Shown here: one piece after another, positions 1-64,000 of the stretch
How positions within the stretch are numbered: the stretch's first letter is position 1
Layout: each line of letters begins with the position of its first letter
NCBI GenBank assembly: GCA_000004695.1
Contig: CM000152.2
Coordinates: forward strand, 4,992,001-5,056,000
Direction: 5' to 3'
Source: Dictyostelium discoideum
Taxonomy: Eukaryota
Length of the DNA: 64,000 nt
The notes under the pieces: generated by a model
The model's database searches: none
Told to the model about the DNA's origin: nothing
Seen by the model: only the letters and a program-made list of their open reading frames with translations
Made by a program: the position numbers and the translations under genes

Positions 1-1121
<1,121 letters not shown>

Positions 1122-1574
1122 TTTCTTCCTCCCCCCTCTCTCCCTCTCCCTTACTCTCATTCAATGTTATTCTTTGGAAAATATATAAAAGAAACTGGAA
1201 AAAAAAAAAAAAAAAAAAAAAAAAAGAATAAGAAATGAAAAATAAAAACGAATATGGAACATGTTTGCAAAGTATCAAAAAAAAAAAAAAAAGAATAACA
1301 AATTCATATTGTTACAATGATCAAACCTAGAACGAAACATATTTTTAGAAGACTATATTTTTGGAGATAAATAAATTATTTATCTTTTTTTTTTTTTTTC
1401 TAAACTTTATTAATATTATTTATTTTCACATCTATTATAGAAAAAAAAAAAAAAAGGAAAAGAAAAAAATAAAAATAAAAATAGATATCTATATTATACA
1501 ATCAAAATAAATTAAAATTTAAATAAATTATTAAATAAAAAAAAAAGAAATAATAAATATTTTTTATTATTTAT

Positions 1575-2081
1575 TTATTTTTGTAAAATTATAATTTCAT
1601 TTTCATTGAGTGGTTCTTGGAAACCATTGAAGTGATGATCTAAAATTTCATTTGTAATTTCGAATGGTGAATTTGCATTTATAGATTGATTTCTTATTTT
1701 TAATCTATTCTTTAAAGTCTCGTAATCAGATTTTAAATAAATTAATTGGATTTCCTTTACAATACCCTCATTAATACCAACTTGTTCTATGAAATCTCTA
1801 TATGATTCTCTTGTTGATTTCCTCCAAAAACTACTATCAATAACAATATTTTTACCTTGAATGATTAATTCTGATAACTTTTGTCTTAATTCTTTATCAG
1901 TGTTATCTAATATTTCTCTATATTTCTCAACTGGGTAATCAATACCATGTCTTCCATATTTCTCCCATACCATTTCATCTATTGAAAGACGTATATAACC
2001 TTCTTCTTTTTCTTTTTTCTTTGAGAATGTACTTTTACCTGATCCACAACAACCACACATCATTATAATTGTACTTTTCAT
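1575..2081 (-). CDS. Small P-loop NTPase / predicted kinase (AAA_33 / zeta-toxin-like fold), 168 aa, single exon
   Basis: N-terminal Walker A motif CGCCGSGKSTF immediately after Met. The IVIDSSFWRKSTRESYRDF segment resembles the lid/arginine region of polynucleotide-kinase-like P-loop kinases. Flanked by AT-rich intergenic DNA. Confidence 0.6.
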   Translation of the reverse strand: MKSTIIMMCGCCGSGKSTFSKKKEKEEGYIRLSIDEMVWEKYGRHGIDYPVEKYREILDNTDKELRQKLSELIIQGKNIVIDSSFWRKSTRESYRDFIEQVGINEGIVKEIQLIYLKSDYETLKNRLKIRNQSINANSPFEITNEILDHHFNGFQEPLNENEIIILQK

Positions 2082-2250
2082 TTTATTAATTTTTTTTTTT
2101 TTTTTTTCTGGTGTTCCTATGAAAAAGAAAAAAAAAAAAAATATTTATTACTTTGGTAAAAAAAGAAAAAAAAAAAAAAAAGAAAAAAAAAGAAAAATCT
2201 TTTTTTTTTCGCAAATCTATTAACAGAAAAATTGACCAAAAATAATTATT

Positions 2251-2286
<36 letters not shown>

Positions 2287-2325
2287 CAATACTTTTATTT
2301 AGTATTGTTTTGTTTTAATTGGCTT

Positions 2326-2356
<31 letters not shown>

Positions 2357-2440
2357 TTGTTAAAGAGAAAAAAAAAAAAAAAAAAAGATTCCAAAAAAAA
2401 AAAAAAAAAAGATAAAATTGATTATTATTATATTGTTAAA

Positions 2441-3199
<759 letters not shown>

Positions 3200-3491
3200 T
3201 TTAAATTTTATATGTATTTATTTATTTTATATTTCTTTGTTTAAGTTTTATTGAAAATAATAAAATTTAAAAAAAAAAAAAAAAAAAAAACGTTAAACTT
3301 GCTTTTTATAATTTTTTTTTTTCTTTTTTTTTTTTCCAATTTTTATTTTTTTTTTTTTTTTTTTTTTTTAATTTTTTTTTTTTTTTAATTTTATTTTTAA
3401 AACAGTCACCAACACTCTTTTTAATTTTAGAAAATATCTTTTATTTAGAATTTACACACACACACACTCAGGCACACTCAAAATATTAATT

Positions 3492-4395
3492 ATGAGTGAA
3501 AATAGAGTCAATGATATTAAAAAACTAATTGAATTTTATTTTAGTGACTCAAACCTTAGGAAAGATAAATTTTTATTTAATTTAATCCAAACCAATCAAA
3601 ATGATGGATGTAAGTATTATTTAAAATTCTAAATTTTTTTTTTTTTTTTTTTTTTTTTCCTATTTATATATAAATATATATATATAAGTACGCCTCCTAT
3701 TTAAAACTAAAAAAAAAAAAATAAAAAAAAACCAAAACCAAAAAAAAAAAATTGAAAATAAACAGGTTATTTTGAAAATATTAATTCAATATAAATAATT
3801 AATAATAATAATAATAATAATAAATATGATAGGGATTGATTTATCAATAATATTAGAATTTCAAAAGATTAAATCTGTTATCAATGAAAATTCATTAACA
3901 GAGCAAGAATTGGAACAAGTTTTTAAAGATAGTAAATTATTAATATTAAATCAAGATAAAAATAAAATTAAAAGGATTGAATGGCCAATTAAAGAGTTAA
4001 CACAATTAGAAATTAAAGAAATTGATGAAAAAACAATTTATATTGAACCAATTACAAATAAAATTTCAACTCCTGATTTAATTAGAAAATTATTATTATT
4101 AGAACAAAAAATTGAAAATGATAATAATAATAATAATGAATTAATTCAACATATTTCAATACCAAAATTTTCAGATAAAACATTAAAAGGATTTGCATTT
4201 GTAGAATTTTCAAATAAAGATATTGCAAATCAAACTATAAGAAATATTGATTTAAATCCAAGTAAATATGAAAATTTAATTGCATTATCAAAATTTGAAT
4301 GGTCAGAAAAGAAAAAAAAATTCTCTTATTTAAATAATCCATCCAGATATTTGAAAATTTCAAATATTCCAACAATTATTCAAACTAATTATAAA

Positions 4396-4439
<44 letters not shown>

Positions 4440-4803
4440 TGATGGTGGTGATGATGATGATGATGATGATGAGGATGATGATGATGAATTAATAGTAATA
4501 GATTCTACAAATGATAAAAGTTGTACTAAAATATTAAAAATGAATAAACCATGTCTTTGGAAGTTTTTTGATGAACAAACTAGTATAACTGTATCATTTT
4601 TAGATTATATAAGTGGTTCTGATAAAGCAATTTTAAAGTTTTCATCACAATTAGATATTCAAAATGCAATTGACCAATTTCAATTAGGTGAAATTAAACT
4701 TTACAATAATATTTTAAACATCATCCATCTATCCGATTCTGAAATTAATTCATTAAAACAAAGAACTCAATCACATGAAAAATCAAAATTTGGAAATCAA
4801 AAA

Positions 4804-4835
<32 letters not shown>

Positions 4836-4860
4836 TTATAATAAAAGAAAGAGGGATTGA
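3492..4860 (+). CDS. La protein homolog (La motif + RRM, acidic tract, C-terminal basic/NLS tail)
   Basis: Exons 3492..3609 and 3833..4860, with a GTAAGT...ATAG intron (3610-3832). Splicing joins ...LIQTNQNDG to WIDLSIILEFQKIKS, restoring the La motif (FYFSDSNLRKDKFL...DGW). There is an RNP1-like KGFAFVEF segment, a poly-Asp/Glu tract and a KRKRD tail. Confidence 0.85.
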
Positions 4861-4940
4861 AAGATTATTCTATGTTTATATGTACAAAATAATTTTAATA
4901 TTTATTTTTTAATTATATATATATATATTATTTTTTAAAA

Positions 4941-5154
4941 TTAATCTTCATCATTTGTATTGTCTTTTAAGAAAACAGGACCTTTTTGAATTGGAATATT
5001 TCTAAGTTTATGATATTCTTCAAATTTAATTAAACCTGGATTTTCCATGAATTTATCTTTAATCATTGGTTCAACAATTGCTAAAAATCCACTAGTTGCA
5101 TGCTATTAAATAAATTAAATAAAAAAAAAAAAATAAGAGAATTTAATAAAATTG

Positions 5155-5190
<36 letters not shown>

Positions 5191-5559
5191 TACATTTGTT
5201 TTTAATAATGATGGATTATTAATTAATTCTTTATTAATTTCTAATAGTTTTCCTTTTATACAACTTCTTAAAAAGTATTCTTTACCATTTGAACATGTTA
5301 TAACACATAGGATTGTATTTGATTGTAATTTGAAACCACCAGTTTTTCTAACACCTGAAACTTCATTATTAATTGCATTCTCTTTAAATTCAATCTTTGA
5401 AATTTCTTGTTGTAAAACTGGATGCGATGGTGCAACACCAATAACTGCCAATTCATTAGTATGTTGATTTACATATTGATCTTCTGTTAAATTTGGGTCT
5501 GTTATTGTTGTATCAATAAAATAATATTGTGAATAATATCTTTCAATTAATGTTCTCAT
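4941..5559 (-). CDS. Conserved small protein, possibly FAM206A/Abitram (Simiate) family; 175 aa, 2 exons
   Basis: Exons on minus: 5559..5194 and 5102..4941 (GTAATT...AG intron). Sequence: MRTLIERYYSQYYF...HTNELAVIGVAPSHPVLQQ...LCVITCSNGKEYFLRSCIKGKLLEINKELINNPSLLKTN-HATSGFLAIVEPMIKDKFMENPGLIK...NDED. The family assignment is from memory of the SHPVLQ/ERYY motifs and is not verified. Confidence 0.55.
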
Positions 5560-5893
5560 TATATTATTTACTATTTATTATTTGTGTATTTGTGATATTC
5601 TAAATATATCTTCAAAAAAAAAATAAAAAATAAAAAATAAAAAAATACAATTTTTAATAATAAATCTTTTTTTTTCAGTTTCGATTAATTTTTAATTTTT
5701 AATTTTTTTTTATTTTTTATTTTTTATTTTAATTATTTTTTTCATTTTTTAAAAAACCGAATTGAATTTTTTTTTTTTTTTTTTTTTTGTCGTTCGTTTT
5801 TTGGTTATTTTTTTTTTATTTTTATCTATTACTTTTTTTTTTATATATTTTTTTTTTTTTTTTATTTAAAAATAACATAGTAATAATAAAAAA

Positions 5894-8502
5894 ATGAATA
5901 AAAGTAAAGTAACTAGTAAAAAAGTTGTTGCCGAAACTAAAGTTGTAAATAATAAGAAATCTGAACCAATTGCAGTTTCAGAACCAAAGAAATCAGTTTC
6001 AAAACCAACAACAACTGCAACAACCACAGTTTCTAAATCACCAGTTTCAACAATTACCACTCAAATTTTAGGTAAAAGAACTAAAACTCCAGTTGTAAGA
6101 GATGAAGAAAATGAAGATGAAAAATTAGATTTCGGAAATATTGATTTAAATAATTATAATAGTGAAGATGATGAAGATTATGAAAGTGAAGAAGATGATG
6201 AAGGAGATGATGAAGAAGATGTTGAATCACAAAATGGTAGTATTGTATATTCAGAATCTGAAGAAGAAGAAGAAGGTGGTATTAATAAAGCATTATTAGA
6301 AGCAGAGGAATCATTAGTTGAATATCAATCAGAAGATGATAGTGGTTCAATTTCATCAAAATCATCATCATCAACAACAACAACAACAACAACAACTAAA
6401 AAAACTAATAATGATGAAGAAGAAGTTGCACCAAATAAACAATGGACAAATGATCCAAATCAATTTTATGATAGTGATGATTCTTCTGAGGATGAAGTAA
6501 GTATATAATTTTGTTAATTTTTTAAATTATTTTTTAAAAAAAAAAGTAATAATAATATTAATTAATATTATTATTATTTTTTTTAAAAATTTTTTTTTTT
6601 TAGTCATTAGTAAATAGAATTGGTAATATACCACTTGAATGGTATGATGATTATGATCATATTGGTTATGATGTTGATGGTAATAAAATTATGAAAACTG
6701 AATCAATGAAAGATTCAATTGATAAATATTTAGATCAACAAGATCCAAACTTTTGGAGAACAGTATATGATAAAGTTAATGATAAGAAAGTTGTACTTTC
6801 AGATGATGATATGGCATTATTAAAGAGTATTCAAAATAAACATTTCATACCAGGTTATGATCCATACGCAGATTGGTATGATTCAGGTAACAATCATCCA
6901 GATTCAATTCATCCAATGCATAATGCACCAGTACCAAAACGTTCATTCTTTCCAAATGGTACAGATGAAGAGAGAGAGATTCGTCGTTTAACAAAGGCAA
7001 TTCGTATGGGTTGGATTAAATTGAATAAAAAGGGTAAGAAGGGTGAAAAGGATAAGAAAGATGGTAACTTTGATTTATGGGCTGATGAAGGTGAAGAAAA
7101 AGAGAAAACCAAAGGTATCAGACGTATTGCAGCACCAAAACAAAAGCTACCAGGTAATGTTGAATCATTCAATCCACCAGAAGAGTATCTCTTGAATGAG
7201 AATGAACTTAAGGCATGGCATTTAATGGATCCAAGAGAACGTCCACACAATTTCATTCCACAAAAGTATCAATCACTTCGTCAATTACCAATCTACAATA
7301 AATTGATTAAGGAACGTTTCGAACGTTGTCTTGATCTTTACCTTTGTCCACGTACAACTCGTGTTAAACAATTCACAAAGGATCCAACTAAATTCCTTCC
7401 AACACTTCCAAAACCACAAGATCTCCGTCCATTCCCATCCCATGAGGAAATTCAATTCCTTGGTCATAAAGCTCGTGTTAGATCCATTTCAATCTCACCA
7501 AATGGTCAATGGTTAGCTAGTGGTTCCGATGATTGCACCATTAAAATTTGGGAAGTTTCAAGTACACGTTGTCTCTACTCTTTAGAGGTTGAATCTGAAG
7601 TACAAACCGTCGCTTGGAATCCAAATCCAATCTACAATATCTTGGCCGTTGGTTATAGTAATAAAATCATAATTATCACTCCACCACTTTTCGGTACTCA
7701 AACTGAACATTCCCCAGAGACTGAAAAAATTTTAACCAAACCACCAACTGATTCTTCAACTGAACAACAACAAAATAAATCTGTCAATTGGTATCAAGTA
7801 ACTGGTGCTGATAAAGCAAAACTCCTTGAAAAAGGTGTACGTATTGAAATTCATCATCCATTCACTGTAAAGAATTTAACTTGGCATTATAAGGGTGACT
7901 ACTTTTCAACCACATCTCCAGAGGAAGGTACTCGTTCAGTTAAAATCCATCATCTCTCTAAAAGAGCAACTCAATCACCATTTAGAAAGAGTAAAACTCC
8001 AAATCAAGTCACTCGTTTCCATCCAAATAAACCAATCTTCTTTGTTGCCGATCAAAATATAATTCGTGTCTATGATCTCATGAAACAAGAATTAATCAAA
8101 AAGTTAATCACTGGTTGTAGATACATTAGTTCCATCGATATTCATCCACAAGGTGATAATGTCATCATGGGTGGCTATGATAAAAAGGTTTGTTGGTTTG
8201 ATTTGGATCTTTCTGTACGTCCATACAAAGTTTTAAATTATCATAAAATGGCTGTACGTAAAGTTATCTATCATCCAACTTTACCATTATTCGCCTCTTG
8301 TTCAGATGATCTTTCAATTCATGTTTTCCATGGTATGGTTTATGATGATCTCTTACAAAATGCTCTCATCGTTCCACTTAAAATTCTTAAAACTCATGAA
8401 TCTATTAATGATTTAGGTGTTTTAGATATTGTTTTCCATCCAAAACAACCTTGGATCTTTTCTTCTGGTGCTGATTCAACAATAAGATTATATACTAATT
8501 AA
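5894..8502 (+). CDS. bop1: Ribosome biogenesis protein BOP1/Erb1 (BOP1 N-terminal domain + WD40 repeats)
   Basis: Exons 5894..6496 and 6604..8502, with a GTAAGT...TTTAG intron. The N-terminus is Ser/Glu/Asp-rich and acidic. Exon 2 opens with NRIGNIPLEWYDDYDHIGYDVDGNKIMK (BOP1NT signature), followed by WD repeats (GHKARVRSISISPNGQWLASGSDDCTIKIWEV ... FHPKQPWIFSSGADSTIRLY). Confidence 0.9.
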
Positions 8503-8936
8503 TAAAAAAAAAAAATAAAAAAAAAAAAAATAAAATAAAAAAAAAATTAAATTAAAAATTGATATTTTTATATTTTCAATATCTGTGGATAATATCTATT
8601 CATTTCCATTCAATTTTTATTTTTTTAAATTCTAAGATAAAATATTGTGTCATAATTTGTAGATTCAATCAAAAAAATCAAGTTCTATTTGTGATACTAA
8701 TTCTCATTAGTTGGATGTGTTATTATTATTATTATTATTATTTTGTTATTTAAATAATTATCTATTTTATAGATACATATTTTTTTTTTTTTTTTTGAAG
8801 ATATAAATAATTTTTAATGGATTAAATTTTATTTATTTTTATTAATTTTCTTTTTTTTTTATTTTTTTTTTATTCGGTTTTTTTTTTTTTCGTTTTTTCA
8901 TTTCAATTTTTTTTTTTTAATTTTATTTCTCCTAAA

Positions 8937-8968
<32 letters not shown>

Positions 8969-8988
8969 CTAAATACCTTTTAATAAAA

Positions 8989-11811
8989 ATGGCAAAAAAG
9001 AAATTTGTAGAAAATACAAACTGGAAAAAGATTGACACAGATAATCAATTAATTTTTGAACAAGGTGGTTTTTTAGGTTTGGAAGAAATTGATCCAAATG
9101 ATTACTTTTTAACTGATAAAAATGTTGATAAAATTGAAAAACAACAAAAACAAAAACAAAAACAAGAACAAGAACAAGAACAAAAACCAACAAACAAATT
9201 AACAACAAAATCAACAACAAAATCAACACCAGTACAAAACAAGAATCAAAAACCAGTTGACAAAAAGAGAAAATCAAAAAAAGGTAATGATGATTCAGAT
9301 AATGAATATAGTGGTTATCAAGATGATAGCGATCAAGATGATGAATACTCTGCAGCTAAAAAGAAACCAAGAATTATAAAACCAACTGAAACAGTTGACA
9401 TGGGTACTGAATTATTAAATTCTTTTGTTGAAGGTACTGTCCATAATAAAAAGAAACAAAGAAAAGGAATAAAAGTTAAACAAATTATCGATGATAATGA
9501 TAATGATTTTGAAGATGAAGAGGAAGAAGTTAAACCACAACAAAAATTACAAAAACAAAAACAACAAGAACAAAAGCAAAAACAACCACAAAAACAACCA
9601 CAACAACCAAATAAAAAAAATAATAAAAAGGAATTACAAAAAGAAGAAGAGGAACAAATGGAGGAGGAGAAGGAGGAAGAAGAAGTACAACAAGAAGAAG
9701 AAGAAGAAAAAGAAATTAAAAAACCAATTAAAGAAAAAAAAGTTAAAACTCAAAAACAAATTGAAGCAGCTAAAAAAAATATTAATAAATTAGAAAAGAT
9801 TAAAAAGAGAAAAGAGATTTCAGAACAAAAAACAATTTCAAAAGAGGAACAAGATCAATTAGATATGTCAGAATGGAATAGTTATAATCTTGATCCATTA
9901 ATTCTTAAAGGTTTACGTTCATTAGGTTTCTCAAAACCAACAGAAATTCAATCATCTGTTATTCCAGTTGCAGTTTCATCAGGTTATGATGTTATTGGTG
10001 CAGCTCAAACTGGTTCGGGTAAAACTTTAGCATTTGGTATTCCAATGGTACAAAGAATTTTACAACATTTAAGAAAACATGGTCAAAATGTTGAAAATAA
10101 AGCTAACAAACAACAAAATGATAATGATGACGAAAATGAAGATGTTGAAGAGGAGGAGGAAGAAGAGGAAGAAGAGGGTAGATCAAAAGAATATAGAAAA
10201 TTATTTTCATTAGTAATTTGTCCAACTAGAGAATTAGCAATTCAAGTTACAAATCATATTAAATCAATTATTTCACATACAAATTTAAAGGTTATTTCAA
10301 TTGTTGGTGGTATGGCATCACAAAGACAACAAAGAGTTTTATCAAAGAGACCAGAGATTGTTGTTGCGACACCAGGTCGTCTTTGGGAATTAATTACTGA
10401 AGGTCATCAACATTTAGTTGAATTGGAAAGTTTATTATGTTTAGGTATTGATGAAGCAGATCGTATGGTTGAACAAGGTCATTTCGCAGAGTTGGAAAGT
10501 ATTTTAAAGACATTACCAATTCATCGTACAGCAATGTCAAAGAAAGAAAGATTAAAAAAGAAAGAAACCGAAGAAAAGCGTAATAAACGTAGAAAAGTTG
10601 ATAAATTAAATGACAAGGGTGAAATGATTAAAGGCGATCAAGATGATATGGATGATCAAATTCCAGATGAAGAAATGGAAGAATTAGAACAAGAGGAACA
10701 AAACCATCTTACAACTACACACAAAAGACAAACATTTGTTTTCTCTGCAACACTTGTAAACATACCAGGTGATGGTGCACCAACAAGTCAAAAAAAGAAA
10801 TATAGAAAATTGACACCAATTGAAAATTTAATTGAAAAAGTTCGTTTCCAACGTGACTATAAATTAATTGATGTGACTCAAAAGAGATTGACAGCAAAGA
10901 ATCTTTTAGAAACTAAAATCTTTTGTAATCTTGAAGAAAAGGATATGTATCTTTATTACTTTGTTGAAAGATATCCAGGTCGTACATTGGTATTTGTAAA
11001 TTCAATTGATTGTGCACGTCGTTTAATTCCAATTTTCAATATATTAGAGGTACCAGTATTTGCACTCCATGCACAAATGCAACAAAAGCAACGTTTAAAG
11101 AATCTTGATCGTTTCCGTACTTTAGATAATGTGGTTTTAATTGCAACCGATGTTGCCGCTCGTGGTTTAGATATTCCATTGGTTCAACATGTAATTCATT
11201 ATCAAGTACCACGTACAACTCAATTATACATTCATCGTAGTGGTCGTACTGCTCGTTCAGATCAAGATGGTATTTCAGTTGTATTGGTAACTCCAAAAGA
11301 ACGTCCACTCTATATTAAATTGGATTCTTCAATCGAGCATGATATTGGTAATTTCCCAACCGATATTCGTTATATGGAGGGTGTTAGAGATAGAATTGAA
11401 TTGGCAAAAGAAATCGATAAATTATCTCATCAATCATTAAAAGATAATAGAGAGAAAAGTTGGTTCAAAAAACAAGCTGAAGAAATGGATATCGAATTGG
11501 ATGGTGACTTTTTCGGTGAAAACTCTGATGATGAACAATCTGAAGATACTCGTATAGCTGAACAAAAGAAACAATTTAAATTAAAACAATTAAGAGCTCA
11601 ATTGAAACACTTACTCTCTCGTTCACTTTTACCAAGAGGTGTTTCTCAATCCTATATCACTGCTTCTGCAATTCAAGAATTAGAATCAAAGAGTCAATCT
11701 TCCGCTGCAACTGATTTCTCAAATAAAGCTAAAAATGTAATTGGTAAAAAAGCAAAACAACTTGCAATTGAAAATCATTCAAAATTTTTAACAAAAAATA
11801 AAAAGAAATAA
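8989..11811 (+). CDS. ddx24: DEAD-box ATP-dependent RNA helicase, DDX24/Mak5-like, 940 aa
   Basis: Single ORF with Q-motif/motif I (GAAQTGSGKTLAFGIPM), a long acidic insertion after motif I, then motifs PTRELA, DEADRM, SAT and HRSGRTAR. The N-terminal region is Lys/Glu/Gln-rich. The insertion between motif I and Ia is typical of DDX24/Mak5. Confidence 0.85.
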   Translation: MAKKKFVENTNWKKIDTDNQLIFEQGGFLGLEEIDPNDYFLTDKNVDKIEKQQKQKQKQEQEQEQKPTNKLTTKSTTKSTPVQNKNQKPVDKKRKSKKGNDDSDNEYSGYQDDSDQDDEYSAAKKKPRIIKPTETVDMGTELLNSFVEGTVHNKKKQRKGIKVKQIIDDNDNDFEDEEEEVKPQQKLQKQKQQEQKQKQPQKQPQQPNKKNNKKELQKEEEEQMEEEKEEEEVQQEEEEEKEIKKPIKEKKVKTQKQIEAAKKNINKLEKIKKRKEISEQKTISKEEQDQLDMSEWNSYNLDPLILKGLRSLGFSKPTEIQSSVIPVAVSSGYDVIGAAQTGSGKTLAFGIPMVQRILQHLRKHGQNVENKANKQQNDNDDENEDVEEEEEEEEEEGRSKEYRKLFSLVICPTRELAIQVTNHIKSIISHTNLKVISIVGGMASQRQQRVLSKRPEIVVATPGRLWELITEGHQHLVELESLLCLGIDEADRMVEQGHFAELESILKTLPIHRTAMSKKERLKKKETEEKRNKRRKVDKLNDKGEMIKGDQDDMDDQIPDEEMEELEQEEQNHLTTTHKRQTFVFSATLVNIPGDGAPTSQKKKYRKLTPIENLIEKVRFQRDYKLIDVTQKRLTAKNLLETKIFCNLEEKDMYLYYFVERYPGRTLVFVNSIDCARRLIPIFNILEVPVFALHAQMQQKQRLKNLDRFRTLDNVVLIATDVAARGLDIPLVQHVIHYQVPRTTQLYIHRSGRTARSDQDGISVVLVTPKERPLYIKLDSSIEHDIGNFPTDIRYMEGVRDRIELAKEIDKLSHQSLKDNREKSWFKKQAEEMDIELDGDFFGENSDDEQSEDTRIAEQKKQFKLKQLRAQLKHLLSRSLLPRGVSQSYITASAIQELESKSQSSAATDFSNKAKNVIGKKAKQLAIENHSKFLTKNKKK

Positions 11812-11889
11812 AATAAAAAAAAAAAAAGAATTACAAATAAATAAATAAATAAAAAAAAATAAAAAAAACAGATTTTATTTATTGTCTTA

Positions 11890-12044
11890 TTATAATAAAA
11901 TAAATGACAAAATAATTAATGATACAATTATTAACATTTGAATTTTTGAATTTGGTAATTTAAATGAATCACTCTTTAGAACACAATCATCAATGGTAAT
12001 GGTTTTTGGTAAATATCCAGAATATTTACCATTTGCTTTGGGGG

Positions 12045-12077
<33 letters not shown>

Positions 12078-13484
12078 AAATTAGAAAATTTGAAAATAGT
12101 TTTGTAAAAAAAAACCATTAAATATAAAACATACCAGTTGTTCCACCATTTGTTGGTATAGATGATTTTAAATAGCATTGGTTTCCAGTAAATGTAAAAG
12201 CATAACATAATGGAGTTACTTGACATTTTGCACAACAATCTTGAGGAGTATCAAGTTTAACTAAATATTTTTAATATTAAAAATATTTATTAATATAAAT
12301 AAAAGGTTAAATTAAAAGGATTTGGTTATAAATAATATAATATAGTTACATGTTCCACCAGTAAGATCATTTCCAGCATAATCAAGATTTGGAATTATGG
12401 TACAATTTCCTAAGTTTTTACAACCACAACCAGAAGATCCTGCTTGGCATTCGCATTTTCCATTTTTACAGATACTAATTTATAAATTGAAATTTTGAAA
12501 ATATTGTTAGTAAAATTTTAAAAAATTATAAAAAAAAATAATATTAATATATTACCTTCTTGAACCACAATCAACTTGATAACATGAAGAATCTTTTGGT
12601 GGTTCTGTACAAAATTCACCAGTATAGCCTTCAAGACAAGTACACTTATCACCACCAGCAGATGCAGTGGTTGCATTACATCTACCATAGTAGCCACAAT
12701 TAACGCCATAACATGGTGTGTAATCAGATTTTACAGAACAAGTTGGACCTCCATAACCTGGTTGACAAAGACATAATCCAGAAACACCATCTGGGGCTCT
12801 CATACCACCCATACAGACACCATCATTTAAACATTTAACATTCTTACATGCATTTAAATCCTTTTGGTCAAGACAACTCCATTGAATTAAAAGTGTATTT
12901 AGATTTAAAGAACTCCAACCAGCAGTTCCATAATTATCAATCTCTGTTGGGAACCAATAATTTCCAGAACCCCAACAATTTGGTGATGTTGTAGTATTTG
13001 GACAACCAGAGCAACAATGAATATTTTTGGTTGATCCATCATCATAAAAGGCTGTTACATTTAAACCGGCAGTAAAAGCATCAATATTTGAAATATCAAC
13101 AAATAATAAATTATTATAATCGGTAGCACCACCTTCAAATAATGTATACTCATTACCACATTGTCCTTTCTAAATTAAATTTAAAATTTAAAATAATAAA
13201 ATTAAATTAAAATTGGATTTATTTATAAATTAATTAATTTTTTAAACAATTTTATTTACATTTGTAACTGGAGCTGATCTATCACCAGTACCTTGATCAG
13301 GGATAATATAGGTAACATTTCCATTGAATGGAACATCACAACTTGATTTAACAATTGTTGATTCTAAATAATGAAATTGTGATGGACAATTATTTTCAAT
13401 TACATATTTAAATCTATATGAAAATGATAAATGTACTATTGATAATAATACAAATAATTTTATAATATATTTTTTATTAAGCAT
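11890..13484 (-). CDS. Secreted cysteine-rich protein with EGF-like repeats and a PAN/apple-like module, C-terminal hydrophobic tail (GPI or TM); 411 aa, 5 exons
   Basis: Exons on minus: 13484..13260 (signal peptide MLNKKYIIKLFVLLSIVHLSFS), 13169..12556 (EGF-like CxC...GxxGxxC repeats), 12474..12350, 12260..12135 (CCAKCQVTPLCYAFTFTGNQCYLKSS, PAN-like), 12035..11890 (ends ...MLIIVSLIILSFILL). Donors are GTAAAT, GTAATA, GTAACT and GTATGT. The last intron contains a poly(T) tract of about 30 nt. Confidence 0.7.
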
Positions 13485-13914
13485 TTTTTATTTTCCTTAA
13501 AAATAAATTGATAAAAAAAAAAAAAAAAAAAATATATTTATAGTCTCGCAAACCCATTCAAAAATATCTAAATATCCTTCCAAACTTTTTATTTTTTTTT
13601 TTATTTTTTAAAAAAAAAATAAAAAAAATAAAAAAAAAAATGAGTGTTTTTCAAATAAAAAATAAATTCAGACTTCCAATGAATTGGATTTAAGATCTCT
13701 TTGTTTTATTTTCAAATAAAAGCGTAAAACAAAATCTTTTTAGAATGCATTCCCCAAATTCTTTTTTTTTTTTTATTTTTTTTTTTAATTATTTTTTTAT
13801 TTTTTTTATTTTAACTTTAATAATATTAAATAACACCTAATCTCTTATTCCAAAATTTTAAAAACTGTTTTTTTTTTTTATTTTAAAATTTGTTTATTTT
13901 TTAATTTTTTTTTA

Positions 13915-14100
13915 TTTTATATTTTTTGAAGTTCAATTAAATAATTTTATTGTTTTATTTTATATTTTTTTTATTTTATTTTATTTTATTTTATTTTTTT
14001 GAATTTCAATTAAATAATTTTATAATTTTATTTTTTTATTTTTTTTATATTTTTTTTATTTTTTTTCAAGTTCAATTAAATAATTTTATTATTTTTTTCA
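13915..14100. repeat. Tandem repeat, about 3 copies of a ~70-bp unit (...ttcaattaaataattttat...)
   Basis: The motif 'ga[a/g][g/t]ttcaattaaataattttat[t/a][g/a]ttttatttt' is preceded each time by a T-rich run, at about 13921, 13990 and 14060, with a degenerate fourth copy starting at 14100. It lies in the divergent intergenic region between the EGF-like gene (-) and the myotubularin gene (+). Confidence 0.7.
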
Positions 14101-14281
14101 AAGTTCCCAGGAATAAATAAAATATATTGAATATATCACCGTTAAAAGATTTATCACATGAATTTTTTGATTTTTTTTATTGATTTTTTTTTTTTGTAAT
14201 TTTTTTTAATTTTTTTTTTATAATTTTTTTTTTTTTTATAATTTTATTTTTTTTTATTTTTTTTTTTTTCAACAACGAAAT

Positions 14282-14455
<174 letters not shown>

Positions 14456-14669
14456 TTATTTAATCTTAAATGTAAAATAAATAAATAAATAAAAAGAATA
14501 AAAAAAAGAATAAAAACAATAATTTAATAATAAAAAAAATAAAAAAATAACAATAAAATAGTTTTTTATTTAAAAAAATGAATTTTTTTGAAAAGGTACC
14601 TATAAACCTATTTATTTATTTATTTTAAAAAAATAAAGTTACGTGGGAAATTATTTATTTGTTTACTAA

Positions 14670-18931
<4,262 letters not shown>

Positions 18932-18967
18932 TTAAATATATAATAAAAATAATACATTATTATTATT

Positions 18968-19004
<37 letters not shown>

Positions 19005-19507
19005 AAAAAAAAAAAAAAATAAAGTATCAATAAAAATATTTAAATAAAATAGAAACGATTTCAATTATGGTATTTAATTATTCAATAATTTAACAAAACA
19101 TATTTTAATTTTATTTTTTTTGTTTTTAACTCTTGTGATGCTTAGATTAGACAATTTCCATAAATAAAATACAACATTGATCAATTTTATTGGAAGAAAT
19201 TGCAGAGGTTTTTTTTTTATTTTTTATTTTTTAATTTTAATTTTTTTTTAAAATGGACGGACTCAAACTATAAATTATGGTTTATATATAAATAAATTAT
19301 CATCACAAAACCTAAAAAAATAATGTAATTTCTTTTTTTTTATTTTTTTTTTATTTTTATTTATTTTTTTTATATTTTTTTTTTTTTTTTCATTTTTTTT
19401 TTTTTTTTTTTTCATTAATTTTACAACATTTCTATTTTGTGTTCACACAACAATAATTTTTTTTATTTTAATTTCTAAAAAAAACAGTAGTTATATAAAG
19501 AATTAAT

Positions 19508-19696
19508 ATGTGTATTTTAAAATCAGCACCACCAACAAATATTCAATTAGTTAGAACCTATAGATCTCTTCTTAGAAAAGCGAGCAATGAATTAAAATAT
19601 ACAAATTTCGAATATTTCAGATTAAGATTAAACAATTCATTTAAAGAACCAGTTGAAGATGATTATGAAAAATTTAGAAAATATCAAGTATGTTAT

Positions 19697-19728
<32 letters not shown>

Positions 19729-19826
19729 TTTTGTTTTTTTTTTTTTTAAAAAATAAATTATTAACATATTGTTTTATTTAGGACGCACTTTATTTATTAA
19801 ATCATGATTTAGGCAAAACATTATAA
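19508..19826 (+). CDS. Small LYR-motif family protein (about 75 aa), 2 exons
   Basis: Exons 19508..19687 and 19782..19826, with a GTATGT...TTTAG intron. The protein MCILKSAPPTNIQLVRTYRSLLRKASNELKYTNFEYFRLRLNNSFKEP...KFRKYQ-DALYLLNHDLGKTL has the L-x-x-Y-R/LLR pattern of complex-I LYR/ISD11-type proteins. The assignment is tentative. Confidence 0.5.
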
Positions 19827-20014
19827 AAAAATAAAATAAAATAAAATAAATAAAAATAGAAATAAATAAAAATTAAACCTTGTAAATAATCTAAACTAAA
19901 TGACAAAATCATTAATAATAAATTCATATTAAACCAAAATTTCAGTGATTGGAAACATCGCTTTTTTGGAAAAAAAAAAAAAAAAACAATTTTTTTCAAT
20001 TTTTTTTAATTTTT

Positions 20015-20046
<32 letters not shown>

Positions 20047-20058
20047 AAATATTCATAC

Positions 20059-20097
<39 letters not shown>

Positions 20098-20148
20098 TAC
20101 TATATTTTCATATATTTATATATATAAATTAAAAATCAACAATAAAAG

Positions 20149-20945
20149 ATGAGTTTAGTATTTGATGAATATGGTAATCCATTTATTGTGATTAGAGATC
20201 AACAAGCCAAAGAAAGATTAAGAGGTATCGAGGCACACAGATCACATATTCTTGCAGCAAAGACCATTTCAAATATTATGAAATCATCATTAGGACCAAA
20301 AGGTATGGATAAGATGATGGTTAGTCAAGATGGTGAAGTATTAGTTACCAATGATGGTGCAACAATCCTCGAGAATATGCAAGTCGATAATCAAATTGCT
20401 AAATTAATGGTTCAATTATCAAAATCTCAAGATGATGAAATTGGTGATGGTACAACTGGTGTTGTCGTTTTAGCAGGTTCATTATTAGAACAAGCCGAAC
20501 AATTAATTGAAAAAGGTATTCATCCATGTCGTATCTATGAAGGTTATGAAACCGCTTGTAAAATTGCAACTGAACATTTGAAAACCATCTCTGACTCTAT
20601 CGAATTCAGTAAAGACAATATTGAACCACTCATCAAAACTGCAATGACTTGTTTAGGTTCAAAGATCGTCAATCGTTTCCATCGTCAAATGAGTGAAATC
20701 GCTGTTAAAGCCGTCATCTCTGTTGCAGATTTAGAACGTAAAGATGTTAACCTCGAAAATATTAAACTCGAAGGTAAAGAAGGTGGTAAATTAGAAGATA
20801 CTCAATTGGTTAAAGGCATCATCATCGATAAAGGTATCAGTCATCCACAAATGCCAAAAATTATTAAAGATGCTAAAATTTGTTTATTAACTTGTCCATT
20901 TGAACCACCAAAGCCAAAAACAAAAGTAAATTATCATTTTTTCTG

Positions 20946-20983
<38 letters not shown>

Positions 20984-21456
20984 AAAATTTGTTCAATTAT
21001 TATTATTACTAATACATTCATTATATAATTTTTAATATTTTATAGAATTCAATAGAAATTACAAAAGCAGAAGATTTCAAAGTTTTAGGTGAAATTGAAC
21101 AAAAATATTTTACAGATATGGTTGAAAAAGTTAAAGCTACAGGTGCAAATTTAGTTATTTGTCAATGGGGTTTCGATGATGAAGCCAATCATTTACTCCT
21201 TCAAAATAATTTACCAGCTGTTCGTTGGGTTGGTGGTTTAGATCTCGAAAAAATTGCTATGGCAACTGGTGGTCGTATCGTTGCTAGATTCGAAGATGTT
21301 AGCGCCGATAAATTAGGTAGAGCAGGTTTAGTTAGAGAAGTCGGTTTTGGTACAACTCAAGATCGTTACCTTTCAATTGAAGATTGCCCAAATACAAATG
21401 CAGTTACAATCTTTGTTAGAGGTGGTAATAAAATGGTAATTTTCAATTTAATAATT

Positions 21457-21539
<83 letters not shown>

Positions 21540-22049
21540 TAATTAATAATTAATTTATAACTAACAAAATAAATAATTTAAATACATAAATATATATAGA
21601 TTGTTGAAGAAGCTAAAAGAAGTATCCATGATGCATTATGTGTTACTCGTAATTTAATTAGAGATAATAGAGTAATTTATGGTGGTGGTTCATCAGAGAT
21701 TAGTTGTGGTTTAAAGATTTCAGCAATGGCTGATGATATTGCATCCATTGAACAATATGCCGTTAGAGCTTTTGCTGATGCTTTAGATGCTATTCCATTA
21801 GCATTGGCTGAAAATAGTGGTCTTCCATCCATCGAATCTTTATCAACCGTAAAGGCTATGCAAATTAAAGAAAAGAACCCACGTCTTGGTATCGATTGTA
21901 ATCATAGAGACACCAATGATATGAAGGCTCAACACGTTTTCGATACTCTTCCAGGTAAAACTCAACAATTCCTCTTGGCCAATCAAGTAGTTAAAATGAT
22001 TTTGAAAATCGATGATATTATTAAAATGGGTCCAGGAGCTGACGAATAA
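20149..22049 (+). CDS. cct5: T-complex protein 1 (CCT/TRiC chaperonin) subunit epsilon
   Basis: Exons 20149..20925, 21046..21435 and 21600..22049. The N-terminus [18 protein letters not shown]...GPKGMDKMM...TNDGATIL...[17 protein letters not shown] is near-identical to CCT5. Exon 2 has [27 protein letters not shown] and exon 3 has [30 protein letters not shown]. Intron 2 (21436-21599) contains an (AAT)25 tract. Confidence 0.95.
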
Positions 22050-22228
22050 AGCGGATCATTTTATTAAAAAAAAAAAATAAAAAAATAAATAAAAAAAAAA
22101 AAAAAAATAAAAAAAAAAATTAAAATACTATTGATATTTATATATATATATATTTTATTCTTTTTACTTTATTTTCTTTGTAATTTCTAAATTATTACAA
22201 GAGCAACCAATATAATATGTGAATATAT

Positions 22229-24793
22229 TTAAAAATTATTATTTTGTGGAATATTTATTTTTTTAATTAAATTACCAAAGTTTAAACCAGTTGGAACATG
22301 CATTGAAAAATCTATAATGGTATCATAATAATTTAAATTTAAACTATTTAAAAAATAATCTAAAATATTAAAATTACCATATAAAAAAGAAGTACTAATT
22401 ATTGAAGAAATTAAATTTGGGTCAAAAATTTTTTGAAAAAGATTATTTTGATAGAGTACCATATATTTAATTAAATACAGATTACCGTATTCAGCACAAC
22501 CAACCATTATAAATTTCAATAGATCTAAATATTTAATTGGATTTATTTTTTCAAATTTAAAATATAATTCTATAATTTTTAAAAGACCATTTAAATTATT
22601 TAATCTTGCAATTTCATTTGTAATTTTATTAATTATCCCATTTGATGGTATTGTTGTGATTGTTGAAAAATATTCTCCAAATTTTCCAATGCATTGAAGT
22701 GTTTCAAGGTAGACTAAACCATGTTTTTTTGATTCTAATGTATCTACATTTAACCGGATTTCATATAACCATTTACAAATTTTATAAGCTAATAAACCTT
22801 CATTGTTTTTAAAAGGGTTTGTAAATACTTTAATACTAAATTCATCATCAGTTTTAAGTAATCTCGATCTAAAAGGTTCATAGAATATTGATGGTGGAAA
22901 TTCTAATGATAGAGGTAAATTTTTAATTATAAATTTGATTTCGTCCATGTACAAATGTTTATCAAATGATTTATTAATGCAACCTATAATGTCAACATTT
23001 GATAAATCAAATACCTCTGGGTTACTAATCATATAACAGAGTGTTTTTAAAATTTTACCATTTAAACAATACCGATTGAAATCTTTAAATTCTCTATTTG
23101 TTAAAGATTTCCATATATTTTGTTCCTTTGGAATTAATTGTTGATACCTTTTTATCATATCAATTCTTCCAAATTGAAAACAAGTTGCAATTGAAGTTTT
23201 ATTAAAAAAAACATTTAATATTGGATTTGACCAACAATAGTTCAACATTTCAATAGATTTTATTGAATAAACTAATTTTATTTGATTTTCAATTGAAGCA
23301 GAAACATGATTGTATAATTTATTATTAAATACATATTCCAATAATGATATATCATTAAAATGAATCAATAAACAAATTATTAAAAAATGATCTATAATTT
23401 GATTATATTGACCATCTGGCTTTAAAACTTGATCAATAAATGAAAATTGATGTTCTTTATTATCTTTGCAATATTTAAATAATAGATTCATATTTTCTTT
23501 TTCTACATATAAATTGAAAATATCATCTACCTCAATTTTTTGATTTTTAAATAAACAATAATCAAGATTACCAAACTTTAATGACTGTTTAATGTACTTG
23601 TTTTGATGAATTGGTGCACTATTTAATTTACTTGGTAAACCATTCTTTAAAATTCTTTTATACTTTTCATTTTTTTTTTCTTCTTCATCTTTTTGTTGTT
23701 GATTATCATTCTTTTCATTTGAAATTTGATATTTTAAATAGTGAATTAAAATTGGTTTTTGAATTACAAGTTGATATGTTGATAAAATTAATTTTAAATA
23801 TTTATTTTCAATTATTGTATTTCTTGAATTATGTATTAGTTTTTTTAATCTTGTTTTTAATTTTAATTTATTAAATGGATTATTTGTTTCAATTAATTTT
23901 AAATTTTCATTTATTTTCTCTAAATGCTTATTTAAAGTATATGGTACATATTTAATATTATAAAAAAAACTGCATGCATCAATGGTGTTTTGAATTGTAA
24001 AATTATTATAAAATGGGTCATCATCAAATAGTTTTTTTGGTATTATAAACTTGTATTTATTTCTTATTCTTTCCTTTTTAATTTGATCATTTTCAAGTAA
24101 ATAATTTAAAATTTTAAATTTTAAATTTATTTTTTGTGGATATTGTTCAATAAAGTTTAAAATCTCTGTTATTGTATATTTTTCAAAATGGTTTTGATTA
24201 TTATTATTATTATTATTATAATTATTATTATTGATTATGTTGTTTTCATTTGTTGTTAATGTTGATAAATATTTTAAAATTTTTAATGAAGATTTTGATT
24301 TAATATAAGTTGGTAATAAAGCATTTATTAATTGGTTTGTTGTCATACTTTTATTTATATATTCTTTGTCAATAATTAATTTTAATATTAAAATGTTATC
24401 ACTTTTTATAGCAATTTCTGCAAAATTTAAAAAATTAAAATATTCTTTATACCTATTAAATAATAATTGGTAAAATGATAAAATCAATTCAATTGTTTCT
24501 TCATTTGCTTGATCACTATTATTATATTGATGTATTTGTTTATCTTTATTTTTAAAGTTAATTAAAATAAATAATTTTTGAATTGTTTTTGAAAATGTTT
24601 CTCTAAATTTATTATTATTATTATGATATGAGAAAATTAATGTTTTTCCATTATGTACCAATTTAATTAATTCTTTAATTTTATTAAATTTTATTAATAA
24701 ACTAATATGATTATTATCATCTTTAGCATATTCAAATATTTTTTTAAATAAATATTTGTTTCTAAAAACTTTAAAAAATAATTGTTCATTCAT
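22229..24793 (-). CDS. Asn-rich hypothetical protein with degenerate ankyrin-like repeats, 854 aa; paralog of the 38913-43144 gene
   Basis: Single ORF. The N-terminus MNEQLFFKVFRNKYLFKKIFEY matches the N-terminus of the 1096-aa ORF (LFFQIWRNIYLKRFILSQI). There are repeated ankyrin-helix-like units (ISLLEYVFNNKLYN, GNLYLIKYMVLYQNN, GNFNILDYFLNSLNLN) and polyN tracts. Confidence 0.6.
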   Translation of the reverse strand: MNEQLFFKVFRNKYLFKKIFEYAKDDNNHISLLIKFNKIKELIKLVHNGKTLIFSYHNNNNKFRETFSKTIQKLFILINFKNKDKQIHQYNNSDQANEETIELILSFYQLLFNRYKEYFNFLNFAEIAIKSDNILILKLIIDKEYINKSMTTNQLINALLPTYIKSKSSLKILKYLSTLTTNENNIINNNNYNNNNNNNQNHFEKYTITEILNFIEQYPQKINLKFKILNYLLENDQIKKERIRNKYKFIIPKKLFDDDPFYNNFTIQNTIDACSFFYNIKYVPYTLNKHLEKINENLKLIETNNPFNKLKLKTRLKKLIHNSRNTIIENKYLKLILSTYQLVIQKPILIHYLKYQISNEKNDNQQQKDEEEKKNEKYKRILKNGLPSKLNSAPIHQNKYIKQSLKFGNLDYCLFKNQKIEVDDIFNLYVEKENMNLLFKYCKDNKEHQFSFIDQVLKPDGQYNQIIDHFLIICLLIHFNDISLLEYVFNNKLYNHVSASIENQIKLVYSIKSIEMLNYCWSNPILNVFFNKTSIATCFQFGRIDMIKRYQQLIPKEQNIWKSLTNREFKDFNRYCLNGKILKTLCYMISNPEVFDLSNVDIIGCINKSFDKHLYMDEIKFIIKNLPLSLEFPPSIFYEPFRSRLLKTDDEFSIKVFTNPFKNNEGLLAYKICKWLYEIRLNVDTLESKKHGLVYLETLQCIGKFGEYFSTITTIPSNGIINKITNEIARLNNLNGLLKIIELYFKFEKINPIKYLDLLKFIMVGCAEYGNLYLIKYMVLYQNNLFQKIFDPNLISSIISTSFLYGNFNILDYFLNSLNLNYYDTIIDFSMHVPTGLNFGNLIKKINIPQNNNF

Positions 24794-24843
24794 TTTTTAT
24801 CTAACTATAAATTTTAAACTTTAATTCCAATCATTATTTTTAT

Positions 24844-24878
<35 letters not shown>

Positions 24879-25016
24879 TAAAAAAAAAAAAAAAAAAAAA
24901 TCTTTTTCTTAAGAAAAAAAAAAGATATTTATTTTTGCAAATGTCTCTTTTTTTTTTTTTTTATGAAATAATAAAATATCAACAAGGATTGTAAGAAGTA
25001 TTTAATTTTTATTTAT

Positions 25017-28000
25017 TTAAAATAAAATGAATGAAATTATGGTTATAATTTTTAATAACATAAATGGAGCCAATAGTTTTGATGAAATCGATAGTTCATC
25101 ATCGTCTGTTGTGGATGGTTGGTTTGTTGGATTACTAGTTGTTGATTGACCACCTGTTGTAGATTGACCACCTGTTGTAGATTGACCACCTGTTGTAGAT
25201 TGTGATTTATAGGTAACTGTTGTTGAAACTTCAAATCCACCTATTTTTAATAGCAAATTAAAGTTACCACCTGGTTTGGCAGGATAACTGAATGTAATTG
25301 AATTGGTAGTTAACTCAATAATATCACAATTATAACCATCAATTGTTAATACTGCTAATGATTTATCTGAAACATGATATTCACCATTGAACTTAACATC
25401 CCCACCTGTTGAATTTAATTCACTTGTTGTAATTAAAATTGATTTTAAATAAATAAAGGTCACACTATTTGAAGTTTGACCTCCTGATTCAACTATTACA
25501 GTAAATTCATCACCAATTAACAAATCAGAAGTAGGTGAATTATCGTTAAAGGTGATTTCATCATTACCATTATTTAAGCTTGCAACACTTGATTCAAATC
25601 CTTCACCATTAATATAAACTCTATTTGGTGTAAAATAATCAAACCAAGATCCTTTGAATACAATTATATCAGATGATGACCAATAATAACTATTTAAAAG
25701 TGTTGGAGAAGGTGGCGCAACGACATTTAACATTGTGAAATAATATAAACCTCCAATATTAATTAATGTTTCTTGACTACCAATTGATAATGGAGGATAA
25801 GAGAATTTAATATTGGTTGGTGTGATTTTAATTACTTTACATTCTAAACCATTAATTGATAGTGAAACTATTGAATTATTTGATGTACCGAATTTACCAG
25901 CAAATAAAGCACCTACACTACCAAATGAATAAAGATTTTCCTCATTTGACAAGTAAATTTCTTTAATATAATTGAATGAAACAATATTTGAAACCAATCC
26001 ACCTGTTTCTATTTGAACTGTAAATATGTCACCTTCAACAATGGATAAATTTTCTATAGAAAATGAAATAGCATCTGAAACTTCAGATCCAAAGGCAAGT
26101 GTTGATGTAAAAGTTGCACCATTAATAATTATATTGTTTAGATTATCATAACTAAAAGCAGTACCATAGATAATTATCTCAGTTTTATCTGATGACCATT
26201 TATAATTGTTAAAAATTGTTGGGTTTTCTGGGACGACATATTGAACGGTAGTAGTATTTTCAAAACCACCAACATTAATTAAAAGTGGATATTGGCCTGG
26301 TGATCCACTTAATGATGGATATCTAAATGTAATTAAATTTAAAGAAACTGAATTTACTGAACAGCTACTTCCATTGATTGAAAGTGTAACAAGACTTTTA
26401 TCTGTAACGCCATACATGCCAGTGAATGAAACTATGCCACCTGTTGTATTTAGATCTTTTACATCAACTTTAATTGAATCAATATAATTAAATGTAATTA
26501 CATTTGATGATTGACCTTGAACCATTACTTTGATGGTAAATGCTTGACCAATTGAAAGTGAACTTGTTGGTGAAAAACTTGATAAACTTATACTATCATA
26601 ACCTGGATTTGTTGAAGATGCAACTGCACTATTAACTTGATATACATCATCATTGAGAACTATAACGTTTGAATCATAATATCCAAACCATTTACCATTT
26701 ATTATTAATCTATCATCGGTTGTCCATTCATATTTATAAATAACTTGTGGTGGAGGTGAAGTTATATAGGTAACATTTGTTTTATATTCGAATCCACCAA
26801 CAAAATAAATTAATTGATAGGTACCTGCTCCATTAACTGGGTATTGGAATTGGATGGTAGTTGGAGAAATTGAAATTACAGAGCATGGTACATCATTGAT
26901 TGAAAATGTGACAATACTTTTATCTGAAGTACCATAGGATCCTCCAAAACTAATAATACCACCAATCGATTGCAAAGGTAATACATCAATAGTAACTGAT
27001 TTAATAAATATAAATTGAATCAAATTAGTTATTTGACTTCCAATTTTAACGTGTACTTGGAATGGAGATCCAACCACAAGTGATTTTGGTGTCGAATTTA
27101 ATAATTTGATTTCATCTGGGTAAGAATAATCCAAGCTTGATGCAGTTGCTGGTGTTGAATCATAATCGATTCCATCAATGTTAATAATATTTTTATAATA
27201 ATAAGTAAACCATTTACCATAGAATGTTAATGCAAGATCACCATTTCCAAGTGTTGTCCAATAGTATTTATTCATTAGTGTTGGAGTGGGTGTATTTATA
27301 ATTGTAATTACTTTCGAGGATCTAATTGTGCCAATAACTAAAGTCAATGTCAAGGTTCCTGGTCCTGATCTATATGGATATTTAAATGAGATCTCAGTTG
27401 GTGATAATGATGTAATGGGGATATCTAATTCATCAAATTTTAATGTTGCGATGGTTATATTTGAAGTTGAAAAAGAACCTGGGTATGTCATTTCCCCTCC
27501 AATGGTATATAAATTATAGGCCATCATTGAAATTGGTTTGATTAGATAAAAGGTTGCACTGGCTGATCTTTGACCCATAGTTGTAACTGATACAGTAAAT
27601 AATGCACCTTGAGGAATTGATGAATGTGCAGAGGCTGGTAAAATCAAATTATCATATCCTGGTTCTGTTGATGAAGCTGTTGCTAAAATAGAAAATGGTG
27701 TAGAGTTTATTTCAACTATATTTGGCTCTACATAGCTAAATGATGAACCAAAAATCATCAATACAACCGCACCATTTGAAAGTGTCCAATCAAATTTATT
27801 TAATATAGTTGGGGCAGGTGCTTGTGAAATGGTAACTTGTGTTGTAAATTCATAACTACTTTGTAATACTAAAACCAAATCATATGTGCCAACTGACAAA
27901 ACTGGGTAAGTGAATGTAACTGATGTTGGATTAACTGCGTTAACTGTACACACAGAACCACCAATGGTAATTGAAACAAGTGAAGGATTTCCCACTTTAA

Positions 28001-29688
28001 ATATACCAGCAAAAGTAACTACTCCTCCAATTGTAGATAATGGTTTTACTGTCATTGAAACCTCTTTATAGTAAGTTAAAGATACTTGATTTGATACTTG
28101 AGATCCAACTTTAACAGATAAGGTGAATGAGGTGGCTTCTGTCATTCCATTGAATGGTGTTGAACTTGAAAATGTAAATTGATCTTGAGATGGGTTTTTG
28201 GTTGATTGAATTGCTAGAGTTTGGTTTGATAGTACACTATTTATAATTGCAATATTTTGATAAACATAACTAAAACCTGTACCACTTATTACCATTAAGT
28301 AATTACCTCCAACTTGAACATAACGATATTTTGGTAAAACAGTTGGTATTTCATAACTATATGTAAAAGTTGTTGATTGTAAGTTATAACCAAATTGAGC
28401 AACCAAATCCTTTCCAGTTCCGTCACCTTGTGGAATTCTTAAAACTATTTGGGTATTTGGAATTATTGAATCAATGGTTACAACATTTGAAGATGGTGTT
28501 GGTGATAGTGTATTAAAAGTCCAACCAAAATCTACACCAGTAATGGTAATAAATGAAACATTATTTGTTTTAATAAGTGGGATATTTTTGTTGAAAGACA
28601 ATGTTGGACAAGTACTTGGTGGTGTTGATGATAATGTAAAATCGTTAAAATTATTTGGAAGGATTATACCGCCTATGTCATTTGGTGGATAACATTTGAA
28701 ACAAGATGGTACATTTCCTGATAATTTGTTAGAATGGATTCTAAGAACATTTGGATTAAATTTACAATAAAAGTTATTTGTAAATGGAATTGACCCAGTA
28801 AACTCTGAATTAATAAGGGAAAAAGATTTAACTTTAGAATGTTGAACTGTGCTTGGGGTTGGTAAAGGTTGGACGTAATTATTGCCTTCAATTCTAACAC
28901 TTTCAAGATTTGTATAATCTAGGTTGTTCATTATTAATAAATGATTTTTAAAATTACTAATATTTAAATTAGAAATTAGTTTTAAATTAAAAGGATTACC
29001 ATTCGGGTTATTTGTTATTGTTTATATTAGATGGTTAAAATACATACATGTTAGAACTTTCTGGGAATTTAATACAACCAAATGTGGCGCATGAATCTAA
29101 AAATCCTACATCTGTAAAATCCCTATTTATTTTTTTGTATAGAAAAAAAAAATTAATATTTAAGAAATAGAAAAAATATATCATTATTACTATAAATTTA
29201 TACATACATTGTTGTACCCTTTGTATATTTTGATAAATCTATCAAATTATTTTGTGGAAATTTTAAACCTCTTCCCTCAATGGTGAGATAATTGAGCATT
29301 GGTAAATTTAAAACGGTATCTGGAAATTCCCATTTTTGAATTTTATCTTGGTCAGTATATCTAAAGTAGAGAGCTAAATCTGAAATAGGTAGGTATCCTA
29401 AGTAAGGGAAAGCAAAATTAGTGTATTGAGAATCTGACTTATCATTATTTATAATTAAATAGACTGCTCCCAAATTTGGACAAATTTCAATATTATTTGG
29501 AAGTGGTGCATAAAAAGTAACTATCATGTAAACAAATGACAATCCTGGCTGGCATGATGACAATGTTACAGGGTATTTAAATCCATTTGCTGAGTCTTCA
29601 ATATTCAAATTTTGAATTTTACCACTACTAAAGAATAGCTCTGGAAGTGGAACTGATTTTTTTAAAAAAAAAAAAAAAATATTAATAC

Positions 29689-29771
<83 letters not shown>

Positions 29772-30329
29772 TATTATTATTTTATACACATGAACATACC
29801 TGACATTTTTTGAAAAATAACATCATTTAATGATGGTGGTAATTGAATATTATTTGGAATTGCTTGATTTACATGATTAATTGATCTATTATAATTAATT
29901 ATAATATTTAAATTTTATTAATTCAAACTTTAATTAGATTTATATTTTTTTATTTAATTTAATACAAAACATTAGTACTTACAAGAAATTAAGTTTTGTT
30001 AATTTATTTATATCTGTCCAAAAAGCTGTTGAAACAAAGAAATTAGGACCAATGGTAATACTTTTTAAATCAGTAAATAAACCAAAACTTGTTGTTATTA
30101 CCACACCTGAGCCACTGCCAGTGTTTATTCCTGTCAAAATTAAATACCCATTATTACCATTATCACAAGTAAAAGCACTATTAGTGCATGGTGTTTGAGT
30201 ATTGACCCCATACAATTGATTTAATAATTGTTGTGCTGCAATGTTTTGATTATTATTTAAATCAAGAGCATTATTTAATGAAATAAAACTTATAAAAATA
30301 ATTATTAGAATATTAAAAATGTATTTCAT
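25017..30329 (-). CDS. Large secreted/cell-surface protein: signal peptide, N-terminal leucine-rich repeats, about 8 tandem IPT/TIG-like Ig-fold repeats, Thr/Gly-rich stalk, C-terminal hydrophobic anchor; about 1630 aa, 5 exons (tgr/lag-like)
   Basis: Exons on minus: 30329..29983 (MKYIFNILIIIFISFISLNNA signal), 29885..29800, 29652..29208, 29122..29048 and 28956..25017. Donors are GTAAGT, GTATGT, GTATGT and GTATGT. Intron 2 contains a poly(T) of about 78 nt (29691-29769). A roughly 150-160-aa unit recurs (Y.WT...G....F.G..F.Y...NI..I.......A.SST.PGYD...L). The protein ends STTGGQSTTGGQSTTGGQSTTSNP...LLAPFMLLKIITIISFILF. Confidence 0.7.
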
Positions 30330-30528
30330 TTTTGTAATTCTGTTCGATAAGTTAAAAAAAAAAATTTATTAAAAAAAAAAAAACAATTTGGTTTTATTGA
30401 TGGTTTATTTTTGTTTTTTTTTTTTTTTCTGCGTTTTTTTTTTGATAAAAAATTTCATCTGGAAAATCTAAAAAAAATCTTAAAAAACCTGGCTTTCTTT
30501 GAATAATTAAATTCGTTTAAAAAAAAAG

Positions 30529-30559
<31 letters not shown>

Positions 30560-31338
30560 ATAGAATATTACATTAAAATTTCCTAAATTCTTAAGGTATT
30601 ACAAAAAAAAATACAAATAGGAATTTAGGATATTTTAATGTGATATTCTTTTGTTTTTTTTTAAGAATTTCTATGTAATATTTTCTTTTTTGTAAAAAAT
30701 CTGATTAGGTTTTATTTTATTTTTTTTTATTTTTTGTTTTTATAAAAACTTTTTACTTGGTAACAAAGATGAACTTTCAAAATCTGAAATTGATGATTTT
30801 ATAAAAGCTATTGAAAAAGTAAAACAAATTCGAGAAATTTTAAATAAAAACAATAATAATAAATAAAGAAAACTAAAATTAATTCAAAAAAAAATAAAAT
30901 AAAATAAAAAATAAAATAAAAATAATAAAAAAAAATAATAATATTAAAATTGGAAACAAATTAGGTTTTATTATATTTTATTATAAATTTTTGATATATC
31001 TATTTATTAATTTTTTACATGAAATGGTAATTAAACAAATGGAACAGTTAAATTTTAGAATTAAAAAAAAATAATTAAAATATTATTATAATAATATATA
31101 ATTATTTTTTTTTTTGGGTCCAAACCTATGACAATCACACATTTAATTTGATAAAACTTAAATCGATTATATTTATTTATATATTTATTATATTATCAAT
31201 AATTTAAAAAGATATTATATAAATAATATGGCTGATATAGATAATTTCTAACACTAACTTATAACACCCAAAAAAAAAAAAAAATAATAATTTCCAAACA
31301 TTAAACCAATAACAATTTATTTACACAAGTTAATTTTT

Positions 31339-31372
<34 letters not shown>

Positions 31373-31431
31373 ATAAAATTCAATGTTAAATCGATTATAT
31401 ATTTATTTATATATTTATTATATTATATTAT

Positions 31432-33642
31432 TTAGTTTAAACTTAAAACGTATTGTTCAAAGTTCTTAAAGTTAATTGAACCTAAACCTGAGGCAGCATC
31501 ATAACCAGTGGTAGCGGTGTAACCATATTGACAACAGTAAGCTCTGTTACAGTTGTTTGCACCAGTGGTAATATCATTGAAAACGTTTGGTTGTTCTTTG
31601 GCAGCTTGGTATAATAATGGATTTAAGAAACCGAGGGTTGGTTTACCAGCACCAATTAATTTATCATTAATTAAAGAGATCATACCAGCAAGAGTTGGTG
31701 ATGAACATGAGGTACCATCAACACTTTCTAAGGCGCATGGACAGGTATTTGAGGTGAGAGTGTTTGGAACGGCGATTTCATAAGCATGACCAACAAGAGT
31801 AAGATCTGGATAGAATCTATTGGTGGCATTGTATGAATATGATGGTGGGAGAGTACCACTTTTGATGTAAGTGGCAACGGCATCAGCTTGGTATGATGGT
31901 TGAGCTTGAGTGATAGCAACACCACCTCCACCAGTAATGATGGCGCCAGTTGCGACTGAACAAACAATTTCTGGTTTGGTAACATCAGTGATTTGAGTGG
32001 CACCAACAGAGGTGATGAATGGTGATGAAGCTGGATAATCTGGTTGGAAGAGGGTACCAGCATCTTGATCATAAGAGTAACCAACGATCTTGAAACCAGC
32101 ATCACTATCAGAGTATGGTTTTAATTTGTCACAAGTACAGCTAGAGTAGATGTGGTAGTTTTGTTGAGTATCTTGTTCGAGGGCGACTTGACATTTAGAG
32201 TTTGAGCTAACAAATTCATTGATACCATTGACGATATTTTGGTTTTGTAACATAGATTGACAAGTGTTACTTTCTGAACCCATTGGGAAGAAACATTGAG
32301 TACCGTTGCTTTCCATGATGGTAATCATTGGACATTGAGAAGATTTATGGTTACATCCACCTAATGGGCAGTATTGTTTGGTACCATCGATTGGACAGTT
32401 ACCAGAGGCAGCACCAAAACTTGGTGCACCATCATCACCAGATGAAACAAAGACTGAAACACCACGTAAACCGACTTTTTGGAGTTCAACATTTGAACGA
32501 GCAACGTAGACAACAGAGTCAATACCAAGAGTAGAACAGCTGTTTGTAATTTCACATTGTTCAACTTCAGCCCAACCGTATGAGATTGAAGCAATCTTTG
32601 GAATTGGGTTGTATTGTTGGATGGCAGTAGCCCAATCAATGATCCATTCACCATTACCTGATGAAAGGAAGAGAGTGGTGATATTGTTACCGATGGCAGT
32701 CATATATTGAACGTCGAGATCAGATTCCATTTGATCACAGTTTTGGGCAATACAGTTTTGACCAACATTTTTAACTCTAACAGTTGATGAATCAATACCG
32801 AATTTTTGATCAAAGAATTGTAAGGCACCTGATGAATAGAAATCAGAGAAGGCAGCAATTGATTGGAAGTTTTCTGATTCAACACCAATTTGACCGGTTG
32901 GGATACCATAGTATTGTTTAATGACTGCTGGAGTGATTGAAACGGTTGAACCTTGAACTTGCTTCTTGGTGGCTCTCATTGATTCACTCATTTTGTTATC
33001 TTCAATGAAATCTGATAAACCTAAAACTAAATCAACTTTTGCTAAAACATGCATTGGCATAGATGCTTGACCTACAACTCTAATTCTCTTAAGAGCAGTA
33101 CGGCTTGATGAGTAGTGAGCAAATGAAGTTTCGAATAAAGTTGAAGCTTTACCAACATTGGTTCTAACTTGGATGAAATCAGAGTGAACGATCATTTCAT
33201 TCTTTGATAAACCATTGTCAATTAACCAATTAACAACAACTTTAACATCTTTTGGTGATGGTGCAACAATTGAATCAATTTCTTCTTTTGATAAAAATTT
33301 ACCATAGTTTTCTGATTTTGGTGATGAAACATCCCAGAATTTCTCTTCTAAAATATCTAAATTTCTCTTTTAAATTTTAAAAAATAAAAAATAAATATTA
33401 GAAATTTATTATTATTTTTAAAAAAATAAGTATAATAATAAAAAAAAATTTAAATTTAAATAACTTACTTGTTTTAATAAAATTTTGAATTGAACTAATT
33501 CATATGATTTGGCTAATTTATTTTGAACAAAATGAGCTGGTGCAGAAGTGACATCAGCAATTGGGACACGTTGGACACTGATTGCTGATGCGAGTGCAAC
33601 AATGCTTAATAATAATAATAATAATGAAGTCTTTGAAATCAT
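31432..33642 (-). CDS. Tripeptidyl-peptidase I / sedolisin (peptidase S53) family secreted protease with pro-domain; about 701 aa, 2 exons
   Basis: Exons on minus: 33642..33469 (signal MISKTSLLLLLLSIVALASA) and 33366..31432, with a GTAAGT...AAAAG intron. It has the pro-kumamolisin activation domain and an S53 catalytic region with the SGTSCSSPTLAGMISLIN serine motif. tpp1-like. Confidence 0.85.
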
Positions 33643-34436
33643 TTTTATAAATATATAAATAAAAGTTTTTTGGATAATGAAAAAAAAAAAAATGAAAACA
33701 ATTGTTTTTATACTTTTTTTTTTCAAAAAACGAAAAAAAAAAAAAATCAAAATTTTCCAAAGAATTTTCCAATTGTTTTTTTACGAAAAAAAATAAAAAG
33801 ACTTTTCTTTTTTGTTTTGTTTTTGATCTAAAAAATTTCAGTGAAATAATTCCGAGTTTCGATTCCACCGTATTGATTCTTAACGTGTAATAATAATATT
33901 AATATAAAATTTTCCCAAACTTTTCCAAATAATTCTTAATATTTTTTGGGTCAAAAACAGATTAGTTTGAAAATTATTTTCACTTTTCAAATCTTTTTTT
34001 TTTTTTTTTTTATTTTTTTGAAACATCCAAAGAAACCCTAATTAATTTTTTTTAACAATTTAAAACAAAACGTCATAATTTAAAATATCTTTATTTTTTT
34101 ATTTTTATATTTTTTTTTTTCTTAATATAATTTATGCTCCAAATTAAAATTAAGAAAATTACTTTAACTTTTAACTCACTTTTGCCTCAACTTTTTTAAA
34201 TTCATCCACATATTTTTTTAATTTAAATGTTTTTCTTCTTTCTTTTTTTTTCTTTAATTTTTTTTTTTTTTTTTTTTTTTTTTTTCAAAACAATCAAAAA
34301 TATCAATTAAAAAAATCTTATCTTAGATAACCGCACATCATAAAAGAATTTTTTGTGGAAAATGCATTCGAAAATTTGAATGTCAAAAAAAAAAATTAAA
34401 AAAAAAATAAAAAAATAATTAAAAAAGTGTTTTACA

Positions 34437-34505
<69 letters not shown>

Positions 34506-35548
34506 TTTTTTAAAACAAGGATTCAATTTTAGTAATACGGATTTATGCCATAAAATATAAAAAAATGAATATATAACCATTCTGTTTTTTGGGTTTTTTT
34601 TTTTTTTTTTTTTTTTAATAACCAAATTTTATTTTTAGGATTTAATTATTTACTATTCATTTTTTGTAATTGTTTTTTATTTGAACAATGAGTAGGGAAT
34701 AAATTCATTAAGGTGGAGAATTTACAAATGTACATATCAAATGTTATATAGGTGTTTTGATTTAATGGGAATAAATTACCAAGACGATACATGTACTGGG
34801 ATAATGGGTATGGCTTTCATTAAATTCAAAAAATAATAACCAGAGACAATTTCAAACCATAAATTCATCGTTACACTTGCTGACAACACAAAAGATGATA
34901 AATTAAGATATATTTTATAAAATTAACCCGTCATTGATTTCAACCAACCCAAATGAATTCAATCGTGAGGATATAGTTGCTTATGATGGGAATCATGCTT
35001 CTATTCAATATTTACATACAATTTGGTTTTAGAGTTTGGAAAATGGTTGGTTCAAATTAAATATGCTATATTATCGATATTTACCAAGGTAAAAATTTAG
35101 TTTTAGAGGGTGGAAATAAATAAACCATTGGGCAGAGAATAGTGTTGCGGATGGTCGAAGTTTTTTTTTTAAAAAAAAGCATCCTTATCAACTTTTTTAT
35201 GATAATTATTTTTCAATTGTACCGCTCACTATGAAATTATATTAAGATCATAATTTTTTTCTACAAGCAAAAATAATAGAGTTAGATTACCAAGATCTTC
35301 AATGTCCACAGCAGAAATACCTCAAGATGGATACTTAATACAAAAAAATTTTTAAGAGTAAATAATTCTAAATTATCCAATATCATTTCAAAGCCTCAAT
35401 TCATTTATAAATAAACAAAAAATCAATAACATTGTTTATTCACAAAATAATAATAATAATTTTAAATCTTTTTTTTTTTTTTTTTTTTTTTGAAATTTTA
35501 TTATTAAATATTTAATGATTAAAAAGTAAATGAGTTTTTTTTTTTTTT

Positions 35549-36392
35549 TTAAAGTTTTTGATTATATTCAAGAGTTGGTAATCTTGGATGTAAACCTTTT
35601 CTTTTTCTAACTGATGAAGCTACAGTTGACCTTTTATTTTGACCAAATATACCAATTGAACTCGAATGGTCAAAAACACATTGAGGGAAAGCTTGACCAT
35701 CAGTACTTGTGCGTAAATCAGCAGTGTAACCAAATGATTCCATTATAGGAAGATAAGCTTTGATATTGAATAATGGAGTACCAATACGACGTTCTTCACC
35801 AATGACTACACCTCTTCTACGTTGTCCTGGGCATGATTTGATTCCTCTGAAATGGATTCACAAAATGATACTACTGGATCTGAGGTAATAATTTCAATGC
35901 CTGCATGATCTCCTGCAAGATATTTAGGACAAATTTCTAAGTGAAGTCCACCTGTACCTTTTGATAATATGTTCACCGGATGTTTCAAGAAATTGATCCA
36001 CCCCAACCAATGATATTACCACATGGACAACCTTGTTTACAAATAAAACTGGTTTAATACTTGACGTAAAACGGTTTCGGTTTGTATACAACTTAAAGAC
36101 AATCGATAACTACCAATGCATCGGTGACACAAAGTGCTGCTGCTAATACAGATCTAAAATCAACATGACCTGGTGAATCAATAAGATTGATTAGGAATTC
36201 GTGTGAGCTACAGCCAATAGGCAATTTTTCATCTAGTATTTTAAAGTGAAGAGAAACTGATCACTTTGTGGTAATACCACCTAATAGTTCATATAGACGA
36301 CATGGCATATATCCTGCATTACCAGATACCCTTTCAGTAATAATACCAGCTCTTTGAATTAATGAGCCAGTAAGAATAGTTTTACCATGACC
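35549..36392 (-). pseudogene. Elongation factor 2 (EF-2) pseudogene fragment with internal deletion, frameshifts and stops
   Basis: Minus-strand translation gives SIGHGKTILTGSLIQRAGII...[14 protein letters not shown]...[14 protein letters not shown] (EF2 G-domain, roughly residues 20-150). It then jumps to [10 protein letters not shown]...[47 protein letters not shown] and ESFGYTADLRTSTDGQAFPQCVFDH...RKRKGLHPRLPTLEYNQKL (EF2 domains IV-V and C-terminus). The segments lie in three different frames with in-frame stops, and about 400 codons are missing internally. The N-terminus is truncated at a poly(A/T) tract (36393-36418). Confidence 0.75.
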
Positions 36393-37046
36393 AATACTTT
36401 TTTTTTTTTTTTTTTTTTAAGAAAGAGAAATTATTGTACAAAGGCAAACTAAAGTTTGGCCAATGTAGGGAAATATAAAGTTTAAGTTTTATTAATATTG
36501 TTTTGTATATTTAATTATATTAATTATTTATATGAGAAAATTAAAAAATTTGCTTAAAGGCACAAAAAAAAAAAATTAAAAAAAAGAAAAAAAAAAAAAA
36601 ATGATTATTAAAATAATTTGTTACTTGTGCTATTAGATTGGATTCACAATTTTTTTTAAAATATAAACTAGAATAGTTATTCTTTGGTTTAAACTTTCAT
36701 TAAAATCTGGTGATATAGAATTTTTCTATTGATAATATTGGATATTGGTATTCAAACTTTAATAAATAAAAAAAGAGTTATAATACACATATTATAATTT
36801 TGTTGCAATGCTAAATACTTTTATAAAAAAATAAAATAAAAAAATATTTCTCCAACTTCAAATGAGAGTGATGATCAAGAAGTAAACCATGATGATGTTA
36901 TCGATTCCACTATAAAAGATTTAGCTTTAAAGAATCCATTACATGCGATTTGTTTGTTGGTACCTCTTTAAAGCTCTTGGAACAATTAAAATAAAAAAAA
37001 AAATTTTATTAATTATTTAATCTGTTTATTATTAAAGGTAAATAAT

Positions 37047-38146
37047 TTATTCAACTTTGTTTAACTTTTCTTGACGTCTTGAATTTGATTTATAAGAGTC
37101 ATAATAGAATTTACCAAAAAGAATGATAAAGAAGGAATTGATGGTGTTTGAAACAATTGCTGGACTTAATGGTGCTTGACATTTTTCTGAATCACGGATT
37201 ACGAACCAATAGCTAACCATTGCTGTACCAGTAAGGAATTGAACAATTTGTGCTTTTGTAATATATTTCTTGAACCAACATGGATTACCCAATGTAGTTT
37301 GGAGATAGTAATAATACATTAAAACTAAAATTAAAAAAATAAAATAAAATAAATAAATATAAATAAAATTTTAAAAATTATTAATAATCAAATGGGTACG
37401 TAAAAGTAAAATTGAAAACAATTTTAATACGTTTCTTTTTTTGATTTAAAATAAAAAAAAAAAAATTACATACCATGAATAAAACTATTTACTAATGTAC
37501 ACCACCAACTACCAACTAACCATTGGTCATGAAGCCATTGCCATGTTACTGGTACCATTGCCATATGATGGAAAATATGTAAAAAGATGATTGGCTTTTT
37601 CTTTAAAGCTAAAATGACAGTGTCAACCAATTCATAGTATTTTGATAAGTAGAAAATGTAGATCCAAAAACCAATTCTACCTTGTACAGATTGACTTGAT
37701 TGTTCGCATACCAATGAAAATGCACCTTGCTCTAAATATTGTTGGTATGCTGCATACATAACACCTGACATCATTGAAAATGATAATATAATTAAATTAA
37801 TGTTGTGAATAATTGAGAAACCTTTTAAAACCATTCCTTTTTTATTTTTCATTATTGCCTATAAAATTTATTTTTTAAAATTAAAGTATTTATTTTTTAA
37901 TTAAAAAATTATTTTTTTTTTTTTAAAAAATTAATAAATCATTATTATTATTATTTTTTTTTTTTTTAAAATTTGTTGGTGTTAAAATTGATCACATACT
38001 TGTAAAGCGAAAATGACCAAAACATAAATTACAGAAGTTGAGAATGGGAATACATAACTTGAAAGTGGAGTTACACCACTTTCCCAACGAAAGTTGGCGG
38101 TATATTGATCAAATGCAATGAGATAATTTTTTACAATATCCATCAT
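37047..38146 (-). CDS. ELO/GNS1/SUR4-family fatty acid elongase, about 270 aa, 3 exons
   Basis: Exons on minus: 38146..38000 (MMDIVKNYLIAFDQYTANFRWES...), 37858..37474 (with the histidine box FLHIFHHMAMVPVTWQWL) and 37324..37047 (...MYYYYLQTT...FGKFYYDSYKSNSRRQEKLNKVE). Donors are GTATGT and GTATGT. Multiple predicted TM helices. Confidence 0.8.
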
Positions 38147-38520
38147 AAAATGGGCTCTTTATTTTGGTGTGATCGAAAAGCTGAATAAAAAAAAAAAAAA
38201 CTTTTTTCTCAACATTGTTTTTTTTTTAAAAAAAAAAATCAATTTTGTGACTTTTTGAATATTAAGGTTTAGGAAAAAAATAAAAAAAAAATAAAAAAAA
38301 ATAATTAAATTTTTTTTTTCAATCACGTTTTTCATTCCAATGACGATAGAATTTATAAAATTTAGATATTTTTTTTTATGTTAAAATAAAATAATAATCT
38401 TTTTTTTTTTTTTTTTTTTTAATCTATAAAATAATTTTTTAATCTATTTTATACTCTTTTTTTAAAAAATAGATAATAGAAAATTATTAATAATTTTAAA
38501 TTATTTTGTTGAAAAACTAA

Positions 38521-38760
38521 TCATAATTAATTAATATTAATTTTTTTTTTTTTTTTTTATTTTATTTTTTTTTTTTTTATTTTATTTTTTTTTTTTATTT
38601 TATTTTTTTTTTTTATTTTATTTTTTTTATTTTATTTTTTTTATTTTATTTTTTTTTTTATTTTATTTTTTTTTTTTATTTTTTTTTTTTTATTTTATTT
38701 TTTTTTTTTTATTTTATTTTATTTTTTTATTTTATTTTTTTTTTTTATTTTATTTTTTTT
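38521..38760. repeat. T-rich minisatellite, (T)n-attttatttt units of about 20-24 bp, about 11 copies
   Basis: Directly visible tandem array in the intergenic region between the elongase start and the 3' end of the ankyrin-like gene. Confidence 0.8.
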
Positions 38761-38912
38761 TTTTTTTTTTTGGATTAAAAATGATAATTTTATTTTTTAC
38801 TTAATTCCAATTATTAAAAAAGTTAAATTAATGGTAATAGTGTCCATTATCAGGAAAATTTTAAAATTTTAAAATTTAAATTTTATTTGTTTGTTTGTTT
38901 GTTTTTTTTTTT

Positions 38913-43144
<4,232 letters not shown>

Positions 43145-43196
43145 TTTTGTTATTTATTATTTATTATTTATAATTTATAATTTATTTATTTATTTA

Positions 43197-43249
<53 letters not shown>

Positions 43250-44439
43250 CAATATTAAAATTTTATTAGTAAACAATTATGAATAAAGTAAGAAAAAAAA
43301 AAAATAAAATGAAAATAGAAAAAAAAATTAAATAGAGAGAAAAAAAAAAATTTAATAATCACACATACATTAATAAAAAAAAATTAAATTAAAATTTTGT
43401 TTTTTTTGTTTTTTTTTTTTTTTTTGTGCCACATTCAAATATAGATAAAAAATGTGTGTGAGTGCGAATTTAGGGGTTAACATATTTTTATTTTTTTTAT
43501 TTTTTTTTTAATTATTTTCCTATTTTTGGATTTTGATGAAGATGGGACCACCAAATATTAAAAAAAAAAAAAATTAAAAAAATTAAAAAAAAAAAAAAAA
43601 AATAAAAAGTATTAAAAAAATAAAAATAAAAAATGTGAAAAAAAAAAAAAAATAAAAAAACCATTAATATTGGACAAAATGAGTGTAAAAGTGTGTTAAT
43701 TTTATTTACCAACTGTGATAGTTGGGTGTGGTCAAAAAAAAAAAAAAAAAAAAAAAACCCTTTGGAAGAGAAGAAAAATGATTATTAATTCCCAGAACAA
43801 AGATTTTCCTTGTAATACTTAAGGTTAATTAAGTATTATTAGGACCAGAAAAATATTTCTACTTAGAATTAATAATCACTTTACCTCAAACCCTAAAAAA
43901 AAAAAAAAAAAAAAAATTTTTTTTTTAATTTGATTTGGGGCAATAGAATTATTTCATAAAATTAATTCAAAATAGTATTTTTTTTTTTTTTTTTTAGATT
44001 TGTTTTTACCCTTAGCATACCTATACTTAAAAAATAAAAAAATTAAATTAGTTGGTGTTTTTTTTTTTTGTTTTTTTTAAAATAAGAAATAATATAATGA
44101 AACAATCAGTTATTATAATTTGAATCAGCAAAATTAATTAAGAATGTATTAATGTATTTGTGATTATAATTCATCATAGTTTCAAAACAAAATAAAAATA
44201 TCAAAAATAAAAAATAAAAAAGAATAATAAAAAAATAATTACCTTATACAATTAATAATTGATCAACTTGAACTAAACACGACGACGGTTGTGAATGAAA
44301 TAAAAAAAAAAAAAAAAAAATTGGAAAATGAAAAAAAAAAAAAAAAAAAAAAAATTAAAAAAAAAAAAAATTAAAAAAAAATTCAAAAAAAAAAAAAAAA
44401 ATATTAAAAAAATTATTACAAACAAATATTTACCAAACA

Positions 44440-44509
44440 ATGAATCCAAAAGATAAAAGAGTTAATTTTGGTTCTATGGAACCTTTAATAAGAGGTATAA
44501 ATATATTAT

Positions 44510-44546
<37 letters not shown>

Positions 44547-45036
44547 AAATATTAACCATTATTTTTATTATTATTATTTTTTTTTTTTTATTTTTTTATT
44601 TTTTTATTTTATAGATATTGGTACAGTTTATGAATTTTATTTTGATCAAAATACATTTATAGAATCAGAAATAAAAACATTTTTAAAAGAATTTGAAACA
44701 AAGAGAGGAGATAGAGATTTATATTCACTTTCACAACAAACCATAAATGCAAATAATACAATTGTAAATATAAATAGATCAATTCATCAATCAAGTCAAT
44801 TCCTTGAAAATATTAATAATAATTTAAATCAAATAAATTCAAAGTTATCAACTCAAGTTGAAAATGAATCAATTCATCAAGAACAAAGAAATAATGATAG
44901 ATTAAATAAATTTGAATTGGAATTAGTTGAAAAGAAATCAATTGAAGATTCATTCAATCAAAGAAAATCACAAATTGAAAATGATTTCAATGAAAAAGCA
45001 TCAGTCCTACGTGACAAATATCAAATTGTATTATAA
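44440..45036 (+). CDS. Small coiled-coil protein of unknown function, about 159 aa, 2 exons
   Basis: Exons 44440..44494 and 44615..45036, with a GTATAA...ATAG intron containing poly(A) and poly(T). Product: MNPKDKRVNFGSMEPLIR-DIGTVYEFYFDQNTFIESEIKTFLKEFETKRGDRDLYSLSQQTI...NDFNEKASVLRDKYQIVL. Heptad-like Asn/Gln/Glu-rich C-terminal half. Confidence 0.5.
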
Positions 45037-45214
45037 ATAAATTAAAATAAAAAAAAAAATAAAAAATAAAAATAAAACACATATAAAATATCTTGAAAAA
45101 AAAAAAAAAAAAAAGGTGGTGAAAATTTTTACAGTGCGCAAAAATAATTATTTTTTTTTATTTTTTTTTTTATTTTTTTTTTTTTATTTTACAAGATTAG
45201 TAATAATAATAAAA

Positions 45215-45808
45215 ATGACATCAAGACCATTAATTTTAGGATCATCATCAATATGGAGAAAACAAGTTTTGATTGATATGGGATATATATTTAAAACCAT
45301 GTCACCTGATATTGATGAGAAAGCAATTAGAGATTCTGATCCAAAAACATTGACATTATTAATTAGTAGAGCTAAAGCTCAAGCATTATTAAAGAGAATT
45401 AAAGAATCTGATGATGAATTAGATAAAAAGTCAATTATGATTTGTTCAGACCAAGTTATAGTTCACAATGGTGTCATTAGAGAGAAACCAGAGACAGAGC
45501 AACAATGTAGAGAGTATTTACAAAGTTATGAATTCCATCCGGCTGTTGCTGTCGTTAGTGTGGTAGTTGTAAATATTGAAACTGGTAAAATCGTTGAAGG
45601 TACTGATATTGCAACTCAACATTTTAAAAAGATCTCTGACGAGTTTATTGATAAATTAATTAAACAAGGTGATGTTATGCATTGTGCTGGTGGTTTCACT
45701 GTTGAACATATGGCTGATTTCACTTTACAATTAGAAGGTGAAGTTGAAACTATTTTAGGTTTACCAAAAACATTAACTAAAAATTTAATTAGTCAAGTTT
45801 CACAATAA
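45215..45808 (+). CDS. Maf-like protein (Maf/Ham1-superfamily nucleotide pyrophosphatase), 197 aa
   Basis: MTSRPLILGSSSIWRKQVLIDMGYIFKTMSPDIDEKAIRD...KAQALLKRI...ICSDQVIV..GVIREKP...HFKKISDEFIDKLIKQGDVMHCAGGFTVEH...GEVETILGLPK matches Maf family landmarks (S-S-S-x-R-R, DIDE, K). The track ORF begins at an upstream GTG (45116), and the first ATG is at 45215. Confidence 0.8.
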   Translation: MTSRPLILGSSSIWRKQVLIDMGYIFKTMSPDIDEKAIRDSDPKTLTLLISRAKAQALLKRIKESDDELDKKSIMICSDQVIVHNGVIREKPETEQQCREYLQSYEFHPAVAVVSVVVVNIETGKIVEGTDIATQHFKKISDEFIDKLIKQGDVMHCAGGFTVEHMADFTLQLEGEVETILGLPKTLTKNLISQVSQ

Positions 45809-46244
45809 TAAAAAAAAAATAATAAAATTAAAAAAAAAAAAAAAAAGATTATTATTTATTATTTTGGTTTTTTTAATCATTTTTTTTTTTATTTTTTTTT
45901 TTATTATTATTTTTTTTATTTTTAAATTTTTTGTGTAGGAAATCTTTATCTTATTTATTTTTTGAAATTTAAGATATTATTAACAAATCTTACGGGGTTG
46001 GGGAAAATTTTTTTTTTTATTTTTTTATTTTTATTATTTTATTTTTTTATTTTTATTTTTTTATTTTTTTTTAATTTTTTTATTTTTTTTTAATTTTTTT
46101 TTTTTTGTTAAAAGTTAGGCAAAAACACCAGGACTTTAAAAAAACACTGCTTTTTTTTTTATATTTTTTTATTTTTTTTTATTTTTTTTATTCATATTAA
46201 TTCTGAATAGGATATAAAAGTAATATTACAAATAAAAAAAAAAA

Positions 46245-46513
46245 ATGATTAAATCATTTTATTGTAATGTTTTAATTGTATTATTAATTGGATTGATTGG
46301 TTGTATTTTTGCTTCACCAACAACAATTTCAGTAACTCCAGGTATAGTTGAAAATTCAAATGACCAAGTTATTATTAGTTGGAGTGGTATTGTAAAACCA
46401 ACAACAAATGATATCGTTGCAATTTATTCCCCATCAACTGCAAGTGTAACTCATCCATGGGGTTATATTAAATTATCACAATCTTCATGTAAGTATTTTA
46501 AAGATATTTTTAG

Positions 46514-46563
<50 letters not shown>

Positions 46564-48197
46564 AAAATAAAACCAAGAACAAAATCTAAAATATTTTTTA
46601 ATTTTTAATTTTTAATTTTTAATTTTTTTAAAAAATAAAAAATAAATAAAATAAAGCATGGAAAAGTGGATCAGGATCAGTTTCATTACCATTATTAAAT
46701 GTTAGATCAGATTATATTTTTAGAATTTGGTCACCAGTTGTAAATTCATCATCACCACAATTAAATATTTTCCCAAATGTTACATTAACATTATTGGCAA
46801 CATCAACAGCAGTAACATTTAAGAATCCAAATGCACCAGATAAGTCATATTTAGCATTTACAAATAGTACAAGTGAAATGAGATTAATGTGGATTAGTGG
46901 TACTAATGATTCACCAATTTGTTATTATTCAAGTGATCCAAATTCATTAAGCAACTCTGTGACAGGTATAACAGTGACCTATGCAATTAGTGATATGTGT
47001 GCATCACCAGCCAACGAGACTAATTACTTTAGAGATCCAGGTTACATTCATGATGTTGTCATGACAGGATTATTACCAAATACAACCTACTATTATTATT
47101 TTGGTAGTGAAAATGATGGTATGTCAGCTATTCAATCATTTTTATCACAACCAGATAATAGCGACCCATCAAATTCCGAAGCATTTGTAATTGGTTTTGG
47201 TGACCTTGGTACCACATTTCCTTATACAGCATTGGTCGAAACTCAATATCCAGCAAGTGAAACAATTGCAGCAATTTCCCAAACCATTAGTGCACCATAT
47301 GGTTCATCACCATTTGTTAGAGCAATGGGTAAACAAAGTAATTCAATCGATAGATTAGATCCAAGTCAAACACCATTTTGGAGTGTTCATCACATTGGCG
47401 ATATCTCTTATGCTAGAGGTAAAGCATTCATTTGGGATTACTTTATGGATTCTATGCAACCAATCGTCTCAAAAGTACCATACATGGTATCGATTGGTAA
47501 TCATGAATACGATTTCATTGGTCAACCATTTGCACCATCTTGGTCAAACTATGGTAGTGATAGTGGTGGTGAATGTGGTGTACCATACAGTAAGCGTTTC
47601 CATATGACAGGTGCAGAGGATTCAACTCGTAACCTTTGGTTCTCCTATGAGAATGGACCAATTCATTTCACTGTAATGTCAGCTGAACATGATTTCCTTC
47701 CAGGTAGTCCACAATTTGAATGGTTAAATAATGATTTAGCATCAGTTGACCGTGAAAAAACTCCATGGGTAATCTTTAGTGGTCATCGTCCATTATATAC
47801 CTCTGCATTACCAGAGGATTCAATTGGTTCAATCACAGCTCTTCGTGAAGCTATTGAACCATTATTCCAAAAGTATGATGTTGATATGGCATTATGGGGT
47901 CATGTTCACATCTATGAACGTACTTGTGGTTTCATTGGTAATTTCACTTGTGCTGATAATGATAATGATGGTACCGTTCATGTTATCATTGGTATGGCTG
48001 GTAATACTTACTCTGTACCTTGGGAAGGCTCTGATATTAGCTCTGGTAATGGTCACGAAGATGAACCAGAATGGTCAATCTTTAGAAGTATCTCTTATGG
48101 TCATGTAAGATTCTATGCAAATACAACCTCACTTTATTTTGAATTTGTTGGTAATCATAGATCAATTGTTCATGACTCTTTTTGGTTAAATAAATAA
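46245..48197 (+). CDS. Purple acid phosphatase (metallophosphoesterase) with signal peptide and N-terminal PAP fibronectin-like domain, 2 exons
   Basis: Exons 46245..46488 (signal MIKSFYCNVLIVLLIGLIGCIFA) and 46657..48197, with a GTAAGT...AAAG intron containing A39. The phase-1 junction gives ...SQSS-S-WKSGSGSVSLPLLNVRSDY. All PAP metal-ligand motifs are present: GDLG, GDISYA, GNHEYD, GHRPLY and GHVHIYER. Confidence 0.85.
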
Positions 48198-48292
48198 ATT
48201 AAATAAATAAATAATAAATAATATAAATTATATTTTTAAATAATAAAAGATTTAAAAAAAAAAAAGAAAATATATATATATATGTTATTTTA

Positions 48293-48323
<31 letters not shown>

Positions 48324-48352
48324 ATAATAATAAAACTATTTATTTTATTTTA

Positions 48353-48770
48353 TTATTTCTTTTTTGTTGAAGATGGTTTTAAAGAATGAGGACCAATACT
48401 GCTTTTTGGTTTAGTATTTGGTGTTGTTTTCTTTAATTTTTTAGCATTATCAGCATTTCTAATACTTTCTAATAAACTATTTCTACTAGATGATGATGGT
48501 GGTAATTTTGATGAAGAAGGTGGCGGAGGAGGTGGTGGCGCAGATTTTGGAGGAGGTGGAGGTGGTGGTGGCGTAAATGTTTGTAATATTGGTGTTTTTG
48601 GTGGTGATGATATTAAACTTGAATTTGGTGAAATTGTTGAAGTTGATGGTGATGATGGATTATTATTATTTGATAAATTAAAACTATTATTTAAAAGTGA
48701 AGTTGAAGAAGGTAATTTCATACTTTTTCTTTTATCGTCATTACTTGATATATTATTAAATGTATTGCTA

Positions 48771-48801
<31 letters not shown>

Positions 48802-49893
48802 TATTATTTGATGATGATGATGATAATTTACTTATATTACTTGAAGAGAATGAACCTGATAAAGATACTTTTGGTGATTCGAATTTATTTGAATTATCTT
48901 TAATAAAAGTTAATTGAGATTTCTTTAATTTACCATTTTGTAATGATTGTTGTTCAATTGTTGTTGTAACTTCAAACCAAGGATTCTTTACTAATTCCTC
49001 AAGGGTTGGAGTTTTTTCTGAAAAGATTTGTTGTAATAATAAAAATACTTTATCAGGGAATAATGGTATAAAACTATTGATATTTGAATGATCTCCTAAC
49101 GGTATACCAATGATCATTTCAAATAAACAATGACCAAAACAAATTACCTCTAAATTGTCTTTAAATGATTGTGGTAAACCAATACCATAAATATAATCAT
49201 TGAATAATGGTTTCATACCTAATAAACAATTTTCAATATCAACTAATTGACAAGTATCATTTGATTGATTAATTAAAATATTTGATAAATGTAAATGAGA
49301 GAATTGAATACCTTTACTCTTTAAATATAATAATGATTCCAATATTTGTTTACAATATTTTTGAATTGATTTAATTGGTAAAACAGATTGACTTTGTGAT
49401 GATGATGATGAAGATGAGGATGAAGATGACGATGATTTTGGTTGTTTGTAAATATATTTTGTATCATATGGTGATAATGGTTTTGATTTATATACTTGAT
49501 CACGAAGACTACCTTGTTTGAAGAATGTACGAATTACCAATATCTTATCATTGGCACCTGATACCTCAACGTTTATTGGTGTTAAAATATATGGATGTTT
49601 AAGTGAGAGTAGAGTTTTTTCAAACTTTCTCTTCTTCTTTTCATTTGACATTGACCATGGACATGATGATGGTGTTGGTGTAATTATTGATACTACGCAT
49701 TCTTCTCCACCACCCATTGAATTCTTTGCCATACAATATGATTTTCTTAATCCATGTTTAGTATGTCCAATATCCTGTAATGGTTTTGAATATTCAAATT
49801 GTGCTGTTGATCTTAATTGAAATTGTGCTACTAATGCATCAGTTTCTAAAATATATATATAAATAATTAAAAAAAAAAATATTAATATATTTT

Positions 49894-49928
<35 letters not shown>

Positions 49929-50502
49929 TATTTAAAAAAAAGATAATTACCAAAATATTGTTTCTTTTGTTCAAATGAATTATTACATGATCTGCATAAT
50001 CTTTGTTGACCTGTATATCCATATTCTATTGGTAAAATTGAATAAAATGATGAACATGAATCACAAAAAATTGAACCACATTTTCTACAGTGATGCTTAA
50101 AAAAAAAAAAAAAAAAAAAAAAAGGTAAGAATTAATTTTTTGTTTTATAAAAAAAAAAAAAAAAAACTCATCAGAAATTTCCGAAAAAAAAAAAAAAAAA
50201 AAAAAAAAAAGAATTAAAAACTTACTCTTCTTCTAATTAATGTGAAAGGTAATTGGCAATCATTACATTCCAAAGAACTTTGATCTGGTTTCCATTCAGC
50301 TTTACTTATGGCTGTTCCGCTGCTATTTGCTGTTGATGAATCCTATCGATTTTCATAAAAAAAATAAAATAAATAACAACAAAAAAATAGATTAGTTTAA
50401 AGTGACTAAAAAAAAAAAATAAAAAAAATAAAATTATAAATTTAAAATATAAAAACAAATAATAAAAACAGATAAATATATATAAATATTCTTACTTACC
50501 AT
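48353..50502 (-). CDS. FYVE zinc finger - pseudokinase (PXK/Slob-like kinase-like domain) - Pro-rich - WH2 protein; about 585 aa, 4 exons, with an ATG-only first exon
   Basis: Exons on minus: 50502..50500 (ATG followed immediately by GTAAGTAAG), 50342..50226 (DSSTANSSGTAISKAEWKPDQSSLECNDCQLPFTLIRRR), 50095..49951 (HHCRKCGSIFCDSCSSFYSILPIEYGYTGQQRLCRSCNNSFEQKKQYF) and 49845..48353. Together these give a complete FYVE signature W.PD...C..C...F....RRHHCR.CG...C..C. The kinase-like domain has HPYILTPINVEV...FSHLHLSNILI (compare PXK GHLHASNVML). The C-terminus has SAPPPPPPPSSS and a WH2-like LLESIRNADNAKKLKK. Confidence 0.75.
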
Positions 50503-51161
50503 TAAACTTATAAATTTTTTAAAAAATTAATAAAAAAAAAAAAAAAAATTTGTTTTTAATTCCGTCGCAAAAAATTAAAAAAAAAAAAAAAACAAATATT
50601 AAAATTGATATGTGTCGTTAATGTGTGTGTGTGGTATATCACTATATAAAGAAGTTTGGATGGAGAGAATAAAACTTAAAAATCAAAAATAAAAAATTTA
50701 AAATAAAAAAAAATTTTAAATGTTTGGTTTTTATTTTTTATTTTTTTAATTTTTTTTTTTTTTATTATCAATTATTCTGAAACTTTTTATCTCCCACAAA
50801 ATTTTTTCTCTATGTGTTTCTACTCTATTTTTATAAAAATAGAAAAAAATAAAAAAATAAAAATAAAACAAAAATAAATAAAACTTTTTTTTTTTTTTTT
50901 TTTTTTTTTATATTTTTTATTTTTTTGTTTTGTTTTTTTTTTAAAAAAAAAAAAAAATAAAATAAAAATATAAAACAAAATAAAAAAAAAAAATAAAAAT
51001 AAAAATTTCGGTTTGCCTGGTTGGGGACTGACTCTTCACACACAACCACACTTATTTTTGTATAGGGTCACCCCAATAAAAATTTTAATTTTCAAAAATG
51101 GATATTTGCATTTTATTTTATTTTTTTTTTTTTTTATTTTTTTATTTTTTTATTTTTTTTT

Positions 51162-52641
<1,480 letters not shown>

Positions 52642-53139
52642 TTATTTTGTTGTGTGTGTTGGGAATTGAAATTTAGAAAAATGAAAAAAAAATTTTATAT
52701 TAATTTTTTTTTTTTTTTTTTTTTTTTAATTTTGGTGAAATTTTTTTTTTTTTTAATTTTATTTTATTTAATTTAATAATTTTATATTTTTTTTTCCAAA
52801 AAATTATCGGAAATTGTTTTAAAACATTCCAGAATTATTTGATGGATTTTTTTTTTATTTTTAGTAACATGGCATTGACATGAAATGATAACCCAAAACC
52901 ACCTATTTATTTTTAGTCAAAAATTTTGATTTTTATTTGGACGACAAAACTATAAATAGGATTTTTTTATTTTAAAGTGATTGACTTGAAATGCGACATT
53001 CATAATTTTTTATTTTTTTTTAAATTTCACTGCACATTAACTTAATATCATCAATCAATAATAAGGCATCTTCAAAAGTATTTACTTCAAACTCTATTTG
53101 TAAAAAAAAAATAAAAAAAAAAAAAAAATTAGTTTAGGG

Positions 53140-53179
<40 letters not shown>

Positions 53180-53355
53180 TTACTAATTTTCTTTGGTTTG
53201 TATACTACTTCACCAGCTAATTTATTGAATGAGTTTGTTGTTTTAGACATTGCTATTTTAATTTAATTTGATTTGTTTTTTTTTTAATAATAATTTTTTT
53301 TTTTTTTTTTTTTTTATATAAAAAAATTTTGTGTTATAAATTTTTTTTTTTTTTT

Positions 53356-53423
53356 ATTGACACTGACACTGAGATTTTTATGCGAGTTTTTTTTTTTATT
53401 GATACTGACACTGAGATTTTTAT
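53356..53423. repeat. Direct repeat: 26-nt unit attga[c/t]actgacactgagatttttat x2, each preceded by T10-12, with a partial inverted copy (gtgtcagtgtca) at 53494-53505
   Basis: Unit 1 is 53356-53381 and unit 2 is 53398-53423 (1 mismatch). The reverse-complement core tgacactgacac recurs inverted about 90 bp downstream. It lies in the long divergent intergenic region between the adh5-like gene (-) and the 55304 membrane-protein gene (+). Confidence 0.8.
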
Positions 53424-53782
53424 AAAAATTTTGCATTCTTATGGTCAGTCTTATTTAAAAAATAAAAAGAATAAAAAACCTTTAAAAATCTTTGTGTCAG
53501 TGTCATTCTTCAATAAAAAATAAAAAAATAAAACTCATGTAAAAATTTTTTAATTGGGTCAAAGCAATTAAAAAGAGTCATTTTAGTTTGATTTTTATAT
53601 TTTTAATTTTATTTAGTATCAAAACTTTTGAAATTATAATATTATTATTAGTAATATAATTTAATATTTTAGAGGGCAGAAAATCATTTTTATAAATTCA
53701 AATTACAATATTTTAAACAATTGGTGAACCTAAAGATCTAAAATTTGGAACTTGTTATTTTTTTAAAAAATTTAAATCATTT

Positions 53783-53990
53783 ATCACCCTTTTGAGATCA
53801 GTCTTGTTAATTTCTTTTTTCGATTCAGTTTTTAAAAATATTGTGTGAGAATCACTATTTTATTTTTGGATAGAAGAGGATATTTATTTTTTTAAACTAA
53901 AATGAAAGAAATTTTATTAATTCAACCATAAATTTTTTGAAAAATTGAATCAAAATAAGAAATTAACAAGACTGATCTCAAAAGGGTGAT
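53783..53990. repeat. Perfect 34-bp inverted repeat (atcacccttttgagatcagtcttgttaatttctt / reverse complement) flanking about 140 bp
   Basis: Arm 1 (53783-53816) is the exact reverse complement of arm 2 (53957-53990). It sits in an ORF-free, comparatively GC-richer island (about 53560-54480). Candidate MITE/foldback element or structured RNA. Confidence 0.85.
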
Positions 53991-55174
53991 TGGAGAACAC
54001 CTGTTAGATAGCAATAATCAAAATCAAAAATTTATAGATAATCCAGAATATTTAAGTTGAGAAAACTATACAAGAATTAGAAATGCACCATATCCATCAA
54101 CCAAGAGCCAAATGTAATATTTTCAGCTAATACATTTGATCTGCTCTTCGGAGAGACAACCATTTTAATTACTTAACGAAAATACTAATGTTTTTAATGA
54201 TATTACGATTCAGGTAACCAATGTAAAAAAGGTAGATATCATCAAAGAAAATACTCATATATGCTGGGGTTCCAACCTAGATATGAAAGGATTGGTGATC
54301 ATTTTTCTCATTTTTAACATTTTGAATGGAATGTAATCATCTTTAATCTTTTTGTCAGATAAAATCATTTAAAAGATTTGATGAAGTAAATATCAATTTC
54401 TGTACATAAAAGTAATACAATTCCCTGTCCATTAATAAAATGATCAATACTTGGTCATACAACATTAAATGTTTTAATCATGGGCTTTTTTTTTTTATAA
54501 TTTTTATTTATTTTTTTTTTTTTTATTTTTTTTTCTTTTAAACAAATTTTAAAATTAGTTGAATAAATAAATAAAAAGGATTTCAAATAAAATTTATTTA
54601 AAATTTATTATTTTAACAAACACACCACATTTTATATTTTTAATCCAATCTAAAAAACAAAAAAAATCCCAGATATTTTTTAGATTTTTTTTTTTTTTTT
54701 TTTTTTTAAAAATATCACTTTCACAATTTGTTTATTATAAAAAATAAAATTAATTTTTAAAATTTTATTACAATCATGATCTGCAATATTTTTCACTTAA
54801 TAAAAATATTAAATGACGCCATCACGAGCAATCAATAAAAAAAAAAAAAAAAAAAAATAATGGTTGGGATGACTGGTTTAAGAAACTCGTGGGTTTTAAA
54901 GTTTTTTTAAGACTATTAACATTTTATTTAAAATAGTCTTGATATTTTTTCTTTTTTTTTTTTTATTTTTTTTTTTTTTTTATTTTTAAAAAATATCTTA
55001 TTGTTGTGGCCAATGATGACGCAGAGGTTTTTTTTGAACCTAACATTAACACAATTGATTTCTTTAACTATCGTATTTTTTTTTTTTTTAAAAAAAAAAA
55101 AATGTTTTGTCATTATTTTCTATTAATAAAAAATATCTAAAAACTGTTTTTTTTTATAAAATTTGTTTAAAACC

Positions 55175-55212
<38 letters not shown>

Positions 55213-55303
55213 ATTTTCTTTTCTTTTATTTTCTTTTTATAAATATATAAATAAATAAAATTTATACAAATAAAACTAAATTAATAAATTAACCTAAATA
55301 GAA

Positions 55304-58300
55304 ATGGGGTTCTATGAATCATTTAGGTCAATTTATAATTTTAATTCAATCAAGGTTAAAGTTTCTCTAGTTGAAGCATTGGCAGTTTCAGTTTCAGCAA
55401 TTGTAGCTATTTTACCATGGAAAGATTGGGGAATAATTTGGAGTGATGGAACATTAATTTATACTCCGATTATGTGTTTAATGGTAACTAATAATGTATC
55501 ATCATTTACAAATATACATTTATCAATTACAATGTTAATTGGTACATTGATAGCATGTTTCTATGCATTCATAATTATGTTAATTACAAGGGACATTGTT
55601 TGGATAACATTCTTTCCAACATTTATATTCTATTATGTTATTACAGCCACTTGTAATATACCAAATAGAAAATGGATGACTGGTTTATTTTTAAAAGTTT
55701 GTTTTCTATACCTTTTCATGACATTGTATTTCACAAAGATTGAAAATATGAATAATGACATTGTTGAAGATATTTATAGTATGCTATTCGTAGTTGCAAC
55801 AGTCATAGTATCGTCACTTGTTTTCCCAACATTAGCATCTCGTTTAATTTTTGGAAAAGTTGTTAAAACTTTGAATTCCACAAGAACTTATTTCCTTTTA
55901 ATTGGTAATTTATTTGAAGAAAAGTTAGGTAAAACTAGTGGTAAGATTAATAATCAAATTTTCACAAATACATTCCAACAATTAATAAAAGAACAACAAG
56001 ATAAACAAAATTCAAAATCAAATGTAATACCTGAAAAACCAATGTTAAACTTTTCCTTAAAATCTCAATTAAATCCAACTCAAGAAATTCCAATGAATAT
56101 ATATAGTATTGGTGTTACACCATTATTGAAATCTCAAACTTCAATAGACCAATATGAAATCCCAGAAGAGAAATTAAAATTACCATTATCAAGATCAATG
56201 AATAATAATAGTAATAGAAGTGCTGTTGTTTTAGATATCGGTAGACATAGATCAACTACTACCAATACCACTAGTACTACAGCAAATAGAGTTCGTTCTA
56301 AATCAGTTTTATCAACCCAAAATTTAAAAGAAAAAATTGAAATTATTAAAAATCAAAATTTAAATCCATTGGAGGAGGAAATGCAAATATTGGAAATTGA
56401 ACTTACAAATAGAATTGCAACAATGACCAATTTGTTGTCAGAGTCAAGAAGTGAAAGATGGAATGATGATTTGAATGATAATTATGATAAATTAATATCA
56501 ATGTTTGAAATGACATTAAAACAATTAATTTCAATTAAATCATCAATTGAAAATGGTTTTAATCAAAATTCAATCGATGAATTAATTCAACCATTAATTC
56601 CATTCATTCAATGTTTAATTGAAGAAGTTTACTTACAAATGGGAATTATGATTGAAATATTAAAAAATCAAAATTTTAATATAAATGATAATGATTCAAT
56701 ATTTAAAGTATTATTAAAATCATTTGATGAAACTCAAGAATTGGTTGATAGAGTTAAAGGTGCATTTAAACAAGTTGTAAAAGAATACCAAGAAACTAAT
56801 ATTCAATTATTATCAAATGATGATCTCACTAAAGCTCATTTCTTTGTTCATGGTATTCTATCATTTTCATTACAACAACGTCAATTTGCTGATATCTTAA
56901 TCAATGTTAAAAAACAACAACATTCATATTCAGTAAGATGGGAATTAATTAGATATGGTTTATTAATGGTATTATTTGGTTTCCCTTTAATGATAATTAA
57001 AAGATGCAAATTTATTAAAAATAAATTATTTGGTAGTGGTGGCAGTACTAATGGTAGCAGCAGCAGTGGTGGCAGTACTAGTGGTGAAATTAAAAAAGAT
57101 AATAATTTAATTTTAATTTTTAAATGGATTCATTTTAATTATTTTAAAGATGATAAATGGAGGTTTCCATTACAAATGTCAATTTCTTTAACAAGTGGTA
57201 CAATTCCATTCTTTTTTGTTGGTGATGGTGTTTCTGATAGTTCTGGTATGTTTGTTACATTTGGTGTTTGGACAGTAACAACAATAGTTTTTATCATTGG
57301 ACCCAGTGTCGGTGCATCAATTACTCAAGGATTTAGAGAGAGTAGAGGTACATTGGGAGGTGCAATAGTTGGTTTCGCAGTATCATTACTATGTAGTCAT
57401 ATCCCAACACCATATAAAGAAATTGTAATAATTGTATTTGTTTTCATTTTCACTTTCTTTATTTCATATCCACATCAAAATAAAATTCATTCCCAATCTG
57501 CTGAAATTTGTGAATTAACTTTTCTATTAGTACTTTTAGGTCAAAATCTATCCCATGATTTTGATTACATGTTTGCTGTATTAAGAACTGTTCATATCAT
57601 ATTTGGTGTAATCTGGAATGCTTTAATCTGTTTAATTGTATTCCCATTCTTTTCATACAAAAACACAAGAATTAAAATATTCCAAATTACAAATTCTCTA
57701 TCAGATACCTTTATCAATATTATCATTAATGGTTTAAGAATGAATGAACAAATTAATCACAACCACAACCAACATGGTGATAATCAAGATAAGAATAATA
57801 TTAAAAATATTTTAATTAATTATGATAAAAACTTCAACAATAACAATAATAATAATTATTTCGATAATATTAATAATATTATTAAATTACAAATTGGTAC
57901 ACTTGAATCAGTTAAATATTTAAGAGAGAATATGAAAAAAGAAATTTATGAATCATTAAAGGAGATTAGAATTGGCATTGATGGAATTAGAGATTCTTTA
58001 TCAAGTGTTGAATCTGAATTATATTTCGTATCACCTTCAAAAACTGTTAAATATTATTCATTAACTGAAAATTTAATTAATTGTTCAACTAGATTAATTT
58101 CCTTAGAAAATTCATTTGATCCAATTTTTATAGATTTAATTATTTTATCAATGTTTAATTTAAATCGACCATTAAATGATTTATTTCAACAATTGATTTC
58201 ATCAAAATCTGATATTAAATTATTAATGGCTGGTAAATTTAAATCATCATCTAATGGTGATGATATATTTAAACATTGTCAATTAATTAATGAAAAGTGG

Positions 58301-58507
58301 GATTTAGTTAAACAAGAATTTAAATCAATAAGATTATTCCTTTTAAAGGAAGGATTGTTCCATATCCTTCATCCTCATCAAATTCAATTTGGTTCTGGTA
58401 TTCATTCGATTGAATTATTCATTCAATCATTCATTCTTTTATTTGAAGATTTACGTTCAATTAAAGATGAAACAAGTTATTTAAAACAATTTTTAAAATT
58501 AAAATGA
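55304..58507 (+). CDS. Polytopic membrane protein with two hydrophobic clusters separated by large hydrophilic domains (FUSC/ArAE aromatic-acid-exporter-like topology), 1067 aa
   Basis: Single ORF. TM cluster 1 is about residues 20-190 (AVSVSAIVAILPW..., IGTLIACFYAFIIMLI..., FLYLFMTLYF...). A hydrophilic helical domain follows. TM cluster 2 is about residues 560-800 (LLMVLFGFPLMII, GVWTVTTIVFIIGPSVGASITQG, GGAIVGFAVSLLCS, ICLIVFPFFSY), and a C-terminal hydrophilic domain closes the protein. The family assignment is inferred from this architecture only. Confidence 0.5.
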   Translation: MGFYESFRSIYNFNSIKVKVSLVEALAVSVSAIVAILPWKDWGIIWSDGTLIYTPIMCLMVTNNVSSFTNIHLSITMLIGTLIACFYAFIIMLITRDIVWITFFPTFIFYYVITATCNIPNRKWMTGLFLKVCFLYLFMTLYFTKIENMNNDIVEDIYSMLFVVATVIVSSLVFPTLASRLIFGKVVKTLNSTRTYFLLIGNLFEEKLGKTSGKINNQIFTNTFQQLIKEQQDKQNSKSNVIPEKPMLNFSLKSQLNPTQEIPMNIYSIGVTPLLKSQTSIDQYEIPEEKLKLPLSRSMNNNSNRSAVVLDIGRHRSTTTNTTSTTANRVRSKSVLSTQNLKEKIEIIKNQNLNPLEEEMQILEIELTNRIATMTNLLSESRSERWNDDLNDNYDKLISMFEMTLKQLISIKSSIENGFNQNSIDELIQPLIPFIQCLIEEVYLQMGIMIEILKNQNFNINDNDSIFKVLLKSFDETQELVDRVKGAFKQVVKEYQETNIQLLSNDDLTKAHFFVHGILSFSLQQRQFADILINVKKQQHSYSVRWELIRYGLLMVLFGFPLMIIKRCKFIKNKLFGSGGSTNGSSSSGGSTSGEIKKDNNLILIFKWIHFNYFKDDKWRFPLQMSISLTSGTIPFFFVGDGVSDSSGMFVTFGVWTVTTIVFIIGPSVGASITQGFRESRGTLGGAIVGFAVSLLCSHIPTPYKEIVIIVFVFIFTFFISYPHQNKIHSQSAEICELTFLLVLLGQNLSHDFDYMFAVLRTVHIIFGVIWNALICLIVFPFFSYKNTRIKIFQITNSLSDTFINIIINGLRMNEQINHNHNQHGDNQDKNNIKNILINYDKNFNNNNNNNYFDNINNIIKLQIGTLESVKYLRENMKKEIYESLKEIRIGIDGIRDSLSSVESELYFVSPSKTVKYYSLTENLINCSTRLISLENSFDPIFIDLIILSMFNLNRPLNDLFQQLISSKSDIKLLMAGKFKSSSNGDDIFKHCQLINEKWDLVKQEFKSIRLFLLKEGLFHILHPHQIQFGSGIHSIELFIQSFILLFEDLRSIKDETSYLKQFLKLK

Positions 58508-58539
58508 ATTATTTAAATTTTAAAAAAATTGTTTTAATC

Positions 58540-58584
<45 letters not shown>

Positions 58585-58784
58585 AAATAAATTTAATTTT
58601 TTTGTTATTTAACCACTCCCCAAAAAAAATCAAGTTTTTTATTATTTATTTAATATATATTTTTCTAATTTTTGTTTTTAGATTATTTAAAAAAAATAAA
58701 TAATCAAAAATAACTTTTTTTTAATTTTTGTTATTTTTATTATTGATACATTAAAAAAATAAGATATAAAAATTAATAATCACA

Positions 58785-58819
<35 letters not shown>

Positions 58820-59441
58820 CTTGGAATTTATTTTTGTTGATCAAAATTATGGTTTTTGGTGGTGTTTATTATTTATTTTATTTTATTTATTTGCTAAATG
58901 TTTTGGAAATTGAATTTTCTGGTTTTGGTTGAATTGTTGGTGGTTTAATAACCAAAGTTCTGGAGGCACCACTACCATTACGAGTCTTTTTTTTTAAATA
59001 TTTAATGGGAAAGTTTAAAAAAAAAAAAAAAAGAAAATATTAGTCCCTTAAAATAAAAAAAAAATACAAGATATAAAATATTTTTAAAATTTACATTTTG
59101 TTGAAAGAATGATAATTTTTGTGACATTATTTTTTACAGAAGGATTATTAGAATAAAATAAAATAAAAAAAAAAAATAAAAAAATAAAAAAAAAAAAAAA
59201 TAAAATAAAAAAAAAAAATTGACTAAATACTGTTGTGAAAATTATAAAAAAATATCTAATTATAAAAAAAAAAAAATGTTTTAAAAAAAAAAAAAAAAGA
59301 TCACCAAACGTTCACAAAAATAAAAAAAATAAAAAAAAATAAAAAAAAAAAAAAAAAAATCGACTAAATATCGTTGTGAAAATTATAAAAATAGAAATAT
59401 TTGATCATCAATCACTAAAGTTTATTTGAATACAAACAAAA

Positions 59442-59484
<43 letters not shown>

Positions 59485-59861
59485 TAAAAATAAAAATTAA
59501 AAAATATTATTTTTTTTTTTTAAAAAAAAATCATAAAAAAAAAAAAAACTCAAAAAAAAAAAAAAAAAAAACAATTTTTCTACATGTACTTCTAAAAACT
59601 ATTTGTATTATTATTACTATTTTTTTCATTCTTAATTTATTTATTTTTTTCATAAATTGTATAATTACACACCACACACACACACACATATATATATATA
59701 TACATACACTCTCTCTTTTTAAATTTTGCGATATTTTTTTAAAGTTATATATACATATATTACTTTATCACTCACCCACCCACCATCACTTTATATATTG
59801 AATTTATATATTGTATACAATTTTAAAGAATTAAATAATTTAAAACAAACAAACAAACAAA

Positions 59862-59892
<31 letters not shown>

Positions 59893-59941
59893 AATAAAGT
59901 AACAATATATAATAAATAAAAAAAATAAAAATAATTGAAAA

Positions 59942-62758
59942 ATGTCAGAACTATCAGAGAGTGGTAGTTATAATAGTTATAACTCGTTGAGTGCTGGTAG
60001 TCCATTACCATTACAAGAGATATTTAATGGAGCAGAAACTAAATGTCAAAGTCATTATTTACAATCACGAATTAATACAAACTATGAACAAGTTAAACAA
60101 CAATTAAAAGAATCTGCAGAAAAGAAAAACTCTTCAAAAATCTATTCATCACTTCAACATTTAACTTACTATAAAGTCGAAAAGGATTTATTAGAAACTA
60201 TCCTTAGAATCATTGATATCACTGATGATAAGAAAACGTTACGTTTAGCATATTATTTTTTAGGTGAAATTTCACAATTTAAACATTTAATTAATAATTC
60301 TACTGTAAGTATTATTATTATTATTATTAATATATTTATTTTTTAAAAAAAAAAGTATAATTAATATTTATATATATATATATATATTTTCTATTAGGAA
60401 ATTAAAAATATAACAACAATTTTTAATAAAGAGATGCAACATAAAGATATTTCAAGAAAAGTTGTATCATTAAAAACTACAGCATCTGTTGCACCAAATG
60501 ATGTTTTAATTGATGGTAAAATTATTAAATAATTCATATAGATAGATTAAAAATAATAAATACTAATATTATTATTTATTATTAATTATTATTAAATATT
60601 ATTAGCAAATATTTTAGATGTAATTTCAGGTATTTTAAGAAAAGTTGGTGAAGATCCAGATAAAACACAAAAAAAGAAAGGATTTTTTACAAGAGCAACA
60701 ACAGATTTAGGTAGAGAGAGGTCATTATTACAATATTCATGTTTTGTAGCATGTAGAAATAGATATAAGAATAATCCATCATTGTTTATGCCAATTGTAG
60801 AGGGTATTAAATGTGTGGATCCAGTAGGTGCAAGACATGCAGTTTCATTGACTCTAAATTATGCATTGGAGAATCCATCGACTGTGGCAGCAACTACAAA
60901 AAGATTCATACCATTGTTAAAGGCAAATAAAGGTAAAGAGGCAGTTTACTTGGTGGACCCATTCGCAAGAAGAAATTTCATAAAGCTTTGTGGTCATTTA
61001 GCAGCGACTCCATCACCCATTGGTAATGTGATCACCATGGAGAATAAGGATTTCTTTCAATCGTTGTGTCAATCTGTAATGGATGCTCATCTATCGGTTG
61101 CATTCTATGCAATCAATGTGTTGTCGAGATTCTCTTGGCCAACATTAGAATCTGCCCATATCGACGCCATCCAATTCGATTCAGAGTTGCCCCATTTCGA
61201 ATCGTTGGCATTCCAAACCTCACTAATCGTGGGCATTTGCAATAAGATGAGAATTGGTTTCAACACCTATTCCATTGGTGCCTATTCCAACTACTCGATG
61301 CAACATGGTCACCATCATCTCCATCATTATCATCAAGGTGGAAGCGGCACTGTCGGTGGATCCGTTCCATCCTCATCGTCGTCCTCCTCATCTTCCTCAA
61401 ACATAACCACATCAGCCTTATCATCAGGCTCATCTAGTAACTCATCATTGTCAAGTCAACAATTACTATTGGTACAACAACAACAACAACAATTACTACA
61501 TCAACAATCAAATCCATTCCTTCATTTAGCTTGTAAATTAATTTCGGTTCTATCACAATCCTATGTAAAATATTCTTATCCAAAGGATTCAACAACTCAA
61601 CAACCAATCATTGGCGATTGGTCATTCGATGAAAAACAATATCAACATCAATCAGTTTATCCATATCATCATAATTTATCACCATTTACTGGTTTACCAA
61701 ATCCAATTTCAAATAATAATAATAGTAGCAATAATACAAAAGATCAATCAACAACAACAACAACATCAACAACATCATCATCATCAAATTCTATACATCC
61801 ATTTTCAAGTTTAACACAATTAATTTTAAATTTATTAAATATATCACCAAGTATTTCAATTAGAATTCAAGCATTAAAAGCATTAGTTTGGTTATGTCCT
61901 TCAAATTTAGATCAATCAAAATTATATTTAGAAACTTTTAGAAGTCAATTACGTGATCCATATCATCCAACTCATTTATTTAAAGAATTATTTTTAGAAC
62001 TCTATAAGAGAATCATTGCAACACCAATACTTTCACCAATGATATTAGAGTTGGTTTATGATTGGATAGATATAATTCCATCGAAATGTGATACTAGTTT
62101 AGTTTGTGAAATTTGGAAAACCATAGTTGAATTTGGTAAAGTATTTGCCAATGAAAAACTATTGGCTAGTATCTTTAAGATATTGGATCGTATAGTTCAT
62201 CCAGATTTCCGTGTGCTTGCTATGGAGATTCAAAAAGATATCATTAAATTCCTTGGTGAATACTCCAATCAAATCACTTTTGAACAACCATCAAGATTCG
62301 AACAATGTAAATCACGTTCTGGTTCAAATCAACAACAACATCTTTCAAATATGTCTTTGAATTCAATCATTCAAAGATTACAACAATATTCAATCTTTTC
62401 ACCATGGCAAATTAGATTAGAATCAATTGATTCCTTGGCAAAGATAGCTTTTCAATCCTCAACCGTCGTTAAAGTTCATATCTATAACTTTTTAACTTTA
62501 CTTCCAAATGAATCTCATGGTTGGACAACCGTTAAATCAAATACTTCAATCATTGTAAATACTTTGGATCAATTGTTAACTTGTCGTGCTAAATGGTTAC
62601 CTCTATTCAAATCATCCGATCTATCTCAAAATCAAATTAAAGATCTTAAAAATGATCATACAAATCTTTGTCTACAAATTGGTTTATTCTTTGATCAATT
62701 ATCTTTTGATTATTTACCATTAGGTATTGAATCTAAAAAATATCTTGGTTCAAAATAA
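59942..62758 (+). CDS. Large helical (HEAT/ARM-like) protein of unknown function, about 865 aa, 3 exons
   Basis: Exons 59942..60304, 60434..60515 and 60606..62758. Donors are GTAAGT and GTAAAA; acceptors are AAAGAG and ATTAG. Frame continuity was checked: a stop at 60410 in the exon-2 frame forces the acceptor to 60433. The N-terminus ...IYSSLQHLTYYKVEKDLLETILRIIDITDDKKTLRLAYYFLGEIS is adaptin-trunk-like. The middle has His-rich, Ser-rich and polyQ linkers, and the C-terminal half is helical and Leu-rich. Confidence 0.6.
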
Positions 62759-62819
62759 TAATTAATAATAATAAATAATAATAATTTTTAAAAATTTAAA
62801 ATAAAATAAAAAGTAATAC

Positions 62820-62943
<124 letters not shown>

Positions 62944-63048
62944 GATAAAAATAAAATTAAAAATAAAAATTTATATACATATATATAATCTTTTTTCCTT
63001 TTTTTTTTTTTTTTTTTAATTTTTTTTTTTAATTTATTTTTTTTTAAT

Positions 63049-63612
63049 TTATTCTTCTAAATTTATAGAATTTTTAAATTTAGCATAAAGTATAACTTTT
63101 AATTCTTTATGTTTTTCATTAATATCATTAATGTCGCTATCTATCTTTTTAATATCTTCTTCAAGTTTGTTAATATATTTTTCAATCAATGATTCTGCGT
63201 CTTCTTTATTAACTTCTAAAAATGCTTCTCCCATTGAATATTTGAATTTTGAATCATCATCTGCAATAAATAAATCATCTTGTGAATCTGTTGCTTTTTC
63301 TAAATCTTCCTAAATTATTTTTATAAATTTAAGTATTAGTAATGTGTTTAAAAATAGTTTTTTTTTTTTTTTTTATATTTACTTGTTTTGCTTTCTTTTC
63401 TCTCATTAATTCATGTTTTCTATTATTTAATCTACCAAAAAGGTTGATCATTTTTTGATCTGCTGCACAAACTTCTGTTTCTAAAACTTCATCAACTTTT
63501 TCTATCTGTTAAAATTTATATTATTTTAATTTAGTTAGTATGTGTTAAATCATAGGAATGAGGGATTGTTTGTAAAATAAATCTTTGCTATTCATACCAT
63601 TGTCTTGGACAT
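63049..63612 (-). CDS. pfdn4: Prefoldin subunit 4 (beta-type), 132 aa, 3 exons
   Basis: Exons on minus: 63612..63598 (ATGTCCAAGACAATG, donor GTATGA), 63505..63383 and 63309..63049. Product: MSKTM-IEKVDEVLETEVCAADQKMINLFGRLNNRKHELMREKKAKQ-EDLEKATDSQDDLFIADDDSKFKYSMGEAFLEV...ELKVILYAKFKNSINLEE. It parallels human PFDN4 (EDQQKINKFAR..., LMLADDD..IPYQIGDVF, LYAKFGSNINLE). Confidence 0.85.
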
Positions 63613-63678
63613 TTTTAATTTTTATATATACAAATTGGGGGTATCGTTTTTGGTGGGTGAATATGAAGTGAATTTTTG

Positions 63679-63710
<32 letters not shown>

Positions 63711-64000
63711 AAAAAAAAAAAAAAATAAAAAAAAATAAAAAAAAACAAATTTAAAAATAAATTGTTCTATACCAAAAATAATTATAAAAAATTAATAATA
63801 AAAATTATTTACATCCCAAAACAGTTTTTTTTTTATTTTTATTTTAATTATTTTTTTTTATTTTTTTTATTTTTATTTTAATGTTATTTTTTTTATTTTT
63901 AATTTTTTTTTTTTATTTTTTTTTTTATTTTTTTTTTTATTTTTCAATTTCATTTTATTTTTTTTATTTTTTTTAAATTTCAAATTTATTTTTAATTAAT

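What the first reader, a model, noticed from the sequence alone, without database searches (positions are those of the whole stretch)
25017..30329. Giant LRR + 8x IPT/TIG-repeat surface protein (tgr/lag-like) with near-identical internal repeats, adjacent to a secreted sedolisin
The rebuilt 5-exon model gives about 1630 aa: signal peptide, LRRs, then a roughly 150-160-aa unit repeated about 8 times, each starting Y.WT...G and containing F.G..F.Y...NI..I......ASST.PGYD. A (STTGGQ)3 stalk and a C-terminal hydrophobic anchor follow. This architecture is characteristic of Dictyostelium allorecognition/adhesion tgr-family proteins, whose repeats evolve rapidly. The first introns include a 78-nt poly(T).
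Basis: partly seen in the sequence, partly recalled or inferred. Interest (0 to 1): 0.5.

Follow-up and report, generated by a model that had tools for sequence, protein, structure and literature searches.

The report
Giant LRR-plus-TIG surface glycoprotein gene
This is a real, intact Dictyostelium discoideum gene for a very long cell-surface protein: a leucine-rich-repeat head on a rod of 13 Ig-like domains with a lipid-anchor-type tail. It belongs to a small amoeba-specific family and shows none of the tested defining features of the tgr kin-recognition genes, so it is interesting but fairly ordinary.

Summary
The window is D. discoideum AX4 chromosome 3. The five-exon, 1630-aa minus-strand model (30329..25017) holds. 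All splice sites are GT..AG, the junctions match D. citrinum protein models, and an AX4-like assembly annotates a 1630-aa product over the same span.

Architecture:
- signal peptide
- one Ig-like domain
- six (not eight) tandem units of 172-178 aa, each a divergent TIG (A) plus a canonical TIG (B)
- (STTGGQ)x3.6 stalk
- a hydrophobic C-terminus with no cytoplasmic tail, which looks like a GPI signal

The units are only 30-45% identical, so they are not near-identical. The array is old and is conserved unit for unit in D. citrinum.

About 20 protein clusters, all from group-4 Dictyostelium, share the head, TIG and tail layout. Most carry a single A-B unit.

The tgr reading is not supported. There is no transmembrane segment plus tail and no neighbouring TIG gene. 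Synonymous divergence is ordinary and omega is 0.33-0.56. An MK-like test is neutral. Direct comparison with Tgr, gp138 or gp130 sequences was not possible.

Most likely function: a GPI-anchored adhesion or recognition protein that holds an LRR binding head about 50 nm from the membrane.

The parts
25017..30329 (-). Whole gene from ATG to stop. Five exons: 30329-29983, 29885-29800, 29652-29208, 29122-29048, 28956-25017. Product 1630 aa.
   Evidence: Model built; all introns are GT..AG and AT-rich. The junction peptides match the independently annotated D. citrinum proteins P0001/P0002. An AX4-like assembly (L003) annotates a 1630-aa product over the same start and stop, with identical exons.
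30267..30329 (-). Signal peptide, aa 1-21 (MKYIFNILIIIFISFISLNNA)
   Evidence: Hydrophobic N-terminus with a maximum 12-residue Kyte-Doolittle score of 3.2. The same ORF in D. citrinum begins MKYNFNILIIFFIYLFSFNSA. The cleavage site is inferred, not predicted with a tool.
28590..30266 (-). LRR head, aa 22 to about 440, spanning exons 1-5. It has an N-cap helix with two conserved Cys, about 13 irregular LRR turns of 19-30 aa, and a Cys-rich C-cap.
28353..28577 (-). First Ig-like ('pre-TIG') domain, aa 445-519
   Evidence: Six predicted beta strands in the AF2 model, block-mean pLDDT 64-87. It is matched neither by Pfam nor by the A/B domain HMMs.
25191..28352 (-). Six tandem A-B units, aa 520-1573. 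U1 28352-27819, U2 27818-27291, U3 27290-26757, U4 26756-26229, U5 26228-25713, U6 25712-25191. Each unit is a divergent TIG (A, about 90 aa) followed by a canonical TIG (B, about 84 aa).
   Evidence: Period of about 176 aa in self-BLAST of fragments; alignment. HMMs find exactly 6 A and 6 B domains in strict alternation. Five of six B halves score above the Pfam TIG gathering cut-off. A halves are sub-threshold in the target, but TIG is the only recurrent Pfam hit across 21 A domains (5 of 21, best E=3e-6).
25080..25190 (-). Ser/Thr/Gly/Pro-rich stalk, aa 1574-1610, including the STTGGQ repeat (18 bp x3.6 at 25138-25202, which runs slightly into unit 6)
   Evidence: TRF result. The 60 residues before the tail are 58% S/T/P/G. 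The repeat has one copy fewer in strain L004 and is longer in D. citrinum P0002. O-glycosylation is inferred.
25020..25079 (-). C-terminal hydrophobic segment, aa 1611-1630 (KLLAPFMLLKIITIISFILF), followed directly by the stop codon at 25019-25017. It looks like a GPI-attachment signal.
   Evidence: Mean Kyte-Doolittle score 2.13 over the last 20 residues, with no residues after it. The segment is preceded by small residues (DDDELSISS). The same feature occurs in 19 of 25 family members. GPI anchoring is inferred from the general rules for GPI signals and was not tested.
29691..29769 (+). 79-nt poly(T) run (poly(A) on the coding strand) inside intron 2 (29799-29653)
   Evidence: TRF result. 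The run is 42 nt shorter in the otherwise exon-identical assembly L003.

Best explanation
The locus encodes an expressed-type, selectively maintained cell-surface glycoprotein. It belongs to a family restricted to group-4 Dictyostelium.

Shown:
- The protein has a signal peptide and a head of about 420 aa that folds as an irregular LRR solenoid of about 13 turns with Cys-containing caps.
- One Ig-like domain follows, then six tandem pairs of TIG domains. That gives 13 Ig-like domains in a row.
- A short Ser/Thr-rich stalk and a terminal hydrophobic segment with no cytoplasmic tail complete the protein.
- Ordinary family members have the same head, one A-B pair and the same kind of tail. In this gene the A-B pair was amplified sixfold within the gene. 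That happened long before the D. discoideum / D. citrinum split, and the copies have diverged independently since.

Inferred:
- The terminal segment is a GPI-attachment signal, so the mature protein of about 172 kDa plus glycans sits in the outer leaflet and cannot signal by itself.
- The 13 Ig-like domains form a semi-rigid rod of roughly 45-55 nm. The rod holds the LRR head, the likely ligand-binding surface, well above the glycocalyx.
- The protein therefore acts as an adhesin or recognition receptor for another cell, a prey particle or matrix, either by binding alone or through a transmembrane partner.
- The family probably corresponds to the gp138/gp130 glycoproteins of D. discoideum. This is from my memory of the literature and was not tested here.
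For: Gene model and maintenance:
- Model built; annotated at the same length in L003.
- The exon-5 ORF is intact in AX4, four discoideum-clade isolates and two D. citrinum strains, and an ortholog exists in D. dimigraforme.
- Omega is 0.33-0.56, well below 1, over about 1300 codons.

LRR head:
- Generic LRR proteins match profile positions 312-400 in 3-9 stretches.
- UniProt names a D. purpureum relative as a plant-type LRR N-terminal domain protein.

TIG domains.

Six A and six B domains, also present in both D. citrinum orthologs.

Age of the array: each unit pairs with its positional ortholog at 100% bootstrap, and the six units form one clade (92%) apart from the paralogs' units.

Family:
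- 69 hits among 1.84 billion representatives. About 20 cover the whole head, and all of those are group-4 Dictyostelium.
- Shared layout and C-terminal hydrophobic end.
- Paralogs align collinearly with aa 319-700, and their single unit aligns with each of the six units.
Against: - No experimental or expression data were available. Neither the gene's dictyBase identifier nor its AX4 protein record could be retrieved.
- GPI anchoring rests on sequence inspection only. A tail-less transmembrane anchor is not excluded.
- The fold of the A domain was not modelled. It shows no profile similarity to the B domain (hhalign probability 1.8%) and no PDB sequence hit.
- The LRR model is of the D. citrinum ortholog (78% identical), not of the window protein itself.
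- No ligand is known.
- The elevated dN, the neutral MK-like test and the absence of the gene at the syntenic site in D. firmibasis would also fit a dispensable protein under weak constraint.
Confidence: 0.7

Rival explanations
1. It is a tgr (tiger/lag) family member that works in kin or allorecognition like TgrB1/TgrC1. Polymorphic TIG ectodomains would bind a partner on neighbouring cells and gate cooperative development.
For: - It has repeated IPT/TIG domains in a large ectodomain.
- It is the fastest-evolving gene of its neighbourhood, with dN about twice that of the next fastest neighbour.
- Some annotated tgr genes lack a transmembrane domain, and some are syntenic single-copy singletons. 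Membership by annotation therefore cannot be excluded.
Against: - There is no transmembrane segment followed by a cytoplasmic tail. Tgr proteins are described as transmembrane with signalling cytoplasmic domains.
- The LRR head defines a different, small family.
- No partner TIG gene or cluster lies in the 64 kb window.
- Synonymous divergence between isolates equals that of the neighbours (dS 0.066 against 0.03-0.10), omega is below 1 in every domain, and the MK-like test gives p=0.92.
- The two D. citrinum strains show the same pattern.
Confidence: 0.08
2. It is a giant paralog of the gp138/gp130 surface glycoproteins and shares their biology. That biology is gamete (sexual cell fusion) recognition or vegetative adhesion and particle uptake. 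The longer stalk would tune its reach.
For: - The family layout found here matches what I recall of gp130 (768 aa, GPI-anchored, about 40% similar to gp138) and gp138: signal peptide, about 740-770 aa, Ser/Thr/Pro stalk, GPI-like end.
- gp138 is cited as a cell-fusion glycoprotein encoded by several genes.
- gp130 knockouts are reported to have reduced adhesion.
- The paper tool replaces the word gp138 with 'xxxxx' wherever it occurs. This is an oddity of the tool and is not evidence.
Against: - No gp138 or gp130 sequence could be obtained, so homology is untested.
- Chia et al. 2005 is not held in the paper library.
- Protein searches that might have returned named AX4 paralogs returned nothing.
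- The AX4 paralogs that were identified (DDB_G0269740, DDB_G0284073) are named only 'hypothetical' or 'IPT/TIG domain-containing'.
Confidence: 0.35
3. It is a weakly constrained, possibly dispensable or decaying gene whose fast protein evolution reflects relaxed selection rather than function.
For: - Omega rises to 0.50-0.56 on the shortest time scale.
- The MK-like test is neutral (alpha about 0).
- The gene is absent at the syntenic site in D. firmibasis.
- The stalk repeat number varies between strains.
Against: - A 4.9-kb ORF with four conserved introns is intact in every discoideum-clade and citrinum genome examined.
- Omega is 0.18-0.57 in each of the 15 segments tested, and no domain reaches 1.
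- All six units are retained position for position.
Confidence: 0.1

Closest known systems
Dictyostelium group-4 LRR-TIG proteins with GPI-like tails (for example DDB_G0269740/Q55D91, DDB_G0284073/Q54Q70, D. purpureum F0ZHV2, and many 'hypothetical proteins' of D. citrinum, D. cf. discoideum, D. dimigraforme and D. firmibasis)
   Same: The approximately 500-aa head plus first Ig-like domain aligns end to end (E from 1e-96 to 1e-22). These proteins have the same A-B TIG pair, the same Ser/Thr/Pro/Gly stalk and the same terminal hydrophobic segment.
   Different: Those proteins have one A-B pair or none and are 410-880 aa long. This gene and its orthologs have six pairs and are 1624-1733 aa long.
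gp138 (GP138A/B/C, sexual cell-fusion glycoprotein) and gp130 (adhesion and macropinocytosis glycoprotein) of D. discoideum
   Same: From memory of the literature, these are GPI-anchored, heavily glycosylated surface proteins of about 740-770 aa that form a small family. That description fits the paralogs found here.
   Different: The relationship was not tested, because the sequences were not retrievable. If it holds, this gene is more than twice their length because of the sixfold TIG-pair amplification.
Tgr (tiger) proteins TgrB1/TgrC1 of D. discoideum
   Same: Large glycosylated ectodomains built from IPT/TIG (Ig-like, E-set) domains, in social-amoeba surface proteins that evolve quickly.
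   Different: Tgr proteins are single-pass transmembrane proteins with a cytoplasmic tail, often sit in head-to-head pairs or clusters, and tgrB1/C1 are extremely polymorphic. This protein has an LRR head, no tail, no partner gene and ordinary synonymous diversity.
LRR-Ig ectodomain proteins of animals (LINGO-1, LRIG1) and Listeria internalins
   Different: Sequence identity is only 9-17%. The resemblance is one of fold and layout, most likely convergent. The animal proteins are transmembrane and have one to three Ig domains, not 13 TIG-type domains.
Plant LRR receptor ectodomains and PGIP
   Same: They are the best Foldseek matches: GSO1, BRL2, PSKR, BRI1, HAESA and PGIP. The last turns carry the plant-type motif L..L.L..N.L.G.IP, and the N-cap is a helix plus two Cys. 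UniProt labels a D. purpureum relative as having a plant-type LRR N-terminal domain.
   Different: There is no kinase or transmembrane segment. The repeats are irregular (19-30 aa), TM-scores are low (0.2-0.37), and Pfam LRR models do not reach threshold in the target.

Membership tests
tgr (tiger) family | Ectodomain built of repeated IPT/TIG / Ig-like E-set domains | tested here: met
   PF01833 hits the whole protein at E=1e-19. Five of six B halves score above the gathering cut-off. A halves are weakly TIG-like.
tgr (tiger) family | Single-pass transmembrane segment followed by a cytoplasmic (signalling) tail | tested here: not met
   The only C-terminal hydrophobic segment is the last 20 residues, followed directly by the stop codon. 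A few annotated tgr genes also lack a transmembrane domain.
tgr (tiger) family | Sequence or phylogenetic affinity to named Tgr subfamilies (A-T) | not testable with these tools
   No Tgr sequence could be retrieved, and the protein searches were exhausted. Indirect evidence: the head profile finds only about 20 clusters, none named tgr.
tgr (tiger) family | Location in a head-to-head pair or cluster with other tgr genes (common but not universal) | tested here: not met
   No other ORF in the 64 kb window matches the family proteins or the A/B domain HMMs. The neighbours are a sedolisin and DDB_G0281851.
tgr (tiger) family | Extreme allelic polymorphism (a feature of tgrB1/C1/B2 only) | tested here: not met
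   AX4 against two tropical D. discoideum isolates gives dS 0.066-0.072, equal to or below the neighbours, and omega 0.50-0.56. The MK-like test gives p=0.92. No sample of closely related strains was available.
Leucine-rich repeat (LRR) solenoid fold | Right-handed solenoid of 20-30-residue turns with a parallel beta sheet on the concave face | tested here: met
Leucine-rich repeat (LRR) solenoid fold | Match to curated LRR sequence models | tested here: not met
   No Pfam hit in aa 22-434 at E<=1. Five paralogs give only weak hits to LRR_8, LRR_14 and similar models, E from 3e-4 to 7e-3. Generic LRR proteins do match profile positions 312-400.
Dictyostelium LRR-TIG family with GPI-like tail (DDB_G0269740-like) | End-to-end match of the approximately 500-aa head plus first Ig-like domain | tested here: met
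   hmmsearch of 1.84 billion representatives gives full-length matches in about 20 clusters, all group-4 Dictyostelium.
Dictyostelium LRR-TIG family with GPI-like tail (DDB_G0269740-like) | A-B TIG pair, Ser/Thr-rich stalk and terminal hydrophobic segment | tested here: met
   Domain HMMs and tail statistics across 25 members; collinear tblastn alignments.
gp138 / gp130 glycoprotein family | Sequence homology to GP138A/B/C or gp130 | not testable with these tools
   The sequences were not obtainable, the key papers are not held, and the term gp138 is masked in the paper tool. The link is a lead from memory only.
GPI-anchored proteins | N-terminal signal peptide, plus a C-terminal signal made of small residues at the attachment site, a short spacer and a terminal hydrophobic stretch without a cytoplasmic tail | tested here: met
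   The sequence ends ...DDDELSISS-KLLAPFMLLKIITIISFILF-stop. This end is conserved in the orthologs and in 19 of 25 family members. The test was by inspection and hydropathy only.
GPI-anchored proteins | Lipid anchor demonstrated (PI-PLC release or labelling) | not testable with these tools
   This needs an experiment.

The most novel reading that the evidence does not exclude
The protein would be an amoebozoan counterpart of LRR-Ig recognition receptors. In this reading a lineage-restricted, fast-evolving LRR head is displayed about 50 nm from the membrane on a rod made by sixfold amplification of a TIG pair. It would serve specific cell-cell recognition (gamete or species recognition in the sexual cycle, or recognition of prey or partner cells) through a still unknown ligand and a transmembrane co-receptor. 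That would make it a second recognition system in Dictyostelium, independent of tgr.
Probability: 0.15. Interest if true: 0.6.

Novelty: new member of a known kind. Interest (0 to 1): 0.3.

Why it matters
The main outcome is a correction. A large TIG-repeat gene that looks like a tgr kin-recognition gene at first reading shows none of the tested tgr-defining features and belongs to a separate family.

That family is small and restricted to group-4 Dictyostelium. Its members pair an LRR head with TIG domains and a GPI-type tail. LRR-plus-Ig ectodomains are a common solution for adhesion and recognition in animals and in bacterial internalins. A case in social amoebae, probably of independent origin, with a length series from no TIG pair to six, offers a natural test of how stalk length affects surface recognition.

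If the family does include gp138 and gp130, the LRR-head model gives a concrete structural hypothesis for two adhesion and fusion glycoproteins that, as far as I recall, still lack a structural model. The gene itself is uncharacterised and is not surprising to a specialist.

Tried and rejected
- **Whole-protein self-BLAST.** It returned only the identity hit. It was replaced by fragment BLAST.
- **The search for homologous proteins.** The full-length query returned only the two D. citrinum orthologs. The alignment query A1 and a concatenated four-paralog query returned nothing, not even their own sequences. The named AX4 paralogs, gp138, gp130 and Tgr proteins could therefore not be fetched.
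- **Spliced window sequences.** I worked around this with the D. citrinum ortholog plus window exon fragments (A2, A3).
- **First AF2 run.** With five near-identical rows the model was poor (pLDDT 51) and was discarded.
- **afdb50 fold library.** It was unavailable, so no UniProt names came from structure.
- **A versus B domain homology.** hhalign probability was 1.8%, and PDB profile searches found nothing significant.
- **Exact look-ups.** The 1630-aa and 1624-aa products were reported as not in the collection, although L003 and L004 annotate products of those lengths.
- **Literature.** Neighbouring DDB_G identifiers and paralog accessions gave no papers. Chia et al. 2005 is not held. The PNAS tgr paper has no supplement text held.
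- **Positive selection.** No domain reaches omega of 1. The highest 60-codon window gives 1.11 in one comparison and 0.84 in the other. The MK-like test is neutral.
- **Linkage with the sedolisin.** The adjacency is conserved. In D. firmibasis, however, the sedolisin is present without this gene, so I found no evidence of a functional link.

Full report
**Source and gene model**

The window is Dictyostelium discoideum AX4 chromosome 3. The 854-aa ORF at 24793..22229 is exactly DDB_G0281851/Q54TD2. The three-exon gene at 20149..22046 encodes exactly the CCT epsilon subunit Q54TD3.

The finding lies on the minus strand. Joining five exons gives a 4893-nt CDS and a 1630-aa product: 30329-29983, 29885-29800, 29652-29208, 29122-29048 and 28956-25017. 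All four introns are GT..AG, 85-147 nt long and 5-20% GC.

Three independent lines support the model.
- The two D. citrinum proteins returned by the homology search (P0001 and P0002, 76% and 74% identical over 97-98% of the query) read straight through all four junctions.
- An AX4-like assembly (L003, GCA_054883475.1) annotates a 1630-aa product over the same start and stop. Its exons are identical to the window.
- Other isolates annotate products of 1624-1630 aa at the same position.

**The repeats**

BLAST of 80-aa fragments against each other shows offsets at multiples of about 176 aa. The units start at aa 520, 698, 874, 1052, 1228 and 1400 and end at 1573. HMMs built from the two halves find exactly six A domains and six B domains in strict alternation. 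They find nothing else in the 64 kb window.

Pairwise identity between units is 30-45% at protein level (mean 35%) and 48-56% at DNA level. Tandem Repeats Finder sees only the 18-bp stalk repeat and the homopolymers. The title's '8x' and 'near-identical' are therefore wrong. The correct description is six old, diverged units of two domains each.

Pfam TIG (PF01833) hits the whole protein at E=1e-19. It hits five of the six B halves above the gathering score. The A halves reach only 13 bits in two of six. Across 21 A domains from the family, TIG is the only recurring Pfam family (5 of 21, best E=3e-6). I read A as a divergent TIG. Its fold was not modelled, and it shows no profile similarity to B.

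**The N-terminal head**

A profile of the head, built from the D. citrinum orthologs plus window exon fragments, was searched against 1.84 billion representative proteins.
- It found 69 hits.
- About 20 cover the whole 500 positions.
- The rest match only positions 312-400, in 3-9 stretches each. This is the behaviour of generic LRR proteins.

With a 21-sequence family alignment, AlphaFold2 models the ortholog head at pLDDT 91 and pTM 0.87. A first attempt with five near-identical rows had reached only pLDDT 51.
- Foldseek against the PDB returns plant LRR-receptor ectodomains (GSO1 E=7e-8, BRL2, PSKR, BRI1, HAESA), PGIP and internalins.

Mapped onto the window protein, the head has these parts:
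- an N-cap helix and two nearly invariant Cys;
- 12-13 turns of 19-30 residues, the last of them with the plant-type motif;
- a Cys-rich C-cap;
- a six-strand Ig-like domain at aa 445-519.

The LRR claim is thus supported by fold, not by curated sequence models.

**The C-terminus**

After unit 6 comes QSTTGGQSTTGGQSTTGGQSTTSNPTNQPSTTDDDELSISS, then KLLAPFMLLKIITIISFILF, then the stop codon. The hydrophobic stretch is the end of the protein. It has no cytoplasmic residues after it and is preceded by small residues. This is the usual form of a GPI-attachment signal. The same ending occurs in the orthologs and in 19 of 25 family members. GPI anchoring is an inference from general rules and was not tested.

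**The family**

All full-length head matches come from group-4 Dictyostelium: D. discoideum, two 'cf. discoideum' isolates, D. citrinum, D. dimigraforme, D. firmibasis and D. purpureum. The AX4 members seen are DDB_G0269740 (755 aa) and DDB_G0284073 (880 aa), named only 'hypothetical' or 'IPT/TIG domain-containing'.

The common layout is signal peptide, LRR head, Ig-like domain, one A-B pair, a Ser/Thr/Pro/Gly-rich stalk and a terminal hydrophobic end. A few members lack the A-B pair. The paralogs align collinearly with aa 319-700 of the target, and their single A-B pair aligns with each of the six units. No paralog lies in the window.

**History of the array**

In a neighbour-joining tree of A-B units, every unit of the window protein pairs with the unit at the same position in D. 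citrinum, with 100% bootstrap support. The six units form one clade (92%), separate from the paralogs' units. The amplification therefore happened within this gene lineage after it split from its paralogs. It long predates the discoideum/citrinum split, and there has been no homogenisation since.

Both D. citrinum orthologs have six A and six B domains. D. dimigraforme has a 1733-aa ortholog. D. firmibasis has no homolog between cct5 and the sedolisin.

**Rate of evolution and polymorphism**

Flanking loci were fetched from two D. citrinum strains, an AX4-like assembly, two tropical D. discoideum isolates, two possible cryptic species, D. dimigraforme and D. firmibasis. The isolates' genome-wide divergence from AX4 is described.

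Nei-Gojobori estimates for exon 5 (about 1300 codons):

| Comparison | dN | dS | omega |
|---|---|---|---|
| AX4 vs D. citrinum | 0.14-0.16 | 0.41 | 0.33-0.38 |
| AX4 vs tropical D. discoideum isolates | 0.036-0.037 | 0.066-0.072 | 0.50-0.56 |
| AX4 vs possible cryptic species | 0.045-0.066 | 0.12-0.18 | 0.36-0.39 |

In the comparisons among discoideum-clade isolates, neighbouring genes have equal or higher dS, about half the dN or less, and omega of 0.02-0.27. Against D. citrinum the neighbours' dS is more mixed, at 0.11-0.44. The two D. citrinum strains differ at dN 0.032 and dS 0.096, against dS of 0.04-0.11 in the neighbours.

Per-domain omega is 0.18-0.57, with no domain above 1. A rough McDonald-Kreitman table (Pn 79, Ps 87, Dn 125, Ds 141) gives p=0.92 and alpha of about 0.

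The gene is the fastest-evolving protein of its neighbourhood. The signal is elevated amino-acid replacement under purifying selection. It is not the excess synonymous diversity expected of a balanced recognition locus such as tgrB1/C1. The caveat is that only distant isolates were available. No sample of closely related strains could be examined.

**Comparison with tgr**

The papers read here define tgr genes as follows:
- they encode transmembrane proteins with TIG/IPT and E-set repeats, whose cytoplasmic domains signal;
- many tgr genes sit in head-to-head pairs or clusters, though some are single-copy and syntenic;
- tgrB1, tgrC1 and tgrB2 are extremely polymorphic.

This gene meets the TIG-repeat criterion. 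It fails on the transmembrane segment and tail, on pairing, and on polymorphism. It also has an LRR head whose profile recovers only a small, different family.

Direct sequence comparison with Tgr proteins could not be done. The homology tool returned nothing useful, and no Tgr sequence was otherwise accessible. I therefore do not file the gene under tgr. Membership by annotation cannot be strictly excluded.

**Comparison with gp138 and gp130**

From memory, gp130 (Chia et al. 2005) is a 768-aa GPI-anchored glycoprotein about 40% similar to the gp138 family of sexual cell-fusion glycoproteins (Fang et al. 1993; Aiba et al. 1997). The latter two are cited. The layout of the 740-770-aa paralogs fits that description.

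I could not obtain those sequences or papers, so this remains an untested lead. I also note, as an oddity of the tools and not as evidence, that the paper search replaces the word 'gp138' with 'xxxxx' everywhere.

**Mechanism**

*Shown:* the domain order, the LRR fold of the head, the TIG nature of the B domains, the conserved six-unit array, the tail-less hydrophobic end, and purifying selection.

*Inferred:* the mature polypeptide is about 172 kDa and is GPI-anchored. The 13 Ig-like domains form a rod of roughly 45-55 nm, at about 4 nm per domain. The Ser/Thr stalk is O-glycosylated. The LRR head is the binding surface.

Without a cytoplasmic domain, the protein can act only as an adhesin or through a transmembrane partner. 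What it binds is unknown.

**Verdict**

This is a real gene that was correctly delimited. Its repeat structure was partly mis-described, and it was assigned to the wrong family. It is an uncharacterised, unusually long member of a known kind of Dictyostelium surface glycoprotein, and its interest is modest.

Noticed in passing
window 29691-29769 (intron 2); L003: The 79-nt poly(T) run is 42 nt shorter in the otherwise exon-identical AX4-like assembly GCA_054883475.1. This is either real homopolymer length variation or an assembly or sequencing difference.
   Followed up: partly
L001 10476-10838 (D. citrinum ortholog): The deposited D. citrinum protein models start MIGLLMC|ALDLNN, from a tiny upstream exon. 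The ORF itself holds a conserved signal-peptide start, MKYNFNILIIFFIYLFSFNSALDLNN, so the deposited first exon is probably mis-called.
   Followed up: partly
window 22229-24793 (-), DDB_G0281851; L001, L002, L009: The 854-aa gene with no Pfam domain that lies directly downstream of the target is present in the discoideum clade. In D. citrinum and D. dimigraforme a 241-aa CfaA_B_C gene occupies that position instead. This is lineage-specific gene turnover next to the target.
   Followed up: partly
L004 8365-9188: One tropical D. discoideum isolate (GCA_054859355.1) has an extra 243-aa gene (Pfam BB_PF) inserted between the target and the DDB_G0281851 ortholog. In AX4 the gap there is only 224 bp.
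   Followed up: no
L008 (D. firmibasis, between cct5 and the sedolisin): No homolog of the target lies at the syntenic site. Two unrelated plus-strand genes of 652 and 587 aa lie there instead. Whether the gene sits elsewhere in that genome was not checked, although D. firmibasis does have a family member (P0017).
   Followed up: partly
P0003 (D. purpureum F0ZS29, 1909 aa): This protein model contains three stretches matching the LRR head and three B-type TIG domains, and it lacks a hydrophobic end. It is probably a tandem array of family genes fused by annotation.
   Followed up: no
window 31731-32975 (-), inside the sedolisin exon: Out-of-frame ORFs that overlap the sedolisin coding exon give apparent omega of 2-4 in the neighbour comparisons. 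These are artefacts of the mechanical ORF pairing, not genes.
   Followed up: yes
rest of the window: Other genes seen: a GATA zinc-finger protein (192-1121 +), an RRM protein (3826-4860 +), BOP1 with WD40 (6691-8502 +), a DEAD-box helicase (8989-11811 +), a myotubularin-like phosphatase (15380-18931 +), cct5 (20149-22046 +), a purple acid phosphatase (46794-48197 +), a kinase fragment (48353-49732 -) and an ALMT-type transporter (55304-58507 +). Long ORFs at 39854-43144 (-) and 60782-62758 (+) have no Pfam hit.
   Followed up: no
tools: Three tool oddities. The paper tools replace the word 'gp138' with 'xxxxx'. The search for homologous proteins returned no hits for queries that contained database sequences verbatim. 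Exact look-ups of the 1630-aa and 1624-aa products reported them absent, although L003 and L004 annotate products of those lengths.
   Followed up: no

Follow-up and report, generated by a model that had tools for sequence, protein, structure and literature searches.

Filler-DNA or templated insertions are formed at repaired double-strand breaks, as seen with NUMTs and with captured fragments in yeast, plants and mammals. We found no events of this type described for Dictyostelium. In D. discoideum, TRE retrotransposons integrate next to tRNA genes, and the species has been stated to lack processed pseudogenes (PMC3159450). Here we analyze a degenerate EF2 gene copy in a 64 kb stretch of D. 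discoideum DNA, referred to below as the window, where it occupies the intergenic spacer between an ELO gene and a sedolisin gene. We found nothing relevant to this pseudogene in the literature. The element is of an ordinary kind, a pseudogene, and its history is unusually well resolved. We conclude that it is probably an unprocessed, dispersed duplicate that was copied at the DNA level.

Map of the EF2 copy and identity of its parent

EF2 peptides can be followed on the minus strand from 36395 to 35549, in three frames and with in-frame stops. An initial annotation had placed such peptides at 35549-36392, and translation bore this out. Its call of an EF2 pseudogene with a large internal deletion was also right; an EF2 frame made intact by splicing, which it had named beforehand as contrary evidence, could not be recovered. 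The loss is larger than the roughly 400 codons it had estimated. Of the 854 codons of the parent, 863 coding nt (288 codons) survive, and about 566 codons, including the start codon, are missing through four deletions of 251, 904, 193 and 522 nt. Fragment A contains a stop, small indels and frameshifts, and its junction with fragment B shows a 3-nt TTG microhomology (Table 1). A 64-aa C-terminal ORF (35549-35743, minus strand) matches solved eEF2 chains in the PDB (E=1.6e-12).

Table 1. Features of the insert in window coordinates; L005 is the parental locus and P0135 the parental protein.
Feature	Positions	Strand	Content	blastn match in L005	tblastn match in P0135
Whole D. discoideum-specific insert	34503-36990		about 2.5 kb; both ends in A/T homopolymer runs		
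Block iii	36616-36990		lies between ELO 3' flank and parental upstream copy		
Parental promoter-proximal and 5'-leader copy	36422-36615	-	36422-36580 secure; 36581-36615 T-rich, only possible	9809-9935 (window 36548-36422), 90.6%, E=3e-44	
A-run junction	36398-36421	-	loss of exon 1 (27 codons) together with most of a 134-nt intron		
EF2 fragment A	36028-36397	-	exon 2 start, G domain, parent aa 28 to about 165	10187-10609, 83.9%	aa 28-130, 73.8%; also aa 142-165
EF2 fragment B	35998-36030	-	33-nt domain II island (CPCGNIIG)	11514-11546, 93.9%	
EF2 fragment C	35832-35986	-	parent aa about 535-585, SGEHI...HLEIC...DPVVSF region	11740-11895, 86.6%	aa 545-585, 80.5%
EF2 fragment D	35549-35821	-	C-terminal domain, parent aa 761-853 and stop codon	12418-12696, 90.5%	aa 761-851, 84.6%
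Parental 3'-UTR-like copy	35494-35548	-	A-run after the stop, then sequence ending AATAATAAAAT	same HSP, colinear to 12754	
A25 run and ATT-rich low complexity	35447-35493	-	not in parent		
Three colinear patches	35372-35446	-	match intergenic DNA downstream of the parent, at +73 to about +175 from the stop		
Block ii	34503-35371		GC about 0.27, no ORF above 48 aa		

The parent is a divergent 853-aa EF2 paralogue, Q54JV1 (XP_637051.1), whose gene has a single intron. The initial annotation had pointed to efbA, wrongly: all three EF2 blocks detected by tblastn are closer to Q54JV1 (84.6, 73.8 and 80.5% identity for fragments D, A and C) than to canonical EF2 (P0121; 65.5, 67.0 and 75.6%), which rules out canonical efbA as the parent. 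Five blastn blocks of 84-94% identity are colinear between the copy and the parental locus. That locus lies on a 5.29 Mb chromosome-scale contig, and the copy on a contig of 6.43 Mb. The parent proteins were retrieved as database entries with a full-length EF2 query; when a stitched pseudo-protein served as the query, it gave fragmentary EF2 matches only, among which the D. discoideum proteins were lacking. The corrected parentage leads away from canonical EF2 to a second, divergent EF2 gene. Throughout the D. discoideum species complex purifying selection acts on this gene, and its orthologues diverge by 1.6, 1.4 and 9.4% at the three codon positions.

Parental homology extends beyond the coding sequence on both sides. 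The initial annotation had the 5' end cut at a poly(A/T) tract, but homology to the parent resumes upstream of this tract and continues for about 160-190 nt. Window positions 36422-36580 correspond to parental DNA from 66 to about 225 nt before the ATG and include, beyond a highly conserved leader, a TATA-like box and a T-run. The same 13-nt gap and the same motif, GCC...TTTAAGCAA followed by a T-run, occur in all three D. discoideum alleles, and homology extends to about L005 9777. As for the tract itself, the parent has an A-rich end to its 5' leader and A13-G at the end of its intron; leader-A21-G/TATTGGTCATGGTAAAAC in the copy compares with a parental intron end of ...A13-G/TGTTGATCATGGTAAAAC. 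This junction is also found in alleles L007 and L015. The exon 2 boundary (A-run-AG/T) fits the 3' end of the intron with 2 substitutions and 0 indels, whereas a spliced exon 1-exon 2 junction needs extra deletions to fit, and the exon 1 and intron region is deleted in all three alleles. What the tract marks is therefore a loss within the copy, in which exon 1 and the intron were deleted between two A-runs.

On the 3' side, the alignment that continues past the stop codon in the window reaches L005 12766 in allele L007. It is followed in the copy by an A25 run, which is missing at this position in L005 and L013. The run resembles a poly(A) tail and is an internal expansion or insertion, as homology to parental downstream DNA runs past it and past both AATAAA motifs. 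This further homology consists of three patches, AATAAACAATGTTATTGA, TTTTTTGTTTATTTATAAAT and AATGAATTGAGGCTTTG, of which TTTTTTGTTTATTTATAAAT is an identical 20-mer in the parent of D. cf. discoideum. When 1326 masked, composition-matched genomic sequences were used as controls, the score of the patch chain was matched by 4/1326 and 5/1326, and by 0/1326 jointly; the patches are short, AT-rich and found in the AX4 allele only, with unrelated sequence at this place in allele L007. A one-patch local alignment of the sequence after the A-run had looked negative, and re-registration gave the three colinear patches. The 3'-UTR-like stretch and these weaker patches carry the pseudogene further in the 3' direction than had been annotated, to about 35372.

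We searched 10 kb on each side of the parent in L005 and found no homology to the insert beyond about -285 and about +175. These parental flanks are themselves alignable between species, with 79-82% identity between AX4 and D. cf. discoideum in the upstream flank. The copied segment thus delimited spans about 3.1 kb, starting 225 nt or more before the ATG (about -225/-285) and ending about 175 nt past the stop, and comprises the whole transcription unit of Q54JV1. The earlier likening of the block to a segmental duplication holds in the minimal sense that one gene-sized segment was duplicated; neighbouring genes and further flank did not come with it.

Empty sites, dating and decay of the insert

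The insert is present in three D. discoideum genomes; D. cf. discoideum, D. citrinum, D. dimigraforme and D. firmibasis have the orthologous ELO-sedolisin interval without it. Homology of these intervals to the window breaks off at about 36985-36995 and is picked up again at about 34425-34494 (33855 in D. firmibasis), and tblastn detected no EF2 sequence in the four empty-site intervals. Within the window, the left end of the insert is uncertain within about 34434-34650. The whole block had been proposed to form one unit, and it indeed behaves as a single lineage-specific insert.

Flanking-gene tree distances from AX4 (1.3, 2.3, 5.6, 7.1 and 8.2%) fit this pattern of presence and absence. The copy groups with the AX4 and D. 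cf. discoideum parents against the D. citrinum parent at 60 sites, versus 4 that it shares with D. citrinum. Insertion took place in the lineage of D. discoideum sensu stricto, at a time that can be given only approximately as around its separation from 'D. cf. discoideum', because the private branch of the copy, at 6.8%, is somewhat long for dating by presence and absence, and 7 sites favour a D. cf. discoideum-like source allele versus 2 for the AX4 allele.

The copy has since evolved without coding constraint. Its private substitutions are flat across the three codon positions in two alleles (9.4, 6.9 and 5.8% for W; 7.1, 6.5 and 6.2% for L), compared with the third-position excess among the parental orthologues, indicating neutral evolution. 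Divergence between isolates is 7-9% in the block versus 3.3-6.2% in adjacent ordinary non-coding DNA. Each of the three D. discoideum alleles has its own deletion map: about 1.05 kb of EF2 sequence is left in AX4, about 0.8 kb in ACTFIW, where other parts are kept, and about 0.2 kb in ACTFIR. Removal of exon 1 and the intron, common to all alleles, is the oldest deletion, and the later ones differ between isolates. Deletion junctions show the A-run and the TTG microhomology, and in one interval two alleles carry unrelated sequence. We considered whether the stretch 35204-35438 is inverted between AX4 and ACTFIW and rejected this, the two sequences there being simply unrelated. The element is probably without function.

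The locus provides a dated case, with empty sites in its support, in which a compact, highly AT-rich genome gained a gene-sized ectopic copy and then erased it. Two-thirds to nine-tenths of the copy, a different portion in each of the three isolates, was deleted while the flanking exons diverged by about 1-2%. The losses have their junctions in homopolymers or microhomology, and one deletion was accompanied by filler DNA.

Origin of the copy and of the surrounding blocks

The EF2 copy is bordered by DNA of other origin, with about 375 nt (block iii) on one side and about 870 nt (block ii) on the other. Both blocks are present in all D. discoideum alleles, three in the case of block iii, and absent from the empty sites. 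Block iii showed no colinearity with the upstream flank of the parent and gave no Pfam match. Block ii matches neither the parent's downstream flank nor the UQ_con gene region, so that a copied UQ_con neighbour and parental intergenic DNA were both rejected as its source; nor did it give a Pfam, Rfam or tRNA match. The 3-base periodicity of block ii is weak (median 7.6, versus 17.3 for the EF2 part), which at most leans against decayed coding DNA. In agreement with the initial annotation, the flanks (34650-35540 and 36420-37000) lack ORFs of 60 aa or more, the longest having 48 aa; stop-free peptides of block ii measure 30-48 aa, which makes them too short to inform on its identity. Its description of them as unusual for intergenic DNA applies to 34650-35400, with a GC content of 0.27-0.28 against 0.12-0.16 in ordinary intergenic DNA nearby, and less so to 36450-37050, where GC is only 0.17-0.21. 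A whole-window repeat scan was dominated by low complexity. An exact look-up of small ORFs, used as a proxy for copy number, found no ORF in the collection, and the controls were absent likewise.

Two readings would deny that a pseudogene was inserted here at all, and we give almost no credence to either. In two new assemblies, automatic models that begin in ELO continue along the same strand into the pseudogene (L011 5528-8122, 457 aa with ELO, GTP_EFTU and EFG_C; L015 2917-4599, 333 aa), as if the EF2 fragments were exons of a real chimeric ELO-EF2 gene. Such a gene is hard to reconcile with ELO orthologues that end before the insert in five other genomes, at 268-296 aa, with fragments broken by stops and frameshifts, with their flat substitution pattern, or with deletions that remove different EF2 parts in different isolates. 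Homology-guided gene predictors often yield fusions of this kind, and the models that join the ELO neighbour to the pseudogene are an annotation hazard. It is just as far-fetched that the block is ancestral intergenic DNA that other species deleted. D. dimigraforme, D. firmibasis and D. cf. discoideum do have AT-rich sequence of their own in the interval (819, 672 and 360 nt), but independent losses in four lineages would be required, the flanks of D. citrinum are only about 22 nt apart, and the EF2 copy, by the 60 derived or clade-specific states it has in common with the AX4 and D. cf. discoideum parents versus 4 with D. citrinum, is younger than the D. citrinum split.

A full-length, possibly unspliced polyadenylated transcript of the paralogue might have been reverse-transcribed and integrated, leaving the A25 run as its poly(A) remnant. 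Strong homology does cover roughly one transcription unit, and on the upstream side it ends just after a T-run, a place where transcription in Dictyostelium could start. An A-run of 17-25 nt that is absent from the parent stands near AATAAA in both alleles with a preserved 3' end, at a spacing of 3 nt in the AX4 allele and about 17 nt in L007, and A-runs of at least 15 nt occur only about once per 1.3 kb in each orientation of the window. We nevertheless regard a retrocopy as unlikely. The poly(A)-like run does not end the homology, which continues into parental downstream DNA, and this internal position argues for a DNA-level copy; the region is moreover prone to low-complexity expansion, the D. 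citrinum parent having a long (ATT)n array there. The better fit of the exon 2 boundary to the intron end, and the inclusion of a TATA-like box and T-run upstream of the leader, also speak against a transcript. TRE retrotransposons integrate beside tRNA genes, of which the 64 kb window has none, and D. discoideum is reportedly without processed pseudogenes (PMC3159450). Blocks ii and iii would be left unexplained.

An unprocessed duplicate, by comparison, is expected to keep non-coding parental DNA, and this one does so upstream to about -225, with the TATA-like box and T-run, and downstream to about +175. Both limits could in principle lie inside a long parental transcript. From the intron only the terminal A-run-AG is kept, which is weak evidence alone, as all alleles have lost exon 1 and almost the entire intron. 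The copy bears on the statement that processed pseudogenes are lacking: it is transcript-sized and has an A25 run after AATAAA, yet it is better explained as a copy of DNA.

Transposon-mediated capture, proposed in the initial annotation, would mean that a mobile element, non-autonomous or undescribed, carried the paralogue gene here with blocks ii and iii as its arms. The gene copy has foreign DNA on both sides, everything arrived as one unit, and the GC content of block ii is exon- or transposon-like. We found no support for this reading among the marks of mobile elements, however, and hold it to be improbable. Terminal inverted repeats, LTRs and long direct repeats were sought in 34380-37060, where all matches were homopolymer-based, and visual inspection of the approximate termini showed no Helitron-type ends (5' TC, 3' CTRR with hairpin). 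Six-frame peptides of both flanks had no Pfam match at E up to 10 that could represent a transposon protein remnant, and gave nothing above chance by tblastn against the rest of the window. ARAGORN found no tRNA gene in the window that could have attracted a TRE element, an Rfam scan found nothing, and neither block turned up a second time in the window or among the approximately 200 kb of Dictyostelium loci compared. No target-site duplication is readable at the insert, whose boundaries fall in homopolymers that obscure any junction signature.

For the DNA-level duplicate that we favour, the most likely route of insertion would be that a chromosome break within an A/T run was repaired and ectopic DNA fragments were captured in the process. 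A bolder proposal, to which we assign a low probability, is that the insert is one multi-fragment patch from a single break repair, or that an undescribed Dictyostelium mobile element, lacking terminal repeats, has blocks ii and iii as its two arms. If either version were true, a complete gene with its promoter would have moved between chromosomes, by a gene-transposition route so far undescribed in a gene-dense genome otherwise said to be free of retrocopies.

Comparison with known kinds of gene copies and insertions

Gene-fragment capture by Pack-MULEs and Helitrons resembles the locus in that a host gene stands between two stretches foreign to the host locus and was moved with them as a unit. 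The locus differs in having a whole gene and promoter copied rather than exon fragments alone, and no terminal repeats, hairpin/CTRR-type ends or transposase remnants were found. LINE-mediated processed or semi-processed pseudogenes share with the copy its transcript size, its location on another chromosome than the parent and the A-run near AATAAA. Unlike them, the copy has homology that passes the A-run, lacks an exon-exon junction and keeps the A-run-AG that terminates the intron, with neither a readable target-site duplication nor a tRNA-gene target for TRE.

The whole insert compares well with filler-DNA insertions. Unrelated pieces are combined in it at a single site, its junctions lie in homopolymer or microhomology tracts, and a later allele-specific event put unrelated sequence in one stretch; it differs from the described cases in that the mechanism is deduced and the source is identified for one of its three pieces. 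The copy itself departs from the usual unprocessed duplicated pseudogene by lying on another chromosome, within about 1.25 kb of additional foreign DNA, and by coinciding almost exactly with a single transcription unit, as retrocopies more typically do. In other respects it corresponds to that class: a functional parent persists elsewhere, promoter-proximal, intron-end and downstream non-coding DNA was copied along with the coding sequence, and the copy has accumulated frameshifts, stops and deletions under a neutral pattern of substitution.

Parentage and anatomy of the EF2 remnant

The whole window is very AT-rich, as is typical of Dictyostelium, and GC reaches 0.36 across 35550-36400, where composition is coding-like. 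Minus-strand translation gives EF2 peptides in three frames with stops between them (HGKT...DSPGHVDF, IKPVLFVNKV, CPCGNIIG, SGEHI...HLEIC...DPVVSF and one ending ...QAFPQCVFDH, its opening 10 residues not given). The C-terminal 64-aa ORF matches solved eEF2 chains (E=1.6e-12), and an ORF scan found no ORF of 60 aa or more in the flanks. Peptides, eEF2 match and ORF-poor flanks thus bear out the core of the initial annotation, which had described a frame-disrupted EF2 pseudogene between ORF-free flanks.

Using a full-length dictyostelid EF2 as bait, we retrieved two EF2 genes from D. discoideum: the canonical P0121 (839 aa; efbA, intronless, at L006) and a divergent paralogue, P0135 (Q54JV1, XP_637051.1; 853 aa), 77% identical to it, with a single intron after codon 27. 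Orthologues of P0135 were found in D. cf. discoideum, D. citrinum, D. firmibasis and D. dimigraforme. Although efbA had been named initially as the locus to check, tblastn on the window gave 84.6/73.8/80.5% identity to P0135 over the three main blocks and 65.5/67.0/75.6% to canonical EF2. The lower values rule out canonical EF2 as the parent, and the higher identity in all three blocks indicates that the parent is P0135. Parent and copy lie on separate chromosome-scale contigs of the same assembly (CM142511.1, 5.29 Mb, and CM142509.1, 6.43 Mb), the latter 99.6% identical to the window across 8 kb.

At codon positions 1/2/3 the AX4 and cf. discoideum parents differ by 1.6/1.4/9.4%, which points to clear purifying selection; we found no literature on the role of this second EF2 gene. 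About 130 nt upstream of its ATG (L005 ~9826-9960) are near-invariant in AX4, cf. discoideum and citrinum, in contrast to the 20% of third codon positions that differ between AX4 and citrinum, which suggests a leader or regulatory element under constraint. The pseudogene keeps this stretch at ~36530-36422 with ~90% identity.

Aligned with low complexity filtered, the copy matches its parent in strictly colinear order, window coordinates descending along the minus strand. Four deletions (251, 904, 193 and 522 nt) have removed 566 of 854 codons, so that the large internal loss noted initially stands, but not its estimated size of about 400 codons. TTG, a 3-nt microhomology, lies at the junction of the second deletion. 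The 5' end had been thought to be cut at a poly(A/T) tract. In the parent, an A-rich tract closes the leader and A13-G closes the intron. In the copy, A21 follows the leader and is itself followed by G and TATTGGTCATGGTAAAAC; the parental intron end is G followed by TGTTGATCATGGTAAAAC. This order indicates that the tract was left behind by the first deletion, which joined leader A-tract to intron A13-G, and is not a 5' truncation.

Features of the insert, matches to the parental gene at L005, and divergence between two isolates
Feature	Window position	Strand	Locus position	Identity	Between-isolate divergence
Upstream of ATG	36548-36422	minus	L005 9809-9935	90.6%	
Intron end and exon 2 start	36424-36028	minus	L005 10187-10609	83.9%	
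33-nt island	36030-35998	minus	L005 11514-11546	93.9%	
Middle fragment	35986-35832	minus	L005 11740-11895	86.6%	
C-terminus, 58 nt beyond stop	35821-35495	minus	L005 12418-12754	90.5%	
Block ii	~34503-35371				7.0%
EF2 part					9.3%
Block iii	~36616-36990				8.2%
Adjacent ordinary non-coding DNA					3.3-6.2%
Exons					0.8-1.5%
P0135 gene			L005 10001-12696		
P0135 orthologue, D. cf. discoideum			L013 4001-6707		
P0135 orthologue, D. citrinum			L014 4001-6688		

Origin, insertion and age of the copy

Because D. discoideum has been reported to lack processed pseudogenes (PMC3159450), the origin of the copy mattered. Retroposition of the parental transcript would fit the transcript-sized extent of strong homology and an A25 run, missing in the parent, that comes after a 3' stretch containing AATAAA. 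However, the upstream homology extends through a T-run and a TATA-like box that precede the leader, itself near-invariant in three parental species; the exon-2 boundary resembles the intron 3' end more closely than it does a spliced junction; and past the A-run three colinear patches, though short, match the parents' downstream DNA from +73 to ~+175. One patch is a 20-mer that the cf. discoideum parent matches exactly. With homopolymers masked, the downstream chain score was reached by 4/1326 and 5/1326 composition-matched window pieces (0 jointly). In addition, TRE retrotransposons target tRNA genes, and ARAGORN found none in the 64 kb window. The homology limits could in principle fall inside a long parental transcript, and the downstream patches are short; with these caveats, we consider DNA-level copying quite likely. 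In the D. citrinum parent, a long (ATT)n microsatellite directly downstream of the gene (L014 ~6770-6950) matches the position of the copy's A25/ATT-rich expansion, suggesting a site at which low-complexity sequence tends to expand.

An ELO-family gene flanks the pseudogene on one side and a sedolisin (S53 peptidase) gene on the other; through orthologues of the sedolisin we retrieved the corresponding interval in seven other genomes. EF2-like sequence is absent from this interval in D. cf. discoideum, D. citrinum, D. dimigraforme and D. firmibasis; in these four, homology to the window ends at ~36985-36995 and picks up again at ~34425-34494, with only ~22 nt between the flanks in D. citrinum. 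Three D. discoideum genomes (AX4 type and isolates ACTFIW and ACTFIR) are occupied. On the 1764-nt sedolisin exon, distances from AX4 are 1.3% for ACTFIW, 2.3% for cf. discoideum, 5.6% for citrinum, 7.1% for dimigraforme and 8.2% for firmibasis. Judged from this pattern and these distances, a single insertion along the stem of D. discoideum sensu stricto accounts for the distribution. The ~2.3 kb complex, ORF-free block first described is exactly this insert, to within its end homopolymers.

At or beside the insert's left end, an unbroken 64-nt A-run (34438-34501) followed by T10 is far shorter in ACTFIW. ACTFIW and ACTFIR, both named D. discoideum, differ from AX4 by 1.3% in the conserved exon and 3-9% in non-coding DNA (31000-39000 against L007 and L015, their respective loci); as cf. 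discoideum is only 2.3% from AX4 in that exon, divergence inside D. discoideum is deep relative to its nearest relative.

We compared the copy with the AX4, cf. discoideum and citrinum parental orthologues at 993 sites. Between the AX4 copy and its parent, 8.9% of sites differ. In 60 states this copy agrees with the AX4 and cf. discoideum parents and not with citrinum, and in 4 the opposite holds; it is therefore younger than the citrinum split. Informative sites among AX4 parent, cf. discoideum parent and copy fall 2:7:4, a near trichotomy, and the seven cf-like states also occur in the ACTFIW allele where scorable. Its source was probably a cf-like allele, duplicated around the time of the cf. 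discoideum split. Private changes in the copy are flat across codon positions (AX4 9.4/6.9/5.8%, ACTFIW 7.1/6.5/6.2%) and hence reflect neutral drift.

Decay states and co-inserted DNA

In the AX4 allele, EF2 aa 28-165, the 33-nt island, ~aa 535-585 and the C-terminal aa 761-853 survive. ACTFIW retains aa 30-64 together with aa 660-853, and in ACTFIR nothing beyond aa 30-64 is left. The left breakpoint of ACTFIR is identical to that of ACTFIW, after which ACTFIR passes directly into block ii; it also lacks ~150 nt of block iii. An exon-1/intron deletion and a 13-nt upstream gap are common to all three alleles and therefore old, the remaining lesions being later independent or nested losses. 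At 35204-35438 (L007 8387-8532), AX4 carries 235 nt and ACTFIW 146 nt between perfectly matching flanks; these sequences are unrelated, which rules out an inversion, and the difference suggests that one lineage used filler DNA to repair a deletion.

In two new assemblies, automatic models (L011 5528-8122 and L015 2917-4599, ~38150-35549 in the window) extend the ELO gene into the pseudogene. The predicted proteins have 457 aa (with ELO, GTP_EFTU and EFG_C domains) and 333 aa, against 268-296 aa for ELO orthologues elsewhere; the fusions are probably annotation artefacts.

Blocks ii and iii came in together with the copy. The parent's own flanks retain 77-82% identity between AX4 and cf. discoideum across hundreds of nt, and neither block matches the parental flanks colinearly, indicating that they are not parental flank. 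Pfam, Rfam and tRNA searches gave no match to either, neither has a paralogue within the window, their 3-base periodicity is weak, and no terminal repeats of the insert were found. The most coding-like part of block iii is a stop-free stretch at 36850-36985 on the plus strand, NISPTSNESDDQEVNHDDVIDSTIKDLALKNPLHAICLLVPL, with no Pfam match and no paralogue within the window. No junction signature is readable because the insert ends fall in homopolymers. The most economical reading would be a composite patch captured while repairing a break in an A/T run, although the insert may instead be an undescribed mobile element.

The initial annotation thus holds as to a pseudogene, with parent, 5' end and amount deleted revised. 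What remains novel is the DNA co-inserted with the copy; the object itself is a duplicated, unprocessed pseudogene of the ordinary kind, its history unusually complete thanks to empty sites, an approximate date and three stages of decay.

Follow-up and report, generated by a model that had tools for sequence, protein, structure and literature searches.

A foldback in intergenic DNA of Dictyostelium discoideum chromosome 3, upstream of DDB_G0281939, is probably young and lineage-specific, an inverted duplication of sequence close by that most likely arose through a replication template switch. It lies in a stretch of 64 kb that was analysed as a whole and is called the window below. Approximately 58-60 nt (53783-53842) would have been written in as the reverse complement of pre-existing sequence at 53931-53990, 90-200 nt downstream. 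During replication, the nascent strand would briefly copy the opposite or folded-back strand and then return to its own template, and this single event would leave an inverted repeat with perfect pairing. The event would have taken place inside a fast-evolving non-coding island, in the lineage that comprises the window, which is AX4-like, and the strain sequenced as GCA_054883475.1. Its product would be a 208-nt foldback, predicted to form a hairpin with a perfect stem of 34 bp (an imperfect one of about 60 bp) if either strand is transcribed. We infer the template-switch mechanism from the arrangement and ancestry of the two arms; sequence alone does not separate it from, for example, break repair with fold-back priming.

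A long perfect inverted repeat in A/T-rich DNA

An earlier note on this DNA had described perfect 34-bp arms around a 140-nt spacer, and this geometry is exact: the segments 53783-53816 and 53957-53990 are reverse complements of each other over 34 nt. Complementarity runs on inwards to give arms of 60 nt, in which 55 of the 60 positions pair (92%). The full 208-bp unit is 74% palindromic, a value that was discarded as a feature of the whole unit, being due solely to the 60-nt arms; the central 88 nt between them (44+44) show no palindromy above chance. The coordinates of these and other features are collected in Table 1.

With a minimum arm of 14 nt and a maximum spacer of 600 nt, 1634 perfect inverted repeats were counted in the 64-kb window, and the 34-nt arm pair is the longest. 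It is also the only one with at least five G/C per arm (it has 11, and high dinucleotide entropy), the others being low-complexity A/T sequence. None of 100 dinucleotide shuffles matched it. Furthermore, the island (53560-54484) is 100% identical in the independent assembly GCA_054883475.1, which elsewhere differs from the window by about 0.5%, so the inverted repeat is not an assembly artefact. A/T-rich DNA does yield many low-complexity inverted matches (2073 pairs), but the G/C content of the arm, the shuffles, its uniqueness among the complex repeats of the window and its identity in a second assembly leave chance or artefact with a negligible probability. The chance palindrome that the earlier note had kept as a fallback thus gives way to what is probably a templated inverted copy.

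Hairpin potential had also been proposed, and RNA folding indicates that it is strong. The 236-nt foldback region has a predicted folding energy of -82.4 kcal/mol (z -10.4) as the plus strand and of -76.5 kcal/mol (z -13.1) as the minus strand.

Table 1. Positions in the window of the foldback, its surroundings and neighbouring features
Feature	Position	Strand	Remarks
5' arm, putative new lineage-specific inverted copy	53783-53842; perfect part 53783-53816	+	Absent at the orthologous site in L002, L007 and L003
Spacer (loop) between the 60-nt arms, ancestral as judged from orthologous loci	53843-53930	+	Partly kept in L002 and L003
3' arm, putative ancestral template	53931-53990; perfect part 53957-53990	+	Diverged form in L002, L007 and L003
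Complex non-coding lineage-specific island	53772-54530	.	In window/L001, L002/L007 and L003; many large indels
Trivial hairpin CTCTTCGGAGAG, 3-4 bp stem	54144-54155	+	Part of no conserved feature
Segment of 123 bp inverted in place in window/L001	53424-53546	.	Relative to L002, L003, L004 and L007
Second hairpin-capable inverted repeat	53385-53525	.	Fold z -5.3, -5.9; weak MIR-type Rfam matches
Small two-exon gene	about 53020-53250; exon 1 53250-53184, intron 53183-53094, exon 2 53093 to about 53020	-	Product MSKTTNSFNKLAGEVVYKPKKIKFEVNTFEDALLLIDDIKLMCSEI, 46 aa

Neighbouring genes and the non-coding island

To the right of the foldback, an open reading frame (ORF) of 1067 aa (55304-58507) matches KAM9950359.1 exactly and is identical to AX4 DDB_G0281939 over the 1049 residues that they share; it encodes a membrane protein of the ALMT/FUSC family, and the AX4 gene model is encoded exactly by the window. 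The AX4 model is longer (1109 aa), with two extra upstream exons within 54860-55303 that translate T-rich low-complexity DNA (…FSFFFFIFFFFLFLKN…), and in newer assemblies the protein begins with the ATG at 55304 and has 1067 aa; the extra N-terminal part of the AX4 model looks doubtful. To the left, the A/T-rich intergenic space is bordered by a zinc-type alcohol dehydrogenase gene on the minus strand. The 2.6 kb between these divergent genes had been taken as intergenic throughout; the A/T-rich intergenic space is there, but it holds a small two-exon gene. This gene is kept in D. firmibasis, as a called gene of 62 aa (L006 4166-4423), is uncalled in the D. discoideum-group assemblies L001-L003, and its 46-aa product has no match in Pfam. 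Upstream of it, a T-run followed by (A)CTGACACTGA(G)ATTTTTAT occurs in two to three copies (window 53345-53512; L003 8390-8510) and is recognisable as far as D. citrinum, as cactgacactgacagtgag (L005 about 4700-4722). This motif is probably a conserved cis-regulatory element; in the window its third copy is inverted and would form a hairpin (z about -5.5). Elsewhere in the window, many long period-3 repeats that cross-match one another by BLAST are found at about 14280-14560, 17530-17690, 18270-18425, 21450-21600, 40660-40925, 41700-41860 and 62750-62990; they are probably typical Dictyostelium trinucleotide coding repeats of the poly-Asn/Gln type.

Six orthologous loci were compared with the window: those of D. 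discoideum ACTFIR (L002) and ACTFIW (L007), D. cf. discoideum ACTFIY (L003) and ACTFIZ (L004), D. citrinum (L005) and D. firmibasis (L006). The locus of D. dimigraforme (L010) offered too little upstream sequence to inform the comparison. The identities of the ALMT protein give the tree (((window, L002), L003), L004), D. citrinum, D. firmibasis.

The foldback lies in an island that had been described as free of ORFs and of mixed composition. Indeed, there is no ORF of at least 40 aa within 53524-54454 on either strand, and the GC content of the island is 0.16-0.32 as against 0.10-0.18 in the flanking A/T runs. L004, D. citrinum and D. firmibasis have no counterpart of the island (about 53772-54530); at its site L004 has just about 60 nt, with 16% GC, between well-aligned flanks. 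The versions in L002/L007 and L003 differ by large, mostly lineage-specific indels, the lengths of which are not multiples of three, and no reading frame is common to the window, L002/L007 and L003, so that there is no conserved ORF among them. Neither the six translated frames of the island nor two frames of its L003 version have a match in Pfam, and the least-interrupted frame (3 stops in 125 codons) has no homologue among 5.8 billion proteins. The island evolves like unconstrained DNA. An old internal direct repeat is present in it (TGGGGTTCCAACCTAGATATG vs TGGATTTCCAACTCGGGATATG; 54264-54286, L002 about 9090-9120 and also L003), the second copy of which is gone from the window through a 24-nt deletion that L002 and L003 do not have.

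The earlier note had suggested a structured non-coding RNA as one identity for this region, a proposal that the data do not favour. Rfam gave no match at gathering score anywhere in the 64-kb window, the orthologous segments of L002 and L003 contain no long hairpin, and the part of the island beyond the foldback (53991-54484) is no more stable when folded than its shuffles (z +0.26 and +0.68). A tRNA scan found no tRNA. A snoRNA-like match to snR41 (20 bits, E=2.3) was set aside, its box C being broken in L002, where the region is deleted. Similarly rejected was a motif near 54476-54483 on the minus strand that we take to be DUSE-like; it is not conserved in L002 or L003. A nearby UUCG hairpin had been reported as tctcTTCGgaga at 54146-54157. 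A small hairpin does exist there, but it is CTCTTCGGAGAG at 54144-54155, and it is absent in L002 and not conserved in L003.

Ancestry of the arms and origin of the duplication

The two arms have different histories. Sequence corresponding to the 3' arm is present in the other lineages, as AAGAAATTAACGAGACTGATCTCAAAA in L002/L007 and AAGAAATTAGCGTGACTAATTTCATAAGGATGAT in L003; in L002/L007 it reads ...GAATCATAAAAAAAGAAATTAACGAGACTGATCTCAAAA and is followed by a deletion, the outer 13 nt being lost, and in L003 it reads ...AAAAAGAAATTAGCGTGACTAATTTCATAAGGATGAT. Parts of the loop are likewise retained (AAAAATATTGTGTGAG in L002, GGATAGAAGAAG in L003). The 5' arm is missing from L002, L007 and L003. 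Relative to L002/L007 the window has about 58 nt extra, at roughly 53763-53830, with edges that cannot be fixed exactly within T and A runs; alignment of DNA this rich in A/T leaves positions uncertain by a few bases. In L003 a larger gap spans the 5' arm site, which makes this locus weakly informative on polarity. By this comparison of orthologous loci, the 3' arm and the loop are shown to be ancestral. The left flanks of L002 and L003 are no more complementary to their own 3' arms than a composition-preserving shuffle null (P=0.42 and 0.80). A candidate relic of the 5' arm in L003, TCATCTTTAGGA, which matches 10/12 positions of the reverse complement of that locus's 3' arm end, was dismissed because the shuffle null scores higher.

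One substitution bears on the age of the copy. Within AACAAGAC, both arms of the window carry an A where L002, L007 and L003 have a G; therefore the copy would have been made, or re-made, after the lineage of the window split from L002/L007. The polarity thus has as its basis one clean substitution together with the absence of the arm in the L002/L007 clade. The flanks of the window and L002 differ by 14-17%, so that about five differences are expected in 34-nt arms that predate the split; none is observed. Judged by this divergence, 34 identical nucleotides are not expected of an old neutral repeat.

All five differences between the arms fall in the inner 26 nt of the 60-nt arms, four derived on the 5' arm and one on the 3' arm, and there are none in the outer 34 nt. 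Under uniform neutral decay, the chance that all five lie in the inner 26 nt is (26/60)^5, or about 0.015, a value calculated post hoc. One neutral copying event does not predict this distribution. Possible explanations are a second, later switch that homogenised the outer part, constraint on the outer RNA duplex, or chance. Inverted repeats with imperfect arms are known to be homogenised and expanded by template switching between those arms (PMC13100816), and the same process could be called upon by the view that the palindrome is old, predating the splits within the D. discoideum group, that it was kept perfect in the window by arm-to-arm correction and that it was deleted independently in L002/L007 and in L003. 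The divergence of the inner arms (5/26, about 19%) is similar to that of the flanks between window and L002, palindromes are readily deleted, L002/L007 have lost the outer 13 nt of the 3' arm and the island is full of deletions. This history, however, needs two independent deletions plus conversion instead of one insertion, L002 and L003 show no detectable trace of a 5' arm, and the excess of derived states on the 5' arm (four of five) fits a copy better than two equally old arms. We regard an old palindrome as quite unlikely.

A second reading offered in the earlier note was a miniature inverted-repeat element (MITE) or foldback transposon. Foldback geometry is present: long inverted repeats that look terminal bound an AT-rich unit of 208 bp, much as in MITEs and foldback elements, including the Dictyostelium thug. 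Additionally, the 750-bp island around it is present in some lineages and absent from others, and the D. discoideum DNA transposon families Tdd, DDT and Thug are poorly characterised (PMC5633606). Unlike such elements, however, the window unit has no target-site duplication (its flanks, ...aaatcattt / ATCACCC...GGGTGAT / tggagaac..., contain no direct repeat) and no clean whole-unit empty site. Its arms are unequal in age. Lineages without the left arm still have the right arm and parts of the loop, and so the unit did not come in as one piece. No second copy was seen in the 64-kb window or in the 10 fetched loci, and arm searches of metagenome and prokaryote collections were empty. There are no terminal inverted repeats at the ends of the island, and the Pfam and homologue searches of its reading frames, described above, likewise speak against a transposon. 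That the repeat is a MITE or a foldback DNA transposon, or comes from the end of such an element, is very improbable.

The preferred reading, a young inverted duplication, has precedents. Ripley is said to have put forward a quasi-palindrome model, and Loytynoja and Goldman reportedly described template-switch mutations that make inverted repeats, hairpins and in-place inversions. Published criteria require that a fragment of 15 nt or more be inverted and that this account for five or more differences better than a forward alignment does (Monttinen et al., 2023, PMC10710096). The proposed event agrees with them in fragment length and in the number of differences (at least five), and forward alignment of the window to L002/L007 leaves the insertion of about 58 nt unexplained. 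As regards the parental state, the template is found in L002, L007 and L003 and the copy in none of them; as regards states derived in the lineage itself, the copy carries the A, vs G elsewhere, that is seen on both arms. In common with the template-switch mutations described so far (PMC10710096; Rozenfeld et al., 2026, PMC13100816), about 60 nt repeat, in reverse complement, a sequence that lies within 200 nt of them, the template appears ancestral and the copy lineage-specific, the perfect pairing could come from one event, and an in-place inversion lies nearby in the same lineage. Unlike typical cases, the fragment is long and constitutes a net insertion instead of a replacement, and the differences between the arms are confined to their inner part.

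The nearby inversion affects a segment of 123 bp about 240 bp upstream of the 5' arm, in the same lineage. Local alignment to L002 and L003 gives scores of 63-78 in reversed orientation and 16-17 in forward orientation. The conserved GACACTGACACTGAG repeat occurs as direct copies in L003, and a second hairpin-capable repeat exists in the window because the inversion turned the third direct copy into an inverted one. In-place inversion is another listed outcome of template switching (PMC10710096). With two rearrangements of inversion type in the same lineage inside 600 bp, the site may be prone to switching, or both may stem from a single complex event.

Potential as a hairpin-RNA locus and significance

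The foldback could instead be an expressed hairpin-RNA gene, namely a young miRNA or hairpin endo-siRNA locus in which a transcript of 53783-53990 would be cut by DrnB or DrnA into RNAs of about 21 nt. We consider this unlikely, yet several of its properties are those of such a locus. The predicted hairpin is very stable on both strands. Like the D. discoideum miRNA genes (ddi-mir-1176/1177, mir-7089 onward and mir-1178 onward), which Hinas in 2007 and Avesson in 2012 are said to have described, it is intergenic, lineage-specific and of similar length, its 208 nt being comparable with the 152-179 nt of published D. discoideum miRNA loci. With few exceptions, the miRNAs of dictyostelids arose recently and are lineage-specific, and the intergenic 'modules' that carry them are missing as wholes in D. 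firmibasis, as is the island that harbours the foldback. The outer 34 bp, free of mutations as against five in the inner 26, could mean constraint on the duplex. Furthermore, template switching is a documented origin of new miRNA genes (PMC10710096).

Other observations argue against an expressed locus. A search of the supplementary miRNA data of Liao 2018 and Edelbroek 2024 recovered the positive control mir-7097 but neither arm, and no text in the searchable literature contains the arm sequences. Since the AX4 gene model is encoded exactly by the window, surveys of miRNAs in the laboratory strain very probably had the locus available. In D. discoideum, miRNA genes have an upstream T-rich tract ending in a G start site (Liao 2018); candidates for such T-rich-then-G motifs occur near 53590-53617 on the plus strand and 54011-53987 on the minus strand, but these motifs are ubiquitous in this DNA. 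Rfam run in E-value mode on the island returned as notable matches only two plant MIR families, whose models are long hairpins. This is in keeping with a hairpin-RNA gene, but the scores of 40.7 bits (MIR7533) and 33 bits are far under the thresholds of 230 and 144, and these matches reflect generic hairpin shape only. The foldback also differs from the D. discoideum miRNA genes in lying outside the published catalogues, in being known from its sequence only and in having a stem that is perfect over 34 bp, which is atypical of miRNA precursors and resembles an siRNA-type hairpin more.

Young plant MIRNA or hairpin-siRNA loci form by inverted duplication. The window arms resemble them in being long, near-perfect, not conserved and the probable outcome of a recent inverted duplication. 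The copied stretch in plants usually belongs to the gene that is later targeted, whereas the template here appears to be non-coding intergenic DNA with no recognisable target, and the window (about 0.2% of the genome) contains no target-like site.

It is improbable that the locus is a newborn small-RNA gene, a Dicer substrate which a template switch in the D. discoideum lineage made in one step and whose mutation-free outer 34-bp duplex is already constrained. If this were true, it would be the first documented hairpin-RNA locus born by template switching outside animals and, together with the hairpin made by inversion, would show how Amoebozoa rapidly gain miRNA 'modules'. On present evidence the element appears to be without established function and at most raw material for a hairpin-RNA locus, a role in which it could serve as the source of a new gene.

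As a mutation, the hairpin locus is a new instance of an already known kind. It offers a dated and polarised example of a long perfect hairpin that was probably made in one step from non-coding DNA, and 240 bp away the same lineage has a second hairpin, produced by in-place inversion. Turnover of dictyostelid miRNAs is very fast, and the origin of new hairpins in this group is an unanswered question (PMC11014262). If no small-RNA reads map to the locus, it would be a clean case of structural turnover under neutrality in A/T-rich intergenic DNA, and would recall that a conspicuous hairpin may be neither gene nor transposon. If such reads are found, the locus would link template switching to the birth of miRNAs or siRNAs in Amoebozoa.
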